This document shows positions 1 to 64,000 of a DNA stretch of 64,000 bases, piece by piece. The position numbers and the translations under genes were made by a program. The DNA is from Nemertoderma westbladi. Lineage: Eukaryota; Animalia; Xenacoelomorpha. The notes beneath the pieces are model-generated. The model had not been told where the DNA came from and did no database searches. It was given only the letters and a program-made list of their open reading frames with translations. The stretch spans positions 1 through 64,000 of the forward strand of contig JAUCBJ010002030.1 in the NCBI GenBank assembly GCA_032718475.1. The letters run 5' to 3'. How positions within the stretch are numbered: the first letter of the stretch is position 1; the number at the start of each line of letters is the position of its first letter.

Positions 1-592
1 AAATATAAGATAATGATAATGAAATGAAATGAAATGCTGTAGGGGCCTACTGTATTATACTAAACTACAACTACAGTACCGGTCCGGTACCAATCAGCCA
101 ATTACAACAATTTATTAAGTCTGTAAGTTAAGCAGGCCTACTGCCTACTAAAATAACTTTTTTTCATCTTTTCAGCTTTTCTTCTTTTAGTACTGTAGTA
201 GGCCTTGAAGTTAAGTTAATTAGCCAGGCAACAGCTAATGTACCGTACTGTACATACATACTGTACTGTCTGTACAGTCTGACAGTACACCACCGTATAT
301 ATAACCTGTAACAGTCTGGCCTGTCTGACAGTATGCAGTAAGTTGATAGCTGACTGAAGTTTAAAACGAAAGTACTCTGTACTGTACAATAGTAATAAAC
401 TATGGTGGACCAGAAGGGCCAATTTGTTTTTTTTAGTTTCATAGAATTAAAAAAAATACGAATAAACGAATTGGCCCTTCAAATTCGTTTTTTCGTTTTT
501 ATTTTTTACAATCCCTGAATTAAAAAAAACGAATAAACGAATTGGAAAAAAATAAAAAAAAAACAAAATGTTTTGTAAAAATTTGTTTAATT

Positions 593-1357
593 TACGGTGG
601 TGATTTGCGGCCTTTTCCCTTTTACCTTAATTAAATAATTTTACTCTTTACCTTACAAATAATTTTACTCTTTACCTTCCAAATAATTTTACTCTTTACC
701 TTCCAAATAATTTTACTCTTTACCTTCCAAATAATTTTACTCTTTACCTTCCAAATAATTTTACTCTTTACCTTTTTCAATAATTTTACTCTTTTCATCA
801 AGCAGACTTGGCCTTAACTGTTGCGAATCGAATCTGGCTTGCTAGTGAAAGCTGGTAAACCAGATATCTTATTCTTGGATAAGCCGAATTTCCTACACCC
901 GGAACACATTGATCAGCTTGATCCTATGAAGTACTTCTCCAAGAAGAAGCCACACTGCCTCCCGAGCATCAGTGAGTTGGGTACTTTATTACTTGTTGTA
1001 ACTTGTTGGGTACTTTAGGTACTTATTTATTTAACACTGTTTCAGTTCCGTTCAATAACGGGTAGGGTACAGTACAATATAGGCTAGATGAATACCAGTA
1101 CTTAACCCCTAACGGTTCAATTTATTACAGTTAAGGCCAAGTCTGCTTGTTGAAAAGTGTCAAATTATTGGAAAAGGTAAAGAGTAAAATTATTGAAAAA
1201 GGTAAAGAGTAAAATTATTGAAAAAGGTAAAGAGTAAAATTATTTGGAAGGTAAAGAGTAAAATTATTTGGAAGGTAAAGAGTAAAATTATCTGGAAGGT
1301 AAAGAGTAAAATTATTTAATTAAGGTAAAAGGGAAAAGGCCGCAAATCACCACCGTA
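593..1357. mobile_element. Foldback MITE (IS3EU-like) nested in the 401-2063 element
   Basis: TIR tacggtggtgatttgcggcc / ggccgcaaatcaccaccgta; exact 6-bp TSD TTAATT (587-592, 1358-1363); arms of about 230 bp built from 24-bp tandem units aaataattttactctttaccttcc. Confidence 0.85.
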
Positions 1358-1472
1358 TTAATTAGTTTATTTTTTTCTAACCTGGAAAAAAATAAACCAA
1401 AAACCAATTCTTAATAGTCGCTATTTTGATTAGACGTGATATTGACTCTCTCTGTCTGTCCGGTAGTACAGT

Positions 1473-1673
1473 ATGTCTGATCATGATCAAGCGGATGAAC
1501 TTATTATTTACTATTTTAATTTGCGGATTTCTGCGAGGGAAACCCAAGTAATATTATCTCGAACGCATAATATTTCGATATCTGAAAGAACGGTGAAACG
1601 ATACCGTCAAAAACTACAGTTAAAATCAAAGTTAAAGTCAGTTAAGTGTCGAAACGCCTGTGAATGGTTGTAG
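1473..1673 (+). pseudogene. Remnant N-terminal HTH region of an IS3EU-type transposase
   Basis: LIIYYFNLRISARETQVILSRTHNISISERTVKRYRQKLQL resembles the 'YF..G.S..EI...L...H.I.IS.RTLKR..' N-terminus of such transposases. It lies inside the TAYGG element; no catalytic domain follows. Confidence 0.45.
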
Positions 1674-2244
1674 TGTTGATTGTGCGAACTTTGGAAAGGT
1701 GTAATTCAAACAAGGTACAGTAGTACTACAATAATACACCCCGGGTCCGGTAATTAAACTAATTAAACTCTTTATTAATTAAACTCTTAAATTTATAAAC
1801 TCATTCATGTCATGCATTACTTTATATAAAGTGGGTGTCTTTATGCGATTGTTGAGAATGCTTTATGATACGGGTGATAACGCGTATCCCACAACTACAT
1901 AAGTAATCCCCGTGCCCATGCCCAAGTGGATACAGCGCCTGAAATAAATAATAAAAGTAAAATAAATAAACGAAAAAACGAATTTGAAGGGCCAATTAAT
2001 ATATTCGTTTTTTTTAATTCTGTGAAATTAAAAAAAACGAATTGGCCCTTCTGGTCCACCATAAATAACAGTAGGAGTAGACCTATATATACATAATACA
2101 TTGTTGTATTGTATAGGTGATATGGTTGAACCATAAAATACTGTGGCAGTAAATTTATAGGCCTACCAACCATTGTCGTGTTAAAGTGGCTATTATTATT
2201 ATTATTACACGTTATGTATTAAATATACAGTACTTTAATCGGAA

Positions 2245-2362
2245 ACTTATAATGTGACGTCAAGATATTGCGGACCCCCTCCCTCCCCCTCGTCACAAAT
2301 CGTCACGAAATATCCAACCCCCCCCCCCCTGTCCAGCGTGACGTTATTTATGGATGGCCCCT
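2245..2362. mobile_element. One end of a PIF/Harbinger-like MITE
   Basis: Ends in gtgacgttatttatggatggcccct with C-runs and gtcac/gtgac sub-repeats. The partner TIR was not found. Confidence 0.35.
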
Positions 2363-2535
2363 ACGGGTTCTTACTACTATAACTACAACATAATTCCCAA
2401 TTTTACATGTTTTCTATATTCCGCTAGTTATTTGTTATCATTTAAGTTATTTTATGTATCAAATCAAGTCCAAATTATATTAATCGATGTTTATTCTTGT
2501 CTGCCTTTCGTACTGAAATCTTGTTTTTTTGTCGG

Positions 2536-2760
2536 CCCATGTGAAGAATTCCAGGTTTTCACCAAAAACACAGGTTACAGGAGGTTTGAATTTAACCAAA
2601 ACAATAAAATAAACGAATTAGTATTGTACAGATTATAAGACAGAAATAAGCGCTATAAAACACTTAATAAAGATAAATTTAAAAAGATAAATAATCTTCT
2701 TATATAAAATTCCAATAAAAAGTCGACCGAAAAGTGAAATTCTGTTATTCTTCACATGAG
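2536..2760 (+). mobile_element. Short MITE (CCCATGTGAA termini), copy 1
   Basis: cccatgtgaagaat...attcttcacatgag; internally similar to 14547-14789. Confidence 0.65.
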
Positions 2761-4720
2761 CGTTTTGTCAGTCTTCAATGTAGTTTTTGTTTTTAAGTAC
2801 CTACAGTAATTACTAATCAGCTTCCACGATTAAACATAATAAATATAGGCCTACTGTACTTTTAAATACGCAAATAGCTACGTAATACTCTCAAAAAATA
2901 AACTTATTCTAAACTTATTTCGCTTGTTGTTTTGTACAGTCTGACTTTAGACTGATCTACACTGTAACCTTATCATTTTCTTAATTAATAATTAACATTG
3001 TTCAAGGATTCCAAATATGAAAAGCGGGTAAATATTACTACTTTTCATCAGAATTTCGTTGATAACCAGCTGACATATACTGTACATATATGCGTAAAGA
3101 TTACAAGAAATATCGTTCGCTGAGAGGCCATTTATTCAATGTAATAAATAATACACAGCATTTATAAATACGCAATATTCTAGACACACAACCTGAAAAT
3201 TCAAAAGAAATAAGTCATCTTGTGTGTTTTTATCCACTGAATAATACAGTGAATACTGTAGGCGTTCCATTAAATTCACCTGAAAATTCTGTATTAAGTA
3301 AACTTAAAAATAGAAAACGTCCAAATTTTACCCTTCTCGGTGTCAAATTTTAAATGAAAATTGTAATTTGTTTTCTTCATCGTCGGTTTTAACCTCCCCC
3401 CCCCCCCCCCCGCACCCCCCAACCCTTTAATAACGGAGTTGAAGTTACTAACTCATTCTTGCGGAAGGTCTAATTCATAATATTTTACTTCAATATTAAA
3501 TCAATCAATCATTATTTACAGTAAGTGTGCCCGCAATTATTATTAACTTTAATCTTAATTTTAATTGTGCTAAATAATAAACAAAAATATAACAATAATA
3601 CATACAATAATAAACTTTGTGTTTAGTAGAATTTAGTAGTAGAGTTTAGTAATGGATCAGTTGTGAATAGTTTAGTGTTTTTATATAAACCATAAAGGTT
3701 TAGTCGTTTCAATCGGCAGCTGCAATGCAGGAATGCAGCATGCCGATAGTACAGTAGTACTGTAGGCCTAGTATTATTGACCACATTTAATGTTTTTTGT
3801 TTCTGAGATCAAAGATTTTGGAAATGAGGAACCTGCTTGTACGGAATAAAAGCAAATAAACGGTAGGATATTTAATGTTTAGAAAAGACAGTCCCCTGGC
3901 GACCGACAGACGAACTAGTATAGTCTGTCTGTATTTAAACTTTCTAAACTTTTTTCAAAGTTCAGTCCTACTACTAACCTACAGTACTATGTTTTTGTTT
4001 AAGAAAGTGGAGAGTTCCTGAGAATAGCTCTCAAAAATTAGACCGATGGACATACCACAGGTTGAGATAGTGGTACCCAATACCCAACCTCGCCTGCTTT
4101 CGTATCTCGCTCCACAATGTTGTACGATATAATTTATATAATTTTATTCAAAATTTAAAAAATGTAGGCCATACTAGTAATAAAAAAATCAAATTTATCT
4201 TTTTCCCAAAAAATATTCATATAATTTTAAACAAAAAATTGACGTTACAATTTCTGAAATAATATGTGCGGCAAAAATGTTGACCCTCTCCAAACGACAC
4301 TTTATTTGTCTAGACGTATCTATCGTTTCCGATGTCAATTTAGATGCGCGACAGCTTGAATTAACCTCATATTATTGGAATTGAAACACAGCAGCCCACA
4401 GCTTAGTCGGTACCATAATAATATCCGTCTTAAAATAGCGAGTCACATCTGGCTGATTTATTGCTTAGCATCGAAGAAAATGATTATTAATTCCAGGAGA
4501 CGAGATTAGGTTTTAATTTATAGACAGTACCACAGATGGGGGGGGGGGGGGGGGGGCAATCACAATTCATACCTCTCCAGGGAGAACAGCTCATTATTAT
4601 TCTAAAAAATAAAACTGTAACCTGCTCTATTGACCATGACCTACTATACTGTACAGTAGATACGACCCTCCAAGCTGCTGCTAAGCCCCAAAATGTAGTG
4701 GGCCAGTTATTTCTCTTATA

Positions 4721-6793
4721 CAGTCGGGGTCTCAAAGTGCATCTCTTCTTTGAGATTTTCTCAAAGAATTAAAAGTGTCTCAAATTTCTAAAAGTGGTCC
4801 ATGAAAATGACAAAGTGTCCTCAAAGATATCAAAGTAGTACTGTCAGTCATTTCATACAGTCCTGCCTGAAGCTGGCTATGGTATGGGGTATATTGACTT
4901 TGACTACTAAAGGGTAAAATATAAGTAATAAAAACCTCTATGAAACAATAAAGATGCCTCCAAAAAATACTGCAGTAATAAATATTTGTTACTGAAAGTA
5001 AGAATTAATTATTACTGCAGTAATAAAAATTGTCTTTTTCTGCAGTAACAAATAATTTGTTACTGCAGTAGAAATTTGTATTCAATTATTTATTAATATT
5101 GATTACTGCAGTATAAATTTTTATTCAATTATTTATTAATTTATTAATATTGATTATTGCAGTAATAAATATTTGTTACTGCAGTAATAAATATTTGTTA
5201 CTGCAGTAATAAATATTTGTTACTGCAGTAATAAATATTTGCTACTGCAGTAATTGTTATATGTTACTGTCGCAGTAATTGTTATATGTTACTGCAGTAA
5301 CTAATATTTAATATAGCAGTATTTTTTGTAGGAATTTTTATTGTTTCATAGAGGATTTTATTAATTTATATTTGGGCTCTTTAGAGACGCCGTAATTGCG
5401 GGCTATCGGAATGTGGTGGTATTTGTGTCATAGACAGTTTGTCTGTTGCCCTATCTATATTAATGTATAGTGCTAAAACTGTACTGTTTAAATTTGTTTA
5501 GCCCACGTGAACGCCGAATACCTTTACCAATGCATTTCAATGGTCAACCAGCGAACCAGCCATACTTTGCCGCACTGTAAATTGTGTTATACAAAGTAAA
5601 GAATAACGATAGAGGCAGGAATAAAGATAAATGATTCAAGCGCAATAATTGGCTGTTCCCATAGATGTTTTAGGCATTGTTGGTGCGCAATGCATATTAT
5701 CAGAGCGACCGCCCAGTCTGCCAAAATCTATTATGTAATCAAATGGTACCACAAGCCAAGCAAAGCATGTGACAGTTCTTTCCGACTCTGCACCTGTTTG
5801 TTTGAAGGTCGCCGACCGTGGGTCGCTACTCACTAGCTGTGATTGATAGTTTAAACTGGGTGCCGCTTTGCCAGAAGGCGGTACACATCAATTGAATATG
5901 AGGCAAACATTTAAAATATGCTCAAATATAAACGCCAGCGGCAGGGGATATTTTAATATCTCTATTAAGCTAAAACAACACAAGATTGTAGCCGTTCTAT
6001 CGTACTTGAAAGTCGAAAGCCTTTCTTAGTTTTTAAGAAGGAATTCTCGCGCTCTCGTCAACATAGTTATCATATTAATTAAACAGTAAAGGTAGTACGG
6101 TTTGACCTGAGGTGACTAATGAAATGAATAACAAATGTTATTACAAGCTTTCTCCCAACAGGGCTTCTTTAGGTCATTATAATGAAACTGCGTATACACA
6201 GAGAAACTACAGAGAAGTTTCTCTTATATTAATTGTTAATCTGATATTGTATTATGTTATTAAAATAATCAATCTTGTCAAGCATTAATCTTGTTTCACA
6301 AATTATGTTTCATGTATTATTTGAATGAATGTTTTTTAGAAAGACTTTAGGGTGCCGTAAATTCAATTTGTACTTGCGACCGAAAACCCACCCTGTAATG
6401 ACCTCAGGAACCTCAATTTGATAAATTAATGGGAATATAGCTTCTATGCAACAACTGGCCAACACACAAGTATCTCTTTGTTGCCCGCATAATATTGTTC
6501 CCCGAGAATGCCTCTGCCTCTCAGTTAACTTACCACGAGCTGTCAATCAGGAATACCTCGGAGTTTATTTTCTCAAAGAATTAAAAGTGCCGCAAACTAC
6601 CTCAAAGTGACATTTCTCAAAGAATTCAAAGAATTCAAAGTGCCTAAAAGCAGGAAATCACTTTGAGATTCCCAACTAAAAGTGTCTACAAGAATTCAAA
6701 GCGGCCGTTGGGAGTAATGTAATGACTTTTAGACACTTTTAGAAAAACTTTGAGAAAATCTCAAAGAACAGATGCACTTTGAGACCCCGACTG
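4721..6793. mobile_element. Tc1/mariner/pogo-type non-autonomous element
   Basis: TA + cagtcggggtctcaaagtgcatct ... agatgcactttgagaccccgactg + TA. There is a weak CENP-B/pogo-like remnant (GWVFGRKYKLNLRHPK) on the minus strand near 6350-6395. Confidence 0.8.
4878..5394. mobile_element. Foldback MITE (TAYGG...CCGTA type) with internal 22-bp repeats
   Basis: Imperfect inverted arms (cctctatgaaacaataaa / tttattgtttcatagagg), right end cgccgta, core of tactgcagtaataaatatttgt tandem units. The left end is degenerate. Confidence 0.6.
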
Positions 6794-9642
6794 TATACTG
6801 TAGAACCTCTGAAACAATAGGTCTAGCGCGTCCAATGTACTTGTCCTTAACTGAAATTATGTCCTCTTTCAGATGAAACAAATAAAAATTTAATAGCTCC
6901 AGTAGTTTTCGAGATATGAGGAGTTCCTGGCACCCATACCATTTCAGTACTTTTCGGAATTGATAAAATTACTAAAAATACAACACCCTCCAAGACTTTG
7001 GTATAACCATTAAACCATATTAGGCCTTTTTGGTGAGTTGAATTAATTAGTAGTAATCGAAAGCGAACTTAGAATAAGATCTTCATTGTTTATTTTATAA
7101 TAGACACTAAAAGAGCACCAAAATTACAAGTAGCTCGAAATTTTCAAATAGCCAAAAGTGGTAATTTGGCCTTATAGTTTCGCTACTGAGGTTTTATAAT
7201 GTGCGGATTTCATTGGCAAGGTTTATAAAATTGTGGTATTTTCAAAAATGGCCAATGTTTCAGTCGAAAATTATAAGTGCCAACCAGTGCACTTCTATTT
7301 CAGTACTGCAGTACTCTGGTACTGGTGCGGTAATGTAGTGAATTATTCAGTTATGTGGTATTTGCATTGCCCTGCATTACATTACTGCTGATAGTGCTGA
7401 CTGAATTATGCTGTTACTGTGTTATGCATCAATGCCTTATCATTATTACATTACCTGATTACCTGTATTTATTTGACTATTTATTATCACCTCTCTCTAC
7501 ACGGGCTGGCAGCCACGGGGAGCCAGTAAAAAGAATATACAGTACCGTCCATCGTCTATCGAAATTCGTGAAGGAGAGTAAAATTAGTTCTTTAACTGTT
7601 GTATAGATGAAGCTACTGCTTGACTTGGGGTTGGAGGGTCCGGTTATTCTTAAAGAATCATCATCTTTAGAAATCGTTATCAATCTTTAGAAATTTTTTA
7701 GATCTTGGCTCAAAAATTACAATTTTGATGGTATAAGGGATTTCGAGGACGCTGATCACGATAAAACATGTCAAACTTTCTGGCAAATTTTAATTTTCTG
7801 GCATTGCATCAATCATTTTTGGTGCTATTTTCTGATTTTTTGCCCCCCAGGACGAAAAGTACAAGTAAAAAATTGTCAAACTAGACATTTTGTGTTTGGT
7901 TTGGTAATTCTGAAACTATACTGGTTTTCAACGTCGCTAATCACGATACAACTCGTTAAAAATAATTCATGGTAACGCAACTATCGTTTTTCGTGTTTGT
8001 CTGGTGGGACGAAAAAGGCAAGTACTGTACATAAAAGTTCAAAGGGAAAAAATTTAATTTGGTTGGATGGATAATACGTTTTTTATGAGTGTCATATTCT
8101 TGTTCAGCATCCCAAAAAACCCCAAATGTTATTCGTGATCAGTATCCCAAAAACCCATATGGTCATAAAATCAAATTGATTTCGTGGTGATTTTTCATTA
8201 CCATATTTCCACTACTTTTTATTTTCGCGCTCCAGGGACACAAATAACTGACTAATAACTAATTAGGTATAACAACATGCCTATGTTGTTATATTACACA
8301 ACTCTTCGATATGTTTGATGTAGAGGAATAAACCTTCCCAATGAAATCAGCGCATTCTAAAACCTGTAGCCAAATTGTATGGCCAATTTACCACGTTTGA
8401 AAAAAGTGCTACTTTTACTTTTGGTGCTCTTTTAGTATCTGTTGATAAAAAAATGAAAATTTTTCTTCTAATCTTACTTTTGATTACTAATAATGAATTC
8501 AACAAACCAATAAAGCATAGTATGGATTCATGTTTATACCAAAGTCTTTGAAGGGTGATGTATTTTGTGTAATTTTATCAATTCCGAAAGGTTCCGATAT
8601 GGTACGGGTGCCAGGAACTCCTCATATCTCAATAACTACTGGAGCTATTAACTTTTTATTTGTTTCATCTGAAAGAGGATATAATTGTAGTTAGGGACAA
8701 GTACTTTCGATGCGCTAGACGTATTGTTTCAGGGGTTATATCTAAGAGAAATAACTGCCCCACTAAATTTAGGGGTTTTGCAGCAGCTTGGCGGGTCGTA
8801 TCTATAGTAGGTTATGTATTGACTTTCGTTTATTGTTTTGGTTAGAATAACATGGCACTGCAACCTGATCCTTTCCCTAAATTAATAATTTAACATGAGA
8901 GAAAATATTAATTTGCCGAGGTTGGATTTGCGTCCCCCCCCCCCTGTCTTCAGTATGCCAGAACTAATTGAAATTGATTTTCATCCAATTCGTATCGACA
9001 AAACAGCTACCGGTACTGTATATTGTGGAATTTTATTAATTTATTAATTAGGTCTAGTCCAAAAGAAGAATATGTTGCGAGAACCATAAGGCAACCTCGA
9101 AATGTATGCGATTTGTTTTAGCGCAAACTTCTCAAGCATGTACAGTAGCTTAACCAAAGTTGCCGCAACAAAAGTTGCTTGTATGCCGCAATATATTTCT
9201 GAAACAAGTAGCTCATGATAGGGCTGGCATATGAGCATTGTACAGTAGGCCTACCTTTATTTTGTGAGTGGTGTACCCATAATTCGAGATCGTGGTTTAC
9301 CGGGGTAGATAAATTATATTTTTATTACAGAACTGGATGCAATATGGAAAAATCATTGCAGAAAGATTCCATGCAATGTTTTTGGTACATTATGTTAACT
9401 TATCAGCGTCCTGGGTATAATCTCGTAACAGCAATGTAGGACACTAGGCATAGCTAATAATTAAATCAAGGAACACTAAACTTCTAGAACACCTCTTCTC
9501 CATTGGTGATAGCCATTTTAGGCCGACTGTAAGACTATTTAAGCTGTGGTTGTTGTCAATAATTAAGCATTCCGAGCGCTGTTAAGTTGACTTACTGTAC
9601 TGTAATGTAACAAAATTACGTATTCCATTGTGTGAAAAAGGG

Positions 9643-9840
9643 CCCTTGTGTATTTATGTAAACCTCCCTCGCTGCGCTCGCTCCGTACATAAATACACTA
9701 GAGTCATAACGCTGGAAAGTGGTGCTTTTCAAACAATGGTACATCGTTATGTAAAAAGCACCACTTTTCAGCGTTATTACTCTAGTGTATTTATGTACCG
9801 AGCGAGCGCAGCGAGGGAGGTTTACATAAATACACAAGGG
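9643..9840. repeat. About 200-bp near-perfect palindrome, probably a non-autonomous DNA element
   Basis: cccttgtgtatttatgtaaacctccctcgctgcgctcg ... cgagcgcagcgagggaggtttacataaatacacaaggg. This explains the mirror-image ORFs 9616-9918 and 9628-9864. Confidence 0.85.
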
Positions 9841-10900
9841 TCTACAGTAGTTATTCATTCTTAAACTGCGGAAAGTTAAAATGAAATTATTTATCGATTT
9901 CCTTTTAATACAGTTCATTTAATATTTAACAAAATGTAATAATAATTTTTAATCCTATAAGCGAGCATTAGTGAACAAGTACTGTAGATGGCCATTCAAC
10001 AACGATATTCTAACCATTCTACCATCTCTCCATTTGTAGTACATCTTCAACCAATAAGTCTACTTTATTGACCTCTTCAATGTATTTATTAACCCTACAG
10101 TACAGTGGTAGCTTATAGGCATAAAACATAACGCAGACCTCACTTTTACACCAATTTATGTAAAATGTTAGCAATTGATAGATTAAAAGCTAAGCGCAAA
10201 CTGCGAAAACTAGCGTAAAGCATTAATTATTTACTAATTTATTGCTGCGCAATAATATTTCACACTATTATAACCCTCCACCAAACAACAGAAATTTTTT
10301 TTATCAAAAGTAGGAACTAGTGTATGTAGTACGGGCAAGGGCAGATATTTTTTAACCTTTTATTTTCATATGTGAATTGCAATCACCATGTTTTATTCTG
10401 GAACAAATATTAGACTTTCTGGCAGATGATATGTCCAACTAGTTTTTTTTTTACAATATATAAATGTTGTGATTTTCATGTATTTATTAGATTAGGCCCC
10501 TTCATTATTATTTTAAATAATCAGACAATTTCCTTAACATCCATACTCACAACGTGTATTTTGACAGACATCCCGATATACTGTAGGCCTATTTTGTATG
10601 AATTCCTTAAAATAAAAATAAAGAAAACAATAGCTACTAAAGATTTACTAGCTACAATGCGCAATCATTGCACGGAGATTTAATTAAATGTTAAATGATA
10701 TTTTCAAAAATAATTTCTTTAGGCCCTAATAGTAAGCAATTATTCATTTGTGTTTTTATACATTTTTTTTTGTTTTTTTATTCTGAAATCTAGTTGGCTG
10801 ATATTAAGATATTGTTGTACAGTATTCCTAACTTCGTGTTTTTCTATGGTAGCTATTATTTTTTTAATATTTCTTTGCAACTAATAGGTTGTATTATGAG

Positions 10901-10934
10901 CAAGGCGTACTATATACGTATATAGTACGCCTTG
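10901..10934. mobile_element. 17+17-bp P-superfamily-like transposon footprint
   Basis: Perfect palindrome caaggcgtactatatac|gtatatagtacgccttg flanked by the 8-bp direct repeat ATTATGAG (10893-10900, 10935-10942). Confidence 0.7.
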
Positions 10935-11256
10935 ATTATGAGTGCCAAGAGATCTGCTAAAGTATTTTCTTGTGCATTTTCCTCCATGCAAGTGCCGAAT
11001 AATTATTCAGAATATAAACTATCATACAAGTTGTCGGAAGGTGAAATTCCCTATACGAGTGAAAAGTCTTATATATGAGCCATTCTCACATGAAAATAAA
11101 AGGTCAAATAGTGGGTAAACGTGCCATACAGTACCCAAAATGTTTCAATACTTAATAATAAATATTTTTGCTTACAAAATTAAACAATTTAAATGATTAC
11201 TTCCCTTCTAAGCTATAATAGTTAGTATCCCAAATAATGGGTATGAGTAAGTAGGA

Positions 11257-11523
11257 TTAATCTTTTGCCTTCTCTTCTGCTTTCTCTTCACTTTTACCTT
11301 CTTCTTTCTCTGCTTTATCGCCCTCCTTTACTTCAGCCTCATCGGGTTTCCCAGACTCGTCGCTGGCTGCTGGCTCTTTGTCTTTTTCCTCATTCGGTTT
11401 GGCTTCAATGTCAACAACCTGAAGTTTTTCGTTAATGTTCTCCACATTAGGATTCTCACCACTGGCCACTACGTCACCTTCACTTTGGGGGATTGTCTGT
11501 GCAGGAGTAGCTTCGTCACCCAT
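11257..11523 (-). CDS. Putative short acidic, Glu/Lys-rich intrinsically disordered protein (88 aa), or one exon of such a gene
   Basis: ATG-to-TAA ORF with a purine at -3 and G at +4; more GC-rich than its flanks; coherent composition with no aromatic or Cys residues. No family recognised. Confidence 0.55.
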   Translation of the reverse strand: MGDEATPAQTIPQSEGDVVASGENPNVENINEKLQVVDIEAKPNEEKDKEPAASDESGKPDEAEVKEGDKAEKEEGKSEEKAEEKAKD

Positions 11524-13088
11524 TTCTTTTTTATTTAATGTTAAAAAACAAAGTAATAAAGAATTACAAATTTAAGTATTTGGTAATTTGAAATCAAAAG
11601 TTAATTCTACAAAAAGATTTGTAAAGTGTGAAATAAAGCTTTTCGTTATCCGAGTTACAGTATTATAAGAAATATAGCCTACTGCACTATTCGAATTTCT
11701 ACAAACCTCAAAACCGTTGTACCAAAATGCATGATATGAATTTTATTATTTTAATACCTATTTGCATCAATTTTATTTTTTGTAAATTATTTGTTTCGAA
11801 TTAATAAATCATTCAGATACACAATAATAAATAAATTCAAAGATTAAATCAGTTCCATCCGCATCTTTAACTCTTTCGTAAGGCCTATTTACAAGTTTCA
11901 TCACCGCACACGTCTTCAGTTCACAGCACTAACTGCCTAACTCCCTAAAGGTGCGAGTAGGGCCCTCGGTAGGATCTACACTGATCCTAATGTATGATTT
12001 GTTTCGCGTTGATCACTAAAAGATACTACAATGTCTCTTTAAGGGCTCAGTAGCTTAAATGTATAGTGGAAAAAATATTGAAGACAGACCCAGATAAGTA
12101 TTATATAGAATATGTACGCCATCCACGGTGATGCCATGTGACTAAATATAATCAATGATCCTACAGTGGACACGCCTAAGAAGTTACTGCGTACTACCGT
12201 ACTAACTGTTCTTGTTCCTGTTTTTTTTTTCAATAATCAATATTATTTTAATTTCCTGACTTCCATCTGTGGTTCGTACTGTACGTACATGTCGTGAATA
12301 AATTGTAACGGCACGCTTTATGGCCTATGTCCATAATCGTTATTTTCTCTCCTCACAAAAGTGTAATAAAACAGCGATACGAATGTAGTCCTCACGAAAT
12401 CAAAATGTTAGCGCAATTTGCGTGCCCAAAGTAGGCTCAACTGTCTGTCTGTATATAGTATATAAGGTATTGTGGATCGCAAGAAAATTATTGAGCCAAG
12501 GATATAAATGTAATAAAGAATGTGGTGCATGAGTCATATAAAATACGATTGGGGAACGCTAACGTATTGGTTGGAACTACTGTGACAGCTGTCCGTAGTA
12601 CAAGCTGTTCGTGCGCTCCGTCTCCATGTGTACTGTACTGTATATAGCAAAAATTGTGGATCGATACGCTCTTGGGATATAGACTAAGACAATCTAATAA
12701 AACAAGTAAGGAGTTGGGCGACCAAGTCTTAACGTACTGTATGTATATGTAAGGAATTATGTTGTTTACCATGCATTCAACGTACCTAGGATGTTATGAT
12801 ATGCGAAATTCAAATAAGAATGTATATTTTCAGCAGGATGCCTATTATTACTCCGGTTGGATGTACTGTACTCTACCTACATGTACAACTGTAGCGTATT
12901 GTATGTATCATGTAGTTACTGTAGTTATTTTTACTGTATAATCACAATTGCAACTAGCGCATCCCTTTGCCGTAGTATTATATAATAATAGCAGATGCGA
13001 TCTAACTGTGTTGAAGAGTTTTGTTTGTGATGGAAGGTGACCCTATTCCGTGCGTGAAATAACAATAAATTAACAATAAAAATTGGAA

Positions 13089-14175
13089 AACTAATCGTGT
13101 ATTCCTTCAACTAATCGTGTATTCCTTCAACTAATCGTGTATTCCTTCAACTAATCGTGTATTCCTTCAACTAATCGTGTATTCCTTCAACTAATCGTGT
13201 ATTCCTTCAACTAATCGTGTATTCTTTCAACTAATCGTGTATTCCTTCAACTAATCGTGTATTCCTTCAACTAATCCGTGTATTCCTTCAACTAATCGTG
13301 TATTCCTTCAACTAATCGTGTATTCCTTCAACTAATCGTGTATTCCTTCAACTAATCGTGTATTCCTTCAACTAATCGTGTATTCCTTCAACTAATCGTG
13401 TATTCCTTCAACTAATCGTGTATTCCTTCAACTAATCGTGTATTCCTTCAACTAATCGTGTATTCCTTCAACTAATCGTGTATTCCTTCAACTAATCGTG
13501 TATTCCTTCAACTAATCGTGTATTCCTTCAACTAATCGTGTATTCCTTCAACTAATCGTGTATTCCTTCAACTAATCGTGTATTCCTTCAACTAATCGTG
13601 TATTCTTTCAACTAATCGTGTATTCCTTCAACTAATCGTGTATTCCTTCAACTAATCCGTGTATTCCTTCAACTAATCGTGTATTCCTTCAACTAATCGT
13701 GTATTCCTTCAACTAATCGTGTATTCCTTCAACTAATCGTGTATTCCTTCAACTAATCGTGTATTCCTTCAACTAATCGTGTATTCCTTCAACTAATCGT
13801 GTATTCCTTCAACTAATCGTGTATTCCTTCAACTAATCGTGTATTCCTTCAACTAATCGTGTATTCCTTCAACTAATCGTGTATTCCTTCAACTAATCGT
13901 GTATTCCTTCAACTAATCGTGTATTCCTTCAACTAATCGTGTATTCCTTCAACTAATCGTGTATTCCTTCAACTAATCGTGTATTCCTTCAACTAATCGT
14001 GTATTCCTTCAACTAATCGTGTATTCCTTCAACTAATCGTGTATTCCTTCAACTAATCGTGTATTCCTTCAACTAATCGTGTATTCCTTCAACTAATCGT
14101 GTATTCCTTCAACTAATCGTGTATTCCTTCAACTAATCGTGTATTCCTTCAACTAATCGTGTATTCCTTCAACTA
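13089..14175. repeat. 20-bp minisatellite (aactaatcgtgtattccttc), about 54 copies
   Basis: Near-identical tandem units with no spacers, followed by a short (gctacagt)n array to about 14223. Confidence 0.97.
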
Positions 14176-14546
14176 GCTACACTGCTACAGTGCTACAGTG
14201 TTACAGTGCTACAGTGCTACAGTAAATTATAATTTTGTGTGAAAATGACAGTAACTTACCTTCTTCGCTTCGTTTGTGGAAATAACGATCGTTGTTAAAG
14301 ATTGCAACATTGATAGATATTTAAACATCGTAAGCAACAGAGTGGAAAAAGGGCCTGTACTGTTTTCATAATGTTTGGCGGCGCAGGTTCAAATCCGACT
14401 GAAGCCTGTTGTGTGAACTTTGCTCTGTTGGGTCGCAGAACAAGACAAATTACACAAATTACTGTACGTTAGTCCTTGCGCAAATCTAGCTTCCCATATG
14501 AAATATACCAGACTTTCTGCTATTATATTTCACTTAGTAGTTTACC

Positions 14547-14789
14547 CCCATGTGAAGAATACCAGATTTCCACTAAAATCCAAGGTTACAGAAAAATGAC
14601 CAAAACAATAAACGAATTAGTATTTGTACAGGTTATAAGATAGATAAGCACTATAAAAAACACTCAATGAGGAGAAATTAAAAAATATACAAATTCTTCA
14701 TATATAATATATGCTGTATAATTATATTATTTAATATTATCGAAATATACAATTTCGACCGAAAGGTAAACCTGGTAGTTTCACATGGG
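14547..14789 (+). mobile_element. Short MITE (CCCATGTGAA termini), copy 2
   Basis: cccatgtgaa...ttcacatggg; shares internal sequence (aaacgaattagtatt, ttataaga, tcgaccgaaa) with 2536-2760. Confidence 0.65.
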
Positions 14790-15187
14790 CGCCCCAGCGC
14801 CCCAGCTGTACAATAAAATCTGGCTTCTGCTGTACTACTAGTAGTACTGGGGTCTAGTTACAGAAATGGTTGAAAAGTTACGGAATGTTCACCCTTAGAG
14901 TTACAGTCCATATCTCTCTGGGTACCTTTTATCTTACCTACCTCTTACTAACTCAATCCTGTCTGGGTTACTCAAACCCAAATTCAAACTCGCGTAACAC
15001 CCCACTGTAGCATTCATGCAGCTGCAGCGACCTGTGTATTTAATGGCTAACTCACTCCCATATGTTAAACTCAGCACTTCATAGAACATACAGTATTTTA
15101 GTAAAGCCCACACAAAGGAGCGGCGTAATTGACACGTCTTTTATGATACACACAGCAAGCCTGCCTGCCCAGCTTTTGTAACTCAAC

Positions 15188-16212
15188 GGTGTGCGGACAC
15201 TTCCCCCCCCCCCCCCCGACACTTACCCCCCGGACACTTCCCCTCCGAACAGTTCCTCCCCGTTCAAGTAGGACACTTCCCCCCCCCCGGACACTCCCCC
15301 CCAGACATCCCCCCCCCCTGACACTTCCCCCCCGACTGTTCTTAACTTCGCACATTCGTATTTTTCATTTTGTAAGGTAAACGGACCGCTTGTATCCAGA
15401 CAAGTTGTATCCAATTTTCCTTTCGTAGCTCAGAAAGTGATCTTTTGCATCCCTATTTTAGATTTTATATCCAAGTTTTGTTTATGGATTTTATCAATGC
15501 AATTACATTGTGTTGTTTGCTAATCTTTAAATAATTAATTAGATGACCTATAAATGACATCCCCCGACGACATGCGTCGACATATATTTTGTGTTCAGCA
15601 TTACATATTGATAAATTAATTAAATTTCCTGGTTAACTTGCAATATTTTTAATAGAATTTTGTAGAATTATATAATATTGTAGTAATTTATATATTAATT
15701 TGGTTAACATTCAATACAGCTCCTACTTTAGGCTTAGTCAATTTATTATCTGATGATACAAACATGAATTAATTATTTCAAAATGTTCTTCTTCATCACC
15801 ACGGGCACGTGTTTGCGGGCGGCACCCCCCAACAAAAGTAGCGGGGGTTTGGGGGCGGCAGCTCCCAACAAAAGAAGCGCGGGTTTGGGGGCGGCAGCAC
15901 CCAATTAAATTAAAAACAAACAAAATTTGACTATAAAAATGTGTCTTTTATAATTTTGAGAAAACTTGTTTAGATACAACTTGTCCTGTAACCATCTTTA
16001 ACTTTTGTTTATTGCTTTGATGTACCCAGATTAATTTTAACACTTTAACTGGGGGGGGGGGGGGAGTGTCCGGGGGGGGGAGTGTCCGGGGGGGGGGGGG
16101 GAGTGTCCGGGGGTGAAATGTCCGGGGAGGGGAAGTGTCCTACTTGGGCGGGGGTGGGGGGGAGGGGGGCTGGGTGGGGGGGGACTGTCCGGGGGGGAAG
16201 TGTCTTAGATCC
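15188..16212. mobile_element. Foldback DNA element (Mutator-like) with C/G-run arms
   Basis: GG...CC termini, exact 8-bp TSD AACTCAAC (15180-15187, 16213-16220); ggacacttcccc repeats on the left and ggggagtgtcc repeats on the right. Confidence 0.8.
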
Positions 16213-17481
16213 AACTCAACCCATTTAAGTCAAGAGCTCTAGCAGCAGACAGAGGCCCCTTCCCCATGCGGTGTCTCACTCAACCAGAGTAATTATCCAT
16301 CCCTTACAGGTACAGCAATGCTGAGTATGGCACTGTTAGAAGTCAAACCATTGGAACTGTAGTGTTTCGCCCTGCCCACCCTATATGTAACAGCCAAGAG
16401 AGAGGATCCTTCGGGCCGCCTCCGCTGTTTCGTGTCTCACACTTTCACCGACAACTTTTTTCAACCCAAGTATTATTAATTATTGTGAAGTTAAATGAAA
16501 AATATGACTTTAAACCACCCTTTGAAAACCTATACAATATACAATAGTAGGCCACTTACAGTGTAAGTCCTACAGTACTGCGCAAGCCTATTTACTGCAA
16601 TAACTTTAAATTTAAAATATCAAATTACTAATACCTGAAACTTTTAACAAATCATTTTATTTGAAGAAAAAGTTTCAGTTTCCTCAAAATCAGGTGGAAC
16701 TTTGTAGAACTAACTACAGTTTCATACAGACCTCCATGTACTTAGAGCGAGTGGGAAAATATAATTTGTATAATATCAGATTACTTTATTAGAGAGGTGC
16801 TGTATAATAAATGTTTAGTTAGGAATTTTTGCATTTTTGTGAAACTTCAGCAAAGGAAACACCCGACTATTCCAAAGACTCACTACCCAAAAGCAGGATA
16901 AAATCTTCCATGGCTGGGGCGTCGTTTCGATTCTGGAAAAATAAAATAAAGAGTAAAGAGTCTAAACCGACGGAAGTTGAGTGTAAGTTTAGTGGATGGA
17001 CATCCATCAAAAGCTAACATATGTATGTATATTTAATATTGACTAATGTTTGAAACAGTAAATATGTAATGGATTAAAACACAGATAAATATAATTTAAA
17101 CAACTTAATATAACAAAGATATCGATAATACTGTGTAGATCTCGAAATATAATAATAGTGAGTGGGAATGTAGGAATTGTATAAATACAGTAGTAGATGT
17201 ATAAATAGAGATACAGTTAGTGTTCGTTTGGCAAAAAAGTAAATTAATGCAGAATAAATTAAATGCAGAAATAAGCTCTAATATCATACAGTACAGAAGA
17301 AGTAAATACTGTAGATACGTCAGTGTATACAGTGTTAATGATACATACTCATACACTGTATAATTTAGTTTAAATAAATACTGGGGTCGTTGACCCCATT
17401 TAGTAAAAATTATGAATTTAAGTTTGATTTTCTTTCAGGGAAATGTTTTGATACAAAATAATGTTGGACATCCTGAAATTG

Positions 17482-19098
17482 TGAGGACATGGGCTAACGA
17501 CGGAGGTGTGCTGAGATGTCCATACAGTAATTAACTGAATTAGGAAAGCGCACCCAATTGCAGATCTAGGCCTACATTTGGGGTTAACTTTGTGAACTCA
17601 TCCTCCACTCTGCTCGCTCCCCACACACTTGGATCTCGCACTTCTGACAGTCTTCTCCATGCTCTCACATCCCCCCCCCATACTCCATTCCATACGTCAA
17701 TTAGTCCCCGTTCCCAGTAGCTAATTGGAAAAGGTTACATCTAACTATTTTATCACCTCTGATGGTTATATCACACTACGATTTATTTTATAAATCTTAT
17801 TTATATTATTTACAATTAGGGCGGGGATATTTCCATTTTGTCTATAATTCCGGCGCTGCCTTCTAGACACCCTGCTGTTTTCCCGTCGGTGAATGACGTC
17901 AGCGAATAACATCTAGAGCGTCGGTCTAAAACTTCTATCCCCTCCTTTCAGTTCATCGCAGTTTTCTCCTTTATCCTCGTCCTGGTTTGGACAGCTCCCT
18001 GCCATCCCGTTAGTTCCTAATCGCGGATGTACTTGTCGTCACGACTTGAGTGCGGGCGTTATCATATCTCGATAACGCTTCTCTGGTGGTCCCATCAAGT
18101 GTCCTCCTCACCCATACCCCCGGTTGCACCCCTCGGGACGTTTCTTATCCCGTGGATGCGAGCTCTCTCCATAAATCCTAAACTCCGCGTTGTTGTTCAA
18201 TGACCATCGTTTCTCCACCATCCCAATCAAACTGATGGTGCCTTAGTAAGGCTCAGTAGGACAAGAGACGACCAATTCTGCCTGAATCAGTGTTAAAAAC
18301 TGGGATGGCCTACCCCTTCATATCCTCGCTGCTAACCCATGTAATATGTCCGTTACCCCTTAATCATGACTCTCCACTTACGTCCTATTGTTTATCTGAT
18401 GCTCGTGCTATTTAACTAATTCATCACTACTTGCCTACAGAAAAGACTAGCTATAACCCTCCTGTTGCTATACTAGCTTCCTACCAGACCGCTTTCTGGC
18501 TCTGTAGCAATACTCTAACTCTCCACACTGGGCTATGCGCTATAGTAGTCTAGGTTGTGCGGCCTACACAGTCTAGCCTACCACGCTTACATATCGCCCT
18601 CAACTCCTCACGTGATGCCTTCAATGCCCACTATTGTACGCATTACGTATAATTATTGGTCCCATTGACCCGGCTTGTGCTGGTATTAATTACGTATGTT
18701 GCCACATTGTGCCCATCAGACATACGCAATATATACCCCTCCTAATCCTCACTGTGGTACTGTGTACCCTTCTACTACAGTATGCGTACTTACCCCCCCT
18801 CAACTCCTCATGTGGCGCCCTCAGTGCCCACAATAGTACGAATTACGTATTAGTATTGGTCCCATTGACCCGGCGTGGTGGTGCGTATGTAAATTAGGTA
18901 CATTGGTACATTTGTACCCATCCGACGTACGTAATTGTAACTACCTACACCTAAATATTATGTACATTGGTACGTCCGTACCCATCAGACGTACATAATG
19001 TCTACCTAAAGCGTACCTTGGTACTACTATTTACAACTTATTTTATTTTTATTATTTGTTTATTTTATTTAGTGTGTGGGAAGGGCGTTTCGCCCTCA
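17482..19098 (-). repeat. Putative 3' LTR of BEL-1
   Basis: On the minus strand PPT GAGGGGGGTGGGAA (19112-19099) is followed by TGAGG. The far end is inferred only from the inverted pentamer tgagg at 17482. An internal duplication of about 200 bp lies at 18597/18797. There is no second LTR to confirm it. Confidence 0.55.
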
Positions 19099-19141
19099 TT
19101 CCCACCCCCCTCAGTCCAATATATTGGACGACTCAACTAAC

Positions 19142-21545
19142 TTAGGGCGATCCTTCCAATAGGCAAGACTTCCCTACCGCACTCCTGTAGGTCTTCCTAT
19201 CTTTGGCCCCTATCTTTTCTCCGATCCTCACTTCCACGGATCTGATTCTTCTGTTTTCCCCGGGGTAACATTCCACTACCCTAGCCAGCCTCCAGTGATT
19301 GTTGATAATCGTATCATCTGTGACGATTATCAAGTCACCCTTCCTGAGCTCCCTCTGGTTATTCCTCCATTTGCTCCTCTTGTGCAGTGTTGGAAGGTAC
19401 TCTTGGATCCACCTTGTCCAATACGCTGTACTTATCGCCTTAGCCACCTTCCAGCTTTGACGCGAATGTATATCGTCTGGATCGATGTTTCGCATGTCAA
19501 TCGTCGCTGGTCTCTCCATCAGCAGGTGTACTGGTGTTAGGACGTCCAGCGATTCAGGATCTTCGTTCTCGGGGTACAGCGGGCGGCTGTTGATAATTCC
19601 CTCACATTTCGCCAGCGCTGTCCTTAGCAGGTCCTCAGTGACCATATGGTTATTCATCAGTTTGGTCATGAATTGTTTGGAGCTCCCTACAAGGCGCTCT
19701 ACGCAACCCAGCGTATGTGATGCGTATGGCATTCTTCTCTCCCATCTGATTAGGTGTTTCCTCATCGCTGCCTTGACATCTTCATCCGCTAAAATGTCAA
19801 GTGCCTCTGCTAACTCGTTCTCTGCTCCCACGAAGTTAGTCCCATTATCTGAGTATAGTACCTCAACTGTTCCCCCTCTGCAGGTCACGAACCTCTCCAA
19901 TGCATTAATGAATGCTGACGCCATAGTGTCCTAATCTAGTTCTATCCCCACGGCCCTTGTATTATTGCAAACAAAGATAATGCCGTAGCGTTTCTCCGTA
20001 TGCAGCATCACCTTGATTTTAATCAGCCCGAACATGTCCATGCCGCAGTGTGTGAATGGCGGGTCGTGATGCCTCACCCTGCTGGTTGGCAATGGCGCCA
20101 TCTCCTGCACGGCCCTCTCCTTCTTCATCCGTCGGCATGTCTGGCATTGCCCCATCACTTCACCATCTTCCTAAGCTGGATTACCCAGAATGTCTTCCGA
20201 ACCTCTGTTAGGGTTTGGTTGGTACCCCCGTGTAATATGGACTTATGGGAGTCCCATATGATCTGGTGGATTATTGGTGACTTGTTGGGGATTATTATCG
20301 GCTTTGGTGGGATTAGGGCACAGATGTTGTTCACCACCCTGGAGTTCATGACCAGGATCCCATTCTTGTCCAATTGCGGTGACATCGCATTGAGCTCGCT
20401 GTCCTGACGAAGGCGCTGCTGTTTGCTGATGCAGTCTACCTCGTCTCCGTATCCCTTCCTTTGTTCGTATCGTATCACGACTTTAGCCCTCCTTCCAGAT
20501 CGATGGTGGGTTTCGTCTTAGCGTCTTTACCAGCTCCCCTAAGGAATTCTCCAGATATGCTACTAGCTTCTTCGTCTTATATCAGCTGGAGCTGTAACTG
20601 AGCAGCCTATCCATTGGGTTATCACACGACTCTATCGCCTTTGATCGTGGTGGTGCCTCCTTAATCTCCCTCACTAATTGACTAAATATTTCTTCCCCTT
20701 TTGATTCCTCTCCCTTATCCTCCACTGTCACTCCTTCTGTACTTGCCACAACTCCTACTTCCTCGAGAAAGCATGGCGTACAACGCCTCTCGATAGCAGA
20801 TCCGCTGGATTGTCGACAGTTGGGCAGTAGTGCCACTTCTCCAAGTCTGATGTTGCTCTTATCTCATCAACTCTGTTCGCCACAAATATGGGATAACACA
20901 TCTTCTCATTATGCAACCATCACAACACTACCATGGAATCTGTCCAGTAGTGTGTCTCTACTATACTTGGTATCGTGTCCACCAAGTATGATGTCGCTCT
21001 CACTCCTAGTCTCGCAGCCGTTAGCTCGAGTTTCAGCACTGATGCTGAATCTGGTGGCGTCGATCTTGCTTTACTAAACGCAAGCCTGGGCTTATGAGTC
21101 CCCTTCCGCTGTACCAAATAAGCGCGGCACCATATGCTTCCAGGGATGCATCGAGAACATATGCAGTTCTAACTAGCTCATGTCCCCATTCGGGAAGTAT
21201 ACACGTGGCATACTATAAGTCCCCATTTCTTCAAGGCCCACTGACCATTTCTTCCACTGTTTGCTTATCTCCACTGGGACTGCATCCCAGTCGTCTTTGA
21301 TCTTATAGACCTTCTTCAATATTTGTTTCCCCGTGACTAACAACGGGGATGCTAGACCTAGCGAATCGTAAATTCTCGCTATGTATGACACATAGCCTCG
21401 TTTAATATGGATCCCGGCACCCTCCTGACTTAGTTGATACTCCAACTCATCTGTCTCCCAGTTCCATACGATCCCTAGCGCCTTCTGCTGCAATTCTATT
21501 CTCTTGTCCGCCATGATCTGCTCCTTTACCATCATAGGTTCATCT
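19142..21545 (-). pseudogene. BEL-1 pol 3' part (RT end, Pao RNase H, integrase), frameshifted
   Basis: KALGIVW, YDSLGLASP, LELTAARL, HYWTDS, PFTHCGMDMFG, SDNGTNFVGAE, ERLVGS, INSRPL, WRLARVVECYPG, spread over several broken frames. Confidence 0.9.
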
Positions 21546-21722
21546 ATCGGACTTGGTTGTATATCGGAAACATGGTTGAAACGCCACATAGCATCAAAAT
21601 CAATACAATTATCAGGTTACAACATTGAAAGGCAGGATAGGAGAAAGAAGAAAGGGGGAGGTGTCTTATTTTACATACCTAGTGGCATTAAATACAATAC
21701 AAGGGGGGATATTAAATTAGGG

Positions 21723-23621
21723 TAATGCGAAGAGACAGTAACAATACCTGCAATATCCTACTGTAAAGTTTGTGAATCAAATCATAAATCCGACCTTCTC
21801 ACCAAACAGTAAACTCTAAGTAAGCGAATATATTGCAGTATCGATCTCTTATAACCGGTGAGGCAGAAAACAGTCTACGAGCAGACAAACTTCGATAAAA
21901 CAAAATCCCGCGCAGCGAATCCTAAAATCAGGCTGACTCACTGACGGACTAAAGGGCTCGTATACTTTGCCGCGGTGTGATTTATATGGTTGGGCAAAGA
22001 GACGCTAGCTAGGTACAGAGGCAGAGATTTGGAGATGTCTAACTAGCGGGCAAAACACAGTAAGGACGAAAGTTAATTTTATATATTTTGAGGTGTAAAT
22101 AATTTCTAACGCGCGTGTGTTAATTCTGAACGGTCAAAAGCAGTTTTGCTCCTTCACATGTATAATTACTGGGTACGGTGTGCATTTTACGAATATTCTA
22201 ATTTTGTAACTTGTAGGTCCAATACTCACGAATGATAAGGTTCCTTCCCCTCTTGCGTATTTCCAGGACTCAAATTCAGGCATAAGGTTAATGCTACGCC
22301 CAGAATTCGGCAATTTTAATTTACCAGGTCCCTAATACTAAGAAGAAATGTGTTAGTTTACTACAGTAGGCGTACGGTTACGAATAGCTATCCTGGCTCT
22401 TATCTAGAATTTTAGTCACCTAGGTAGGCTGGGTAACTTCCTATCAGGACGTTGGCGGGGACACGGTAGATGTTAGTATATCCCTAATAGCCTCAATTTA
22501 TTTGCGCCTAGTTGTAAACTGCCCTACCGCCTGAATGGTACAATCCCAATTCAGGTGAAACACAGCAACCCTCCTAGCCTACAAGTTCTAATGCAATGGA
22601 CACCGTTGTACTGCAAATAGTCGCAAACGCACCTGTACTTAGCAAGAGTTAGGCGTACAGTTTGCTGCACCCTACCAATGTGTATGCTTCGTACCGGCGT
22701 GCCTACGTCCTATCTGCGTACTAGTATCTGCCTGCTCTCTCCCTCCCCCGTAGGAATATGAAGGTCTACTGTGGTTCTTTCCTGAATCAAGACAGTACAG
22801 TCCCTAAGATGTAATTTTAGGCTCACAGCGTGTCACTACTTCTACCTTTGATCTTTGGTCTTACGCTTAGGTAGCAAGGCGTCGAACGCTGTCTAACCTT
22901 TCAGGCGATGGGCGAATAACTAAGGTGGTATTGCGGGTTGTCTCCTGTCTACATTCCCTTGATGTTCCCGTTCATTGCTGCGGCCCGATCTCTAGCCGGC
23001 CATCCTGTTCCTAAGAGTGTTCACCGTAGTGAATCATGGTGAAAAGAAAAGCAGATAGCGGTATTTCTGAATTTATTGCAGATAATAATACAAAATGTAA
23101 TCTGAAAACTAATGACAGAATAAACAAGATTGAGTAACTAATAAGATTAGATAGATTGCACTGAGATTGATAACTAATGAACAAATCGCACCTTTATATA
23201 GCAAATTTGTGCTGCAATCAATCGAGAAAATTCTCGATTGTTCTATAGGTTCTAACAGGTTTTTAAAGATAGCTATTGGTCCAGCTAATATATAACTTGC
23301 ACGACATTGGATACAATCTAATAACTGCAGTCTCATTGGTTAATCTAGGTACAAACAAATGCAATTTAATTTGTAGCGGTTAATTTAAATGAGTTGAAAT
23401 TCTGTACAAAAAATAATTAGCACTTACTAGGATTCGAACTCAATACCTACTACACATATAATTTCCAACGCTCTACCGACTGAGCTACTGAACCACTTGA
23501 CTAAACGTCGTACAATAGATATAATAAATACAAATGAGGACTCAAAGTAATCTTTTACAAAGTTAATTCGAATAAAATAAAATTTTGAAAATCCACGGCA
23601 TTTAGGGAATATAATTCTATA
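21723..23621 (-). repeat. BEL-2 3' LTR
   Basis: Direct repeat of 38305-41127 once the CRE insertion is removed; abuts the short PPT-like ATGGAGCGG (23630-23622). Confidence 0.96.
23408..23494 (-). ncRNA. tRNA-derived Pol III-like cassette in BEL-2 U3 (second copy at 40914-41000); not a functional tRNA
   Basis: A box TAGCTCAGTCGG, B box GAGTTCGAATCC, T6 run about 17 nt downstream. Acceptor and anticodon stems are not formed. Confidence 0.6.
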
Positions 23622-24510
23622 CCGCTCCATGAAAACAGGATATTATCGTGCATAAAATATACGGTTTTCACCAATAATCAATCAAACTATAGAATACTTA
23701 GGGCGTACTTACATATTTACAATTAAATTTTAAACAATACTTCCTTTCTACATAATGATTCGATACAAAATAATTACAAATTCAAACTTTACGTAGTTAA
23801 GGCTTTACTAAGTAAGTACAATATAAATCTAAATTAAATTCACCAATATAAATCTATTGCATCTCAATATTGCATAAATTCATACAATTACAAATACAAA
23901 TAAATGAAAATCATAAGAAAGGCTCGCGAGTCTTCCATCTACTATTGCATCTCAAATATTGCATAAATTCAAATAATTACGAATACTTACGTGCCTAAAT
24001 GTAGATTGCATAAGTTCGGAATAATTACAAATATGAGTCTTTCTAAGCACAAAACTTTCTAACTATAAAACTTTCTAAATACAAAATATAACACTTTACA
24101 AATGAAACTATAAGAAAGGCCCACGAGTCTTCCATCTACTCTTACTTTCTATTTCACTGTAAATACAAATACTGCTTATAAGATATAAATTGCATAGTAT
24201 TCGGAACAATATAAATTGCATAAGTTCGGAATAATCACAAATATAAAATATAAATTCTTACTAAATATAAATCTTTACTAAATATAAATATAAACTGCAT
24301 AAGTTTAGAATAATATAAACTCCTTTACATCTCAAATATGAAACATAAATCTTTCAAATATAAGTTCCTTCTAAATATAAACTTTCTAAATTTCATAAAT
24401 TCGGAACAATACAAATTGTATAAGTTCGGATAAATATAAAATATATAACTCAAATAAATCACAAATTCACAAGAAAGGCTCACGAGTCTTCTGTCCACCC
24501 TTGCCCTCCT

Positions 24511-27500
24511 TTATCGCTTAGTTGATCGAGCCCTGCCGCGTCCTCGAAAACTGCGCACAGGTGACTTTGCTCGCGATATGGGACTTGTGGGGCGAGTCAC
24601 TGGTTTCGTTTGGACGTTGAGAGACGGTGCGACTATTTCCTCGCAAATTCGTCTATTTGGCATCCCAAAACCTCGACCGATTCCTCGTGACCGATCAGTT
24701 GTCACTACAGTTGGTAGAACGTCTGGGAACGCGCGAGAAGCGGACGACACAGACCCAAGAGTAGCTTGCGCCCCCTTTTGATCAGCTGGTGTATGTCCCG
24801 ATCCTCCTGTTGGTTCTCTAGGAAGCGATACCGTATCCCGAGTAATTCGAATGGTCGGCTCGACTCCCTTGCGTTCTTCTATATTAATAGACTTCTTTAA
24901 CTGTTGGCCCACTTTCTGGACCCGTATGATCCTACCCTGTCCGTCCTCCCGAGGGTGACGTGCAGACGGCGCAACCGGAGTGGCTGGTATATTTGTCGCC
25001 TCTAGGACCTCCTCTTCCTCGAATACGCTCGCTCGTATACGTTTATGGTAAAACGCGGCTCGGTACGCCCATGCGACGGTTAACCAAGCTCCTTTATTCC
25101 GCTTTTCAGTTCGGAAACGATCGAATTCACCATACGTGATACGATTTACGACTTTCTGAAAATTCCACGTGTTTTTGTTATCCGGGTGAATCTGTAGTAG
25201 ATACTCGCGCACTACTCGGAATCCACTGTCGTGGGGCAAAATATCGACTACCTCGATAAGTTCGTCATATTGGGGCATAGCGGAGATATATCCTTCCGAC
25301 ATCATCGTTTGGGGATTTACCGCCCAAAATCCAAGATGCGCCCTCATCGGAAATCGTCTTCTTTGTGCCGATACATGTTCGTCGGCTAAATCTTCCCACT
25401 CATCAAATAATTTTCTCACGAGTTTTACAGATTCGTGTTCATAAGGTATGTCTCTTAGTTGGCATTCAGATGCTCGATGTCCCTTTATATTGCAATAAGT
25501 ACATTGAGCCATAAATCTCCAGCAAGTATAAAAGGTATGAGACCCTTGATCTCCACACCATCCACAGATTAGCTGAGTCGTAGTAATGTGCTTTCCACTG
25601 CACTTGGTCATATGATGTCCAGCGACGCCACATTTACCACACATCGTATTGGCAGGGTACCACACTCGTTCGTATATAAGATCTCCAATCGGTCGAGCGC
25701 TTCCGCCCACACTATAATCGTAATCATCTGGATCTATGGGTTGGTAGGTTTCTGAAGGTTGTATACAAACTATAGCATCTGTTGCTTCAAGTTGTCGAAT
25801 CTCCGTCTGAGATTTCTTCGGGAGGTTCCTTTCTATCTCAAGAAGTTCCTCTAAAGGATCGTCAGCGATCGTAGTAGTTACTTCGAAATCATCACCAAGG
25901 TGACCGATAGGCGCGCGCGTCTGCCGTGATTCATCCGTAATCTCCACGATACGTTCTCCTTCATAGGGTAACAATGTAAACATAGATGGTCTTTCGATAA
26001 GAGATCCCGCACAGCGAAGATACACGTCTCGAAATATACTAAATCCTGCTCGAGTAAAGGCATTACACTGAGCGTCGGAGTTGTAGAAGGGTTCAAGGAA
26101 TCGTCTAAACACATCGGTATGAATTCTCCCTTCCATGTAGAACGTATGATCTTCTCCGAGACAAAGTGGATGTCTTTTGAGAGTCCGAGACACAATGTCG
26201 GCGATTAGGCAAACATTCACTGACGACTCTATTGCTAAATAATATTGTAAGACCGCTCTTGGAGGTGACGTAATAGCCCAATACACGCATCCTCTCCATT
26301 TAAGCTGTGATTCAAACTCACTCATATCTGGAGTATCACCTTCTCCATAAGTCTCAATATACTTGTTTCTCTTACTTTCCTTATAATCCCAATTGAATAA
26401 CAGGTAGGAAATGTATCCAGTTCCAGTCTTCTGAGTATTATACTCACGAAAATATCCCTGTTCTATAGACCACAAAATAAGAGGTTGAGTGTCGACGTAA
26501 GGTGTCGGTAGTCGGTCATCGCTGTCCGTCATGCCGGCGAAGTCGCTAATTAAGTCCTCCCTTACTCCTGATCCAATCTTTACAACAGTTTTATCTAAAA
26601 TGATGTTTCTTACCATCTTCGGTAGCATTCTAGCGTCGATATTACAAGCTTGGTCCATCTTCTTTACTATGTCGGTGATAAGATGGTGTCGCTTTGTATT
26701 CGCTGGAGGTATCGGCATTCGTTTGTCGCTCCTCTGTCTACTGAAAACGTGCAGGACTCCGTCCGCCGCTCTAATTTGTATAGTCTTAGAAGTCAAACTC
26801 TGCTGATGACTGCCGCCCTCGTTATCGTAAAACATGTAACCATTTTCATGAAACGATCTAAACGTCCTATTCCATTCATCCAACAATTCTTCCGAAGGTT
26901 GCCAAATCTTCTCTATGTCCTTATCATCTTCGAAACGAATAACCTTACCTCGCCAATCCGCGGCAATATCTGTATCCGACTCGAAGGTTCCGGTTCCAAT
27001 CCATAAACGAATCGTCTTGGTTAAATATCCTTTCAGATTACTCGGAGCTATATCGGCACCAGCTCTATCCAGTTCCTTAAAGTCTTGAATATGAGGTGGA
27101 ACGTTGTACACGACCTTTTGAGTAATATGTCTACGTAAATCATATATCTTACTCATATCGCTGAAAACAACTGCAGGAAGAAACTCCAAGTTTGAAATGA
27201 TTTCTGGATGATCCACGATGGGTATTTCGTACGTCGTATCCTGTCGGACTGGTATACTAATAGGAAAATTGAGTGTCGTACTCAATGGTTTCGTAGTTAA
27301 AGTACTATATGGTTGCATTTCTCTTGTCCTCTCCGGGGATGCAATCTGTAGTCTCTGAATAACGTTTTGAGCAAAGTTTATGCTCTCGAAAACTTCCGGT
27401 GTCATCTCCTTAGCTGGAGTTTGATCGTGTGACGTCCAATGGCAAGGTAGGCTCGCGAGTCTTCCGCCCCATTCTTCCATCTCACCTTTCTCGAAAGCCT

Positions 27501-28344
27501 TGTAGGCTCTGTATAGGCTAAGAGCTTCTTTCTTTTCGCGGGTTGACTGATTTGCCTCGTCCAGCGTAAGTTCAAATACATCGGGATCAACAACCTTAGG
27601 TGGGTAAATGACAGTTTCTCCCGCCTTTGGTCCGGTCATAGCAAATGAATGATATGGATTCGATAAAGGATACCCTCCTTCCTGGTAGCGTAGTTGTTGA
27701 TGGTTCGAACACCTCGCCAATATCGGTTCGGGATTTTCCTTATTCAAATGCATCGGAATCGCATTTCGTTGTTCGCGCATACAAGAACCGCATTGATAAT
27801 AAAGTTTATAAACTGAAAATGCTTCCTTGGTTTCTCTATCGTCCCCTCGAGTTCGTCTGTAAAGATGCATTCCATCGAATTCATCTCTTACCGCGGGCAT
27901 AGGTTCGTGCGCCTTTAGGTATTGCATGGTATGATACAAACGACTAATTTCAGTATCGGGGTCTTCGCTAATGTCTCCCGTATCACACAAAGCGTCGTAC
28001 GGGTAAAGTTCATTGAAGGTTTTGCGCAAACTTTCGATTCTTTCGTTTAATGCATTTTGTCTTCTCTTTAATACGTTCGAGTCATATTTAGTTCTCGCGA
28101 GTTTCGCTGTACTTTCCGATAATTCCTTTATACCGAATATAGTGTAGTCCTTGGCTCCAAATCTTTCAAATGGCGCTGCTGCCTCCTCTTGGATATCATA
28201 TCCCCATCTCGGCTCTCCCTGTATCACTTTCTCCATAATTAGGGGTGTAGTTACATAATCATTACTACTAGAGGGAATACAACAGAGTTTTGTAGTTAGT
28301 TGTGAGGAGACGTGAGAGTTTCGTCTGCCCTTTGGGCTCGACAA
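24511..28344 (-). CDS. BEL-2 ORF3: novel Cys/His domain, DEDDy (WRN/EXD2/Mut-7-like) 3'-5' exonuclease domain and 3 CCHC zinc knuckles; first ATG at 28236
   Basis: 1277 open codons between pol and the 3' LTR. ExoI YMFYDNEG, TIQI, LPKMVRNIILDKTVVKIGSGVRED (ExoII), YVDTQ, ExoIII-like QYYLAIE. Knuckles CGKCGVAGHHMTKC, CGWCGDQGSHTFYTC, CTYCNIKGHRASEC. Confidence 0.85.
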   Translation of the reverse strand: MSSPKGRRNSHVSSQLTTKLCCIPSSSNDYVTTPLIMEKVIQGEPRWGYDIQEEAAAPFERFGAKDYTIFGIKELSESTAKLARTKYDSNVLKRRQNALNERIESLRKTFNELYPYDALCDTGDISEDPDTEISRLYHTMQYLKAHEPMPAVRDEFDGMHLYRRTRGDDRETKEAFSVYKLYYQCGSCMREQRNAIPMHLNKENPEPILARCSNHQQLRYQEGGYPLSNPYHSFAMTGPKAGETVIYPPKVVDPDVFELTLDEANQSTREKKEALSLYRAYKAFEKGEMEEWGGRLASLPCHWTSHDQTPAKEMTPEVFESINFAQNVIQRLQIASPERTREMQPYSTLTTKPLSTTLNFPISIPVRQDTTYEIPIVDHPEIISNLEFLPAVVFSDMSKIYDLRRHITQKVVYNVPPHIQDFKELDRAGADIAPSNLKGYLTKTIRLWIGTGTFESDTDIAADWRGKVIRFEDDKDIEKIWQPSEELLDEWNRTFRSFHENGYMFYDNEGGSHQQSLTSKTIQIRAADGVLHVFSRQRSDKRMPIPPANTKRHHLITDIVKKMDQACNIDARMLPKMVRNIILDKTVVKIGSGVREDLISDFAGMTDSDDRLPTPYVDTQPLILWSIEQGYFREYNTQKTGTGYISYLLFNWDYKESKRNKYIETYGEGDTPDMSEFESQLKWRGCVYWAITSPPRAVLQYYLAIESSVNVCLIADIVSRTLKRHPLCLGEDHTFYMEGRIHTDVFRRFLEPFYNSDAQCNAFTRAGFSIFRDVYLRCAGSLIERPSMFTLLPYEGERIVEITDESRQTRAPIGHLGDDFEVTTTIADDPLEELLEIERNLPKKSQTEIRQLEATDAIVCIQPSETYQPIDPDDYDYSVGGSARPIGDLIYERVWYPANTMCGKCGVAGHHMTKCSGKHITTTQLICGWCGDQGSHTFYTCWRFMAQCTYCNIKGHRASECQLRDIPYEHESVKLVRKLFDEWEDLADEHVSAQRRRFPMRAHLGFWAVNPQTMMSEGYISAMPQYDELIEVVDILPHDSGFRVVREYLLQIHPDNKNTWNFQKVVNRITYGEFDRFRTEKRNKGAWLTVAWAYRAAFYHKRIRASVFEEEEVLEATNIPATPVAPSARHPREDGQGRIIRVQKVGQQLKKSINIEERKGVEPTIRITRDTVSLPREPTGGSGHTPADQKGAQATLGSVSSASRAFPDVLPTVVTTDRSRGIGRGFGMPNRRICEEIVAPSLNVQTKPVTRPTSPISRAKSPVRSFRGRGRARSTKR

Positions 28345-28899
28345 CGCTCTAACCTCCTACCCATAGCCTAAGATCTAGGGTTTCTTTAATGACACGCTGC
28401 TTCTTATCTAAAATTTTTTGCCGAAATAAAAACGAATTTGGGCTAAACTGGCTGTGAGTCTAAAATACTCACTTTTTGATCCCAAACTATTATCAGAAAA
28501 TAAGCAATCAAGAATTAGTAATAAATATAGGGGAGTCTATTTATTGACGTAACTTATTGAAACAAGACCGTGTAAAATTTTAATTAAAAATTTAAGAAAG
28601 GCTCGCAAGTCTTCCTCTCTTGTTTCTCTAATTTTAAGTTCCACCCGACTGTACCCTGAAATCTATTCACTGGAGAAAATTTTAAAAATTTTTCAAATCC
28701 AAATGGATTGTCTAAAATTTCGAAAATGTCTCAATATTGTGAGTTCCAAGTAGAATTCCATTTCTTATACCTACAAATCCCGCTCCTATGTGACACATAA
28801 GGGTACCACCCTCAATGTTCACATATAAAGACAATGGAATTCTACCGCTGTCCTTACTATGGTGTACAGGTACGTGGAAATCTATTTGTAAACTCCTAA

Positions 28900-31800
28900 T
28901 TATTTACTAATATTAGGTGGAGATTTGTAGTCTCCAGAATCGTTACGAGTCTCTTCAAGAAGTACGAGACGTTGAGTCGGTCTGTCTACTGTACGACCGT
29001 CAATTGTCCGTACCGTCACAGTTCTTGTCACTCCATCCATAGATGGATGTGTGTCTAAAATTACACCTGTTATCCAGAAGCGTCTTTTTAGATTCACTTC
29101 CGCTAACAGCACGTGATCTCCCGGCTTTAATGCGCGGGTGTTATTGTACCAAGTTGTTCTGGCAGAAATAGAGGGCAAATAATGGTTTTGCCATATTTCC
29201 CAGAATTTGTTAGCTAGTAGTTGCGTGATTTTCCACGCCTTTCTACCGTAGCTATCGCTTTCTATTGGAATAGAAATAGGCGTCAATGTGGTCGGTGCCT
29301 GCATTAGCAGGTGTGCCGGTGTCAAAGCAAACTGAGATTGTTTGTCATCGGGTACTAATACTATTGGTCTAGTATTTAGTATTGCCTCGATTTCAACAAA
29401 CAATGTTGTCAGTTGGTCGTCTGTCAATATGTGGTTTACTAGAATGACCTTTGCCATGGCTGTCTTTATAGATCTAATCAATCTCTCCCAGACTCCGCCT
29501 CTCCATGGACTATCTGGAGGATTAAACTTCCAAACAATCTTGTAAGGACGTAGTTCGTTTGAGATTTGATCATGATCTAATTTCTTAAAGGCTCTAGCAA
29601 TCTCATTCCGAGCACCAACAAAGTTTGTCCCTTGGTCTGAGTACAAGCATTTCACTAGTCCGCGTCTAGCGATAAATCGCCGCAATGCTAGTATAAACGC
29701 GTTGGTGGAAAGATCCATCACACGTTCAATATGAACTGCCCTACTGGACATACATGTGAAAATCAGTCCCCAGCGTTTTACTAGTATACGTCCACGTTTC
29801 GTATGTATGGGACCAAAGCAATCAATTCCAGTCTCTGTAAAAGGTGGTCTGAATGCTTGAAGTCGTGCTTGTGGAAGTTCACTCATTTCTTGGGTACCTA
29901 TTCTAGAATGTACCTTTTTACAAATAATACACGTACGTGTCACTGAACTTAATGCTTTACTGGGTCTAATTAATACAAATCTTGTACGTAAGTAGGAAAG
30001 ACAGTGGTGTCTTCCAGCGTGTTTCAGATGTAAATGTGCGTCCAGTATCATTGCACGTTGTAGTTCGTGATGCTGCGGTATTATTATTGGGTATCTAAAG
30101 TTTGTGTTAAAGTCAATGTTTTGAAGCCGAGATTTATGACAAATTAAGCCATTATAAATAATCGGACTCCAACTCAGTATTGGTGACGACTTGATTGGTT
30201 GACCTTGATTTATAGATGTGAATTCGCGTGCGAAATATCGCAGTTGGTAATGGCGAATTAATTTAATTTCACACCTGTCAATCTCAGCCAATGTAAGTCG
30301 ACGTGTAAAGTCTCGTTTGCCTTTAACGTATTGTACAAAACGTACAATCCACGCTAATTTTCGGCAAGCGTTTGTCCAAGAGTCTGTTAAGTTTACAATA
30401 CGGTCGACGTGAGTATTTGTGACGTCATCAGGTAAGTCAATGGAGATTTTGGAAGGTTTTGATTTACTAGAAGGGCCCACGGGTCCGCCGGTAAGTATTC
30501 CCTTGTTGACTGTTGATCCGTCCGGGTCTACAAGTAATTTGTCCTTCTTCGTCTTCTTACCTTGATTGTCAGTACTTTGTAAGTCGATCGTTAATGGTGG
30601 TTTGAACTCTATGGGGTCACTGGGTTTCGGTAAACTTATTTTTCTGCCGACATTAATCCCAGGTCTTACCATAGGTTGCAAGTTTGGTATGTCTCTTGAG
30701 CGCAAAGTAACACCTGTATTTACATTAGCGTAGGTACTACCCACATCTGTAATACATGAGGTTTCACCGTGCTTACGGTTGCTCAAGTGTGTCAAATTTG
30801 GTAGTTTGTCAATACAAGGCCGCTCCAATAGAGAAACTGCGGCTTCACTATTTGTCAGTATGTCACTAGTGTCTGGTAGAACATTTTGTGATATGTCTGG
30901 CAAAATGTCTGGTTGGCTGTCTAGTAACGTGTCTAGTTGACCGTCTGGCGATATGTCTGGTGTAGAAAGGCTCGCAAGTCTTCCTCTCTTGACCTTTGAA
31001 GTTATATCTTTCCATTTCGCCTTCGGTTTTTTCTTGAGTTTAGCCGCCGTCTTTTTCTTTGCTTTCCCTTTCTTTGGTTTTTTGATTTCCGCGTCTTTAG
31101 GGATAGTGTTAGACTTGTTGTCATATAGTGGTGGCCAATTTAGTGTTGATCTTTGTAAGAATTGTGGTCCGTGTTGCCAAAATTCTTTGTTCTCCGGTTT
31201 ACAGAATTCCTCAGGCATCATTCCTCTTGACGCAATATCGGCTGGGTTTTGTGGTCCGGGACAATGTCTCCAATCTTCTTTTATTGAACGGTCTAGAATT
31301 TCCGCGCGACGGTTAGCTACGAATGTCTTGAATTCAAGTGTGTCGTTGTTTATGTAAAATAAAACCAACGTCGCGTCAGTCCAATAAAATATCTGTAAAC
31401 TTGACTGTAGTTCTGTCTGTATAAGGTTCACAATTGTGGTTGACAGTGTTGCGGCTTGTAGCTCAGCTCGTGGTGTCGTCATATACTTAGTAGGCATTGT
31501 TTTTGCCTTAGAAGTAATGAGCGAAACATCGAATTCTTCTGAGTCTACTTGTCTGCGCAAGTACGCTGCCACACCAAAACCGTTGTCACTGGCGTCCGAA
31601 AAACAATGTAATTCCAAGTTGTCAGGAAATGTTGTTTGTAATGGAAAGTAGACTCTGGGTATGGAATAATCCTCTAGCGAAGATAATTCTGCCTCCCAGG
31701 TCTTCCATAAGTCCACTTGGTCTGATGAGATCGGCTCGTCCCATGTCAGTCCATCCTTCCAAATACTGCGCATATAAATGCGGGCTTGCAGTATTATTGG

Positions 31801-34365
31801 ACTGATGAATCCTAATGGATCGAACAATCGGCTCAATTTTGACAAGCATGATCTCTTTGTCAGTGTGTTTTCTTGACTGTCCAGTCTCACCCTCACTCGA
31901 AAGTTGTCTGTGTTTGGGTCCCAAAAGAGCCCCAACACCTTGGTCGTCGGTAGTGGTTCGAACTCTAGGTCTATGTCACCACCTCCACGCTCAGTCGTTC
32001 CGAATGAGTCTACTAATTCGGCACTGTTTGAGGCGAATTTGGTGAGGTTAAAACCTCCGCCCGCTAAGCAGTCCCGTAATTGATGTGCTACTGTTACAGC
32101 ACGTTCTACTGTGTCACAACTCTGTAAACCGTCGTCGACGTAAAAGTCACGCTCCACAATCCTAATTATCTCTGGGTCATATAAATGTTTCTGATCCCTA
32201 GCGGCTTGTTTTAGGGCGTACATCGTACAGTTTGGGCTGTCTCTGGCACCGAAAACGCGAACTTGCATTTGGTAAGTCGCCGGTGGTAGACTTAAGTCTC
32301 CTTCCGGATACCAGAGGAACCTCAAACTGTCTCTGTCTTGCTCTAACGCTCTCACTTGGTGAAACATAGCTTCAACGTCACAAGTAAAAGCTACTTGACG
32401 CTGACGGAAGCGCATAATCACCCCCATAAGATAATTATTCATGTTTGGTCCATCCATCAACTCGCTATTGAGGGACATTCCCTCAAACAGAGCCGCACAG
32501 TCATTGACTACACGTACTTTGTCTGGTTTGTCGGGGTGTCTCACATAGTGATGTGGCAGGTAGTATGTCTGGTTAGTCACTATCTCTGGGTTAGTCATTC
32601 GGATAGCGTATCCCTTAGTCAAATACGTCTCCATCTGAGTGTTGTACTGCAGATGGGCTTTCTCGTCCTTTAATAGACGTTGCCGTATTGAGTGTAGACG
32701 TCTTAAAGCTAGTGGGTAGTTATTTATAAGTTTAGGACTTTGGCTACGCCATAACATCCCCACCTCATAATGTCCGTCTTTCGCCTGGCGGATAGTATCT
32801 TCCATGATCCTCAAAGATTGTTTCTCCTGTTCCGACATACATGGTTCGTAGCTACCAGGTTCAGCTGTATCTTGTTCTAACCACCTGATAGTCTTCTCCG
32901 TTAATTCTTTGTCCAATGCAGCTTGTTCCACTTGATGATTTCTCAACGCGTCATCATCGATATCGACGGGCATTGTTGAGGTTGTTGGGGTAGGTAGACT
33001 CGCAAGCCTTCCGGCGTTATCATCTGTCGTCGATGGAATCTCTAGCTGACTCGTCTTCTCCCCAAGTTCTAAACTCACCTGGTGAATTAGCTGCTCCTTG
33101 TGACTTATCTTACTAGTTACACGTCTGTCATGTTTTGTATGTAAGGTAGTATGGTCCACGTCGTGTGAAAAGGAATGAATTGAATTTGTAGTTAATAAAC
33201 TACATGTACTTTGTACATCGTCTTCCTCGTCACTTATGTCCAGTGTGCGCACAGGCGCTCGAGTATACCACCCTATCGGCGTTCTACAGGCGTATGCGTT
33301 TCCCGCTACGACTGCCGATGGTCTGGTTTCCCACACTTGATGTAGGTTGAATTGGTCTGTCCCGATCAGCATGGCTACCGATCTATAATTGACAGGACAT
33401 TCAGGTACACCAAGGTGTCTGAAATATTTACGGTCCTCCAAGGATTGTTCTGGGACAGGACCTAGTAGGTTACTAAAGTCTTTGGTGGCCACAAAAGTCA
33501 AATCCTTGAAGGGTAACAAAGACCTCTCCTTTTCGCTGTGTTGCGATTTTGGAAGAAGAGTGTCTAAGTTTAACTTAACTCGTGTCACTGGTATTGCACG
33601 TTGTCCGTGCATACTACTTACGGTGTAACTGACGCGCTTACCTTGTCTGAGATCCGTCACTACATCAGCTATCTGCTCATCCACGTAGCTGTGAGATGAG
33701 GCTGAATCCAGGATAGCGTAGATTCTCTTGCTCCCCTTTGTGCCAGTAATCTTAATTGGAATTACGCTGAATCCCTTTAGTTGGTCAGTCGTCAGAAGCG
33801 CGATCGATGGTTGGTCGTCTCCATCAGAATATACGTCGTCGTCTTCTGACTCTTCGTCCAACGATCCGGATTGTTCTGAGAAGCAATCCTTGATATGTGT
33901 CACAAAGGTTGGAGTCGTTTTCGATTCTCGATTTTTGTAGGCCGCATCACATCTCGCTGCTGCTTCCGGGTGTTCCCTGGCGAAGCGTTTTGTTGGCGTG
34001 TGGCTGTCTGTGTGGAGCAGACCGTCGTGGTTGTGTCCACAGGATGGACAAGTGTTGGTATTTGGGCAATCTTTGCGAACGTGTCCGTGTCGCGTACACC
34101 GCCAACAAGAGTCCAATGGCCGTATCTGCAGCCGTCGTTCTTCCGAGTTTAACTCGCGAAACTGTCGACAACCTCTCAACTTGTGACCGATATACCGCTT
34201 GCCTAAATGCTCGCAGTATTGGCAGCCGCTGAAGTCGGTACCGAGTTGCTGTCTAGTCTGTTTTGTCCCAATGGGCGCAGATACCCTACTACCGTCCGAG
34301 AATTGTCGGGTTTCCGTCGGTGTGGCGTAAGTGGCCGTCTTGGTGGATGTTGTCTGGGGTTTTTG
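28900..34365 (-). CDS. pol: BEL-2 NC-pol: zinc knuckles, aspartic protease, RT, RNase H, integrase
   Basis: The frame is open from the gag stop. CQYC..H..C / CWRC..H..C / CPSC..H..H knuckles, AILDSAS, CDVEAMFHQV, FYVDD, HCFSDAS, NPADIASRG, HHCC, GIDCFG-SDQGTNF-WERL. Confidence 0.95.
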   Translation of the reverse strand, partial: QKPQTTSTKTATYATPTETRQFSDGSRVSAPIGTKQTRQQLGTDFSGCQYCEHLGKRYIGHKLRGCRQFRELNSEERRLQIRPLDSCWRCTRHGHVRKDCPNTNTCPSCGHNHDGLLHTDSHTPTKRFAREHPEAAARCDAAYKNRESKTTPTFVTHIKDCFSEQSGSLDEESEDDDVYSDGDDQPSIALLTTDQLKGFSVIPIKITGTKGSKRIYAILDSASSHSYVDEQIADVVTDLRQGKRVSYTVSSMHGQRAIPVTRVKLNLDTLLPKSQHSEKERSLLPFKDLTFVATKDFSNLLGPVPEQSLEDRKYFRHLGVPECPVNYRSVAMLIGTDQFNLHQVWETRPSAVVAGNAYACRTPIGWYTRAPVRTLDISDEEDDVQSTCSLLTTNSIHSFSHDVDHTTLHTKHDRRVTSKISHKEQLIHQVSLELGEKTSQLEIPSTTDDNAGRLASLPTPTTSTMPVDIDDDALRNHQVEQAALDKELTEKTIRWLEQDTAEPGSYEPCMSEQEKQSLRIMEDTIRQAKDGHYEVGMLWRSQSPKLINNYPLALRRLHSIRQRLLKDEKAHLQYNTQMETYLTKGYAIRMTNPEIVTNQTYYLPHHYVRHPDKPDKVRVVNDCAALFEGMSLNSELMDGPNMNNYLMGVIMRFRQRQVAFTCDVEAMFHQVRALEQDRDSLRFLWYPEGDLSLPPATYQMQVRVFGARDSPNCTMYALKQAARDQKHLYDPEIIRIVERDFYVDDGLQSCDTVERAVTVAHQLRDCLAGGGFNLTKFASNSAELVDSFGTTERGGGDIDLEFEPLPTTKVLGLFWDPNTDNFRVRVRLDSQENTLTKRSCLSKLSRLFDPLGFISPIILQARIYMRSIWKDGLTWDEPISSDQVDLWKTWEAELSSLEDYSIPRVYFPLQTTFPDNLELHCFSDASDNGFGVAAYLRRQVDSEEFDVSLITSKAKTMPTKYMTTPRAELQAATLSTTIVNLIQTELQSSLQIFYWTDATLVLFYINNDTLEFKTFVANRRAEILDRSIKEDWRHCPGPQNPADIASRGMMPEEFCKPENKEFWQHGPQFLQRSTLNWPPLYDNKSNTIPKDAEIKKPKKGKAKKKTAAKLKKKPKAKWKDITSKVKRGRLASLSTPDISPDGQLDTLLDSQPDILPDISQNVLPDTSDILTNSEAAVSLLERPCIDKLPNLTHLSNRKHGETSCITDVGSTYANVNTGVTLRSRDIPNLQPMVRPGINVGRKISLPKPSDPIEFKPPLTIDLQSTDNQGKKTKKDKLLVDPDGSTVNKGILTGGPVGPSSKSKPSKISIDLPDDVTNTHVDRIVNLTDSWTNACRKLAWIVRFVQYVKGKRDFTRRLTLAEIDRCEIKLIRHYQLRYFAREFTSINQGQPIKSSPILSWSPIIYNGLICHKSRLQNIDFNTNFRYPIIIPQHHELQRAMILDAHLHLKHAGRHHCLSYLRTRFVLIRPSKALSSVTRTCIICKKVHSRIGTQEMSELPQARLQAFRPPFTETGIDCFGPIHTKRGRILVKRWGLIFTCMSSRAVHIERVMDLSTNAFILALRRFIARRGLVKCLYSDQGTNFVGARNEIARAFKKLDHDQISNELRPYKIVWKFNPPDSPWRGGVWERLIRSIKTAMAKVILVNHILTDDQLTTLFVEIEAILNTRPIVLVPDDKQSQFALTPAHLLMQAPTTLTPISIPIESDSYGRKAWKITQLLANKFWEIWQNHYLPSISARTTWYNNTRALKPGDHVLLAEVNLKRRFWITGVILDTHPSMDGVTRTVTVRTIDGRTVDRPTQRLVLLEETRNDSGDYKSPPNISK

Positions 34366-37300
34366 TCAGTTTGAGGATGGCAAGGTGATTCCTTCTGCCA
34401 CGATGTGCTGGTCAGTGTAGTTGGATTGAGTTTCTACCACTGCCTCCCTGGATATCAAAATGTACACATCCTCCAGTTTTAAGAATCCATCCCGCTCTTC
34501 TCGCTGGTATTCGATCTTCCTCCACTCCCGACGAAGTCGATGGTGGAGTCGTCCTATGATCTTTAATAGGACTGTAGGGGTATTCCCGTAGTCAAGTTGT
34601 CCAATGGATCTCAAAGTAGTGATAGCGTTCTTTATCTCGTCAGCCAGTTTCAATAAGTCTACGGGTTTAGTAATAGCCCCTCCCTTACAGAGTTCCTCTA
34701 TCACTGACCTGGCCATGCTGACTGTACCTCTGTAGATCGAAGTTAAACGATCGTACGCTAGTTCGAAAGCGTCCGGTACACCAACAAAGGTCTCCGCCAA
34801 ACGTTTAGGTTCTCCTGACAACGTTTGAAGCAGGTAATTAAACTTCTCCCGTGATGTAAAGGCGCACACGGCGATCTGAGATTCGATATAGTCTACGAAA
34901 GTGTGCCAGTGTTTTGAACTACCGGAAAACTTCGGTGGTTGTTGTACCGGCAATCCCTGTCTGGCTGCGAATTTCGCTATCTCCTCGGCAACGTTCAGAA
35001 TTTCGCGTCCTTGGTTGGTAATCTGGTTGATATCCCTTCTTGGCGCTTTTCCCTGATACGATGTGTGTTTTGAAGGTACCGGTCTTTGTGGTTCCTTCGG
35101 GTGTCTATTGTGTTCGAATTCAGTGTTCCTCGAACTATCGGTTTGAACTTCCTCCAGACGTTCCTCAATCTGAGCCAACTTGTTAACAACTGGTCGCAGG
35201 ATGTCGGCGAACTGTTGTATACTGATTGCGTCCGTTGGTTGTAACGCCTTCTGTGTTGGTGTATTCTGTGGAGGATTGTCTACAAAGGAGTTGTCTGAAC
35301 GCTCGCGTTTATATTCATCGGCCGCCCCTGTTCTAAATACCTCGCGTTTCGGGTAATCCGATTCGCTCGAAGTACTACTATCATCTGGATATGGTGGTCG
35401 ACATGTTCGCGTCCGTTGCGTCGTCCGAATTCTAACGTTTCGCCTCGGAACATCGTCCACTGATCTCCGCTGCTCGGTAGGCTCACAAGTCTTCCTTGAA
35501 GTCGTAGATTGCGATGTAAACTGGTTGAACGGTCGCATATCCACTGGTCTCCGTTGTTCGGTAGGCTCACAAGTCTTCCTCGAAGTCGTAGATTGCGATG
35601 TAAACTGGACCGGTGGTCGAATAGCCGCCTTTGAATCAACTGGCCTTGTAGGCCGAAATGTCATTGGGTATTCGTAGTGTGTAACCGGTTTAGGTGTCAA
35701 AGGTGGACTCACGTGTTTTGTCGTTAGTAGTGCAGGTCCGGTCAATAAACTACTACGATCTGTAATCGGTGGGTTACTTACCTTGACTTTCAGAATAGGC
35801 GACGACGTTGCTCTTGGCGGTGTAAACTTGTCCGGAATAACAAACCTGTGTTCCGTCGCACCATGGATAGGAGAAATATCACTACTACCCGCAATCGAAA
35901 CAGGTTTCTTAGTTGTAACTGGTGCGAACATAGGGGTTACTTGAGGGAATCTTTGACATAAGTCTTTAACTAATTGTCGTTCCCGTCCGGGTGCTCCTAC
36001 GCTTCCTTCCTTCTTCCGTTCCTGAATTTGGCGATGTCTTACCTCTAACTGGTCCAAATCATGTCCGTCACGAGATCTCATTGATCGATCGCGGGCCTTT
36101 TGATCCAGATCCTCCTCGGCGTTCGCTAATTCTCTCGCCTTCTTCTCGAGTTCAAAATGAAGTTTAGCTGTCTTCTCTCGTTGTTCCGTTTGTTGTCGTT
36201 GCGCCTCAAACTCCGCTTGTCGTATAGCGGATTGAGCTTTTATTTGCCGTGTTTTCATTTCGGCCCGTGCTTCCGAAACTAATCGTTCTCGCTCTAATTC
36301 CGCCACTGCCGTTTGTCGCTCTAGTTCTGCCATTTGTCGCTCTAATTCCGCCGCTGCCGTTTGTCGCTCTAGTTCGGCCGCTGCCGTTTGTCGCTTTAAT
36401 TCTGCCGTTTGTCGCTCTAATTCCGCCGCTGCCGTTTGTCGCTCTAGTTCTGCCGCTGCGTTTCGTTGCGCTAAATCAGCCGCTGCCGTTCGTTGAGCAA
36501 TGTCTACCTCTAACCTTTCTACTTCAGCTGCTTCTAATTCAGCTTGTTCCTGTAGATGAGAGATTCTCGCTACATTCGCAACGCGTAGCTTCTCTTCTTC
36601 TGCTGCTGCCTGCATCACTAGAAGTTGAGCTTGTTCCTCCATTTCTCGTCGTTGTCGGTAGAATTCTTGCTGTTGTCGAGCAACTTCTGACGTAACCATA
36701 CTTCCCTCGCCAATTTCGCTACGAATACTTACCAACGATTGATCCAATATTCCCGTTGCCGATTCGATTCGTACGGGTGAAGTTTCCCTCGTATATTCCG
36801 GCACGGTTTCCAAATCGCCGACGTCGACGCACATACGTAAGTGATCCGTCAGGTGTTTCAATTGTCCATCCAGTCGGTACAGTTCCTGTTCTTCCTCGGG
36901 TTGTAATAATTCGTCCGAAACTGACTCACCTAACAACTGGTCCGCTTGTTCCTGTTGTATCTGCCTAATCGTCGACTTAAACTGAATCAGTTTCTCTCTA
37001 GCGATCATTAGTTTATCGAGGATTCTAAGTTGAGTATCCATGTCCTGTCTCTGTCTAGCTAGATCTTGTAGACCAATTAGGTTATCTACGGACTTGTGTA
37101 CTCTACTTTGTACTCTAACCTGGAGGGTGTAGAACTCGAATCGAGACATCGGAGCGGTCAACTCGTTTAAAATGCGTTGGCCTTCTCCAATACTCCTGGT
37201 TATATGCGCCATGTATCCGCCGACGCTTCTAACCACACTCTCCTGACTTCCTGCTGAACTTACCATGTCTGTTTCCCTGTATCTAGGTTGTGGAACAGTT

Positions 37301-37494
37301 AGAAAGTCCTCGGTCCTGCCGTCGCCTCGTACTACGGCATCCGGTACTCCCGTTGGATGTACTGGTGACGCACACGGTGTAGGTTCGGTAGGCTCGCGAG
37401 TCTTCCCCTGTTGTTCTTCCGCTGCTGACTTATCTCCGTCGCATGAGTCATAGTCGGTAGGTGTATTCTTCGTATAGTCTTGTTTGTCACTCAT
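34366..37494 (-). CDS. gag: BEL-2 gag (coiled-coil region plus BEL capsid-like domain)
   Basis: 1042 aa; AAAELERQT tandem repeats; PPKFSGSSKHWHTF...KFNYLLQTLSGEP typical of BEL/Pao gag. Confidence 0.9.
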   Translation of the reverse strand: MSDKQDYTKNTPTDYDSCDGDKSAAEEQQGKTREPTEPTPCASPVHPTGVPDAVVRGDGRTEDFLTVPQPRYRETDMVSSAGSQESVVRSVGGYMAHITRSIGEGQRILNELTAPMSRFEFYTLQVRVQSRVHKSVDNLIGLQDLARQRQDMDTQLRILDKLMIAREKLIQFKSTIRQIQQEQADQLLGESVSDELLQPEEEQELYRLDGQLKHLTDHLRMCVDVGDLETVPEYTRETSPVRIESATGILDQSLVSIRSEIGEGSMVTSEVARQQQEFYRQRREMEEQAQLLVMQAAAEEEKLRVANVARISHLQEQAELEAAEVERLEVDIAQRTAAADLAQRNAAAELERQTAAAELERQTAELKRQTAAAELERQTAAAELERQMAELERQTAVAELERERLVSEARAEMKTRQIKAQSAIRQAEFEAQRQQTEQREKTAKLHFELEKKARELANAEEDLDQKARDRSMRSRDGHDLDQLEVRHRQIQERKKEGSVGAPGRERQLVKDLCQRFPQVTPMFAPVTTKKPVSIAGSSDISPIHGATEHRFVIPDKFTPPRATSSPILKVKVSNPPITDRSSLLTGPALLTTKHVSPPLTPKPVTHYEYPMTFRPTRPVDSKAAIRPPVQFTSQSTTSRKTCEPTEQRRPVDMRPFNQFTSQSTTSRKTCEPTEQRRSVDDVPRRNVRIRTTQRTRTCRPPYPDDSSTSSESDYPKREVFRTGAADEYKRERSDNSFVDNPPQNTPTQKALQPTDAISIQQFADILRPVVNKLAQIEERLEEVQTDSSRNTEFEHNRHPKEPQRPVPSKHTSYQGKAPRRDINQITNQGREILNVAEEIAKFAARQGLPVQQPPKFSGSSKHWHTFVDYIESQIAVCAFTSREKFNYLLQTLSGEPKRLAETFVGVPDAFELAYDRLTSIYRGTVSMARSVIEELCKGGAITKPVDLLKLADEIKNAITTLRSIGQLDYGNTPTVLLKIIGRLHHRLRREWRKIEYQREERDGFLKLEDVYILISREAVVETQSNYTDQHIVAEGITLPSSN

Positions 37495-38293
37495 TTCGGT
37501 AGTTGTAAGTCAAGTAAAGTGAGTGTCAAAGTATCAAACTTACCATATTTTATCTAAACGGTACTAATTACAGTCATATAAAATTAGCCTACCGGCCGAT
37601 TTTATAGCAGATGGATAAAATTAGCCTAAACGGCCAATTTTACAGCAAATAAATGTCACGGAATAAGTATATAATAAAATTAGCCTAGCGGCCAATTTTA
37701 TAACAAATAAATCGGATAACGATATGCGTTATCAAAAGGTAAATTAAATACAATAATACGGACTAATTCAGCAATGAACAAAGAAATCGTACGGAATGCA
37801 TAAATACTTGAGGCAGTGGAACCCACAATAATTTTAACTAATACGGTAATGCCTAACTTATTTATGCAACTTTTCGAACTCACCCACTCCAATAATTCTC
37901 CAGAAAAACAGATTCCCAGATACAAACCGGACGTGAACCTTTCCGTTTTTAACGTTGCGGACGAAGCGCGATTTTCCCAACCAAAGTTGTTGAGTTATCT
38001 ATCTCCCAAACTTGCTAAACACGGTCTTGCTCCCGTTACAGTCTAGAAATGAGTTCTGAATCCTGAAAAAACAAAAGAGTTAGGTTTTACTTTTTACGAA
38101 AATTTTGTACCGGTACAATATGGTATTTAAACCCTTTTAAACACCGGTATTCAATTCCAAAATATTTTACACGCGGTTCAAATCAAATTTTTATTTCAAA
38201 AAATTAGCACTTAGCTAATCAAATACAAATTTTTACCTCAAAATACAAAATTTTCAAATAACTTTAGTCCTACCGAACCGTAGTTCAGTAAAA

Positions 38294-38304
38294 CATATTC
38301 CTAC
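38294..38304 (-). promoter_or_regulatory. BEL-2 non-tRNA primer-binding site (putative self-priming)
   Basis: GTAGGAATATG abuts the 5' LTR and is exactly complementary to sense-strand CATATTCCTAC at 39342-39332 (3' LTR copy 22760-22750). Confidence 0.75.
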
Positions 38305-41127
38305 TAATGCGAAGAGACAGTAACAATACCTGCAATATCCTACTGTAAAGTTTGTGAATCAAATCATAAATCCGACCTTCTCACCAAACAGTAAACTCTA
38401 AGTAAGCGAATATATTGCAGTATCGATCTCTTATAACCGGTGAGGCAGAAAACAGTCTACGAGCAGACAAACTTCGATAAAACAAAATCCCGCGCAGCGA
38501 ATCCTAAAATCAGGCTGACTCACTGACGGACTAAAGGGCTCGTATACTTTGCCGCGGTGTGATTTATATGGTTGGGCAAAGAGACGCTAGCTAGGTACAG
38601 AGGCAGAGATTTGGAGATGTCTAACTAGCGGGCAAAACACAGTAAGGACGAAAGTTAATTTTATATATTTTGAGGTGTAAATAATTTCTAACGCGCGTGT
38701 GTTAATTCTGAACGGTCAAAAGCAGTTTTGCTCCTTCACATATATAATTACTGGGTACGGTGTGCATTTTACGAATATTCTAATTTTGTAACTTGTAGGT
38801 CCAATACTCACGAATGATAAGGTTCCTTCCCCTCTTGCGTATTTCCAGGACTCAAATTCAGGCATAAGGTTAATGCTATGCCCAGAATTCGGCAATTTTA
38901 ATTTACCAGGTCCCTAATACTAAGAAGAAATGTGTTAGTTTACTACAGTAGGCGTACGGTTACGAATAGCTATCCTGGCTCTTATCTAGAATTTTAGTCA
39001 CCTAGGTAGGCTGGGTAACTTCCTATCAGGACGTTGGCGGGGACACGGTAGATGTTAGTATATCCCTAATAGCCTCAATTTATTTGCGCCTAGTTGTAAA
39101 CTGCCCTACCGCCTGAACGGTACAATCCCAATTCAGGTGAAACACAGCAACCCTCCTAGCCTACAAGTTCTAATGCAATGGACACCATTGTACTGCAAAT
39201 AGTCGCAAACGCACCTGTACTTAGCAAGAGTTAGGCGTACAGTTTGCTGCACCCTACCAATGTGTATGCTTCGTACCGGCGTACCTACGTCCTATCTGCG
39301 TACTAGTATCTGCCTGCTCTCTCCCTCCCCCGTAGGAATATGAAGGTCTACTGTGGTTCTTTCCTGAATCAAGACAGTACAGTCCCTAAGATGTAATTTT
39401 AGGCTCACAGCGTGTCACTACTTCTACCTTTGATCTTTGGTCTTACGCTTAGGTAGCAAGGCGTCGAACGCTGTCTAACCTTTCAGGCGATGGGCGAATA
39501 ACTAAGGTGGTATTGCGGGTTGTCTCCTGTCTACATTCCCTTGATGTTCCCGTTCATTGCTGCGGCCCGATCTCTAGCCGGCCATCCTGTTCCTAAGAGT
39601 GTTCACCGTAGTGAATCATGGTGAAAAGAAAAGCAGATAGCAGTATTTCTGAATTTATTGCAGATAATAATACAAAATGTAATCTGAAAACTAATGACAG
39701 AATAAACAAGATTGAGTAACTAATAAGATTAGATAGATTGCACTGAGATTGATAACTAATGAACAAATCGCACCTTTATATAGCAAATTTGTGCTGCAAT
39801 CAATCGAGAAAATTCTCGATTGTTCTATAGGTTCTAACAGGTTTTTAAAGATAGCTATTGGTCCAGCTAATATATAACTTGCACGACATTGGATACAATC
39901 TAATAACTGCAGTCTCATTGGTTAATCTAGGTACAAACAAATGCAATGGAGCCACTCCACGAGGCGAACCGCGCGGCACTGCGGGCGGCCACAACAACGC
40001 CACTCGAGATCGCCCGTCTTAACGTTGTTGACGACCCGGTATCCGGTTGTTGGCTGGACGCTATTCCCATCAGCTCGCTAGGGCTGAAACTCACGGACTC
40101 CCAGTTCAGGGTTTCTGTCGCCACACGCCTCGGTTGCAAGTTAACCGAACCCCACAGGTGCTCCCGGTGCGGATCCGAAGTAAAACCGGATGGTCTCCAC
40201 GGACTATCCTGTGTGAGAAGCGCCGGGAGGCTGCCACGCCACTCTATGTTAAACGACATAGTGAAACGTGCATTGGCCTCCTGTGGGGTTAGAGCTCGCC
40301 TTGAACCGGTCGGGTTGTGTAGGGCTGATGGGAAGCGTGTCGATGGCGTTACCCTCGAATCGTGGAGTGGGGGCCGGCCGATGACTGGGATGCGACCGTC
40401 GTCGACCCCCTCGCTCCCAGTCATCTCGCCCAGAGCATGCAGGCCGGCCGCCATGTTGTCGAGGAGGCGGAAAACTCAAAGATTAAGAAATACGAGGAAC
40501 TGACCGTCCGAGGGAGCTACCTCTTCTACCCGGTAGCATTCGAGACCTTCGGTCGGCCCGGTCCTGAGACGGCTGCATTCCTTAAGGAGGTTGGCCGACG
40601 CCTCCACGCAGCCACTCAGGAGCCGCGATCCCATCGGTTCCTCCTCCAACGTCTCCTCGTAGCCATCTTGATCGGCAACACGGCCTCCATCCTCGGCTCC
40701 ATGGACCCTCTGTCCGACGGCCTCTACGACGAGGTTTTGTCGCCAGCTGCCCCCGCACCCCCCACTGACTCAGCGGGTTAGACTGATCTTGAACTTTTGT
40801 ATATAGTTAGGTAGGTAGTTTATATTAATTTAGTTAGTGTGCCTCATTGTGCTATAAGAAAATAATGCAATTTAATTTGTAGCGGTTAATTTAAATGAGT
40901 TGAAATTCTGTACAAAAAATAATTCGCACTTACTAGGATTCGAACTCAATACCTACTACACATATAATTTCCAACGCTCTACCGACTGAGCTACTGAACC
41001 ACTTGACTAAACGTCGTACAATAGATATAATAAATACAAATGAGGACTCAAAGTAATCTTTTACAAAGTTAATTCGAATAAAATAAAATTTTGAAAATCC
41101 ACGGCATTTAGGGAATATAATTCTATA
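38305..41127 (-). repeat. BEL-2 5' LTR (interrupted by CRE-like insertion)
   Basis: 2823 bp minus the 916-bp insert and 8-bp TSD equals 1899 bp, matching the 3' LTR. Confidence 0.96.
39948..40863 (+). mobile_element. 5'-truncated CRE-like (RLE) non-LTR retrotransposon
   Basis: Absent from the other LTR; 8-bp TSD AATGCAAT (39940-39947, 40864-40871). Encodes CSRC..DGLHGLSC, RHSMLND, DGKRVDG, WDATVVD, AENSKIKKY, FYPVAFETFG across one frameshift. Confidence 0.88.
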
Positions 41128-41209
41128 TAGGGAACAATAGCACTATACAACGAATAATAATAAAAGCAATACATGCAATTATAAGAAAGAAAATAAAAAA
41201 TATGACTCA

Positions 41210-43849
41210 TTGTGGATCAATATAGGCGATACTCTAGTAGGTGTATTCTACATACCACCACATGCTAATAATATTTGGGATGACCTGGCCGAGGAAATGG
41301 AGAATGCTACCAATGCATCTCAAAATGTCCTTCTAATGGGTGATTTCAATGTTAATTATCAATCCACATATGACCCCCAATCAAAAAATAACTCTGCATA
41401 TTATAAAAACAAGCAATTCCTGGAAATACTAACGACATACAACTTACAAATCCTAAATACCGAGCACCCCACTAGATATAAAGCAAAAACCAGCTCTCTT
41501 ATAGACATGTTCATAACCACCTCAAATAATACAGATAACTATATTGAATGCAATACATTTCCGGCTGACTTTTCCGATCACGAATTTATAGTACTGAAAT
41601 CCAAACAAGTAATTTCACAACCACCACAAAACACGAAACCAGTATATTCTACAGTTAAATTCCGCGATCTATCACATTTCAATGAATCTGATTTTCTTAA
41701 TGAAATTAGTAAAATTGACTGGACGAATAATTATTTTACAAGCAATGTAGATTACGTTTATGACAACTTCGAAAATAAATTTAATGAAATATATGATAAG
41801 CATGCACCAATTAAAACTAAATGCATACGATCTAGCAATAATATCAAAAGCAACTTGCACAACATATCACTATGGTGGAACTCAGAACTATCATCCCTAA
41901 ATATTGAAAAACAGCAAAAATTAATCAGGTGGAGACATTCAAAAAGTGAAAGTGACTTTGCAGACTATAAAACAATTCGAAATAAATTTAACTCACTAAA
42001 TAAAAACCTAAAGAATAAATATATAAAATCAAAACTAAATGATGCAACTGCAATAAAAGACAAATGGGCAATATTAAATAAAATCACTAATAATAATAAA
42101 AAAACCGAGCAAACTATATCGTCCTTAATTAATCACGCAACAGGCTCTATTATTTATAACATATTACCAATGGCGAACCTACTTAATGACACATATCTAA
42201 ATCTGGGTAACTTTCAAAGCACTGGCTATATAAAAAGACATTGTACTGTTCACTCTAGTTTCAGCTTTAAGAACGTAACCGAATTAGAAATATTTGAAAT
42301 AATATCTAAAATAAACACAAATAAACCAACTGGTCCGTCAATATTAAGTCCAAAATTAATAAAACTAATTGCACCGTATATTACCATACCACTAACTCAC
42401 ATCACAAACTTATGCCTAACGTCAAGCACTTTTCCTTCTCGGCTAAAATCAACCTTTATTACTCCTGTATTCAAAAAAGGGTCTCGAGATGAACCATCTA
42501 ATTATAGACCTATTTCTGTCACATCAACATTCGAAAAAATAATTGAAACAGTCATATATCACCAAATTACAAAATATCTACACAACAATAAAATACTACA
42601 AAGTAAGCAATTTGGTTTCAGAAAAGGGTATTCTACAGCAGACGCCGTTTTATTTGCAACCGAGTCTTGGAAACGCGAACTTAACGAAAAAAAATATATT
42701 GCTATTGGAGTACTAGATCTCTCTAAAGCTTTCAACTCCCTCCAGCACGACATTCTCCTAGATAAATTAATAGAAATTGGATTCCAATCGAATGCTGTTG
42801 CACTTATTAAAAGTTATCTTCTCGACCGCCCGCAAGCTGTAAAATTAAGCAAAATGTTCTCAGACTGGAAAATTTGCAATAGGGGTATACCACAGGGCAC
42901 CAAACTTGGACCATTATTGTTTTTAATATATGTCAATGACTTTGCAAATCAAATAAATTTGGAAACAATCCAATATGCCGATGACACTCTTATATATTGC
43001 TCGCACCCAAATGCACATACTGCAGTAAAACAACTAAACAATCAAATCACATATATTAGCCAGCTATTCGCAACACTAGGTATGAAATTAAACTCAAATA
43101 AAACAGAACTTCTTGTTATATCCCCATTAAAGAGAACAGACGAATTAAATAATCTACATCTTGTGCTTAATAATGACATAATTAAACAATCAACCACAAT
43201 TAAATATTTAGGCATCATCATAGATAACAGATTATCATGGAAGGACCAAATAAAAACTACTACATCTAAAATGGCAGCGGCCACATCCACAATACGCCAA
43301 ATAAAAGGACAATTGCCAATCTCTACGAAATTAATGTTATACAAAGCTCTAGTCATGCCGTACCATAACTACTGTAGTATCTTAACAGCGACATATAATA
43401 ATACTCACGGATATAAGGAACTACTGTACAAAATGGATAAGATTCAAAATTACGCACTTAGGCTAATCTATAACAAAAAAATACGAGAAACTTCAGGAAC
43501 AGAACTAAGACAATTAGCTAGGATCCCGCACCTTAACGCACTGAGAGAATACCACGCAATACAATATTTCTATAAATACATGTTCAACATTATCCCAGCA
43601 TTTAAATCATTAAAACTCCCGTTCATCAATCAAATATCACTATCTAATAGGCAAATAAATCCACGAACTAAAAAAATAAAAGTTCCAAAAACAACAAACA
43701 GATTTGGTCACAACTCTTTTATTGTCACATGCATAAAATCATGGAACAATTTACCTAATAACATTCGTAAATTTGCACTCAATAATAATTTTTTATCACT
43801 ATTGGAAAATTACTACATAACACAATATGAAAGAAAAGCAGTAACATAA
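41210..43849 (+). pseudogene. LINE ORF2 (APE endonuclease C-terminal part plus RT), CR1/L2 group; disrupted by BEL-2
   Basis: LMGDFN, SLIDMF, FSDHE, NYRPIS, QFGFRKG, LDLSKAF, GIPQGTKLGP, QYADD, KYLGI, SWNNLP. Confidence 0.93.
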
Positions 43850-44427
43850 TCACTTAACTATACATTATTATAAAAGTCAGGCTATAAAAGAAGGGAAGGG
43901 GGGGGGGGTGGGGTGGGGGGGGGGGGGGGGGGGCAAGTATGTAAGGTGCTTGTAATTTTTCGTGTTATTTTATCTATACTGTGTATTGATATTGAAGTAT
44001 GGAGTACGTGGATATTAGTTTTATTTATGCATGGTATGTGTGGGGTGTGCGGAAGTGCATGTTTATGCATGGGATGGGCTTGATAATACGGGTTGATAAT
44101 GCGATAGTACGTTAATAGTTTATGTATGGCTGAGCCTGGCCCATGCACGTAGTTTTATTTAACCATACACCATACAACTTTAGTTAACTAAGTACGGTTG
44201 TAATGTGTACAGTAAATATCTTATTCTATTGTTTAGTGTCGTATTATTTACAAATTATACTGTGTCAACACATACATAGAAGATGGACCAAGTCCATCCA
44301 GCCCGCTGACTTTGACCTTTTAAACTATCAGTTTAATGTGTAACTTCGGTGCCATTTCACTGCCTTTAGTCCAGCATGCTGGCTAAAGTTTTAAGGTTAA
44401 TATAATTGAATTTTGTTTGTTTTGTTT

Positions 44428-47400
44428 TGGTTAAACATGCCCTCTATATCGCACGTGAAGGCATGTTTTCCACTTCTAAACCTCAACAGAACCTCTATCC
44501 CCGAGTTGTAGATATTGGGGCCTTCCAGTAGGTAATAGTTTAGGCTCTTGCCGTTCGTCTTGGCAGATGTGTCGACCACCATTCTTAACTTGCCCTTCTT
44601 AGGGTCTAGAGCTACATGAAGTGGCAAATAGTAGGTCCTATCACTATTCGGCTCGTCCACTGGTAGTTCCACGGCCCATCCTTGATCCACATACTTCTTG
44701 ATGGTCTTGTGGGTGTAGTCGTTATTTTCGGGGCTCCGTCTAAGCGTTTGCTTTAATTTTCAAAGCCTTGTCATGACCATCCTCTTGTTGTCTGGTATGG
44801 GCACCTTCGGCTGCTTCCATACCATCCCTATGGTATATCGCCCCCCTCGCACTTTATCGAGTTCCTGACGCTCTTCTGCTGTTTGTCCGAGGCCGATACC
44901 GAGGTTCCCACCCCGGTATCCTTCAACCCCTCGAAGTCCTGCTGTAGCAGCCTCTTGAGTTGCTCCTCTGCTCCTTCATCCTCCATTTCCCTCATTGTTC
45001 CCGCGAACATGCACCCTGAGGATTCGGACACACTGAACGGGATTCTTGTCTTTATTGGGCCGCTGAGCGTCCATCCGAATTGCGTGAGAATGGCCACCGG
45101 GTCTTGCTCCCTTCCTCACCGAAGACGGTCTGTAGTCTCTCAGGGGCCATCGGACAGTCCATACTGACTATGAGAGACACTTTCGGGATGTCCAGTTCGG
45201 GTACGGAGAAGTTGATGTCGTCCAGGTACCGGTATTGCTCGATATCAATCTTTGTATGTCACCTGGCGTTAATGGTGATCAACTCTATTATTTGGATGGG
45301 TTCGATGGTAGCCCTATAGTCACACCCTGGTGTTATCGCTGCAATCTCGCAACGCCCCGTCCTCATCTTCATGACCTCATCTTTGCTGGAAATTGTGGTT
45401 ACCGCCATCTTACTTGGCCTTGTTTGTAACCCTATCTTTTCAGCCACCCAACTTTCCACTAGCGTGAATGCTGCTCCGCTATCAACCAGCATTAGCGTCG
45501 TAACCGATAGCTTGTTCTCCCCTATTATCCTCACTGGTACTACTCCGAGTAGTACTGTTCCCTTCCTCTTTGCTCCCATGGTGCTTGTCGCCATCGCCTG
45601 GCTTCCAGTACCATCAGTCTCGGCATATTTAATTGGTGCTTCCTGACATTCATCCTTTCTGTGTCATCCTACCGCACATTGATGACATAGTCCATTCTTA
45701 CCAGTATAGGCTATCCGATCTTGTTTAAGTCACGCCTGCCAATGCTTGCAGTCTATGTTCTTATGGGTCCCGTTTCTGTGCAATTGACATTTGTAATCGG
45801 GATTGTAGCATTCCTCATATAGCACATCGTGTATTGCATTTAGATTCATATCTAGCGGTTTGGTGTTTTGGTTGCTTGGACTCGGCCTACTGGGGGTATT
45901 GGTTTTGTATCTACTGGTGTTGTTGCTTTGTTTCTGTCCCTGTTTCTACTCCCAGCTCTCTGTGGACTTATAGTCCCCTGTGTGGCAGCATATGGTAGCG
46001 ACTGCCTCACCTTCGGTAGTGCATTAGCCACACTATGTTCGGGTTTAGGTCGGCTGTATTCCAGTTTCAGTACCTTGCCTAGACTGTCCTCACTATAGAC
46101 TGGATCCGTTATTAACTCCGCCTCGTAGTTAAGGAAGTTCGACATCTCCTCCAACCCTGGCTCCACACCCTCTTTATTTCGTGTGGAGAAAGCGATCTTT
46201 CTCCATTTATTCCATCTAGAGTCTTTAAGACTATTAGCGCTTTTTCTACTTTGTTAGCGAAAGTCTTTATGCTAACGGGGTTATCTGCGAGTCCGCGTTC
46301 GCCTGCGTTTCCTCCTGCGCAACCGCGCGGCCTTGTAGGCCCCCCGCTAGGCGAATTACCTGTTTCCCCAACGTTTGTATTAATTATACCGCCACTAGCC
46401 TCACCCTGTTGATTTATTACATTACTATTTAGATTATTTTGATTAATTTCACCGGGATTATTTATTATATTGTCGTTTACTGTACCACTACTAGCATTAT
46501 TTAAATTATTTTGGTTATTCGGTGCATCAATATTTACATTATTATTTATTAAAACATTACTTCCTGCAAGAAATGTCTTATTAGTACCAGGGGTTATCTA
46601 CTACGGTATTATTAATGTTAACGTTTTCATTGAACGTATTGTCGTTACCCCCCCCCCCCCCCCCCCCCCCCCGTCCGTCCGGTCACACCAGTTCTGGGAC
46701 CTGTCGTCCGGTACCTGTAAGTGGGGTATTAACAAAGGTTTCCATCACCCCTGGTTCCTCATAAATACTTCCCGAACCAGCCTCGCTCTCTGCTACACCC
46801 ATTTTCGCCAGTTCTAATCAGCGTTTTTGCTTCGCCTGATACTGCATTAACCCACTCAACCAGGTATGCATATCATCCCGCATTCATTTACCCACCCTGT
46901 CTCTCTCTCTGTCCTCTCTAATACTCTGATCAGCTAACTCCGCCGCCCTCGCCTCTCGCTCTCTACCCTCGTTCATCTCTCTCGCCTCCTGCTCTCTGTG
47001 CTAGTTCACTTCTCTCTCAATCCTCTCAGCTCTCCTCGCTTCCTGCTCTTTGCGCTCATTCTCTTCTCTCTCAATCCTCTCAGATTTCCTCGCTTCCTGC
47101 TCTTTGCGCTCATTCTCTTCCCTCGTCTCTCACTCTTTGCGCTCATTCTCTTCCCTCATCTCTCGCTCTTTGCTCTCACTCATTTCTCTCTCATCACGTT
47201 CTCTATAGTTTCTCGCCACCCTCTCGGCCCTCTCTTTACACTCTCTCGGTAGTTGCCTTTCCCTTTCTAGTAACGCAGTACCCTCTAGTCTCCAGTCCTC
47301 CAGTCTCTCTAGTTCCTTTTGGTCTAGCGCGACTATGTCTAGCTGGCACGCCAGATCTATTTCTAACACCCTTCTTGCTTTCGTGGAGGATGAAGCGGAC

Positions 47401-47722
47401 TTTTCAGTTGCGACGGACTCCCGTCGCCTGTTCGTTCTACTAATTTTGCTATGCTTACTAGCATTCCTACTAACCGACGACACCGAATCTTCAGGGTTAA
47501 CCTCGGGTTCGGCGTCATGCGGATCCGCCCATCCCACTAACTTAATCCCCCTCGCATCCATTAGATAAGGCCCTATGTACACTATACTAGCTGCCACCAC
47601 CTCGGATTGCCACATTTCGAACAGTTCTGTGGCGACCCCCCTCGCCCTCTCACTTGCTAGTTCCCCCTGCACAAATCAGACTAAGGTAGTGAAAATGTTT
47701 GTTGCACTCACCTAGCCTCGGG
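44428..47722 (-). pseudogene. BEL-1 gag / protease / RT N-terminal fragments
   Basis: YYLPLHVA..KLRMVVD, LLEGPN, VLLRFR, CDIEGMFN, TQFGWTLSGP, LVDSGA; E/R-rich repeats at about 46980-47190; many stops and frameshifts. Confidence 0.85.
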
Positions 47723-47727
47723 TACAA

Positions 47728-48869
47728 TGTTCGCGCTTTTAGACCTTTAGCAGTTTAACCTGCCAATTTTAGTTGTGCTTTTGTTTATAAATCGACTTTA
47801 GCCTATATAAATTATTTAGTGTACTGAAATTACATCAGCCGAAGCCAGTCTGTGCGCGACCATTCACCCACAGTTAAGGGAGACTGGATTCGGATGCTTT
47901 GATAGTGATTGCGGTGTAGACCTACTGTATTATTCGATTGATCGTTACTATATAATCTCTGACAATATATTTACTTTCGGGGAAATATTAACAGTTCCTT
48001 TAGGACGTGGCGCTTTAAGTATAAAAACAGAGTTATGACTTATACTAATCACAACTAGATGGCCACTACTGAGTTTCGTAAAAAGCGCATTCTTTAGGAG
48101 ATGCTTATTACTTCACACTACTTCACACTGACTTCACACTACTTCACACTGAATCTGCCGACCATCACTGAATTTGATCATATATAAGGAGGATCGCAAC
48201 TGACACATGTAGGGATTATGAAATAGCATTTAATTCACACAAAAACCACTATAATGTAAGTCGCAGTTGCTACCGGTAAACCTGTTCCTCTCACCTTCAG
48301 TAATCAAGAAGATTGGGGGTTTTATGATTATTCATTGGTATTCTCCAAATATATCAGCAATATACATCAATATCACAACAATTAATAACAGAAGTAAAAT
48401 AATGCGGTGAACAGTCAGTATGTGTTACTTATGCAGTGTTCCATGTGCAGCAATGTTATGCAGTGTGTCGTTCGTGATTCAGATTGGTGATCCAAGTCAG
48501 TTAATAGTTTTACGTTCTTGTAATCAAAGCCATCAGATGTTTAGGCCAAAGTCTGAAACTTCCACAACAGAAGTACAGAATAACTCTAAGCCGGTTCTCT
48601 GGCTCAGAAAGGTAAACAAATACCGTAATGCATTGCGCGGTTTTCCATAGGCCCCTGTCCAACATAAAGTGAAAATCGCTCTGATTGGCTGAGCAGAACA
48701 AAGAGGTTCCACGTCTACAGGAAATCAGCTGACAGATTTCGTCATCTGAGCTCCAATCTTTTAGAGTATTATGCGCATTGCGGCAAAAACGACTTGTTAT
48801 GTCCGCTAAAGCACCTACACTGCGCATTGCGGGGAAAAATGACTTGTTATGTCCGCAAAAGCTTTTACA
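47728..48869 (-). repeat. BEL-3 3' LTR
   Basis: Direct repeat of 59334-60489 with several substitutions and indels. Confidence 0.95.
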
Positions 48870-48947
48870 CCGCTCCCAGAAAATGGGATTTAATTCTATA
48901 AAATATAAAAAATCACAGTTTCTAAAATATAAAAATACTCTAAACAA

Positions 48948-51151
48948 TTAGTCCTTCTTACGTGAACGGCATTTACGAAGTTTTTTGAGGCTAGCAAGAG
49001 TCCTTTTCTCTTTGGGGCGAGCCACTTTACTAGGAGGGCTATAACTCCTGGGTGAGGGGTGCAATACAATTGCATCGGAAGGTTTAGGGTTACGGTCGGT
49101 GTATCCGCCGGTCGAGGTACCCGGTTGATCGATATCAACCTCAGTGGAACGAGGTCGAACAACCTTTAGAGCGCGTTTCAGGACAGCAGCTCTTACTGGT
49201 CCCTGAAGGTTCGTTTGCACGAGAGCGGTAGGTTGACCGTGAGTAGTGAGAAATTTCCTCGGTTTGATGGTTCTTTCCAACTCGCGTTCTCTGGCTTTAT
49301 ATTCATATGGTTGTCTATGAACTTCTTGTATCTCTAGATACGAGTTTATGAACAAGTCACCGTGGAATTTATCAATGGTAGAAACTTTAAACTGTATGTA
49401 GGATCTTCCGGTTTCGCCATATAATATTGAGTTAAATTGACATAATAAGGGTGGTCTTTGATCCCATAAAATGAGTTCGGTAAAGGTCTAGCGCGTAGGT
49501 TGACCTCGTGTACCATACGACGGACAAGATCCGCTCGATTGTCCGGAGGTTCAACGAGTATACCGTCGACACGAGTGGCCTCGATTGGCGGACGTTGTAA
49601 CATAGGAGCGTCAGCGATAAGATCTCTAGATCTTAGGTTGATATCAACCGGTTGGGGTTGTACCGTGGCGAAGAGTTTGTCTCCGAAATGGGGAACCATT
49701 GAAGGATGAATAATGTTTTTGGAATAGAGATCAGTCATAAGGATTTGAGCTTCTGGCTGGGCTAAAGCTGCTTCTTCTCTCTCGTCCATTTCGATATGCT
49801 TCTCCTCGAGCTGATTTTCCTCCGCTTGTCGTTGGAAGCGTTCGTCCAAAAACTCTTGCAGAGAGTAGATTCGTCCAAGTTCGATGTCTTCCTCGAGATT
49901 CTGGAATTCCCGATCAAACTGGGGTAAAGCTAATTCTTTTACCGCTTGGACTTGCCGCTGCAATTTACGTTTATCTAAACAATCGTAAGTTCCTCTTCCA
50001 ATCTTTTGTCGAATAGCGTCTAGCGCGTTTCGTACAACGCTCTCCTCCACCTCGGTGACAGGTTGTATCGGGGTTAGACCGGGACGATTATACGGGTTGA
50101 ACGGCGATATTAGGTGTCCGCGTCCCAATCCGGCTAGGTAAGATGGGCGAATATCTAGGGAGCCCACAACCGGAGTGCCACCGACTAATTGTTCTGGTAA
50201 CACTAGATCTTTGAACAATGAGTGCAGTTCAGGAGGATCCGTCATACTATTAGGATCAAGAGTCTGAGGTCTCACCAGGGAATGGGGATGTCTGACCGAG
50301 TATTCCGGAACTCTGATCATCGGTTTATTTAAGGATCGTTTGAGTCGAGCGAGCGTAGGTGATACGTCGAACAAGTTTCGCTCGAAACTCCCGTAAGTAT
50401 AGCGAGTAAAACTGTGTTTAGCGCAACGTCTCCGCGGATGTTTATGTCTTTCCGTTTGTTGGTTGGGTCTAGGGCATTCATCGCAATAATACCAAAGACG
50501 CACGTCTTGTAGGGGAAACGCGGGTGATCTTTCTCCAGTTTTACAATATTCCTCCATCTGTTCGAAGCTATCCGGTACAACAGGTAGCGGTCGATCGGCG
50601 GTAAGATACATCATAGTGAAATAGAGTCGTTTGAGTTCTATCATAGGGTCATGATGTATACCTTGAGGATATCGAGTTTCTAGATTTTGTTGACTGGCTA
50701 CATTGAGATATGTTTCTCTCAAGAATTCCAGATATTCGTTGAAGTCACTGCGTTTATCCGGCTCTTCAACGTCTTCTCTTTCGAGTTGGTTTCGAATAGA
50801 ATTTTCGTGTTCGATTCTCAGTTTATCGTTCCGACTCCGCTGGGTATGATATTTAAATAGGATCATTTCCCTTTCGGTGTCTACATCGTCCGTATCGTGT
50901 AAATCGATAGGATGACCAGTAGTTAAGAAGTCCATATACGTACCATTACGATGCGTATAGCGAGCGGTGAATTTTCTATAGTCCAATTCACGCGTGAGCT
51001 GTTCCTTTGACATTGGCGGTTCGATATAATGGCCATCGTCCTCCGTAGTAGGTTGACTAGCGTCGCCGCGTATTAAACTATCAACAAACGCTTGCAAGGG
51101 TAGGGTATATCGCTCCCTGATACCAAGATCATCTTCTATCAACTCAGTCAT
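48948..51151 (-). CDS. BEL-3 ORF3 (601 aa, 51151-49346) with an overlapping -1-frame extension to 48948
   Basis: Long ATG-initiated ORF in the env position; shares DP..E..RLY.TM.YL.A..P.P.V.D.F..M..Y...CxxC...RCxxH...RY..G with BEL-2 ORF3. Confidence 0.8.
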
Positions 51152-52918
51152 AGCTGCTATATGAGTTTATCAATATTATAATTAATCATAATTTAGGCTA
51201 GCAGTCGTCGCTGCCTCCCCCTCAATGCCCCCGGACAGCGCAAGCTCCTCAGCGCTGATGTACTGTCGCCGCTGTGCCTCTCGCCAACGTAGTAGCTACA
51301 CAACGACAACAATAACCAGCGCGAGTCACTCCACTGTCCGTCCCAAGGGCTCAGAATTACTTCAGGTTCTTGCTACAGAGGCAGGGTAACTTTCACAACT
51401 GCGACTCGCTACTGTAAACACACTTTAGTAGTAACATTCACCTATAAACGCACAAATTCCACACAACTGTCACAAATTGTACACATTCGGGCCATTTGTC
51501 CGTTAGTCAAGTGCCTTCCAGAATGCCACGTTATTATTATGTATCCCTGGATACTAGCAGTGTGCTATTTATTCCGTATGCTATTCAATGGGGTAAGCTT
51601 TCTATTGTTCTTTTAACTCGCTTCTAATTCTAGCGTGGTTGTTGCAATGGTGACATTATGGAAAGCTAGCAGTAGAATTAGGGAAATTCTCATGCATACA
51701 GATCTGGGATGCTATTTAATAGTAATTCTTTAATTGTCAATATTCCCCTTTATACATGATTTTATGAATTTTATCGGCTATTGACTAGATATTGGAGATT
51801 CTCGCACACTAATATACTTAATAGGGTGAATCTCTGCTCCCATGATCTATTAATTAATGGAATTTTGGGAATGTTATAAATTGTATAAAATGACAATTTA
51901 TCAAAATCATGAGAGGATAAGAATTTAAATTTATTCCCGTAAATTTTATTATTTAATATTAAAATAGACACAATTTTACTCCAGAACATGTCTGTCTGGG
52001 GACTAGGATCCTTAATTCTAGGAAATTTGTTTTTTTAAGAGCATCGGTAAGTGCTACGATATCTTAATCGACTAGAATTTTTAAAGGATCTGAATTTTAA
52101 CAGATTTTGATTTATAGATTTTTTTGGTTTACAAACTCCTTAGAGTTTATTTGTCTGCATTTACTCTATTATAACATTTGTTTTAATAGATTTTTATAAA
52201 TATTAAATAGTTAATATTTAAGATGGGCACCGATTTATTCCAGAACTTGTCTGGGGACGTTAACCACTGATTCTAGAATTTTGTCTTTCAAGTATATCGG
52301 TGGGTGCCGCGATATCTTAATCGACTAGAATTACAGATGGTCAAAGGGTTTAACAGATTTATTTTGCGTTTTACGCTACTGTTAAAGGGACATCACGCTA
52401 CTATATGTATTATTTAATATACGGCATGAGAGCAATATTGCAAGAAGCAATGTCAGTGAGAAGAGGCAAGTCGTTTCCAAGGTCTACCCAGAGCTTGGTT
52501 TAGCCGAGACACGAGGATCTGAACTTTGCATTCCTAATACTCTACTTACCAATAATACTTGAGTATAGTAGGAGCTTTATTGTACTTTAATAAGTACGGA
52601 CATTTCATCTTACTGTAGTCACGTATTTATAATATGATACGGACAGTAAGGAAAGAGAAAAATAATTATTTCTCGCCGTTGCACTAAATATATAATGTTA
52701 AGTAATTAAGTAATAAACACGGGTATATATATTGCACTAATCTACTAAATATTCGCCAAAATAACATTCTACTAAATAAAATTAAAGAAAACGATTATAA
52801 TAAAATTATATAATAATACATACATAAATATAAAAATAATAAAAAAAATATAAAATACTATAGTCACACACCCACTCCAGACGCTGTTACGTTGGGGAGT
52901 CCCTAGATGTTGGTTGGA

Positions 52919-55900
52919 TTAGGGAGGTGGTCGTGGGAAGAGTATCTTGCCTTCCATAGTTTCCGGACAGTTCTCGGTCTCTTTCCAGTAAACATAAACG
53001 ACCAACTGGGCGATTGAGTTGTTGTGTTTCGAAAACAATTCCAGGTTTCTTCTTCGTCCTGGAATAGTGATGATGGAAACACCGGTGAGGAGGTCGATTG
53101 TGTTTTCCTCATCGTATAATTGAGTAATATCGTCATTATCTGAGGAGTATGGTGTTCTCTCAGTTGTGGTTTCTCCCTCACTTATTTCTTCTTCCCATTC
53201 ACTCACCTGATGTATCCTCTCTTGAGGGAGTCTTTCCATTAGTGTTCTACGGGAAGGTCCAGTGAAGTACCAACCTACTCTCGTTCTTCCCGCGTATGTT
53301 TGTAATGGTTGCGGTCGAGCAGGCCGTTTTTCTAATGTCTCAAGTGCCTCATGCGCATTCTGGCCGATTAATATCTGCACCCCTGGGTAGTCGGTGTTGA
53401 ATCTAGGGATATCATGCTGCTGGGTAAAATGGTCTTCATCCCAGTTGTAAGGTTCCACTTGGCTGGTAGCAAAGTTCTTTATCGCCACCATTTTTACTGA
53501 CCTTATGCTATGTTCTCCTAGTTCATCCTGGGGAGTGGACAACACACCCACATAGTAGTCTGTAGCTATTGTGGATTTCCAAACCTGCATAATTCCTGAA
53601 AGGTTCAACTTAGTTCGGAACTTGGGTTGTCCAGCAAAGATGTCTTCGGCTAGTTCTTTGTCGATGAATGTACCTGTGCTGCCGGAGTCAAGGAGGGCGT
53701 TTACTATTAAACTTTTCTCTAGTCCGTGGACTCTCAGCTGCACTACAGGGAATTCCCGGATTCCGACGTTGGAAGTTGGCGCTTTCCAAGTTGGTTGCCG
53801 GTCCGGAATAGTCAGTTGATTATCGGTTTCAGTCTCATACGTAAGCACTCGATACACTGCGGTGTTTATCATATTACAGGATTCGTTTTCGTCGGAGAAT
53901 TCGTCTGTGTAGAATCCTTCCATCTCAGAGCTGTGGTCAGTGTCGTTCACATCACTGAATTGGACATGTAGTTCGGGCTCACTTACCTGACTCGTGCGGG
54001 TTTTGTCAAATTCTGTGTGCAGCAAGATGTGATGTTTCGCGCCGCACTTAGCACACCTAGCATCTGAGTAACAGGTCCGCCGTTGATGTCCTCGTCTGAG
54101 GCAATTATAACACAACCGCTTATCCCACATGACATCACGTCTATCCTTAAGGGATTTCTTTAAGAATTCATCACACCCACTCAAGCGATGGGACCCGTCA
54201 CACAATACACATTTAGGCTTGATGTTACTTACTTTAACCTGTGCTGTGTGGTGCACACTTGTTCTTTCCTCAGGCTTTCTTCCATGAATTCTCTTAGGAG
54301 ACGTAGGAGGAGTTGTTGTTACCTGTTCTCTCCTGTCACTGGTTCGAGACTTATATTTACTTACGTCTTTCTGAGTTTTGTTGACATAATAAGAACTTTC
54401 GGTGTCTTTCCCGCTGTTCTCCTCGTGGGAGGTCTGGCTTTCGCCATCGTCTGTATAACACACTGGTGTTACCTTTCTCCTAGAGACGGGTTTTTCACTT
54501 ACCTTACTTTCAGGAGTCTTCTCTCTAGACTGTTTTAGGAGTTGTAATCTTACCTCTCTGTTTAAGAATGACAGAAGGTCCGTCATGGTTGGATCTCTAT
54601 GTTGTTGGTCCATCAAATAGAGAACCTTTTTGTCCCAGCGAGTACCTACTCCACCCTTTGGCAAAGTTGATGCTAAGGCTCCTACAACCATAGAATTCTG
54701 ATATTCATGAGACTTACCTAACCAATCTAGTTGTCTACAGATCTCCTGAATCTCATCGGAAAACTCTATAATCCCGCTGCTAAGGAACTTTCGGGGCGCT
54801 ACTAATTTCGCATACAAATACCTAGCTATGTTAGTCCTATTACCATACCTGATGTTTAGTGTATCCCAAACTTGTCTTAATCCATCTGGATGTCCAATAA
54901 ACTTTAACGCCATTAACTTGGGAGGTCCTTCCAAGCACTCAATGGGGAATCTAAGTTTCTCTCCGTTAGATAGTACGGAGTTCTGTATGTTATCTTTATA
55001 ATATTCATTAAAAGGTAACCATTTCATCTCATCTCCATTGAACTTGACGACCTCTCCCACCTTTACCGTTGACGGGCTTCGGTTCTAGCCATTTGACGCG
55101 TAAAACTTTCTTGGGCCATCGTATTATTTAATATCGAGTTATCAGTATATAAATTTCTCGGATTATGATCAGGTCTATATGGAATATCATTATCAACAGG
55201 TTTATAATTACCCCCAACAGGGTTCACCACAGGAGTTTCTACTTCACTAGCAGTATAGATACGTGTAGGCTCCACACCTTGCGCATGAAATACTTCAGAC
55301 CTAACAGGTTGACACATTGTCACAGGGGGTGGTGGTATACCCAATTGTATATTTACTAATTTATCGCGTTTTAACGCGATACTCTGCTGCACTTCTTGCA
55401 ACTCTAACCTACCCTCTCTTACTGTTCCCTTTAACTGCTGAACAGTCCCTTCCAACTCCCGGACCTGCTGGGAGGAACATATACGATGTTCCCTCAGCTG
55501 CCCGAGCAGGAGACCCATCTCCCGCCGTCCCTCATCCACCCACTCTACCGCCGAAGCGGGAGCCGCCAACATAGTAGCGGGTAGACGAGGGACGACGGGT
55601 GACAAATTGTTGATGTCTTGCTCGGCATCCAGGACCGGGATTGATTCAGGGGCTATTCTACTGGGCACAGGTAGTTTAGTACTGTGCAAAGGGAATTTAG
55701 AGTTAGGTTCTGGAAGTACAGGGGTCTCTATCACAGAGTTAGTGGCTCCGAGAACAGGCCTAATTATTTCAGGCTCATCTACTATAGTAGGGAGTCTTTC
55801 TACTCTAATAATTTGGTCTGTAGGCTCAGGATTACTTAAATCTACACTAGCTAGTTGCCTTCTCACTGCTGGAGGCAAATTAGGCAATTTCTGCCGGTGC

Positions 55901-57444
55901 AGCGCCCTTCTACGTCCACTGGAACGAGATTTATTTCCTCTACCTTCAGGATCTGTTGTATCGCCTTCATCAGAGGATGTAAATCCCTGTCTCCTGGGAG
56001 TAGATCGACTTAGCAACTGCATCTGCGTAGCTGTCCTTTGTTTCTTCAAGTAATCGTGTTTCGCCTGAAGGTTCTCCAGCTCTAGTTGGGTAGTCGCTTC
56101 AGAAGCTTTCAGTTCTGCTTCTGTCACTGCCGCTTTCCTTTCAGATTCTGCCGCTGCCGCTGACGCCTTTCTCTCAGCCTCTGCCTCTGCCGCTTTTGCT
56201 GCTGCTTTTCTTTCAGATTCCGCCGCTGCTGCTGACTTTCGGTCTTCTATTTGCCGTTTCTTTAATTGTTCTTCTTGATCCATTACCATGAGGATGCTTT
56301 CATCAAATTTAGCCTGCTCCGCGGCTAATATTTCCGCATCTAACGAGTCCAACACAAATTTGGCCCCTTCACTATTAGGGTGAAGTCCAGCTAGCCGTCT
56401 CCTTAGCTCTTTGTCACCTATGAATCGTTGATAGTCCGACAGATAGATGTCAATAGCATCCTTCTTCTGAGGTTTCTCTGATATAGCTTCGCTTTCCACC
56501 TGAGAAAAGGTAGCATCTGTTGACTCTCCGTGGGTCATGCGCTCGGTTAGCTGAGCTTTCCATTGTGTCGTTCCCTGGACTTTAAGACTCACCCATTGGA
56601 ACCAAGTTTTTACGGCAACTTGCAACGACGTGTCTTGGCTTCTCTTCGAAGCTTCTTCAAAGGCCGAAAGGTTTAGTCTGATCCGTAAAATTCGTTCTCG
56701 CACTTGATAAAGCAGCTCTCCCTGCTCTTGAGGTCCTTGACGTTGTTGAAACAGGTGTTCCTCTAAGCGCTCCAAAGAGCTGAAGAATCCCTGGACATAT
56801 CCCGCTGCCGACCTCTTCCACACAGCTGGATCTCGAGTGTCTCTTACTACTCCCATCCTGTATAAGTCCTCCCAAGCAGCTTCCGATACGTTAAATGGAA
56901 GTCCAGGTCCGGGGAAGTTCCATTGCGTCTCGACAATAGACCTTAATTCCTCCATCGTATATCCCGCATAACTGTCCTTGGTCGATCGCTTACTTCTCGC
57001 CCAATCGATTTGATGTTCTTCCACCGCAATCAATACTCTAGTGAGTACAGCTCCAGGAAGAATTAGAAGTGGATCTGGATAAGCCACTTCTGCCATCCTT
57101 GCTCCGATTTCGGGTGTCAACTGTACAGTGTCTGAACTACTGGAGTTATCGGGCTGTTGAGAAATAAGTTCTCGGTTCGGGTGCTGCTGCTGTTTAACAG
57201 CTGCCTCTTGGTCCCGCTTGACTTGAGCCCTAGTGCCTATGATATACCCATGGTGTTTTACTAGCCTAGGGTCTGACACTACTACTGTAGGGATGACCTT
57301 TCTTACAGTAGGAGGGGACTTGGACTTTGGTCTCAGACGTTCTATACTCTTAGCTGAGTCCCAAATCTTTGTAAGACCCTGTCTAACACTCATTCTAACA
57401 CTTTCTAAGAGACTATCTGACAGTGTTTGTTTTGTGTCAGACAT
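52919..57444 (-). pseudogene. gag: BEL-3 gag-protease with one frameshift at about 55063
   Basis: ORFs 57444-55063 and 55060-52919 join as ...ARQR(L)KVGEVVKFNG if one T is restored. KFNGDEMKW, three knuckles (CVLC, CYNC, CAKC), ALLDSGS; ends before RT. Confidence 0.88.
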
Positions 57445-57574
57445 GATTTATTTTACAGTTGAATGCCTACTACTGTAACGACAGTTAAAGCAAGTCTAGT
57501 AATTCAGTATCAACTGTAAGCCTCGTAATTAATTACCGATACCGTTACTCAGTGTAACATGATATATATAATTA

Positions 57575-57830
57575 ATATTAAAATACCGGTATACTTATAG
57601 TATATATATAAGTATTATTACAGACTAGAATTAGTTACAGAATACCGGTATATAATTTCAGGCTAAATTTATATAAATAAATATAATAAGCCTACCGTAA
57701 ATACCGGTATACACCTATGGTATATATAAGTATTATTATAGACTAGGATTAGTCACAGAATACCGGTATATAATTTCAGCCTAAATTTATATAAATATAT
57801 ATAAAAATCCTACTTTGAATACCGGTAATG
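57575..57830. repeat. About 118-bp tandem duplication with ataccggta motifs in the BEL-3 5' UTR
   Basis: aaataccggtatac...tatatataagtattatta...cagaataccggtatataatttcag occurs twice. Confidence 0.75.
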
Positions 57831-59321
57831 TCAATTATTTTATAATAACTGTATTTCTGAATTTTTAGGGTTACTTCCCTTTACTTATTACTGTTATTAA
57901 GCAGTAGTTCAACTGATATTAAGACCTAATGGATGTATAACAGGCCTACTATTTTATAAATCGGTTTGAGTTGATTTATAATATATATATATACCCGTAC
58001 AAGGGGTTTTGTCAATGTTTGAAATAAATGTTATTATTTCTGGGTAAGGTGTCACTACACAAAAGCTGTTCGCTCTCAGTGGAGTGCTACTTGATGGACA
58101 CTAAAACGAATAATTCTACTTTACTAAGTTACTTATCACTAGAAATTACTTACAATCACAGTTTGAGACTACAATCTCTAAATAAACACTAAAAAGTTAC
58201 ACATACAAGTTTTAGGGTAATTTTACAAGAAATCTACAAACCAGCCTAACAAGGAGTTAGAATTTCTGGTTCTTACAAACTGACAGGATACTACGGTATT
58301 TGAAAACAATAAAGCAGTAGTAAGTAAATTGCGTTGTCCAGATAAGAAAATACCACCGTCTGACGACTTATAGTCTTAGCTCTATAAGTACTACGTTATG
58401 TATCCGGAGTGTCCTTACCTAGAAGTTAATTACTGCAGCCAACCAGAGCTAACATGCCTATTAACCACTTTACAACACAAATATACTGCCTATACACTAA
58501 TTACTTTCAGAAAGCACTGTACACTAAACCCTAAATTAGGTACAAGTACTTATACAACAAATAACCAGCAGTTAAATATACTTGAACAGCTAAAAGAACC
58601 ACGGTATCTGCTGGAGTGACCGGAGCACAAAATCACCAGTCTTTACCTACGCCAAGCAGCCCTGATGTAGTACTGGGGTTAATTTAACTATAACGGTATG
58701 TATAACAAACACAATTACTGTAGTAATAAACTTGGGGGTTGTAGGTTGCGAATACTCGCATAGACTCTGAATAATAAATATTACGCTACCCGTGCAGACT
58801 ATACAAACTAAATACAGACCAAATGCTGGCAGACTACTGGCAAGCCTAAATAAACTACAGTATATGCAGACTCCGAAATGGTTAGTTAGTAGGCGTTCTA
58901 ACCGAGTAGTACGACTTATTCTTTCGGGGAGGATTTACCTTACAGCACTGGATGCCCCCACCTTCCTAACTAGCACTTTATCGGACAGACACTCTATACA
59001 CACTGCAATCGCTTCAGACCTAACAACAGCTAGACAACAATCCGGCCTACAAATTATTTGTACAATCTGAGCAGGCTTACACGCCTTCTGCTCAATATTA
59101 CAACTTACAGATAAATAAAACTGACAGAAATAAGTAAACCATACAAAGGAATAAGGGGTGATCAATCCCTAATCCCCTAACAGCCTACAATATACAATAT
59201 ATCACAATCTAAATAATACTGGTACCTGTAAGTACCGGTTCGGGTAGTTTAGGCAGTTAGGCCTACAGTTTACCATCCGACTGGTACATTTGAATTTATT
59301 GCCTTCGTGCAATCAAGAGTT

Positions 59322-59333
59322 TAAAACTATTAA
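59322..59333 (-). promoter_or_regulatory. BEL-3 non-tRNA primer-binding site (putative self-priming)
   Basis: TTAATAGTTTTA abuts the 5' LTR and is exactly complementary to sense-strand TAAAACTATTAA at 60133-60122 (3' LTR copy 48512-48501). Confidence 0.75.
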
Positions 59334-60489
59334 TGTTCGCGCTTTTAGACCTTTAGCAGTTTAACCTGCCAATTTTAGTTGTCCTTTTGTTTATAAATCG
59401 ACTTTAGCCTATATCAATTATTTAGTGTACTGAAATTACATCAGCCGAAGCCAGTCTGTGCGCGACCATTCACCCACAGTTAAGGGAGACTGGATTCGGA
59501 TGCTTTGATAGTGATTGCAGTGTAGACCTACTGTATTATTCGATTGATCGCTACTATATAATCTCTGACAATATATTTACTTTCGGGGAAATATTAACAG
59601 TTCCTTTAGGACGTGGCGCTTTAAGTATAAAAAACAGAGTTATGACTTATACTAATCACAACAAGATGGCCACTGCAGCACTGAGTTTCGTAAAAAGCGC
59701 ATCCTTTAGGAGATGCTTTATTAACCTTCACACTACTTCACACTACTTCGCACTGATCTGCCGACCATCACTGAATTTGATCATATATAAGGAGGATCGC
59801 AACTGACACATGTAGGGATTATGAAATAGCATTTAATTCACACAAAAACCACTATAATGTAAGTCGCAGTTGCTACCGGTAAACCTGTTCCTCTCACCTT
59901 CAGTAATCAAGAAGATTGGGGGTTTTATGATTATTCATTGGTATTCTCCAAATATATCAGCAATATACATCAATATCACAACAATTAATAACAGAAGTAA
60001 AATAATGCGGTGAACAGTCGGTATGTGTTACTTATGCAGTGTTCCATGTGCAGCAATGTTGAGTTGCAGTGTGATGCGTTTCAGTGATTGAGATATGAAG
60101 TATGATTCAGCAATGTTTCAGTTAATAGTTTTACGTTCTTGTAATCAAAGCCATCAGATGTTTAGGCCAAAGTCTGAAATTCCACAACAGAAGTAGAGAA
60201 TAACTCTAAGCCGGTTCTCTGGCTCAGAAAGGTAAACAAAGACCGTAATGCATTGCGCGGTTTTCCATAGGCCCCTGTTCAACATAAAGTGAAAATCGCT
60301 CTGATTGGCTGAGCAGAACAAAGAGGTTCCACGTCTACAGGAAATCAGCTGACAGATTTCGTCATCTGAGCTCCAATCTTTAAGAGTATTATGCGCATTG
60401 CGGCAAAAACGACTTGTTATGTCCGCTAAAGCACCTACACCGTGCATTGCGGGGAAAAATGACTTGTTATGTCCGCAAAAGCTTTTACA
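59334..60489 (-). repeat. BEL-3 5' LTR
   Basis: tgttcgcgctttt...gcttttaca, matching 47728-48869. Confidence 0.95.
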
Positions 60490-60494
60490 TACAA

Positions 60495-60926
60495 CTTGGG
60501 CTGGTCTACCTTTCCTCCCTCTCTAGTGTCCTTTAACAACTTCGTGGTGGTGTTGTACCCTCGTCGCAGGCGATCGCCCATCCCGACGTTTTCCTCCTGG
60601 ACTTGACCTTCCCTCCTTGTCCGGCGCCGTACCGTCGGCCCCTCTGTTGCCGTTCCGGTGGGCCAGTCGCCGCCCTCTGCCACTGGTTGGCCAGGGACTC
60701 TGGTACCTCGTTCGCCGATGTGATCTCGCGTTGACTCGATCCCCTCTCCTCCTCGTACTCGACCACTCTCCTCCTCAACTTCCGGAGCGTCCCTCGATGG
60801 CGAATCTGGTGTGGCGGGCCTGTAACGCCTCATCGCTGCTTCCCGAATTGTCTGGTCTCTGTTGCTCGTGGTTCGCGGCGGGCTCGCTTCTCCCTCTGGA
60901 CCCTGTGGCTGTTGTTCGCTCATCAT
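60495..60926 (-). pseudogene. Probable BEL-1 gag N-terminus
   Basis: GC-rich ATG-initiated frame cut exactly at the BEL-3 TSD; the sequence resumes at 47722 into gag-like fragments. Confidence 0.6.
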
Positions 60927-62504
60927 TGGCGTCGTGTGTCGTTACAGTTTATTTTTCTTTTGATGGGCATTGACCTGGCTTTTAACACAACGGTTTTTAA
61001 CTGCGAAGGGATTCGCTAGTTGGCGAGGGAATCCCAACCAGATTTGATCGCCTTTGGACTATAAGCGTCGCCGCGTCCGTGGACTGCTGAAAGGCTGGTG
61101 TAGTGTCTGAGTTCTAAAGGCCGAAGGCCGTTTAAATATCTAAGTTCTAATAGCAGTTGTTTGCAATGTTAGACTATAATAATAGCACAATCAGAATATT
61201 ACAGCACGGTAAATGACGACGGTTAAAAACCGTTCCGGTCTCACAACTCTACAGATACCAACTGAATCATAATCAATAAGTACAACGGTTAAATTACTAA
61301 CACATATTAGTTACTCCCACTGTTCTGAGTGGCCTGGCCAATGGATGCGTTCTAATCACCTGTTTTCCCCTCCCATCATTGGCTAACCTAATTAATCTCG
61401 ATCTCGCCTGTAGCTAAAGATTGAAAGCAAAAATAAAAATTCTGGCTCACCTAGCAAGGAGGAGGGAGGTGAAACTATCTCTGTTTCAAATTTCATGCAA
61501 ATCTCATTAAGATTTGTAGAAAAAGGTTTTTTTCTTTGGGGGGGGGGGGGGGGGGGGGGGTAGCAGGTACCTGAATAACGACACTATATTCCAGGACATG
61601 GTGTAAGTACGTACATTGTACAGTAAACAGGTATGTAGGCCTACTAGTACTGTATAAGATACCGGTACCTTTTGAACGCCCGCTTTTGTTGTAGTTGAAT
61701 GTGGAACGCGTCTTTTCTCCCAAATTGTCCTTTTTCATCTGCAAAAGATTATTTACTATGACATTATGATGTAATACATTACATGTATTATTCTATAGTA
61801 CATTAACTGTTAAAATAATTCCCGTACTACAGGTTAACAATAGGAGTGCATTATAGGATATTTACGTTTATTAATATAGTCAAGCCTAACCATTTGATTT
61901 ATGGCACTCCAATAAGCGACTCTTTCTTGTAATAAACGTTTAACCGCGACAATTTGTCCTGAATTTGATAATGTTGATTTCTCATAACTTTCATCTGAAA
62001 ATAATAATTCACATTAGTTATTGTTAAGAAATTGTACACAGCAATATTACAGTACTATAGACTTTGGTAATATAATTTTATCGCTCAGAAAATCTCTTAA
62101 TTTCTCATGACTTCGCAAGCAGTATACACCTACAGTAGACCTTCTTAGTCTTCTTCCTGTATTCCTGGATAGCACCGATGGGACCCCTTAACCCTTTGTT
62201 GCACTTGTTGATTTTAAGCAACAGTTCTATTATCGGTCTTATCTCATAGAAAACCATCAACCAACCATTACTGCACCTTGTAGCTAATAGTAGGATAATT
62301 AAAAAAAAATACTAAAAATACTAAAAAAATACTAACGTACAGTATTTCCTTATATATCCTTCACTTATTACATGCATTTTTGCAAATATACAGGTTTATT
62401 TGCAATTCTAAGGCACAAAATAAGCCGTGTTGCTTATAAGCAACAGAGTGCAGTAAAGGAAAGTAGTGGAAAATGGAACTGAACTGTGAAATTAGATTTT
62501 CCTT

Positions 62505-63160
62505 TTATAATAACTATTTACATACTTGTGTGTAAAGTAGCACTTTACAGTGTGATGATCCGAGTGGCTTTGTTACACGAACGAACGTTAGTGAGTGATG
62601 AAAATAAAGCCATGAGGATCAGAACACTGTAAAGTACTTTGGAAAAAGTATGTATGTAGTTTTATTCCAAAATTTAAACATTACGAAATGATTGTACATA
62701 GACATTATAAGTGATAGAAGCTGCACAAATATATAAATGACTATAAATGACTGTATAAATAAATGTATAAATGACTTAAATTATGTTATAAATAAGTTAG
62801 CTTATATTTATGGTGACGTTTGGACCCATATTATAATTATATAGCTAGGCCCTACTGGTAAGTAATGGCTATAGCCCGCCTACCGGTAGGCAATGTAGTA
62901 GGCCTATCTGGCTGTCAGGCAAATTTCCATCTATTTTTTACGTGGTATCCAATGTCGGCGTTAAGTAATGTCCCCTTAGTGGACATTACTTAACGCCGTC
63001 ATGGGTTACCACGTAAACAATAACACCAAATACAATACTAAATGTACATGCCAATACAAGGCTGTAATGTCCTCAAAAGTTGTAAAGTGCTAAGTAACAA
63101 CTCGCTTGCAAAATAACATTGCTAACGGCGTTGAGTAATGTTCCAATTTTGGAATAAAAG
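62505..63160. repeat. Multi-palindrome non-autonomous DNA element (degenerate)
   Basis: Hairpins actttacagtgt...acactgtaaagt (~62542-62635) and acgtggta..ggcgttaagtaatgtcc/ggacattacttaacgcc..taccacgt (~62940-63014); ttttattccaaaatt (62660) is inverted at about 63146. Confidence 0.55.
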
Positions 63161-64000
63161 CCTAAAGCCTTATTGTTTGTCACATCTAAGTAATTATTGA
63201 TTGTTATAGAAAGACAGACAGAAAGAGTATTTAGAGCTAATTAATGATTTAATTAGATTAATTATTTAATAAGTGATTAGGCTAATTATTGAATTAGGTA
63301 ATTAAATTACTTAGGTAAATACATTATCGCAGGCAATTTATGGATGGCATCGCATGGCATCTATACTCCCTTTGGGGAGTAGATATGGTGCCGTCACCAG
63401 AGGTGGTGTAAAAGCTTTTGCGTCATTAACCGGTTATTTTACCTTAAAGTACTCTGTAGTTGGTTTGCCAGGCATAAAAAGGCCGTGTCCTTGCTGTACT
63501 GGTGTTTTAGAGGACATAAAAGTCATTTCTTCTGTATTTGTACTGTATTTGTACTTTAGAGGACATAATCCGCAATCTCGTGACGCGATAAGCTGGATAC
63601 TCTTGAAAACAGTGTCGCTACCATGACGACGGCTAACAGCTGATATTGCCACGTCGACGTTTCTTTGTTTCTTTGTTCTCTCGTTGTTCGGTTGACCAAT
63701 CAGAGCGTTTTTTGTCTCTGTGTTGGAGGTGTATACAGAACTCAGTAGTTCAGTGTGTTATGTTTTTGCTCAGAGCCTAAGAACATCGGCTTTTAGCACT
63801 TCCGTATATCAGCGTTCTTTAGCTTTACATTAGTAGGCTTAATTATAGAACGTATATCTGTTATCGAGTTAATTACAACCTATTTACTACATACAATCTA
63901 ACCAAACCAATTATATGCAATTCATATCTTACATTACTGCTTTTGCTGTTGGTTATTCGTTATATTTGTTGATGAAATATTATATCGGAATACTGATCAA

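Follow-up and report, generated by a model that had tools for sequence, protein, structure and literature searches.

What maintains a short, hairpin-like motif in one orientation throughout the coding and non-coding parts of a retrotransposon? The question is raised by a 64,000-nt stretch of Nemertoderma westbladi DNA (the window), which contains a BEL/Pao LTR retrotransposon of 18.5 kb. BEL/Pao hallmarks are present: a DUF1759 gag, a Pao peptidase/RNase H domain, DUF5641, and the order protease-RT-RNase H-integrase. The closest known pol is 43% identical. The element is recently inserted, is bounded by a 5-nt target-site duplication, and has LTR ends of TA...TA, not TG...CA. Its parts are as follows.

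38305..41127, minus strand: 5' LTR, 1899 nt plus a 916-nt insert at 39948-40863, the insert flanked by an 8-nt duplication
38294..38304, minus strand: primer-binding position, 11 nt, perfect complement of LTR nt 862-872
28268..37883, minus strand: GT..AG intron of 9616 nt whose removal yields the ORF3 RNA, based on one contig of run X4
34366..37509, minus strand: gag ORF (DUF1759), terminating at an in-frame TGA
28900..34365, minus strand: post-TGA ORF in the same frame as gag, with three Cys-His knuckles, protease, RT, RNase H (Peptidase_A17), integrase and DUF5641
24511..28236, minus strand: ORF3, 1241 aa, with three CCHC knuckles at about aa 867-926
21723..23621, minus strand: 3' LTR, 1899 nt, 99.6% identical to the 5' LTR

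The first-pass annotation had reported ten copies of a 17-nt motif. The motif was present at all ten coordinates (10/10), and the peptides read there were correct (GRLASL twice in pol and once in ORF3; KTREP and KTCEP in gag), as was the sense-strand change from A·C to G·U in the copy at 32996. Length and number were revised: the conserved unit is 20 nt, an 8+4+8 imperfect palindrome with the sense sequence GGAAGRCT-YGYG-RGYC-TWYC, and two further diverged copies (30470-30489 and 25906-25925) bring the count to 12, all on the coding strand of the element and extending over 13.5 kb of it.

Copy 1: 37387..37406, minus strand, gag codon 35 (KTREPT), loop CGCG
Copy 2: 35560..35579, minus strand, gag codon 644 (KTCEPT), loop TGTG; in an 84-nt tandem duplication with copy 3
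Copy 3: 35476..35495, minus strand, gag codon 672, loop TGTG
Copy 4: 32993..33012, minus strand, pol protease-RT linker (GRLASL), loop TGCG; pair 6/15 is G·U, not A·C
Copy 5: 30965..30984, minus strand, pol RNase H-integrase linker (GRLASL), loop TGCG
Copy 6 (new): 30470..30489, minus strand, pol RNase H-integrase linker (GGPVGPS), loop CGTG
Copy 7: 28596..28615, minus strand, non-coding pol-ORF3 spacer, loop TGCG
Copy 8: 27446..27465, minus strand, ORF3 codon 258 (GRLASL), loop CGCG
Copy 9 (new): 25906..25925, minus strand, ORF3 codon 771 (RQTRAPI), loop CGCG
Copy 10: 24473..24492, minus strand, 3' UTR directly past the ORF3 stop, loop CGTG; terminal pair broken
Copy 11: 24114..24133, minus strand, 3' UTR, loop CGTG; U·G at pair 8/13
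Copy 12: 23917..23936, minus strand, 3' UTR, loop CGCG

All 12 copies are confined to the internal region; the LTRs, the leader and the rest of the window lack the motif, in agreement with its previously reported absence from the LTRs and from other elements of the window. REP/RPE-like mobile palindromes are scattered through their host genome in both orientations, whereas here the window contained no copy in the 49 kb beyond the internal region, and the array has a single orientation. The pattern gave no match in any of 100 dinucleotide shuffles. A covariance-model search, in which the model matches the 12 copies by construction, returned no thirteenth copy (next matches E 1.2 or worse), and an Rfam search returned a single match (E 0.11), under the Rfam cut-off, which was discounted. 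Pattern scans returned 28 loci, 2 viral and 26 from metagenomes; these were treated as chance matches because each carries the site only once and lacks any match to gag, pol or ORF3. The descriptor that the two new copies fit leaves four positions free to pair or not, yet each copy is paired at every one of them. The descriptor is expected 0.05-0.06 times per element, and at least two matches were found in 0/300 shuffles under each of two nulls, a test that is partly post hoc because the new copies first surfaced as PWM sub-hits. The ten original copies are not independent of one another: in addition to the tandem duplication, 7-nt 5' flanks are common to the copies at 30965 and 28596 and to those at 24114 and 23917.

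Because the motif is read in two frames and also has four non-coding copies, a constraint at the protein level was rejected, and the earlier proposal of a cis code at the nucleic-acid level is supported. For each of the eight coding copies, the probability that the descriptor survives synonymous recoding is only 0.00005-0.007. The coding copies are located in linkers; 120 pol homologues align to 1-16% in the regions of the pol copies, against 72-100% across RT-RNase H, and the motif peptides are absent from all 120, which are too distant to inform. Spacing of the nine clusters is more even than random (CV 0.37, P 0.003; P 0.024 if gaps are required to be 400 nt or longer).

Selection appears to be on a folded shape and not on protein, because the two new copies show three compensatory changes yet retain both the A·C mismatch and a YGYG loop. 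In copy 6, pair 4/17 has gone from A-U to G-C and pair 8/13 from U-A to C-G; in copy 9, pair 8/13 has gone from U-A to G-C. The covariation score of 0.203 was reached by 2/500 shuffles and lay above all six slid controls, and RNAalifold returned the same hairpin; the count of pairs with two-sided changes was not significant (131/500 shuffles). Pair 6/15 is A·C in 11 copies and G·U in one, and is never Watson-Crick. On the sense strand, pair 2/19 exchanges G-C and G·U (5 vs 7 copies) and pair 8/13 exchanges U-A and U·G. An alternative register (G1-C16, G2-C15) was rejected, as it reaches into the flanks in two copies only and leaves positions 17-20 unexplained. The term "hairpin" in the first-pass annotation gained covariation in its favour but no support from the folding energy of the sense strand, which was only -0.4 to -2.0 kcal/mol in 9 of the first 10 copies, with a mean pairing probability of 0.04 in a 120-nt context.

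The loop is YGYG in 12/12 copies, with both G's invariant, and is UGCG in three. Among the first ten copies, all nine loop changes are CG to TG and none is CG to CA, a bias that may rest on as few as two or three events because the copies are related. CpG decay is a rather unlikely source of the YGYG pattern, because CpG is not depleted (o/e 1.15) and CA forms are absent, although the events are few; across the family, transitions show no strand bias (C>T 148, G>A 138; run X1). Computed self-duplexes are unbroken over the central 8 nt in 12/12 sense-strand copies, against 4/12 on the opposite strand, and so are 46 of 66 cross pairs between copies.

The best explanation, to which a probability of about 0.45 was assigned, is that the copies are dispersed RNA stem-loops read by zinc knuckles encoded by the element, for packaging or dimer formation. 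It starts from the observed copy number, strand, frame independence, linker placement, covariation and even spacing. Hairpins in the genomic RNA would be bound by the element's own zinc-knuckle protein, probably the Gag nucleocapsid, and would serve to select, condense and pair an RNA of roughly 17 kb. We infer that a shape is read: a short stem in which two invariant G-C pairs enclose a wobble or mismatched pair 6/15, with a YGYG cap. The fold would be weak alone and stabilised by the bound protein, whose knuckles may grip the loop G's by analogy with the UGCG loop of RSV and the GGAG loop of HIV. In addition, each copy could pair with the corresponding copy of a second genome, a chaperone converting hairpins to duplexes and zipping the two genomes in register. 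New copies would have arisen probably by template-switch copying and been retained only where the protein tolerates them.

Packaging signals of this dispersed kind have been proposed in single-stranded RNA viruses, and the array resembles them. In enterovirus E, as described in PMC7793301, there are likewise many short genome-wide sites that overlap coding sequence and are proposed to bind coat protein, and the sharing of one loop by stem-loops is seen here in 12 copies across coding and non-coding sequence. The enterovirus signals were found by SELEX and are degenerate, whereas those described here are near-identical 20-mers with covarying pairs, are candidate binding sites, and belong to a reverse-transcribing element. 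A second likeness is to retroviral psi and dimer-initiation hairpins, as described for the UGCG tetraloop of RSV (PMC5035970), the SL-A/B palindromes and GACG loops of MLV (PMC5874298) and the GGAG loop of HIV (PMC13736810): a tetraloop with exposed G's (putative in the present element), a palindrome able to switch from hairpin to intermolecular duplex, and a Gag with knuckles. In those accounts psi comprises a few distinct hairpins of the 5' region; the present element has a single unit in 12 copies spanning 13.5 kb, of which one lies near the gag start and none in the leader. The RSV UGCG loop is described as mattering for NC and not for Gag selectivity (PMC5035970), which speaks against the stem-loop proposal. 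PAL1/PAL2 of Ty1, also an LTR retrotransposon, are described as folding into a labile stem-loop when the RNA is monomeric and as forming a duplex, promoted by Gag, when it is dimeric (PMC9503155), but are two sites at the 5' end and not a dispersed array. The choice of self RNA by LTR retrotransposons is known from a few 5' signals (Ty1, retroviruses), and a literature search found no comparable signals described for BEL/Pao. A near-identical, covarying 20-nt unit in 12 copies would be a ready-made ligand for two candidate knuckle domains. At stake is whether retrotransposons, like RNA viruses, can be packaged by way of many dispersed signals, and whether a long genome needs signals placed all along its length.

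The splice pattern bears on which protein might read the stem-loops. Seven of the 12 copies lie inside the 9616-nt intron, and because the other five persist in the spliced ORF3 RNA the tag alone would be unable to mark the unspliced genome; in RSV and HIV-2 the signal is described as likewise retained in spliced RNA (PMC5035970, PMC5874298, PMC13736810). The reader might instead be ORF3, its tags on genomic and spliced RNA marking both as self for protection, export or transport, a reading that we consider unlikely. ORF3 has three knuckles of its own and may contain a DEDD exonuclease at about aa 465-680. Residues 430-720 gave an Atlas score of 0.93-0.94 with 24/30 matches in the PF01612 set, a weak match to DnaQ was obtained (E 0.027), and D471-x-E473 were spotted by eye as candidate acidic residues. 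The exonuclease is a lead only: Pfam, PDB-sequence, PHROG and database searches gave no match, ORF3 homologue searches found nothing, and single-sequence fold predictions were unusable (pLDDT 30-32). Egalitarian is described as binding localisation stem-loops through a 3'-5' exonuclease-homology domain, among them the I-factor ILS, a retrotransposon stem-loop within coding sequence (PMC13186709). However, it is a host protein, and its signals are described there as longer bent helices with no shared sequence, requiring a pair of helices, each 6 bp or longer, with 3'-strand bulges between them, which exceeds the 8-pair stem found here, itself lacking a conserved extension. The N-terminal part of ORF3 is also common to the ORF3 of a neighbouring BEL element, yet that element lacks the repeat. 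If the exonuclease lead is right, the bdelloid LTR elements Juno and Vesta, as described in PMC5408684, likewise have a non-env ORF3 3' of pol with a 3'-5' exonuclease fold; they belong to other lineages, the present ORF3 has 1241 aa and knuckles, and the word "hairpin" is absent from that paper.

A broader and rather improbable version combines the 12 evenly spaced hairpins with an exonuclease-knuckle ORF3 that protects, moves or zips the RNA, and with tRNA-independent priming from the internal LTR site. If true, this would be a retrotransposon that tags its whole RNA as self.

A fold on the opposite strand is a further candidate. Minus-strand cDNA during reverse transcription, or an antisense RNA, could carry pause, priming or protein-loading sites spaced along the long genome, and the antisense hairpin does fold better (-2.8 to -4.9 kcal/mol in 9/10 copies; mean pairing probability in the same context 0.58 as RNA and 0.33 as minus-strand DNA), with fewer stem mismatches (15/96, against 19/96 for sense). 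There, however, the exchanges at 2/19 (seven copies) and 8/13 (one copy) turn into A·C or C·A mismatches. No antisense transcript was observed, the sequencing runs on record including no RNA. We know of no such mechanism in LTR elements and consider this reading quite unlikely.

It is very doubtful that the hairpins are a neutral by-product, copied around the element when they make reverse transcriptase jump and surviving functionless in linkers. Flanks common to some copies, the position of all coding copies in tolerant linkers and a 3' UTR copy number that differs among family members would fit, but in most copy pairs similarity ends at the 20-nt edges, the diverged copies are altered in compensated pairs, and the spacing is even.

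The VANC sites of VANDAL transposons are a model for a double-stranded DNA site bound by a dimeric host or element protein, with a role in anti-silencing or insulation. The near-palindrome and the weak sense RNA fold are consistent with such a site, and a spread of copies by direct duplication would give the common orientation without selection. The LTRs and leader lack a copy, however, and two-sided changes together with a coupled wobble at 6/15 are unexpected if half-sites are bound independently. Of the options in the first-pass annotation this one ranks lowest, since a folded single strand is indicated by the compensatory changes and by a 6/15 pair that is never Watson-Crick, and its probability is put very low. 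Sites for m6A or ADAR and internal polypurine tracts are not favoured because they leave the compensated pairs unexplained.

Conservation in sister elements is anecdotal. The neighbouring BEL elements, both incomplete, contain no such repeat, and an RT search of viral contigs found no DNA relatives. Within the family, 0 of 40 listed polymorphic places (of about 1090) fall in a copy, and 1/13 in another set, numbers that have no power. A 9-nt indel overlaps the outer 5' arm of copy 4 in some family members, and in two contigs the motif aligned up to its edge with a different flank.

All ten copies of the repeated hairpin listed by the first-pass annotation are present at their coordinates, and the motif pattern had no match in any of 100 shuffles. 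Ten copies of 17 nt proved an underestimate on both counts: the unit is 20 nt long, with a YGYG loop between its 8-nt arms, and two more copies exist. A descriptor built from the first ten copies (G5, C7, YGYG, G14, C16, and A·C or G·U at 6/15, numbered on the sense strand, the minus strand of the window) recovered these ten from the internal region together with 30470-30489 and 25906-25925, the best sense-strand sub-hits of the weight matrix. Shuffling predicts 0.05-0.06 descriptor hits, and at least two occurred in 0 of 300 sequences under each of two nulls. A covariance model built from the twelve found no thirteenth copy. As had been claimed, the motif is absent from the LTRs and other elements: the descriptor found none in either LTR or the remaining window.

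Features of the motif-bearing element and of the neighbouring, incomplete BEL (47726-60489).
21723-41127, minus strand: BEL/Pao element, whose interior is the motif stretch
39948-40863: insert in the 5' LTR only, 916 nt, GC-rich, 8-nt duplication on both sides
38294-38304: internal-region start, complementary to LTR nt 862-872 (39332-39342 and 22750-22760; 6/2000 shuffles)
34366-34368: in-frame TGA, then CAA, dividing the gag capsid part from knuckles and pol
30430-31100: RNase H-integrase spacer, ~220 additional residues nearly unmatched among homologues, two motif copies inside
24511-28236, minus strand: ORF3, 1241 aa, downstream of pol, three CCHC knuckles, not env-like
About 59322-59333: neighbouring BEL, internal-region start, complementary to its LTR nt 357-368
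49346-51166, minus strand: ORF3 of the neighbouring BEL, which is without most of pol

The LTRs of the motif-bearing element (1899 nt, 99.6% identical) end in TA...TA at 21723 and 41127, not TG...CA, and a 5-nt target duplication lies on either side. Its polypurine tract has the same end as that of the neighbouring BEL. Gag carries DUF1759 and ends at the in-frame TGA, possibly a leaky stop and possibly a defect confined to this copy; the frame beyond encodes three Cys-His knuckles, protease, RT, RNase H and integrase. Pol is 38-44% identical to the closest among 120 homologues listed, the named ones including molluscs, cnidarians and one fish, which makes an animal host likely. The family has many, variable members in DNA runs.

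The array is real and very probably under selection at the nucleic-acid level. Four copies are non-coding and the other eight are split equally between two frames, which upholds the claimed independence of reading frame. The three pol copies occupy sites covered by only 1-16% of the 120 homologues, and the gag copies lie where no homologue aligns. Synonymous sites gave a qualified answer: the descriptor survives random recoding with P 0.00005-0.007 in 8/8 coding copies, a result insufficient alone as proof of selection because common ancestry of the copies could yield the same identity. When copies <400 nt apart were merged, a threshold picked post hoc on data already seen, the 8 remaining gaps had a CV of 0.37 (P 0.003; 0.024 with gaps <400 nt barred from the null) and measured 2525 nt at most.

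Covariation indicates that the motif is preserved as a shape. Over the twelve copies, pair 8/13 is U-A in nine and U·G, C-G and G-C once each, pair 4/17 is A-U in eleven and G-C in one, and pair 2/19 is G·U in seven and G-C in five; pairs 5/16 and 7/14 are invariant, and 3/18 is unpaired in seven. Pair 6/15 is A·C in eleven copies and G·U in one, wobbles alike in geometry; the G·U copy could alternatively stem from a small inversion plus one transition. The covariation score was reached in 2/500 shuffles and exceeded 6/6 slid controls, and the number of covarying pairs was not significant (131/500 shuffles).

The reading we favour, with a probability of about 0.45, is that putative stem-loops scattered along the element RNA are ligands for element-encoded knuckles, most likely those of the Gag nucleocapsid. 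We infer that binding would select and compact an RNA of ~17 kb, a length deduced from LTR signals, and the stem-loops may also align two genomes, paired in register. The invariant loop G's, next to a freely covarying closing pair, fit loop-protein contact better than pairing alone.

That ORF3 is the reader of the motif is doubtful. Its N-terminal part matches the Cys/His-bearing one of the neighbouring ORF3 (31% identity over 133 aa, E 3e-11), and an unnamed ORF3 domain is therefore common to distant BEL families; no dispersed repeat exceeded shuffles in the neighbouring BEL elements, both incomplete. Residues 1-860 have no homologues among 1.84 billion representatives. The middle, a possible DEDD 3'-5' exonuclease, scored 0.93-0.94 against 3'-5' exonuclease clusters and matched DnaQ weakly (E 0.027), but every other search for this identity was blank; excerpts of PMC5408684 and PMC6431247 place DEDDy ORF3s in bdelloid LTR elements. 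One contig of sequencing run X4 joins 37884 to 28267 with GT..AG ends, a branch-like site and pyrimidine tract preceding the acceptor; X4, whose DNA label is a guess, is either an RNA run or contains a spliced copy in DNA. Such splicing would remove seven motif copies and leave five.

A functional fold on the opposite strand is unlikely; sense is favoured about two to one, since sense RNA is what the element's proteins handle. Exchanges of G-C with G·U and of U-A with U·G favour the sense fold, and the motif centre can self-pair in 12/12 copies there versus 4/12 on the opposite strand. Loop changes, all CG to TG, also count for sense, transitions across the family being strand-balanced and CpG undepleted, but may represent just 2-3 independent events. 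Against sense, the hairpin energy is -0.4 to -2.0 kcal/mol in nine of the original ten copies, in-context pairing is 0.04 where that of antisense RNA is 0.58, and stem mismatches number 19/96 as opposed to 15/96. A duplex DNA site, which the palindrome would suit and the compensatory pair changes would not, is improbable, and so is neutral copying, with shared descent on its side and spacing and covariation against it.

Variation within the family was powerless at this size: 0 of 40 variable places listed (~1090 in all) fell inside a copy, with ~0.7 expected, and 1/13 in the 3' UTR, with ~1.3 expected, that one being a minority change restoring the common letter. Some members have a 9-nt indel that reaches into the outer arm of the copy at 32993. 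One joint and one loose end, where alignment reaches the motif edge and then a differing 5' flank, give anecdotal support. No related sequences with DNA were found outside the family.

Among known systems, dispersed packaging signals of RNA viruses (PMC7793301) are the nearest to this array in its presumed mode of working. Retroviral (PMC5035970, PMC5874298, PMC13736810) and Ty1 (PMC9503155) hairpins and palindromes, as excerpted, share some features. Those signals are 5'-located and the array is not, so it is not classed as a psi element, a candidate rejected on location. A title-level search of mainly open literature found no paper on hairpins repeated and dispersed through BEL/Pao or any other LTR elements.

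Both BELs lack the usual TGG start of the internal region. In each, the first 11-12 nt 3' of the 5' LTR are a perfect complement of an intra-LTR site in primer-like geometry, which suggests self-priming. The site at LTR nt 862-872 seems to fall far downstream of where transcription probably begins, a placement unlike that in Tf1. Tf1/Sushi and TAR elements are described as self-priming (PMC6317226), and the title-level search found no paper on this in BEL/Pao. A tRNA-like stretch in U3 (about 23420-23495, minus strand, LTR nt 127-200) has A-box and B-box look-alikes by eye, and ARAGORN called no tRNA there. Elsewhere, 1-16200 holds inverted-repeat elements nested in one another, inside which units of 20, 22 and 24 nt form tandem arrays.

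Follow-up and report, generated by a model that had tools for sequence, protein, structure and literature searches.

An exonuclease-like ORF3 in the envelope position of a BEL/Pao retrotransposon from Nemertoderma westbladi

Described systems closest to the locus

Juno and Vesta, of bdelloid rotifers, are gypsy-like elements, whereas the element considered here, element 1, is BEL/Pao. Along with Athena/Terminon, they possess an ORF3 encoding a DEDDy-like 3'-5' exonuclease, found in env position and lacking membrane segments (PMC5408684), a rotifer precedent which an earlier note on this DNA had mentioned and which that paper bears out. The ORF3 of element 1 is similar in these respects. It differs, by description, in its active site (D-E-D-E rather than the DEED of rotifers), and it is a protein of 1241 aa that has, besides three CCHC knuckles, a further domain at its N-terminus; the main text of the rotifer paper has 0 occurrences of ‘CCHC’ (PMC5408684). 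A DEDDy ORF3 is already known, that is, from rotifer LTR elements, with the BEL/Pao host and the fusion to knuckles representing a variant. Malik et al. in 2000, or Frame et al. in 2001, are said to have described extra domains, perhaps including an exonuclease, in nematode Cer elements. Our searches of published papers found no report of an exonuclease ORF3 in BEL/Pao, and ‘exonuclease’ occurs 0 times in a survey of BEL/Pao elements (PMC3118150).

Two other systems are similar in organization. CERV, of the C. elegans element Cer1, is a non-env ORF in env position that is expressed from a spliced mRNA and which combines an enzyme-like domain with a Cys-rich part. Cer1, however, is a gypsy element, the domain is G-protein-like rather than an exonuclease, and export of genomic RNA has been shown for CERV (PMC10309623; compared by description). 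VANC, of Arabidopsis VANDAL, is an element-encoded accessory protein accompanied by repeated short motifs within its own element. It belongs, however, to a plant DNA transposon, its abstract mentions no nuclease domain, and binding to its motifs has been shown, versus their co-occurrence with ORF3 in element 1 (PMC5735166).

Among the cellular exonucleases EXD2, WRN, Nibbler, Mut-7 and EXD1, it is EXD2 that provides the best profile and Foldseek matches, with its five active-site positions spaced as in ORF3. ORF3 differs from this group in its low identity, long insertions, Glu as last acidic residue, fused knuckles and mobile-element context. Euglenozoan proteins (an ESM Atlas cluster of 57) likewise join an exonuclease, DNA_pol_A_exo1, to zf-CCHC knuckles. 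This cluster is the top ESM Atlas feature match for two homologues of ORF3, P0002 (0.87) and P0004 (0.88), rather than for ORF3 itself, and these matches, given scores below 0.9 and 158 and 165 features in common, should be taken as no more than leads. Lastly, Tf1/sushi self-priming is similar to what is seen in element 1, i.e., 11 nt of complementarity between LTR and primer site and no tRNA site, though that mechanism is described from Ty3/gypsy and some copia lineages, versus BEL/Pao here, and requires RNase H but no exonuclease (PMC7175516, PMC6317226).

The element, its ORF3 and the expression of that frame

The window, by which is meant the whole 64,000-nucleotide stretch of contig JAUCBJ010002030.1 that was analysed, contains two elements, the coordinates of which are collected in Table 1. 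Judging by its gag and pol domains and their order, its LTR pair and its short target-site duplication (CCCTA, 5 bp, flanking both sides), element 1 is a BEL/Pao retrotransposon. The pol order of protease, RT, RNase H and integrase is that of BEL/Pao, and Pfam recognizes DUF1759 (E 7e-11), Peptidase_A17 (E 2e-42) and DUF5641 (E 2e-20). The protease motif is DSAS, that of the RT is YVDD, and the D-E-D-D motifs of RNase H, in the Peptidase_A17 region, are intact. The gag frame stops at an in-frame TGA, ahead of the nucleocapsid knuckles. LTRs usually end in TG...CA, which is a common rather than defining BEL/Pao trait. The two LTRs differ at 7 places over 264 + 1643 aligned bases, and the element is both young and multi-copy. 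The insert splitting the 5' LTR is flanked by an 8-bp duplication and resembles, as read in translation, the 3' terminal part of a non-LTR element, Pfam having returned no match to it; subtraction of this nested LINE piece leaves an element of 18,489 bp.

Table 1. Features of the two elements, by position in the window
Feature	Position	Strand	Remarks
Element 1, BEL/Pao LTR retrotransposon, whole	21723..41127	-	19,405 bp
Element 1 3' LTR	21723..23621	-	1899 bp; non-canonical ends TA...TA
Element 1 5' LTR	38305..41127	-	split by 916-bp insert at 39948-40863
Primer-binding site	38294..38304	-	abuts 5' LTR; without TGG; exact complement of LTR 11-mer
LTR 11-mer, candidate self-primer	39332..39342	-	LTR position 862; 3' LTR copy 22750-22760
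gag frame	34366..37509	-	coiled-coil part and DUF1759
pol	28900..34365	-	knuckles, protease, RT, RNase H, integrase, DUF5641
Intron of inferred subgenomic ORF3 mRNA	28268..37883	-	donor GTGAGT (37883); acceptor AG (28268) with pyrimidine tract
ORF3	24511..28236	-	1241 aa from first Met at 28236
ORF3 N-terminal domain	27670..28062	-	C-x2-C...C-x2-H pattern; common to element 2 ORF3
ORF3 DEDDy/DnaQ-like exonuclease domain	26152..26949	-	D471, E473, D561, Y666, E670 at 26826, 26820, 26556, 26241, 26229
ORF3 three CCHC zinc knuckles	25462..25641	-	25641-25600, 25566-25522, 25503-25462
ORF3 motif behind knuckles	25309..25410	-	F/W-E-x-x-A-D ... G-F-x-A; kept in homologues
21-nt near-palindromic motif, 11 copies	23915..37405	-	starts 37405, 35578, 35494, 33011, 30983, 28614, 27464, 25924 (weakest), 24491, 24132, 23935
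BEL/Pao element 2 (comparison)	47728..60489	-	TG...CA ends; target-site duplication TTGTA; most of pol missing
Element 2 ORF3	49346-51166	-	shared N-terminal domain; no exonuclease, no knuckles

ORF3 follows pol and precedes the 3' LTR, which is the position of env, with a frame that is open on the minus strand from 28356 to 24511 (1281 codons stop to stop). By hydropathy, the sole means used, no signal peptide or membrane segment is seen, the highest 19-residue Kyte-Doolittle mean being 1.38, in agreement with what had been claimed in advance. As there also are no R-x-K/R-R sites and just 2 NxS/T sites in the 1241 aa, the protein is without an env signature, and ORF3 is best explained as an accessory, rather than envelope, gene of this BEL/Pao element. 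Of the range of lengths previously proposed, about 1240-1277 aa, the lower end stands, as counted from the Met, while the 1277-aa form is unlikely as its start is upstream of the splice acceptor at 28268 and as many copies are without one base at 28288.

ORF3 probably is read from a spliced subgenomic mRNA, in the fashion of env mRNAs. The acceptor AG is found 31 nt upstream of the Met, the intron spans about 9.6 kb, and the GT-AG junction is present in one contig of run X4 (depth 210.9) and in 0 contigs of X1, X3 and X5. That contig has 30 letters on its short side and was aligned at 85% likeness, the type of run X4 being guessed.

The exonuclease-like domain, its homologues and its variation

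ORF3 of element 1 shares its N-terminal domain, for which Pfam has no family, with the ORF3 of element 2 (31% over 133 aa, E 4e-11). It is the domain further along that we identify, with high confidence, as an exonuclease domain, though one better filed as a non-canonical, DEDDy-derived variant since the Asp of ExoIII is replaced by Glu. The residues proposed earlier as catalytic, D507, E509, D597, Y702 and E706, are the same as D471, E473, D561, Y666 and E670 as counted from the Met, the former numbering having begun at a non-ATG codon 36 codons upstream. The three knuckles are where they had been placed, and match Pfam zf-CCHC (E 0.004).

Three of the four environmental proteins matching ORF3 (P0002-P0004; E 4e-5 to 9e-4) resemble it in possessing a DEDDy exonuclease, three CCHC knuckles and the C-terminal motif, and these proteins, which are unnamed and of 560-620 aa, retain the full DEDDy set. 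The fourth, P0001, was excluded from alignments as its similarity is via knuckles alone. ExoI in ORF3 is D471-N-E473, which aligns with D-T-E in 3/3 homologues and also aligns with EXD2. The ExoII Asp, D561, is found in K-I-G-S-G-V-R-E-D, aligning with K-x-G-S-x4-D of the homologues (3/3) and with K-V-G-V-G-C-S-E-D of EXD2. ExoIII is Y666-x3-E670, versus Y-x3-D in all three homologues, and the Asp-to-Glu change previously noted thus holds up in alignment. Given this Glu as well as D-N-E in place of D-T-E, the enzyme may be dead. Our literature search returned nothing on Glu at ExoIII.

A profile of P0002-P0004, run against all six-frame segments of the window, retrieves ORF3 at E 1.4e-20, with 0.15 for the next best. 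This, in combination with the alignment of the five positions in three independent homologues, indicates that the motifs of ORF3 are beyond chance. Profiles A1 and A2 match the human EXD2 exonuclease 6k17 (E 1e-6 and 1.5e-6), and the columns thereby aligned are the Asp108, Glu110, Asp171, Tyr242 and Asp246 of EXD2, residues as given in PMC6648332. P0004 matches DNA_pol_A_exo1 (E 0.011). HIV RT rows in the profile search (E 0.008 and weaker), which involve one short stretch, were judged to be chance. The ORF3 exonuclease domain alone, by contrast to these profiles, has no exonuclease match in Pfam and no sequence match in PDB.

The AlphaFold model of the domain has a pLDDT of 40 and displays a strand ahead of D-x-E; a model of 617 aa (pLDDT 33) was left unused. 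Foldseek, given the former, found no match at E <=0.001, its best being EXD2 at 0.014, with 15-17% identity. In the VIA structure search the best Z was 6.1 (bar 8; rmsd 5.5, 160 aligned), as obtained with this low-confidence model. All 50 of the listed rows nevertheless are DnaQ-type nucleases or polymerases with such a domain, as classified from titles, four of which are without a family name. The DEDDy-like assignment made in the earlier note is upheld by the homologue alignment and the EXD2 profile match. Of the outcomes that would have spoken against it, absence of a DnaQ-like fold is not what is seen, as such folds fill the VIA matches, if at weak Z, nor are the acidic residues unconserved in P0002-P0004. 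Word-based protein searches found 0 related proteins among 5268 candidates with ORF3 residues 400-950, 0 among 4475 with alignment A1 (its own members being missed too), and, with P0004, itself alone among 7996 scored. DNA loci for P0002-P0004 were sought in viral contigs, metagenome contigs and prokaryote genomes, with none confirmed.

Copies of element 1 were examined through contigs of public runs (X1, X3, X4, X5), and ORF3 shows signs, in these sequences, of purifying selection. The estimate is derived from 40 of 90 places, those with the best support, and each change is taken singly: 29/40 differences are synonymous and 30/40 are at third positions, versus 21-29% expected (p <=2e-8), for an omega of ~0.15. 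The codons of E473 and D561 display synonymous variation alone among these 40, and no indel is present at >=5%. A frame that is neutral or limited to a single copy, as had been considered possible, consequently is not what these copies indicate. Counting against strong selection are the 10 places where this copy departs from 85% or more of the X1 depth, at which the split of synonymous to non-synonymous is only 6 to 4. An element-wide list of the top 40 sites, in which synonymous to non-synonymous changes number 6:5 for pol, 7:7 for gag and 4:3 for ORF3, consists of few sites that are mostly private to this copy, and is not a fair comparison between genes. Some copies carry frame-shifting deletions that remove the exonuclease, one of them in X4 at depth 479, versus 290 for the intact contig.

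Possible functions of ORF3

Our leading reading, a tentative one, is that ORF3 encodes an RNA-binding 3'-5' exonuclease that would blunt host small-RNA silencing of element 1, which is among the roles suggested in the earlier note. A module consisting of exonuclease, three knuckles and C-terminal motif would have been added after a pre-existing N-terminal domain of ORF3, which element 2 has by itself. The knuckles would grip single-stranded RNA, and the DEDDy-like site would trim 3' ends, perhaps slowly or never, owing to the ExoIII Glu. Possible substrates are the small RNAs that direct silencing, the precursors of these, or fragments produced by slicing. The 21-nt motif, in its 11 dispersed copies, may serve to bring the protein to element 1. 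Counting against this proposal is that piRNA 3' ends usually are 2'-O-methylated and resistant to such enzymes. Nor, as a second point against it, did the rotifer study find copy number to be clearly related to ORF3 (PMC5408684). A protein expressed separately from Gag-Pol is more readily seen as a regulator than as a cofactor of the RT. Rotifer LTR elements, furthermore, gained exonuclease ORF3s independently at least twice (PMC5408684), and such repeated gain suggests a general benefit rather than a step specific to self-priming. The ExoN of arenaviruses, for comparison, suppresses innate signalling (PMC7968707).

An unlikely, though by no means negligible, alternative is that ORF3 is a regulator in the manner of Rev or CERV, one which, by binding the 21-nt sites, helps unspliced genomic RNA to be exported or stabilized, its exonuclease domain then being a weak or dead RNA-binder. 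The spliced ORF3 mRNA and its long intron leave element 1 with the export problem which in Cer1 is overcome by CERV, and CERV's Cys-rich part is a loop and its enzyme-like domain is dead (PMC10309623). The ExoIII Glu and a basic, low-complexity C-terminus also are in keeping with such a role, as is confinement of the motif to the sense strand, i.e., of element 1 only. While 6/11 copies of the motif (37405 to 28614) are found inside the ORF3 intron, the other 5/11 are in sequence that the spliced mRNA also retains, and the motifs therefore do not mark unspliced RNA alone. The motif falls in two codon phases as well as in non-coding DNA; five of its regions were folded and have no stable hairpin in common (z -0.71 to 1.09), and the homologues' full DEDDy set is a further point against a dead binder. 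No comparable dispersed motif was found in element 2, and the sole tie between motif and ORF3 is their joint presence in element 1 and absence, for ORF3 in its exonuclease form, from element 2.

It is distinctly unlikely that a knuckle-packaged ORF3 nuclease instead trims replication intermediates, whether the self-primer following an RNase H cut or cDNA 3' overhangs prior to integration. The primer site is complementary to element 1's own LTR at 11/11 positions (2/4000 shuffles) and at zero distance from that LTR, the LTR ends are unusual, the ORF3 knuckles resemble those of nucleocapsid, and the DEDDy domains of Dada transposases have been proposed to process 3' ends (PMC3706591). Element 2, however, has a self-complementary primer site (12/12; 0/4000 shuffles) and the ORF3 N-terminal domain with no exonuclease, for which reason primer trimming is disfavoured, though use of the enzyme in trans is conceivable. 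The RNase H motifs of element 1 are intact, and in Tf1 the primer is made by RNase H alone (PMC7175516). The suggestion in the earlier note that ORF3 matures a self-primer is thereby weakened. In addition, the AATAAA signals nearest the 11-mer are at LTR positions 545 and 1120, which do not adjoin 862, and element 1 RNA thus would not naturally end at the 11-mer; trimming of the tail to that point presumably would also delete R, which is required for strand transfer. A tRNA-like LTR segment was considered as an encoded primer and rejected, there being no ARAGORN or Rfam call and a folding z of -0.26 versus shuffles.

That ORF3 proofreads for the RT, allowing a long genome as with nidovirus ExoN, is very improbable. 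Element 1, at 18.5 kb, does exceed the 4.2-10 kb given for BEL/Pao (PMC3118150), and DnaQ-fold domains do proofread in polymerases. ORF3 is not fused to the RT, however, and has its own message, element 2, which lacks an exonuclease and most of pol, is 12.8 kb long, and copies of element 1 differ at many sites; the prior suggestion of proofreading goes unsupported. Scarcely tenable, indeed largely refuted already, is the view of the domain as a passenger in decay, captured from a host or mobile gene and useless to element 1, for despite the ExoIII Glu, lack of direct Pfam match and existence of deletion derivatives, there is the synonymous excess, the absence of any common indel, a 1241-aa frame that is open, and splice signals positioned for ORF3 expression.

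To return to the small-RNA proposal, its stronger form is that ORF3 and the 11 sites together would provide sequence-specific self-protection, with the protein finding its element via the motif and a captured EXD2/Nibbler-like nuclease then removing silencing RNAs. This is quite improbable. If true, however, it would be the equivalent, in an animal and at the level of RNA, of plant VANC, equipped in addition with an enzyme and employing a mobile exonuclease-knuckle module that is found elsewhere as separate 560-620 aa proteins.

Small-RNA control of animal retrotransposons is strong, and little is known of countermeasures that the elements encode. Whether the DEDDy ORF3s of rotifers do anything was left open by the paper describing them (PMC5408684). 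Element 1 extends the picture to a second superfamily and provides evidence that the nuclease domain is under selection, a probable means of expression by splicing, and a motif that may be its target, with element 2 supplying a natural control, without the nuclease domain, in the same window. Even as a trimmer of intermediates or a dead RNA binder, ORF3 would be an undescribed BEL/Pao accessory gene, if then of mainly specialist interest.

ORF3 and its predicted exonuclease domain

ORF3, at the env position of element 1 (a BEL/Pao retrotransposon; see table), encodes 1241 aa from a Met at 28236. The active-site residues that an earlier note had named all are present, i.e., as counted from that Met, D471, E473, D561, Y666, and E670, as too are its three CCHC knuckles (25641-25462). 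Neither a hydrophobic segment nor a furin site was found in ORF3, which thus is not an env. This exonuclease-knuckle ORF3 is real and probably functional.

Taken alone, the window domain has no exonuclease match in Pfam or among PDB sequences. Among 1.84 billion representatives, searched exhaustively, ORF3 has four matches, one of them through the knuckles only. The other three (P0002-P0004; environmental proteins of 558-621 aa, from ENA) match along the whole exonuclease-to-tail stretch, and have in common with ORF3 the exonuclease motifs (in these relatives D-T-E, K-x-G-S-x4-D, and Y-x3-D), an acidic linker, three knuckles, and an F-E-x-x-A-D motif. A profile of these three, i.e., without the window protein, recovers ORF3 (E 1.4e-20) as its only match within the window. 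Once ORF3 is added, making four sequences, the profile has a sole match below 0.005, to human EXD2 exonuclease (E 1e-6), with profile columns falling on the EXD2 catalytic residues (as specified in PMC6648332).

Structural modelling, which had been proposed as a check, agrees weakly with the profiles. The AlphaFold model of the domain has a pLDDT of 40, EXD2 chains are six of the top ten Foldseek rows with a best E of 0.014, and all 50 of the 50 listed rows of a VIA structure search are DnaQ-type, as judged from titles (best Z 6.1). A DEDDy/DnaQ-like fold is very probable. The last acidic residue (ExoIII) is Glu in ORF3, as had been claimed, versus Asp in all three relatives, and ORF3 thus is a DEDDy-derived variant whose catalysis is putative.

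The rotifer precedent that the earlier note mentions indeed exists: Rodriguez et al. (PMC5408684) describe DEDDy ORF3s of putative activity in Juno and Vesta elements, as reviews restate (PMC5718144, PMC6431247, PMC6338049). Those ORF3s are of the same type as that of element 1, but have a DEED motif rather than D-E-D-E. No BEL/Pao exonuclease ORF3 was found in the literature as searched, i.e., with subscription papers, figures, supplements, and Repbase outside of its scope, and the word 'exonuclease' is absent from a BEL/Pao survey (PMC3118150). New relative to known DEDDy ORF3s are the BEL/Pao host superfamily, the architecture, and the altered active site. BEL/Pao elements themselves, per PMC3601003, are reported from metazoans only, which makes an animal host probable.

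Copies, selection, and expression

The element-1 stretch is present, in whole or part, in five of nine listed public sequencing runs, four of these five sharing a single organism label. Contigs over the 1051-bp domain number 681, 733, 257, and 18 (runs X1-X4, respectively), with likeness to the window copy ranging from >99% down to <90%. Selection was counted over the best-supported 40 of ~90 variable places in this domain, and among these 29 are synonymous versus 11 non-synonymous, 30 are third codon positions, and the E473 and D561 codons display silent changes only; with a neutral expectation of 21-29% synonymous, omega is ~0.10-0.16. The purifying signal stems mainly from the 30 places segregating among copies (23 synonymous, 7 not) and less from 10 near-fixed differences from the window copy (6 synonymous, 4 not). 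No indel at a frequency of at least 5% is seen over the domain in X1-X4 contigs, and some copies possess frame-shifting deletions across it. The domain, going by these contigs, is multi-copy and appears to be under selection.

One X4 contig joins 37884 to 28267 (depth 210.9, versus 290.5 for the ORF3 contig), a junction found in none of X1, X3, and X5; its short side is 30 letters, and the X4 run type is a guess. On the sense strand the skipped segment starts with GTGAGT, and its end, with a pyrimidine tract plus AG, lies 31 nt upstream of the ORF3 Met. This points to an env-like subgenomic message, regardless of whether X4 consists of RNA or contains a DNA copy of spliced RNA. Many copies have a one-base deletion at 28288, and the frame upstream of the ORF3 Met thus is not kept. 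Summed X4 contig depth is ~3,000-11,000 over 22834-25918 versus ~500 over 21600-22833, a step which may mark an RNA end near AATAAA at LTR position 545, though contigs cannot show ends.

Element structure and priming

Features of the window and their coordinates
Feature	Position	Strand	Basis or detail
Element 1, BEL/Pao LTR retrotransposon	41127-21723	-	Pfam domains, pol motifs, LTRs
LTRs of element 1	21723-23621, 38305-41127		TA...TA ends
ORF3 open frame	28356-24511	-	
21-nt motif copies	37405, 35578, 35494, 33011, 30983, 28614, 27464, 25924, 24491, 24132, 23935	-	pattern search
A-box/B-box pair, then T run	23487-23431, 40993-40937	-	tRNA-like, near LTR start
TGA then CAA, in frame	34366-34368		between gag frame and knuckles/pol
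12-bp hairpin	38294-38267	-	directly behind primer-binding site
Insertion in 5' LTR	39948-40863		916 bp; apparently a short non-LTR 3' fragment, nested
Endonuclease-RT LINE frame	41141-43849	+	902 aa, RVT_1 E 1e-36; start adjoins element 1
Two decayed BEL/Pao fragments	19142-21484, 44397-47675	-	DUF5641 E 5e-24 in first
20-bp tandem array	13029-14175		~1.1 kb
Several MITE-like inverted repeats	400-9800		
Element 2, second BEL/Pao, most of pol missing	60489-47728	-	TG...CA ends, own target-site duplication

Element 1 matches Pfam DUF1759, Peptidase_A17, and DUF5641, with motifs ordered protease, RT, RNase H, integrase. Its 1899-bp LTR copies show seven differences and its target-site duplication is CCCTA, and its insertion thus is recent; the 5' LTR insertion is later. 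The LTR ends differ from those of element 2, both lying behind the same GGAGCGG tract; in element 1 a CA is found 3 nt inside the right LTR end, and the self-primer match stops exactly where the LTR does. The A-box/B-box segment, which gets no tRNA call from ARAGORN or Rfam, could possibly be a polymerase III promoter or insulator. The TGA is either a nonsense change in the window copy or programmed read-through.

A 21-nt near-palindrome occurs six times within 3 mismatches of its pattern, with none expected, and 11 times at up to 6, all on the sense strand of the element 1 internal region; at that threshold the LTRs of element 1 and the whole of element 2 have none. Copies are spaced 0.1-2.5 kb, with CpG positions varying as TpG. 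As gag, pol, and ORF3 all contain copies, in two codon phases, and non-coding DNA does too, the signal is in nucleic acid. Folding of five copies gave no common stable hairpin, and co-occurrence is the motif's sole tie to ORF3.

Neither element has a primer site of the tRNA type. Instead, the bases immediately behind the LTR are the exact complement of an LTR-internal stretch, of 11 nt in element 1 and 12 nt in element 2 (2/4000 and 0/4000 shuffles, respectively), making self-priming probable in both. The hairpin (z -2.4 for a 71-nt stretch) is possibly part of the priming structure.

The two ORF3s share a 133-aa N-terminal domain (31%, E 4e-11) that matches no Pfam family; a profile search of the window finds neither exonuclease nor knuckles in that of element 2. 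The simplest history, as inferred, would be fusion of a module like P0002-P0004 behind an older ORF3, with loss of that module from element 2 a possible alternative.

Possible roles

ORF3 might be a Rev/CERV-like RNA regulator, though this is a rather unlikely reading. That it trims primer or cDNA ends is doubtful: of the self-primer maturation suggested earlier, the anatomy stands, i.e., the 11-nt complement, but the link to the nuclease is weakened, as element 2 has its self-complementary site with no exonuclease, and self-priming thus does not travel with the nuclease. The Tf1 primer is made by RNase H (PMC7175516), and RNase H motifs are intact in element 1. Proofreading by the nuclease is improbable and, with omega as estimated, a passenger domain very much so.

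Preferred, if tentatively and with every step proposed, is that ORF3 would be an RNA-binding 3'-5' nuclease, one which would blunt small-RNA silencing. This reading is favored because ORF3 appears to be expressed separately, because its partners are of RNA type (knuckles, with EXD2, Nibbler, and EXD1 among look-alikes), because the nuclease is independent of priming mode, and because such domains have been captured repeatedly by unrelated retroelements.

Follow-up and report, generated by a model that had tools for sequence, protein, structure and literature searches.

Two BEL/Pao retrotransposons, here called elements A and B, lie within a 64,000-nt stretch of DNA from Nemertoderma westbladi (GCA_032718475.1 JAUCBJ010002030.1:1-64000; the whole stretch is referred to as the window), and in both of them the primer-binding site (PBS) adjoining the 5' LTR is the exact complement of a segment within the element's own LTR (Table 1). 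This layout, its recurrence in related elements and its specificity to each family were read directly from the sequences, and on this basis it is likely that these BEL/Pao elements prime reverse transcription with their own RNA in some form.

Element A and the match between its PBS and LTR

Element A is a young BEL/Pao retrotransposon on the minus strand, with a length of ~18.5 kb without an insertion, 7 differences in 1899 nt between its two LTRs, and a 5-bp target duplication, CCCTA, flanking both sides. The originally proposed membership in BEL/Pao was confirmed because DUF1759, Peptidase_A17 and DUF5641 were all found above the Pfam cut-offs. The domain order is PR-RT-RH-IN, as in BEL/Pao, and PF05380 is present in all homologues among the matches listed. 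The closest named proteins, with 40-44% identity, are from corals, echinoderms, molluscs and a hemichordate. The in-frame stop between gag and pol (34366-34368, minus strand) represents either a programmed read-through site or a break. The 916-nt insertion, which by its motifs is presumably a fragment of a non-LTR retroelement of the restriction-like endonuclease type, is more recent than the integration of element A and is missing from another copy of the element in sequencing run X1. A LINE-type ORF of 902 aa with an RVT_1 domain (41141-43849, plus strand) starts directly beside the target site of element A.

Table 1. Coordinates of features in elements A and B, counted from the first letter of the window.
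Feature	Position	Strand	Remarks
A, 5' LTR	38305..41127	-	1899 nt plus 916-nt insertion; ends TA...TA
A, 3' LTR	21723..23621	-	second LTR copy; purine tract before LTR, common in form to element B
A, primer-binding site	38294..38304	-	11 nt, adjoins LTR, no TGG
A, predicted self-primer segment	39332..39342	-	exact PBS complement; LTR positions 862-872
A, 3' LTR copy of primer segment	22750..22760	-	possible alternative primer source
A, upstream flank of segment	39347..39353	-	7 nt predicted to pair with 38292-38286 just after PBS
A, purine-rich stretch after segment	39307..39331	-	predicted pairing with U5 end 38329-38305
A, candidate splice acceptor	39364..39372	-	by eye, weak; 21 nt before segment
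A, TATA box (TATATAAA) in LTR	39775..39782	-	three CCAAT boxes upstream; 440 nt upstream of segment
A, AATAAA	39079..39084	-	downstream of segment, 258 nt from its start
A, insertion in 5' LTR only	39948..40863	+	916 nt; ~8 nt duplicated
A, gag frame	34366..37509	-	DUF1759; one in-frame stop between gag and pol
A, pol frame	28900..34365	-	zinc knuckles, protease, RT (YVDD), RNase H region (Peptidase_A17), integrase, DUF5641
A, extra ORF	24511..28356	-	1281 aa; three CCHC-like knuckles; between pol and 3' LTR
B, 5' LTR	59334..60489	-	TG...CA; target duplication TTGTA
B, 3' LTR	47728..48869	-	second LTR copy
B, primer-binding site	59322..59333	-	12 nt, adjoins LTR, no TGG
B, predicted self-primer segment	60122..60133	-	exact complement of own PBS
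B, coding region	49346..57447	-	gag in two frames (DUF1759) plus extra ORF, 606 aa
B, extra ORF	49346-51166	-	606 aa; before 3' LTR

The PBS of element A and its 11-nt complement in the LTR were found at the positions, and with the letters, given in the original prediction. The second LTR and the target duplication fix the LTR end at 38305, and no base therefore separates the 11-mer from the LTR. When the LTR was shuffled with dinucleotides preserved, 1 of 2000 shuffles reached the match at this offset, and 7 of 2000 reached 11 nt if offsets of 0-3 nt were allowed. Among the 14,653 internal positions of the element, 11 reached 11 nt. Within the window, the reverse complement of the PBS occurs solely in the primer segment and in its copy in the 3' LTR. 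The 8 nt that follow the LTR contain no TGG, in agreement with the claimed absence of a TGG-type PBS, and no tRNA genes were identified in the window by ARAGORN. As judged from the sequences, the match is real and not a chance event, and it extends beyond element A.

The integrated ends of element A (TA...TA; 38305-38307 and 41126-41127) include TTA, and the LTR thus reaches the first base beside the PBS. In relatives such as L051, L052 and L006, TTA is a spacer outside the LTR.

Element B provides the second case in the window. Its 12-nt match was reached by 1 of 2000 shuffles of its LTR and by 1 of 10,434 internal positions, and its PBS letters are unrelated to those of element A, with which it shares 26% identity over 122 aa in the gag protein. 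No match to an RT or integrase was obtained in the three long ORFs of element B that were scanned. The primer segment is contiguous in both elements.

The match recurs in related elements and is mostly split by a predicted intron

Relatives from other marine samples were collected with an RT-RNase H alignment. From metagenome contigs the 80 best of 529 loci were taken, and from genome bins all 17, with identities of 33-44%; no relatives were found among viral contigs. The genome-bin loci (L081-L097) represent animal-type BEL/Pao elements in 17 contigs of bacterial genome bins, for which host contamination is the most likely source. Both LTR 3' ends were readable in 23 of the 97 loci, which form the test set, and a match of 10 nt or more was allowed to span a GT...AG intron in the LTR.

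Of the 23 loci, 17 match their own LTR over 10-15 nt, with the match beginning 0-4 nt past the LTR end. In 4 of these it is contiguous, while 13 match only across a GT-AG intron of 67-511 nt in the LTR, mostly with a GTAAG donor and a pyrimidine-rich acceptor. For each positive element, only 0-4 of 150 control positions scored as well. Three of the six loci without a 10-nt match (L028, L053, L095) have misplaced ends or are changed copies of positive families and a fourth, L029, has an LTR of only 55 nt; the misses in L065 and L082 are unexplained. TGG is absent from the 8 nt that follow the LTR in every one of the 23 loci, which gives 0 of 25 with elements A and B included. A TGG candidate in L019 was rejected, as a PBS of the family type is located ~410 nt further on.

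We also compared each PBS to the LTRs of other elements. Matches of 10 nt or more were obtained for 18 of 23 elements with their own LTR, as compared to 18 of 506 foreign pairs, a count made without phylogenetic correction that represents covariation at the family level. Among the 18 foreign matches, 11 were between sister families. This comparison excluded L023, which is a duplicate of L021, and L029 for its 55 nt of LTR. The original prediction had proposed to look for such covariation, and had named a PBS matching a tRNA 3' end, or complementarity absent from other family members, as evidence against self-priming; covariation was found, and neither of the two contrary outcomes was. Self-priming independent of tRNA was thereby strengthened, with matches in different letters in element B and in the relatives.

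Another 23 loci lacking the second LTR end were scanned without a null, and 9 plausible matches were picked by eye. From this set, L006, L024, L039, L049 and L052 were added to the tests of primer ends and flank pairing only, and are outside the counts of 17/23 and 18/23 given above.

In a tree of 104 RT sequences, the split and contiguous forms are interleaved. Element A sits on a long branch that falls outside the sampled loci, with weak support (0.77-0.88) and under an arbitrary root. The signature extends through the entire sampled clade at ~40% RT identity, and the sample includes no tRNA-primed BEL element by which its origin could be dated. The idea that self-priming was invented in the lineage of element A is therefore not upheld. 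The PBS of L052 (TTA-GTAGAAAATCT) resembles that of element A (TTA-GTAGGAATATG), and each is matched by its own LTR; the two are not neighbors in the RT tree despite the similarity.

The intron interrupts the primer segment in most relatives, and splicing would therefore have to build the segment in these elements. We give about even credence to the broader scenario that a large clade of BEL/Pao elements from marine animals dropped tRNA priming in favor of a mode unlike that of Tf1, with a primer that lies inside the LTR transcript, ends in a conserved ...AC and is spliced together in most families, and with elements A and B as intron-less members.

A fold-back model for priming in element A

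In this layout, the PBS adjoins the LTR end as integrated and is perfectly complementary to bases 39342-39332 of the LTR. From it we infer a series of steps that involve folding, splicing, a cut, an enzyme and the use of the segment as primer. The 5' region of the genomic RNA would fold back and place the segment on the PBS, with helices on both flanks. An end in ...AC would be freed by cleavage immediately 3' of the duplex, for which the RNase H of the element is, on the Tf1 precedent, the most likely enzyme. Minus-strand DNA would then begin at 38305, extend to the cut and jump to the 3' LTR, and the sequence used for this first strand transfer would be the one between the cut and the poly(A) site that follows 39084. 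The primer would probably be longer than 11 nt, with the RNA or an exon beginning shortly upstream of 39342. In the split relatives, splicing of the LTR intron would assemble the primer segment, which elements A and B would carry ready-made. We consider the chances to be balanced for this reading as a whole, in which element A is primed by fold-back of its own RNA and the primer somewhat exceeds 11 nt.

The predicted 3' end of the primer, at 39332 in element A, is AC in 17 of 23 families (element A included), AT in 2, ACT in 3 and AA in element B. In 16 of 19 cases an AWTAAA signal follows the end of the predicted primer, which also speaks for the fold-back reading. If true, self-priming gives a sharp prediction, namely that each family has a single RNA 3' end and that the base at which it lies is known.

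In strict Tf1 fashion, as the original prediction had it, transcription of element A would start at 39341-39342 and the first 11 nt would serve as the whole primer. The match has the length of the Tf1 primer (PMC7175516, in the part of the text available), a YYANWYY motif overlaps the proposed start, and the primer-PBS duplex had a probability of 0.91 with an RNA that begins at 39342. Moreover, the bases after the segment are predicted to form a second duplex with the end of U5, as in the pretzel structure of Tf1 (PMC10085805, in the sections available). The initiator-like motif is indeed present where it was originally noted but is weak: it occurs 22 times in the LTR of element A, and only 1 of 18 elements has it at the corresponding place. 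The U5-end duplex was the best site in a scan of the LTR, with a shuffle p of 0.063, but was enriched in only 1 of 23 families. A TATA box is located 20-40 nt before the primer segment in none of 21 families, whereas in 8 of the 21 a TATA box lies 47-440 nt upstream, and in five of these 8 the distance is 122-144 nt. If the RNA began right at the segment, first exons would be only 3-10 nt long in the 13 split loci, which match across a predicted splice junction. The promoter signals thus do not support the claim that the site represents the first ~11 nt of the transcript, and we consider it unlikely.

Pairing of the bases upstream of the segment also argues against a start at the segment itself. 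When the 20 nt upstream of the segment were compared to the 20 nt after the PBS, pairing was significant (p<0.05) in 5 of 21 families (Fisher 3e-4), as compared to 10 of 148 cross pairs, and the signal vanished 10 nt further out. For element A, the shuffle p was 0.010 in one test and 0.015 in the family test. The effect is modest, with 16 of the 21 families not significant and a p of 0.22 for element B.

The TATA box of element A has an initiator-like site near 39750 as its predicted start, and a second AATAAA is located at 39659, ~120 nt after the TATA box and upstream of the primer segment; if used, this signal would place the segment outside R. In element B, a TATA-like site at 59789 lies downstream of the primer segment. 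In folds of the whole region of element A, the primer-PBS duplex had a mean probability of 0.91-0.93 when the RNA started 0, 12 or 25 nt upstream of the segment, and of 0.03 or less with 50-408 nt upstream, which includes the start predicted from the TATA box. For element B the values were only 0.34 and 0.00, and all of these folds span 1-1.5 kb of RNA, a size at which they are unreliable whether for or against. As modeled, folding favors an RNA 5' end of element A within 25 nt of the segment. As a speculation, the weak candidate splice acceptor could reconcile the TATA box at 39782 with the folding of element A. Contigs from run X1, for which an RNA origin was guessed and which holds a quarter of the words, have a gap over the PBS of element A and no joint at either primer segment, and are evidence neither way.

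Other sources of the primer and other roles of the pairing

As an alternative to fold-back priming in cis, the primer could come from another copy of the segment, such as the 3' LTR end of the genomic RNA, the co-packaged partner RNA or a short transcript of the LTR, and be cut or trimmed to the duplex. The segment is present in both LTRs of element A, and a primer of this kind would remove the folding problem for an RNA that starts near 39750. In 14 of 17 relatives, an AWTAAA signal follows the segment within 0-100 nt. Inheritance of the intron in the split families would also let only one LTR copy be spliced, and the sequence alone leaves either copy as a candidate. Against this, the poly(A) signal in elements A and B is ~250 nt or more from the segment (in element A at the site originally described as about 250 nt downstream), the duplex of element A with the U5 end fits a fold-back in cis, no nuclease could be assigned to the extra ORF, and the relatives have little room for one. 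We regard a primer from another copy as rather improbable.

Long-range helices in the 5' leader are common in LTR elements, and the pairing could in principle be a structural or regulatory helix, for packaging or as a translation switch, with priming by other means. Such a role is distinctly improbable, given that every positive element has its helix ending within 0-4 nt of the LTR end, with a conserved 3' ending, that no tRNA-type site is found there, and that the integrated end of element A is the very next base. It is very improbable that a host tRNA fragment or another small host RNA acts as primer with an incidental self-match: half-tRNA primers have been described in copia lineages (PMC6317226, in the portion available), but some 20 different PBSs each match their own LTR and rarely another's, and mature tRNA ends would need the TGG that is lacking throughout. 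A chance match, for which speaks that the 1899-nt LTR matches 2 of 22 foreign PBSs at 10-12 nt if offsets and introns are allowed, is next to impossible and, in view of the shuffles for both elements and the recurrence in relatives, already refuted at the family level by the sequences.

Comparison with known systems

Self-priming has been described for Tf1/sushi elements of the gypsy group (PMC7175516, PMC10085805, PMC4600332, PMC3601003, PMC6934838, PMC5443660). According to the available part of one of these sources, the primer of Tf1 consists of the first 11 nt of the mRNA and is freed by an RNase H cut (PMC7175516). Like Tf1, Tf2 and Tj1, which are Ty3/gypsy chromoviruses of the Tf1/sushi type, element A has a PBS of ~11 nt beside the LTR that is complementary to its own LTR RNA, with no tRNA-type site, and the second duplex predicted for it would resemble the Tf1 pretzel as portrayed in these texts. 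Element A belongs to a different superfamily, with BEL/Pao markers and no chromodomain by Pfam. It would work like Tf1 yet is not a member of the Tf1/sushi group. Three further differences apply in so far as the available portions of the Tf1/sushi literature describe these elements. An intron-split primer segment, as in the 13 related BEL/Pao loci, is undescribed for Tf1/sushi; the Tf1 pretzel uses partners downstream of the primer, whereas flank pairing in the BEL/Pao families involves bases upstream of it; and the start of the Tf1 RNA is the start of the primer, while the family evidence here points to an RNA start upstream of the segment.

The ICTV profile of the Belpaoviridae describes an 18-nt PBS complementary to tRNA-Arg or tRNA-Gly, priming by host tRNA in a replication cycle that is poorly understood, LTRs that measure 0.2-1.2 kb and a genome size of 4.2-10 kb (PMC8742986). 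Element A agrees with this family in the gag-pol order, DUF1759, Peptidase_A17, DUF5641, the YVDD motif, the purine tract and the 5-bp target duplication, but differs in the lack of a tRNA-type PBS, its 1.9-kb LTRs, its length of ~18.5 kb, its TA...TA ends and an extra ORF that is not env (PMC8742986).

In plants, self-priming has been predicted for Tcn1 (gypsy) and for TAR, Houba and Osr-1 (copia), with the criterion that complementarity to the LTR is 10 nt or more and starts 0-5 nt after the 5' LTR (PMC6317226, in the text available). Elements A and B show complementarity of this length and position. The plant survey concerned gypsy and copia lineages and, in the sections available, sought contiguous matches only (PMC6317226).

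Neither self-priming of BEL/Pao elements nor a splice-built primer was found in a literature search that included few subscription papers and no Repbase reports or supplements, in line with the original statement that no described BEL/Pao case was known to its author. The priming seen here resembles a known kind, in a superfamily for which no published case was found. For Cer7 of C. elegans, also a BEL/Pao element, it has been said that the element encodes a tRNA-like primer of its own, a statement for which our literature search gave no confirmation. Cer7 would be alike in supplying its own primer, but as a separate tRNA-like RNA from the 3' region, whereas the PBS here is matched by a segment of the LTR that is not tRNA-like. 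The main texts of PMC3118150 and PMC554778 do not mention a PBS or tRNA, and the passages on these subjects in the accessible part of PMC8220671 are generic only.

If self-priming is true for these elements, BEL/Pao would be the third LTR superfamily, after gypsy and copia, to have left tRNA priming, and the loss would span a large animal clade and not one odd family. An internal and often splice-made primer would connect RNA processing with reverse transcription in a new way, such that host splicing licenses reverse transcription, and self-priming would free the elements from control by the supply of tRNAs or by tRNA fragments. A PBS that matches the element's own LTR explains the failure of PBS finders on these elements.

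Extra ORFs and other features of the window

The extra ORFs of elements A and B have an N-terminal region in common, with 31% identity over 133 aa (E 4e-11); the searches gave no other homologue of the ORF in element A. For the central 380 aa of the ORF in element A, no relatives were found among 1.84 billion representatives. Motifs seen by eye suggested a DEDD exonuclease that trims the primer (PMC5408684, in the part available), a candidate that was rejected with no support from Pfam or solved structures; a single-sequence fold gave a pLDDT of 32 and likewise no support. Identification of the extra ORF as env was also rejected, as the searches gave no support.

In U3 of both LTRs of element A (~41000-40915 and 23494-23410, minus strand), a tRNA-like stretch combines motifs that resemble an A-box and a B-box with a run of T. 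It was rejected as a tRNA or source of the primer, with no match in Rfam or by ARAGORN and with the primer segment located outside it. The window also contains several inverted-repeat elements and a ~1.1-kb array of 20-nt tandem repeats (401-2063, 4717-8809, 13029-14175, 15202-16204).

Follow-up and report, generated by a model that had tools for sequence, protein, structure and literature searches.

BEL-2 and BEL-3, two retrotransposons on the minus strand of the window (the whole stretch of 64,000 nucleotides of Nemertoderma westbladi DNA that was analysed), carry beside their 5′ LTR a primer-binding site (PBS) that is complementary to a segment of their own LTR. We consider it likely that both elements prime their own reverse transcription, this stretch of LTR RNA folding back, being cut and replacing the tRNA. 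That the primer derives from the LTR, by whatever route, we regard as very probable.

Two nested BEL/Pao elements

The minus strand of the window carries nested BEL/Pao elements, and all features of BEL-2 and BEL-3 given below lie on it. Both elements, together with a LINE ORF (41141-43849, RVT_1), sit within a decayed BEL element, BEL-1 (about 17500-61400), of which fragments are found at 19142-21500, 44400-45700 and near 60500-61000; no second LTR of BEL-1 was found within the window. Outside this region, the window holds inverted-repeat elements at 401-2063, 4652-8809 and 6801-8740 (region 400-9900) and a 20-nt tandem array at 13029-13900. No tRNA genes were found in the window, and an Rfam search gave no match.

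In BEL-2 (21723-41127, about 18.5 kb) the frames of gag, pol and ORF3 are open. The LTR edges of this element, set independently by a TAGGG duplication (21718-21722 and 41128-41132), read TA..TA and not TG..CA; the relative L039 likewise ends in TA. The 3′ LTR (21723-23621, 1899 nt) and the 5′ LTR (38305-41127) show 7 differences over 1899 aligned bases, and the 5′ copy is interrupted at 39948-40863 by an unrelated insertion of 916 nt, with an 8-nt duplication and no Pfam match. Gag (DUF1759; 34366-37509) lies in the same frame as pol (28900-34365), across one TGA; this single TGA, followed by CAA (34363-34368), is a candidate site of stop-codon readthrough. Pol is open and encodes protease, RT (YVDD), RNase H (PF05380, E 2e-42), integrase and DUF5641, with matches to PF17921 and PF18701 and motifs in the order PR-RT-RH-IN. 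Its best relatives are about 43% identical, and the named ones come from molluscs, cnidarians, echinoderms, tunicates and fish.

BEL-3 (47728-60489) is flanked by a TACAA target duplication (47723-47727 and 60490-60494) and has LTRs with TG..CA ends, of 1156 nt on the 5′ side (59334-60489) and 1142 nt on the 3′ side (47728-48869). Gag is split across two frames, the first at 55063-57447 and the second at 52919-55084, where the gag end (DUF1759), zinc knuckles, protease and a trace of the integrase tail are found. The protease runs into this trace, and nothing is left of RT, RNase H or the integrase core; without RT, BEL-3 cannot be placed by this protein and would be copied in trans. An ORF3 remnant (49346-51166) is 31% identical to BEL-2 ORF3 (133 aa, E about 1e-9).

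The similarity between the two elements is confined to protein (23-31% in gag, protease and ORF3), and PF03564 (DUF1759) is found in gag of both (E 7e-11 and 2e-10). Judged by their proteins, BEL-2 and BEL-3 are BEL/Pao elements and not members of Tf1/sushi. The BEL/Pao traits found are the domain order (in BEL-2), a gag with DUF1759 and CCHC knuckles, and LTRs with a short duplication and a polypurine tract (PPT). Membership in Tf1/sushi (chromovirus Ty3/gypsy) was considered and rejected on the Pao-type domains and the lack of a chromodomain match.

ORF3 of BEL-2 (24511-28356, 1281 aa) has three CCHC knuckles and no membrane segment, and an env assignment was rejected (top 19-residue hydropathy 1.38 and 1.06). 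Across residues about 490-760 and 906-965, we observed CCHC knuckles and a motif spacing like that of WRN/EXD DEDDy exonucleases. Profile matches to the WRN and EXD2 exonuclease domains are weak (E 0.07 and 0.13), and an Atlas match to PF01612 is under threshold (0.83). Word-based searches gave no match, three remote relatives were identified, and structure models had mean pLDDT values of 31 and 33. It is possible that ORF3 carries a DEDDy-type exonuclease domain, which we offer as a lead only.

The PBS of each element pairs with its own LTR

The BEL-3 PBS (59322-59333; sense 59333-59322, TTAATAGTTTTA) is flush with the LTR end. Its 12 nt exactly complement 60122-60133 in the 5′ LTR (LTR positions 358-369) and the second copy of this segment in the 3′ LTR (48512-48501), at the coordinates given in the preliminary description; the complement is found nowhere else in the window. 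We refer to 60122-60133 as the putative self-primer segment of BEL-3 (duplex -8.8 kcal/mol). The 11-nt equivalent claimed for BEL-2 was confirmed as well: its PBS (38294-38304), also flush with the LTR end, pairs with a putative self-primer segment at 39342-39332 (LTR positions 862-872) and with the 3′ LTR copy at 22760-22750, in letters unrelated to those of BEL-3 (duplex -13.7 kcal/mol, extended -19.9 kcal/mol). The reported spacing of about 0.8-1.0 kb corresponds to distances of 773 nt in BEL-3 and 1027 nt in BEL-2 between the 3′ end of the primer and the end of the LTR. The LTRs of the two elements, said to be dissimilar, gave no LTR-LTR match (blastn, word 7, E<1). As also described, GGAGCGG adjoins the 3′ LTR in both elements with zero spacer (23622-23628 in BEL-2; in BEL-3 the PPT is GGGAGCGG, 48870-48877).

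The BEL-3 12-mer had been flagged as AT-rich and weak evidence when taken alone, and a composition-matched check proposed. In dinucleotide shuffles of the LTR, a match as long at offset 0 arose 11 times in 20,000 for BEL-3 and 9 times in 20,000 for BEL-2; allowing offsets 0-3, the counts were 21/20,000 and 44/20,000, respectively. When the anchor was moved along the leader, at least 12 nt paired at 0 of 950 positions in BEL-3, and 11 nt at 4 of 745 in BEL-2. Exchanging the leaders between the two elements left 5 nt of pairing, and the shuffles and this swap together answer the caveat. A longer spliced primer was not found in BEL-2 or BEL-3, the best spliced matches (6-9 nt) being shorter than the contiguous ones.

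A third LTR, kin of that of BEL-3, lies at 63407-64000 (+), with its first 16 nt identical and a variant PPT adjoining. In its counterpart of the primer (63853-63864), 4 of the 12 positions are changed, the 8 nt round the 5′ edge are kept, and its predicted PBS does not lie within the window.

Relatives pair with their own LTR, mostly across a predicted splice junction

The RT-RNase H region of BEL-2, aligned with 22 homologues, served as the query for relatives, from which we took 7 loci on genome contigs and the best 80 of 543 on metagenome contigs; many of these come from few record series, which limits the breadth of hosts. At 85% RT identity there were 52 families, 15 of them testable (LTR end observed, 3′ copy running into unlike flank); the other 37 of the 52, with no LTR end observed, were left out. 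Contiguous and GT-AG-spliced matches were scored at offsets 0-5, the latter requiring a canonical donor and an acceptor rich in pyrimidines. Nine families had already been inspected when this splice filter was defined, and four of five independent families tested later passed it as set.

Repeating the test on relatives, as had been suggested, gave 10-15 nt of pairing with the own LTR in 14 of 15 families, compared with 9 of 1,650 displaced anchors (10 nt). Twelve of the 14 pair only across a splice junction and two contiguously (L005 and L023). With a looser acceptor filter all 15 families pair (displaced-anchor null 13/1,650), the addition being L019, with 11 nt across a junction. The partner thus exists only across a GT-AG junction inside the LTR in 13/15 relatives, L019 included, and is contiguous in BEL-2 and BEL-3. 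Cross-family swaps gave 4-10 nt, except among L017, L020, L022 and L081, which were counted as one because of their common PBS core.

The preliminary description had spoken of natural covariation. Between BEL-2 and BEL-3 the pairing is parallel and not column-wise, and it is not true covariation since their LTRs cannot be aligned; the term is better deserved by L002 and L003, between which two primer positions have changed, each along with its partner in the PBS. In one copy, L026, a PBS change is uncompensated, which we count against self-priming. A tie between this trait and ORF3 was rejected: own-LTR pairing occurs in the relatives and ORF3 is absent from 15/15 families, only 78-783 nt separating the integrase end from the 3′ LTR. 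Since none of the families has room for ORF3, own-LTR pairing is independent of it.

A quick IQ-TREE reconstruction (45 RT rows of 400 aa or more, SH-aLRT only) grouped the contiguous L023 with the spliced L063 (100%) and placed the contiguous L005 beside the spliced L002 (87%). Because contiguous primers fall among spliced ones in this tree, changes between the two forms seem to have happened several times over. BEL-2 forms a long branch (2.0) outside the 44 relatives, and its position with respect to the tested families is unsure, a further point counted against self-priming. Complete BEL elements with paired LTRs, namely L002, L003, L004 (one record series) and L005, were met in bacterial genome bins; these are likely contamination by host DNA, and the 7 loci on genome contigs probably have the same source.

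We lean slightly towards a wider reading, in which a large aquatic branch of BEL/Pao would have wholly given up tRNA priming. In most of its families, the host spliceosome would join two LTR exons into the primer, splicing of the 5′ LTR would license reverse transcription, and the 3′ LTR would stay unspliced. BEL-2 and BEL-3 would then be intron-less, blunt-ended forms belonging to a deep, exonuclease-carrying lineage, and spliced and contiguous primers would have been switched several times.

A proposed fold-back primer and its cleavage

In the self-priming mechanism that we favour, the RNA would begin not far upstream of the pairing segment, and its 5′ part would fold onto the PBS via this 11-12-nt LTR stretch. 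The RNA would then be cut where the stretch ends on its 3′ side, as in Tf1 probably by the RNase H of the element, giving the 3′-OH that primes minus-strand DNA. The first strand transfer would adjoin this cut, and the cDNA ends would need no trimming in zero-spacer lineages.

A second helix upstream of the primer is enriched (0/5,000 permutations; combined own-LTR p=3e-5, 14 independent rows). In BEL-3 it is predicted to form between 60137-60141 and the leader at 59314-59318, after a 3x3 loop (extended duplex -15.3). Taken alone, this helix is weak in BEL-3, being equalled by a fraction of 0.138 of own-LTR 14-mers; in BEL-2 (0.041) it is modest. The helix suggests an RNA start at least 10 nt upstream of the primer. 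In folding predictions for RNA of 0.9-1.2 kb, which are fragile over such a range and hang on the assumed RNA start, the pairing probability was about 1 for starts 10-30 nt upstream (0.76-1.0 in BEL-2, terminal pair apart), about 0.2 for a start at 0 in BEL-3 and close to 0 in either element for a start 60 nt upstream. No TATA box was found near the primer of BEL-2 or BEL-3. A CCAAT box lies about 175 nt upstream of the BEL-3 primer, so the RNA start could lie well before this primer.

The two BEL-3 LTRs are identical through the primer, and a variable block (60062-60121) begins right after its 3′ end: 17 of the 44 differences fall in these 60 nt, representing one replaced block and not independent events, and 2 in the 60 before. 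The family is very abundant among contigs from other individuals. Of their 32 joints, 15 are listed, and six of these end at 60114-60121; one contig, with a depth of 3,384, spans 60123-60489. Over 58700-60700 (runs X1/X3), contig depth across the leader and the downstream LTR half of BEL-3 is about tenfold that across the upstream half. This picture suggests abundant BEL-3 subfamilies with different U3, contig depth not being copy number. The BEL-3 PBS and primer show no variant among the 40 variant rows listed (there are 367 further rows). Error-prone strand transfer at a template end is a behaviour of retroviruses and Ty1. A first strand transfer beside the cut would explain the variable block, which by this analogy fits transfer at a template end that cleavage would have made; alternatively, the block fits selection on a primer that lies beside a labile tract.

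The loop to be closed by the fold-back is long, 773-1027 nt in BEL-3 and BEL-2 versus 44-360 nt in relatives, and we count this against self-priming, together with the start-dependence of the folding and the TATA and CCAAT results given above. Loop length and the start-dependence of the predicted folding would both be accommodated if the helix were real and selected but the primer were a separate RNA acting in trans, and not a fold-back cut by the element RNase H; the candidates are an LTR transcript that is short or spliced, the other genomic RNA in the dimer, and a piece made by a host nuclease. A trans primer also agrees with the relatives, most of which form the partner only by splicing, yet must keep the same intron in the 3′ LTR copy. 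The same can be said of predicted introns that would drop the PBS from the gag mRNA (59897 to 59121 in BEL-3; donors 38811/38523/38384 to 38063 in BEL-2), which combine LTR splice donors downstream of the primer with a strong leader acceptor. Primers in cis and in trans are indistinguishable from sequence data; the trans route, however, adds a step of which there is no direct sign, and priming in cis has a precedent in Tf1 (PMC7175516). We therefore regard a trans primer as unlikely and retain the fold-back.

Terminal spacers and the identity of the putative priming site

Of the 15 relative families, 12 have a PBS offset from the LTR end by 1-5 nt; in the other three the offset is 0. This offset goes with the PPT spacer: among 14 independent rows, both were zero in 5 (BEL-2, BEL-3, L023, L055 and L063), both were present in 9 and none was mixed (Fisher p=0.0005), with the PPT 3′ edge in L023 and L063 set by hand; counting one row per clade gave 3/0/0/9 (p=0.005). 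By retroviral logic, such symmetry is expected if the paired stretch is the minus-strand start and integrase trims both ends or neither. The matched spacers support a real priming site, and by the same logic lineages would differ in whether integrase trims both ends or leaves both untouched. The preliminary description had linked self-priming with blunt cDNA ends. Zero spacers at both ends together do fit a lack of 3′ processing in zero-spacer lineages, but bluntness is a lineage trait that backs the identity of the site and is no part of self-priming. The likeness to Tf1 drawn on this point is inexact, as the Tf1 primer is reportedly not removed, according to the title of one study.

Could the helix instead be structural or regulatory, serving packaging, a dimer switch or site masking, with priming by an unrecognised tRNA half or another host RNA? 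No TGG was found in the first 8 nt of the PBS in BEL-2, BEL-3 or 15/15 relative families, and half-tRNA primers without TGG exist in copia lineages (PMC6317226). The 17 sites, however, differ widely and each follows its own LTR, and a priming host RNA would need to fit every one of them as well. The paired stretch also starts exactly where spacer symmetry sets the start of DNA synthesis. We find priming by a host RNA quite improbable.

The presence of the same 12 nt in the 3′ LTR (48501-48512) would allow the RNA 3′ end to act as the primer with no cleavage. The poly(A) hexamers argue otherwise: none lies in the 40 nt before the primer end in 17/17 LTRs, one lies downstream of it in 13/17, and the first in BEL-2 and BEL-3 is 248-267 nt downstream. 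These positions would place the primer segment near the 5′ side of R and not at the RNA 3′ end. Spliced families would, moreover, lose the 3′ intron from their progeny, and we judge this route very improbable. Finally, chance or a one-off inverted duplication without function, which an AT-rich 12-mer and the many windows scanned might invite, is largely refuted by a probability of about 5e-4 per element in two elements, by 14/15 families against a 0.5% null and by the compensated changes, and it deserves almost no credence.

Probable self-priming in BEL/Pao and its known counterparts

We conclude that self-priming is the best reading of these elements. The pairing with the own LTR that replaces the tRNA site is non-random and general in the group; the earlier interpretation is borne out in part, and there are differences from Tf1. 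If the wider reading is true, a whole branch of BEL/Pao self-primes, a third independent origin beside Tf1/sushi and the predicted TAR copia elements, and this would bear on whether tRNA priming or self-priming came first in LTR elements, a question raised in PMC3601003. It would also explain why PBS finders miss these elements and provide a simple annotation rule. Self-primed elements might lie beyond control by tRNA fragments, and in the spliced relatives reverse transcription would be coupled to splicing by the host. For a direct test, BEL-2 and BEL-3 offer the simplest substrates in their contiguous primers.

The titles and abstract openings of the literature searched held no report of self-priming in BEL/Pao; most subscription papers, as well as Repbase and GyDB entries and supplements, lay outside this search, and an earlier mention is possible. 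Term searches of PMC3118150 and PMC554778 turned up neither PBS nor tRNA. The ICTV describes Belpaoviridae as having an 18-nt PBS for tRNA-Arg or tRNA-Gly, LTRs of 0.2-1.2 kb, genomes of 4.2-10 kb and an optional env, and their replication as poorly understood (PMC8742986). The elements studied here agree with this family in gag (DUF1759), the PR-RT-RH-IN order, PF05380, DUF5641, a 5-bp duplication and a PPT before the 3′ LTR. They depart from its description in having no PBS for tRNA-Arg or tRNA-Gly, a feature of the ICTV description and not a phylogenetic criterion, in LTRs of 1.14 and 1.9 kb, in the length of BEL-2 (about 18.5 kb), in an ORF3 without membrane segment and in the TA..TA ends of BEL-2.

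In Tf1, the first 11 bases pair with the PBS, and the RNase H cleavage falls between bases 11 and 12 (PMC7175516). Self-priming has been proposed for Tj1 of S. japonicus (PMC4600332) and predicted for Tcn1 and TAR (PMC6317226). Like Tf1/Tf2 of Schizosaccharomyces pombe, Tj1 and Tf1/sushi elements (Tcn1), BEL-2 and BEL-3 have no tRNA site, and about 11 nt of their own LTR RNA complements the PBS next to the 5′ LTR (PMC7175516, PMC4600332, PMC5341516); they most likely work like Tf1. Unlike Tf1, they belong to BEL/Pao and not to Ty3/gypsy, their loop is 0.8-1.0 kb long, and most of their relatives need splicing to form the partner. The upstream second helix is a further difference, suggesting a start 10 or more nt upstream where Tf1 uses its first 11 bases. 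RNase H cleavage, shown for Tf1, would by analogy take place in BEL-2 and BEL-3. A parallel outside Ty3/gypsy is offered by TAR (Houba, Osr-1), Ty1/copia elements of plants for which self-priming was also predicted from sequence (PMC6317226). TAR differs in its copia affiliation and its plant hosts, and in that the available part of the same source describes no splicing step, the step on which most relatives of BEL-2 and BEL-3 would depend.
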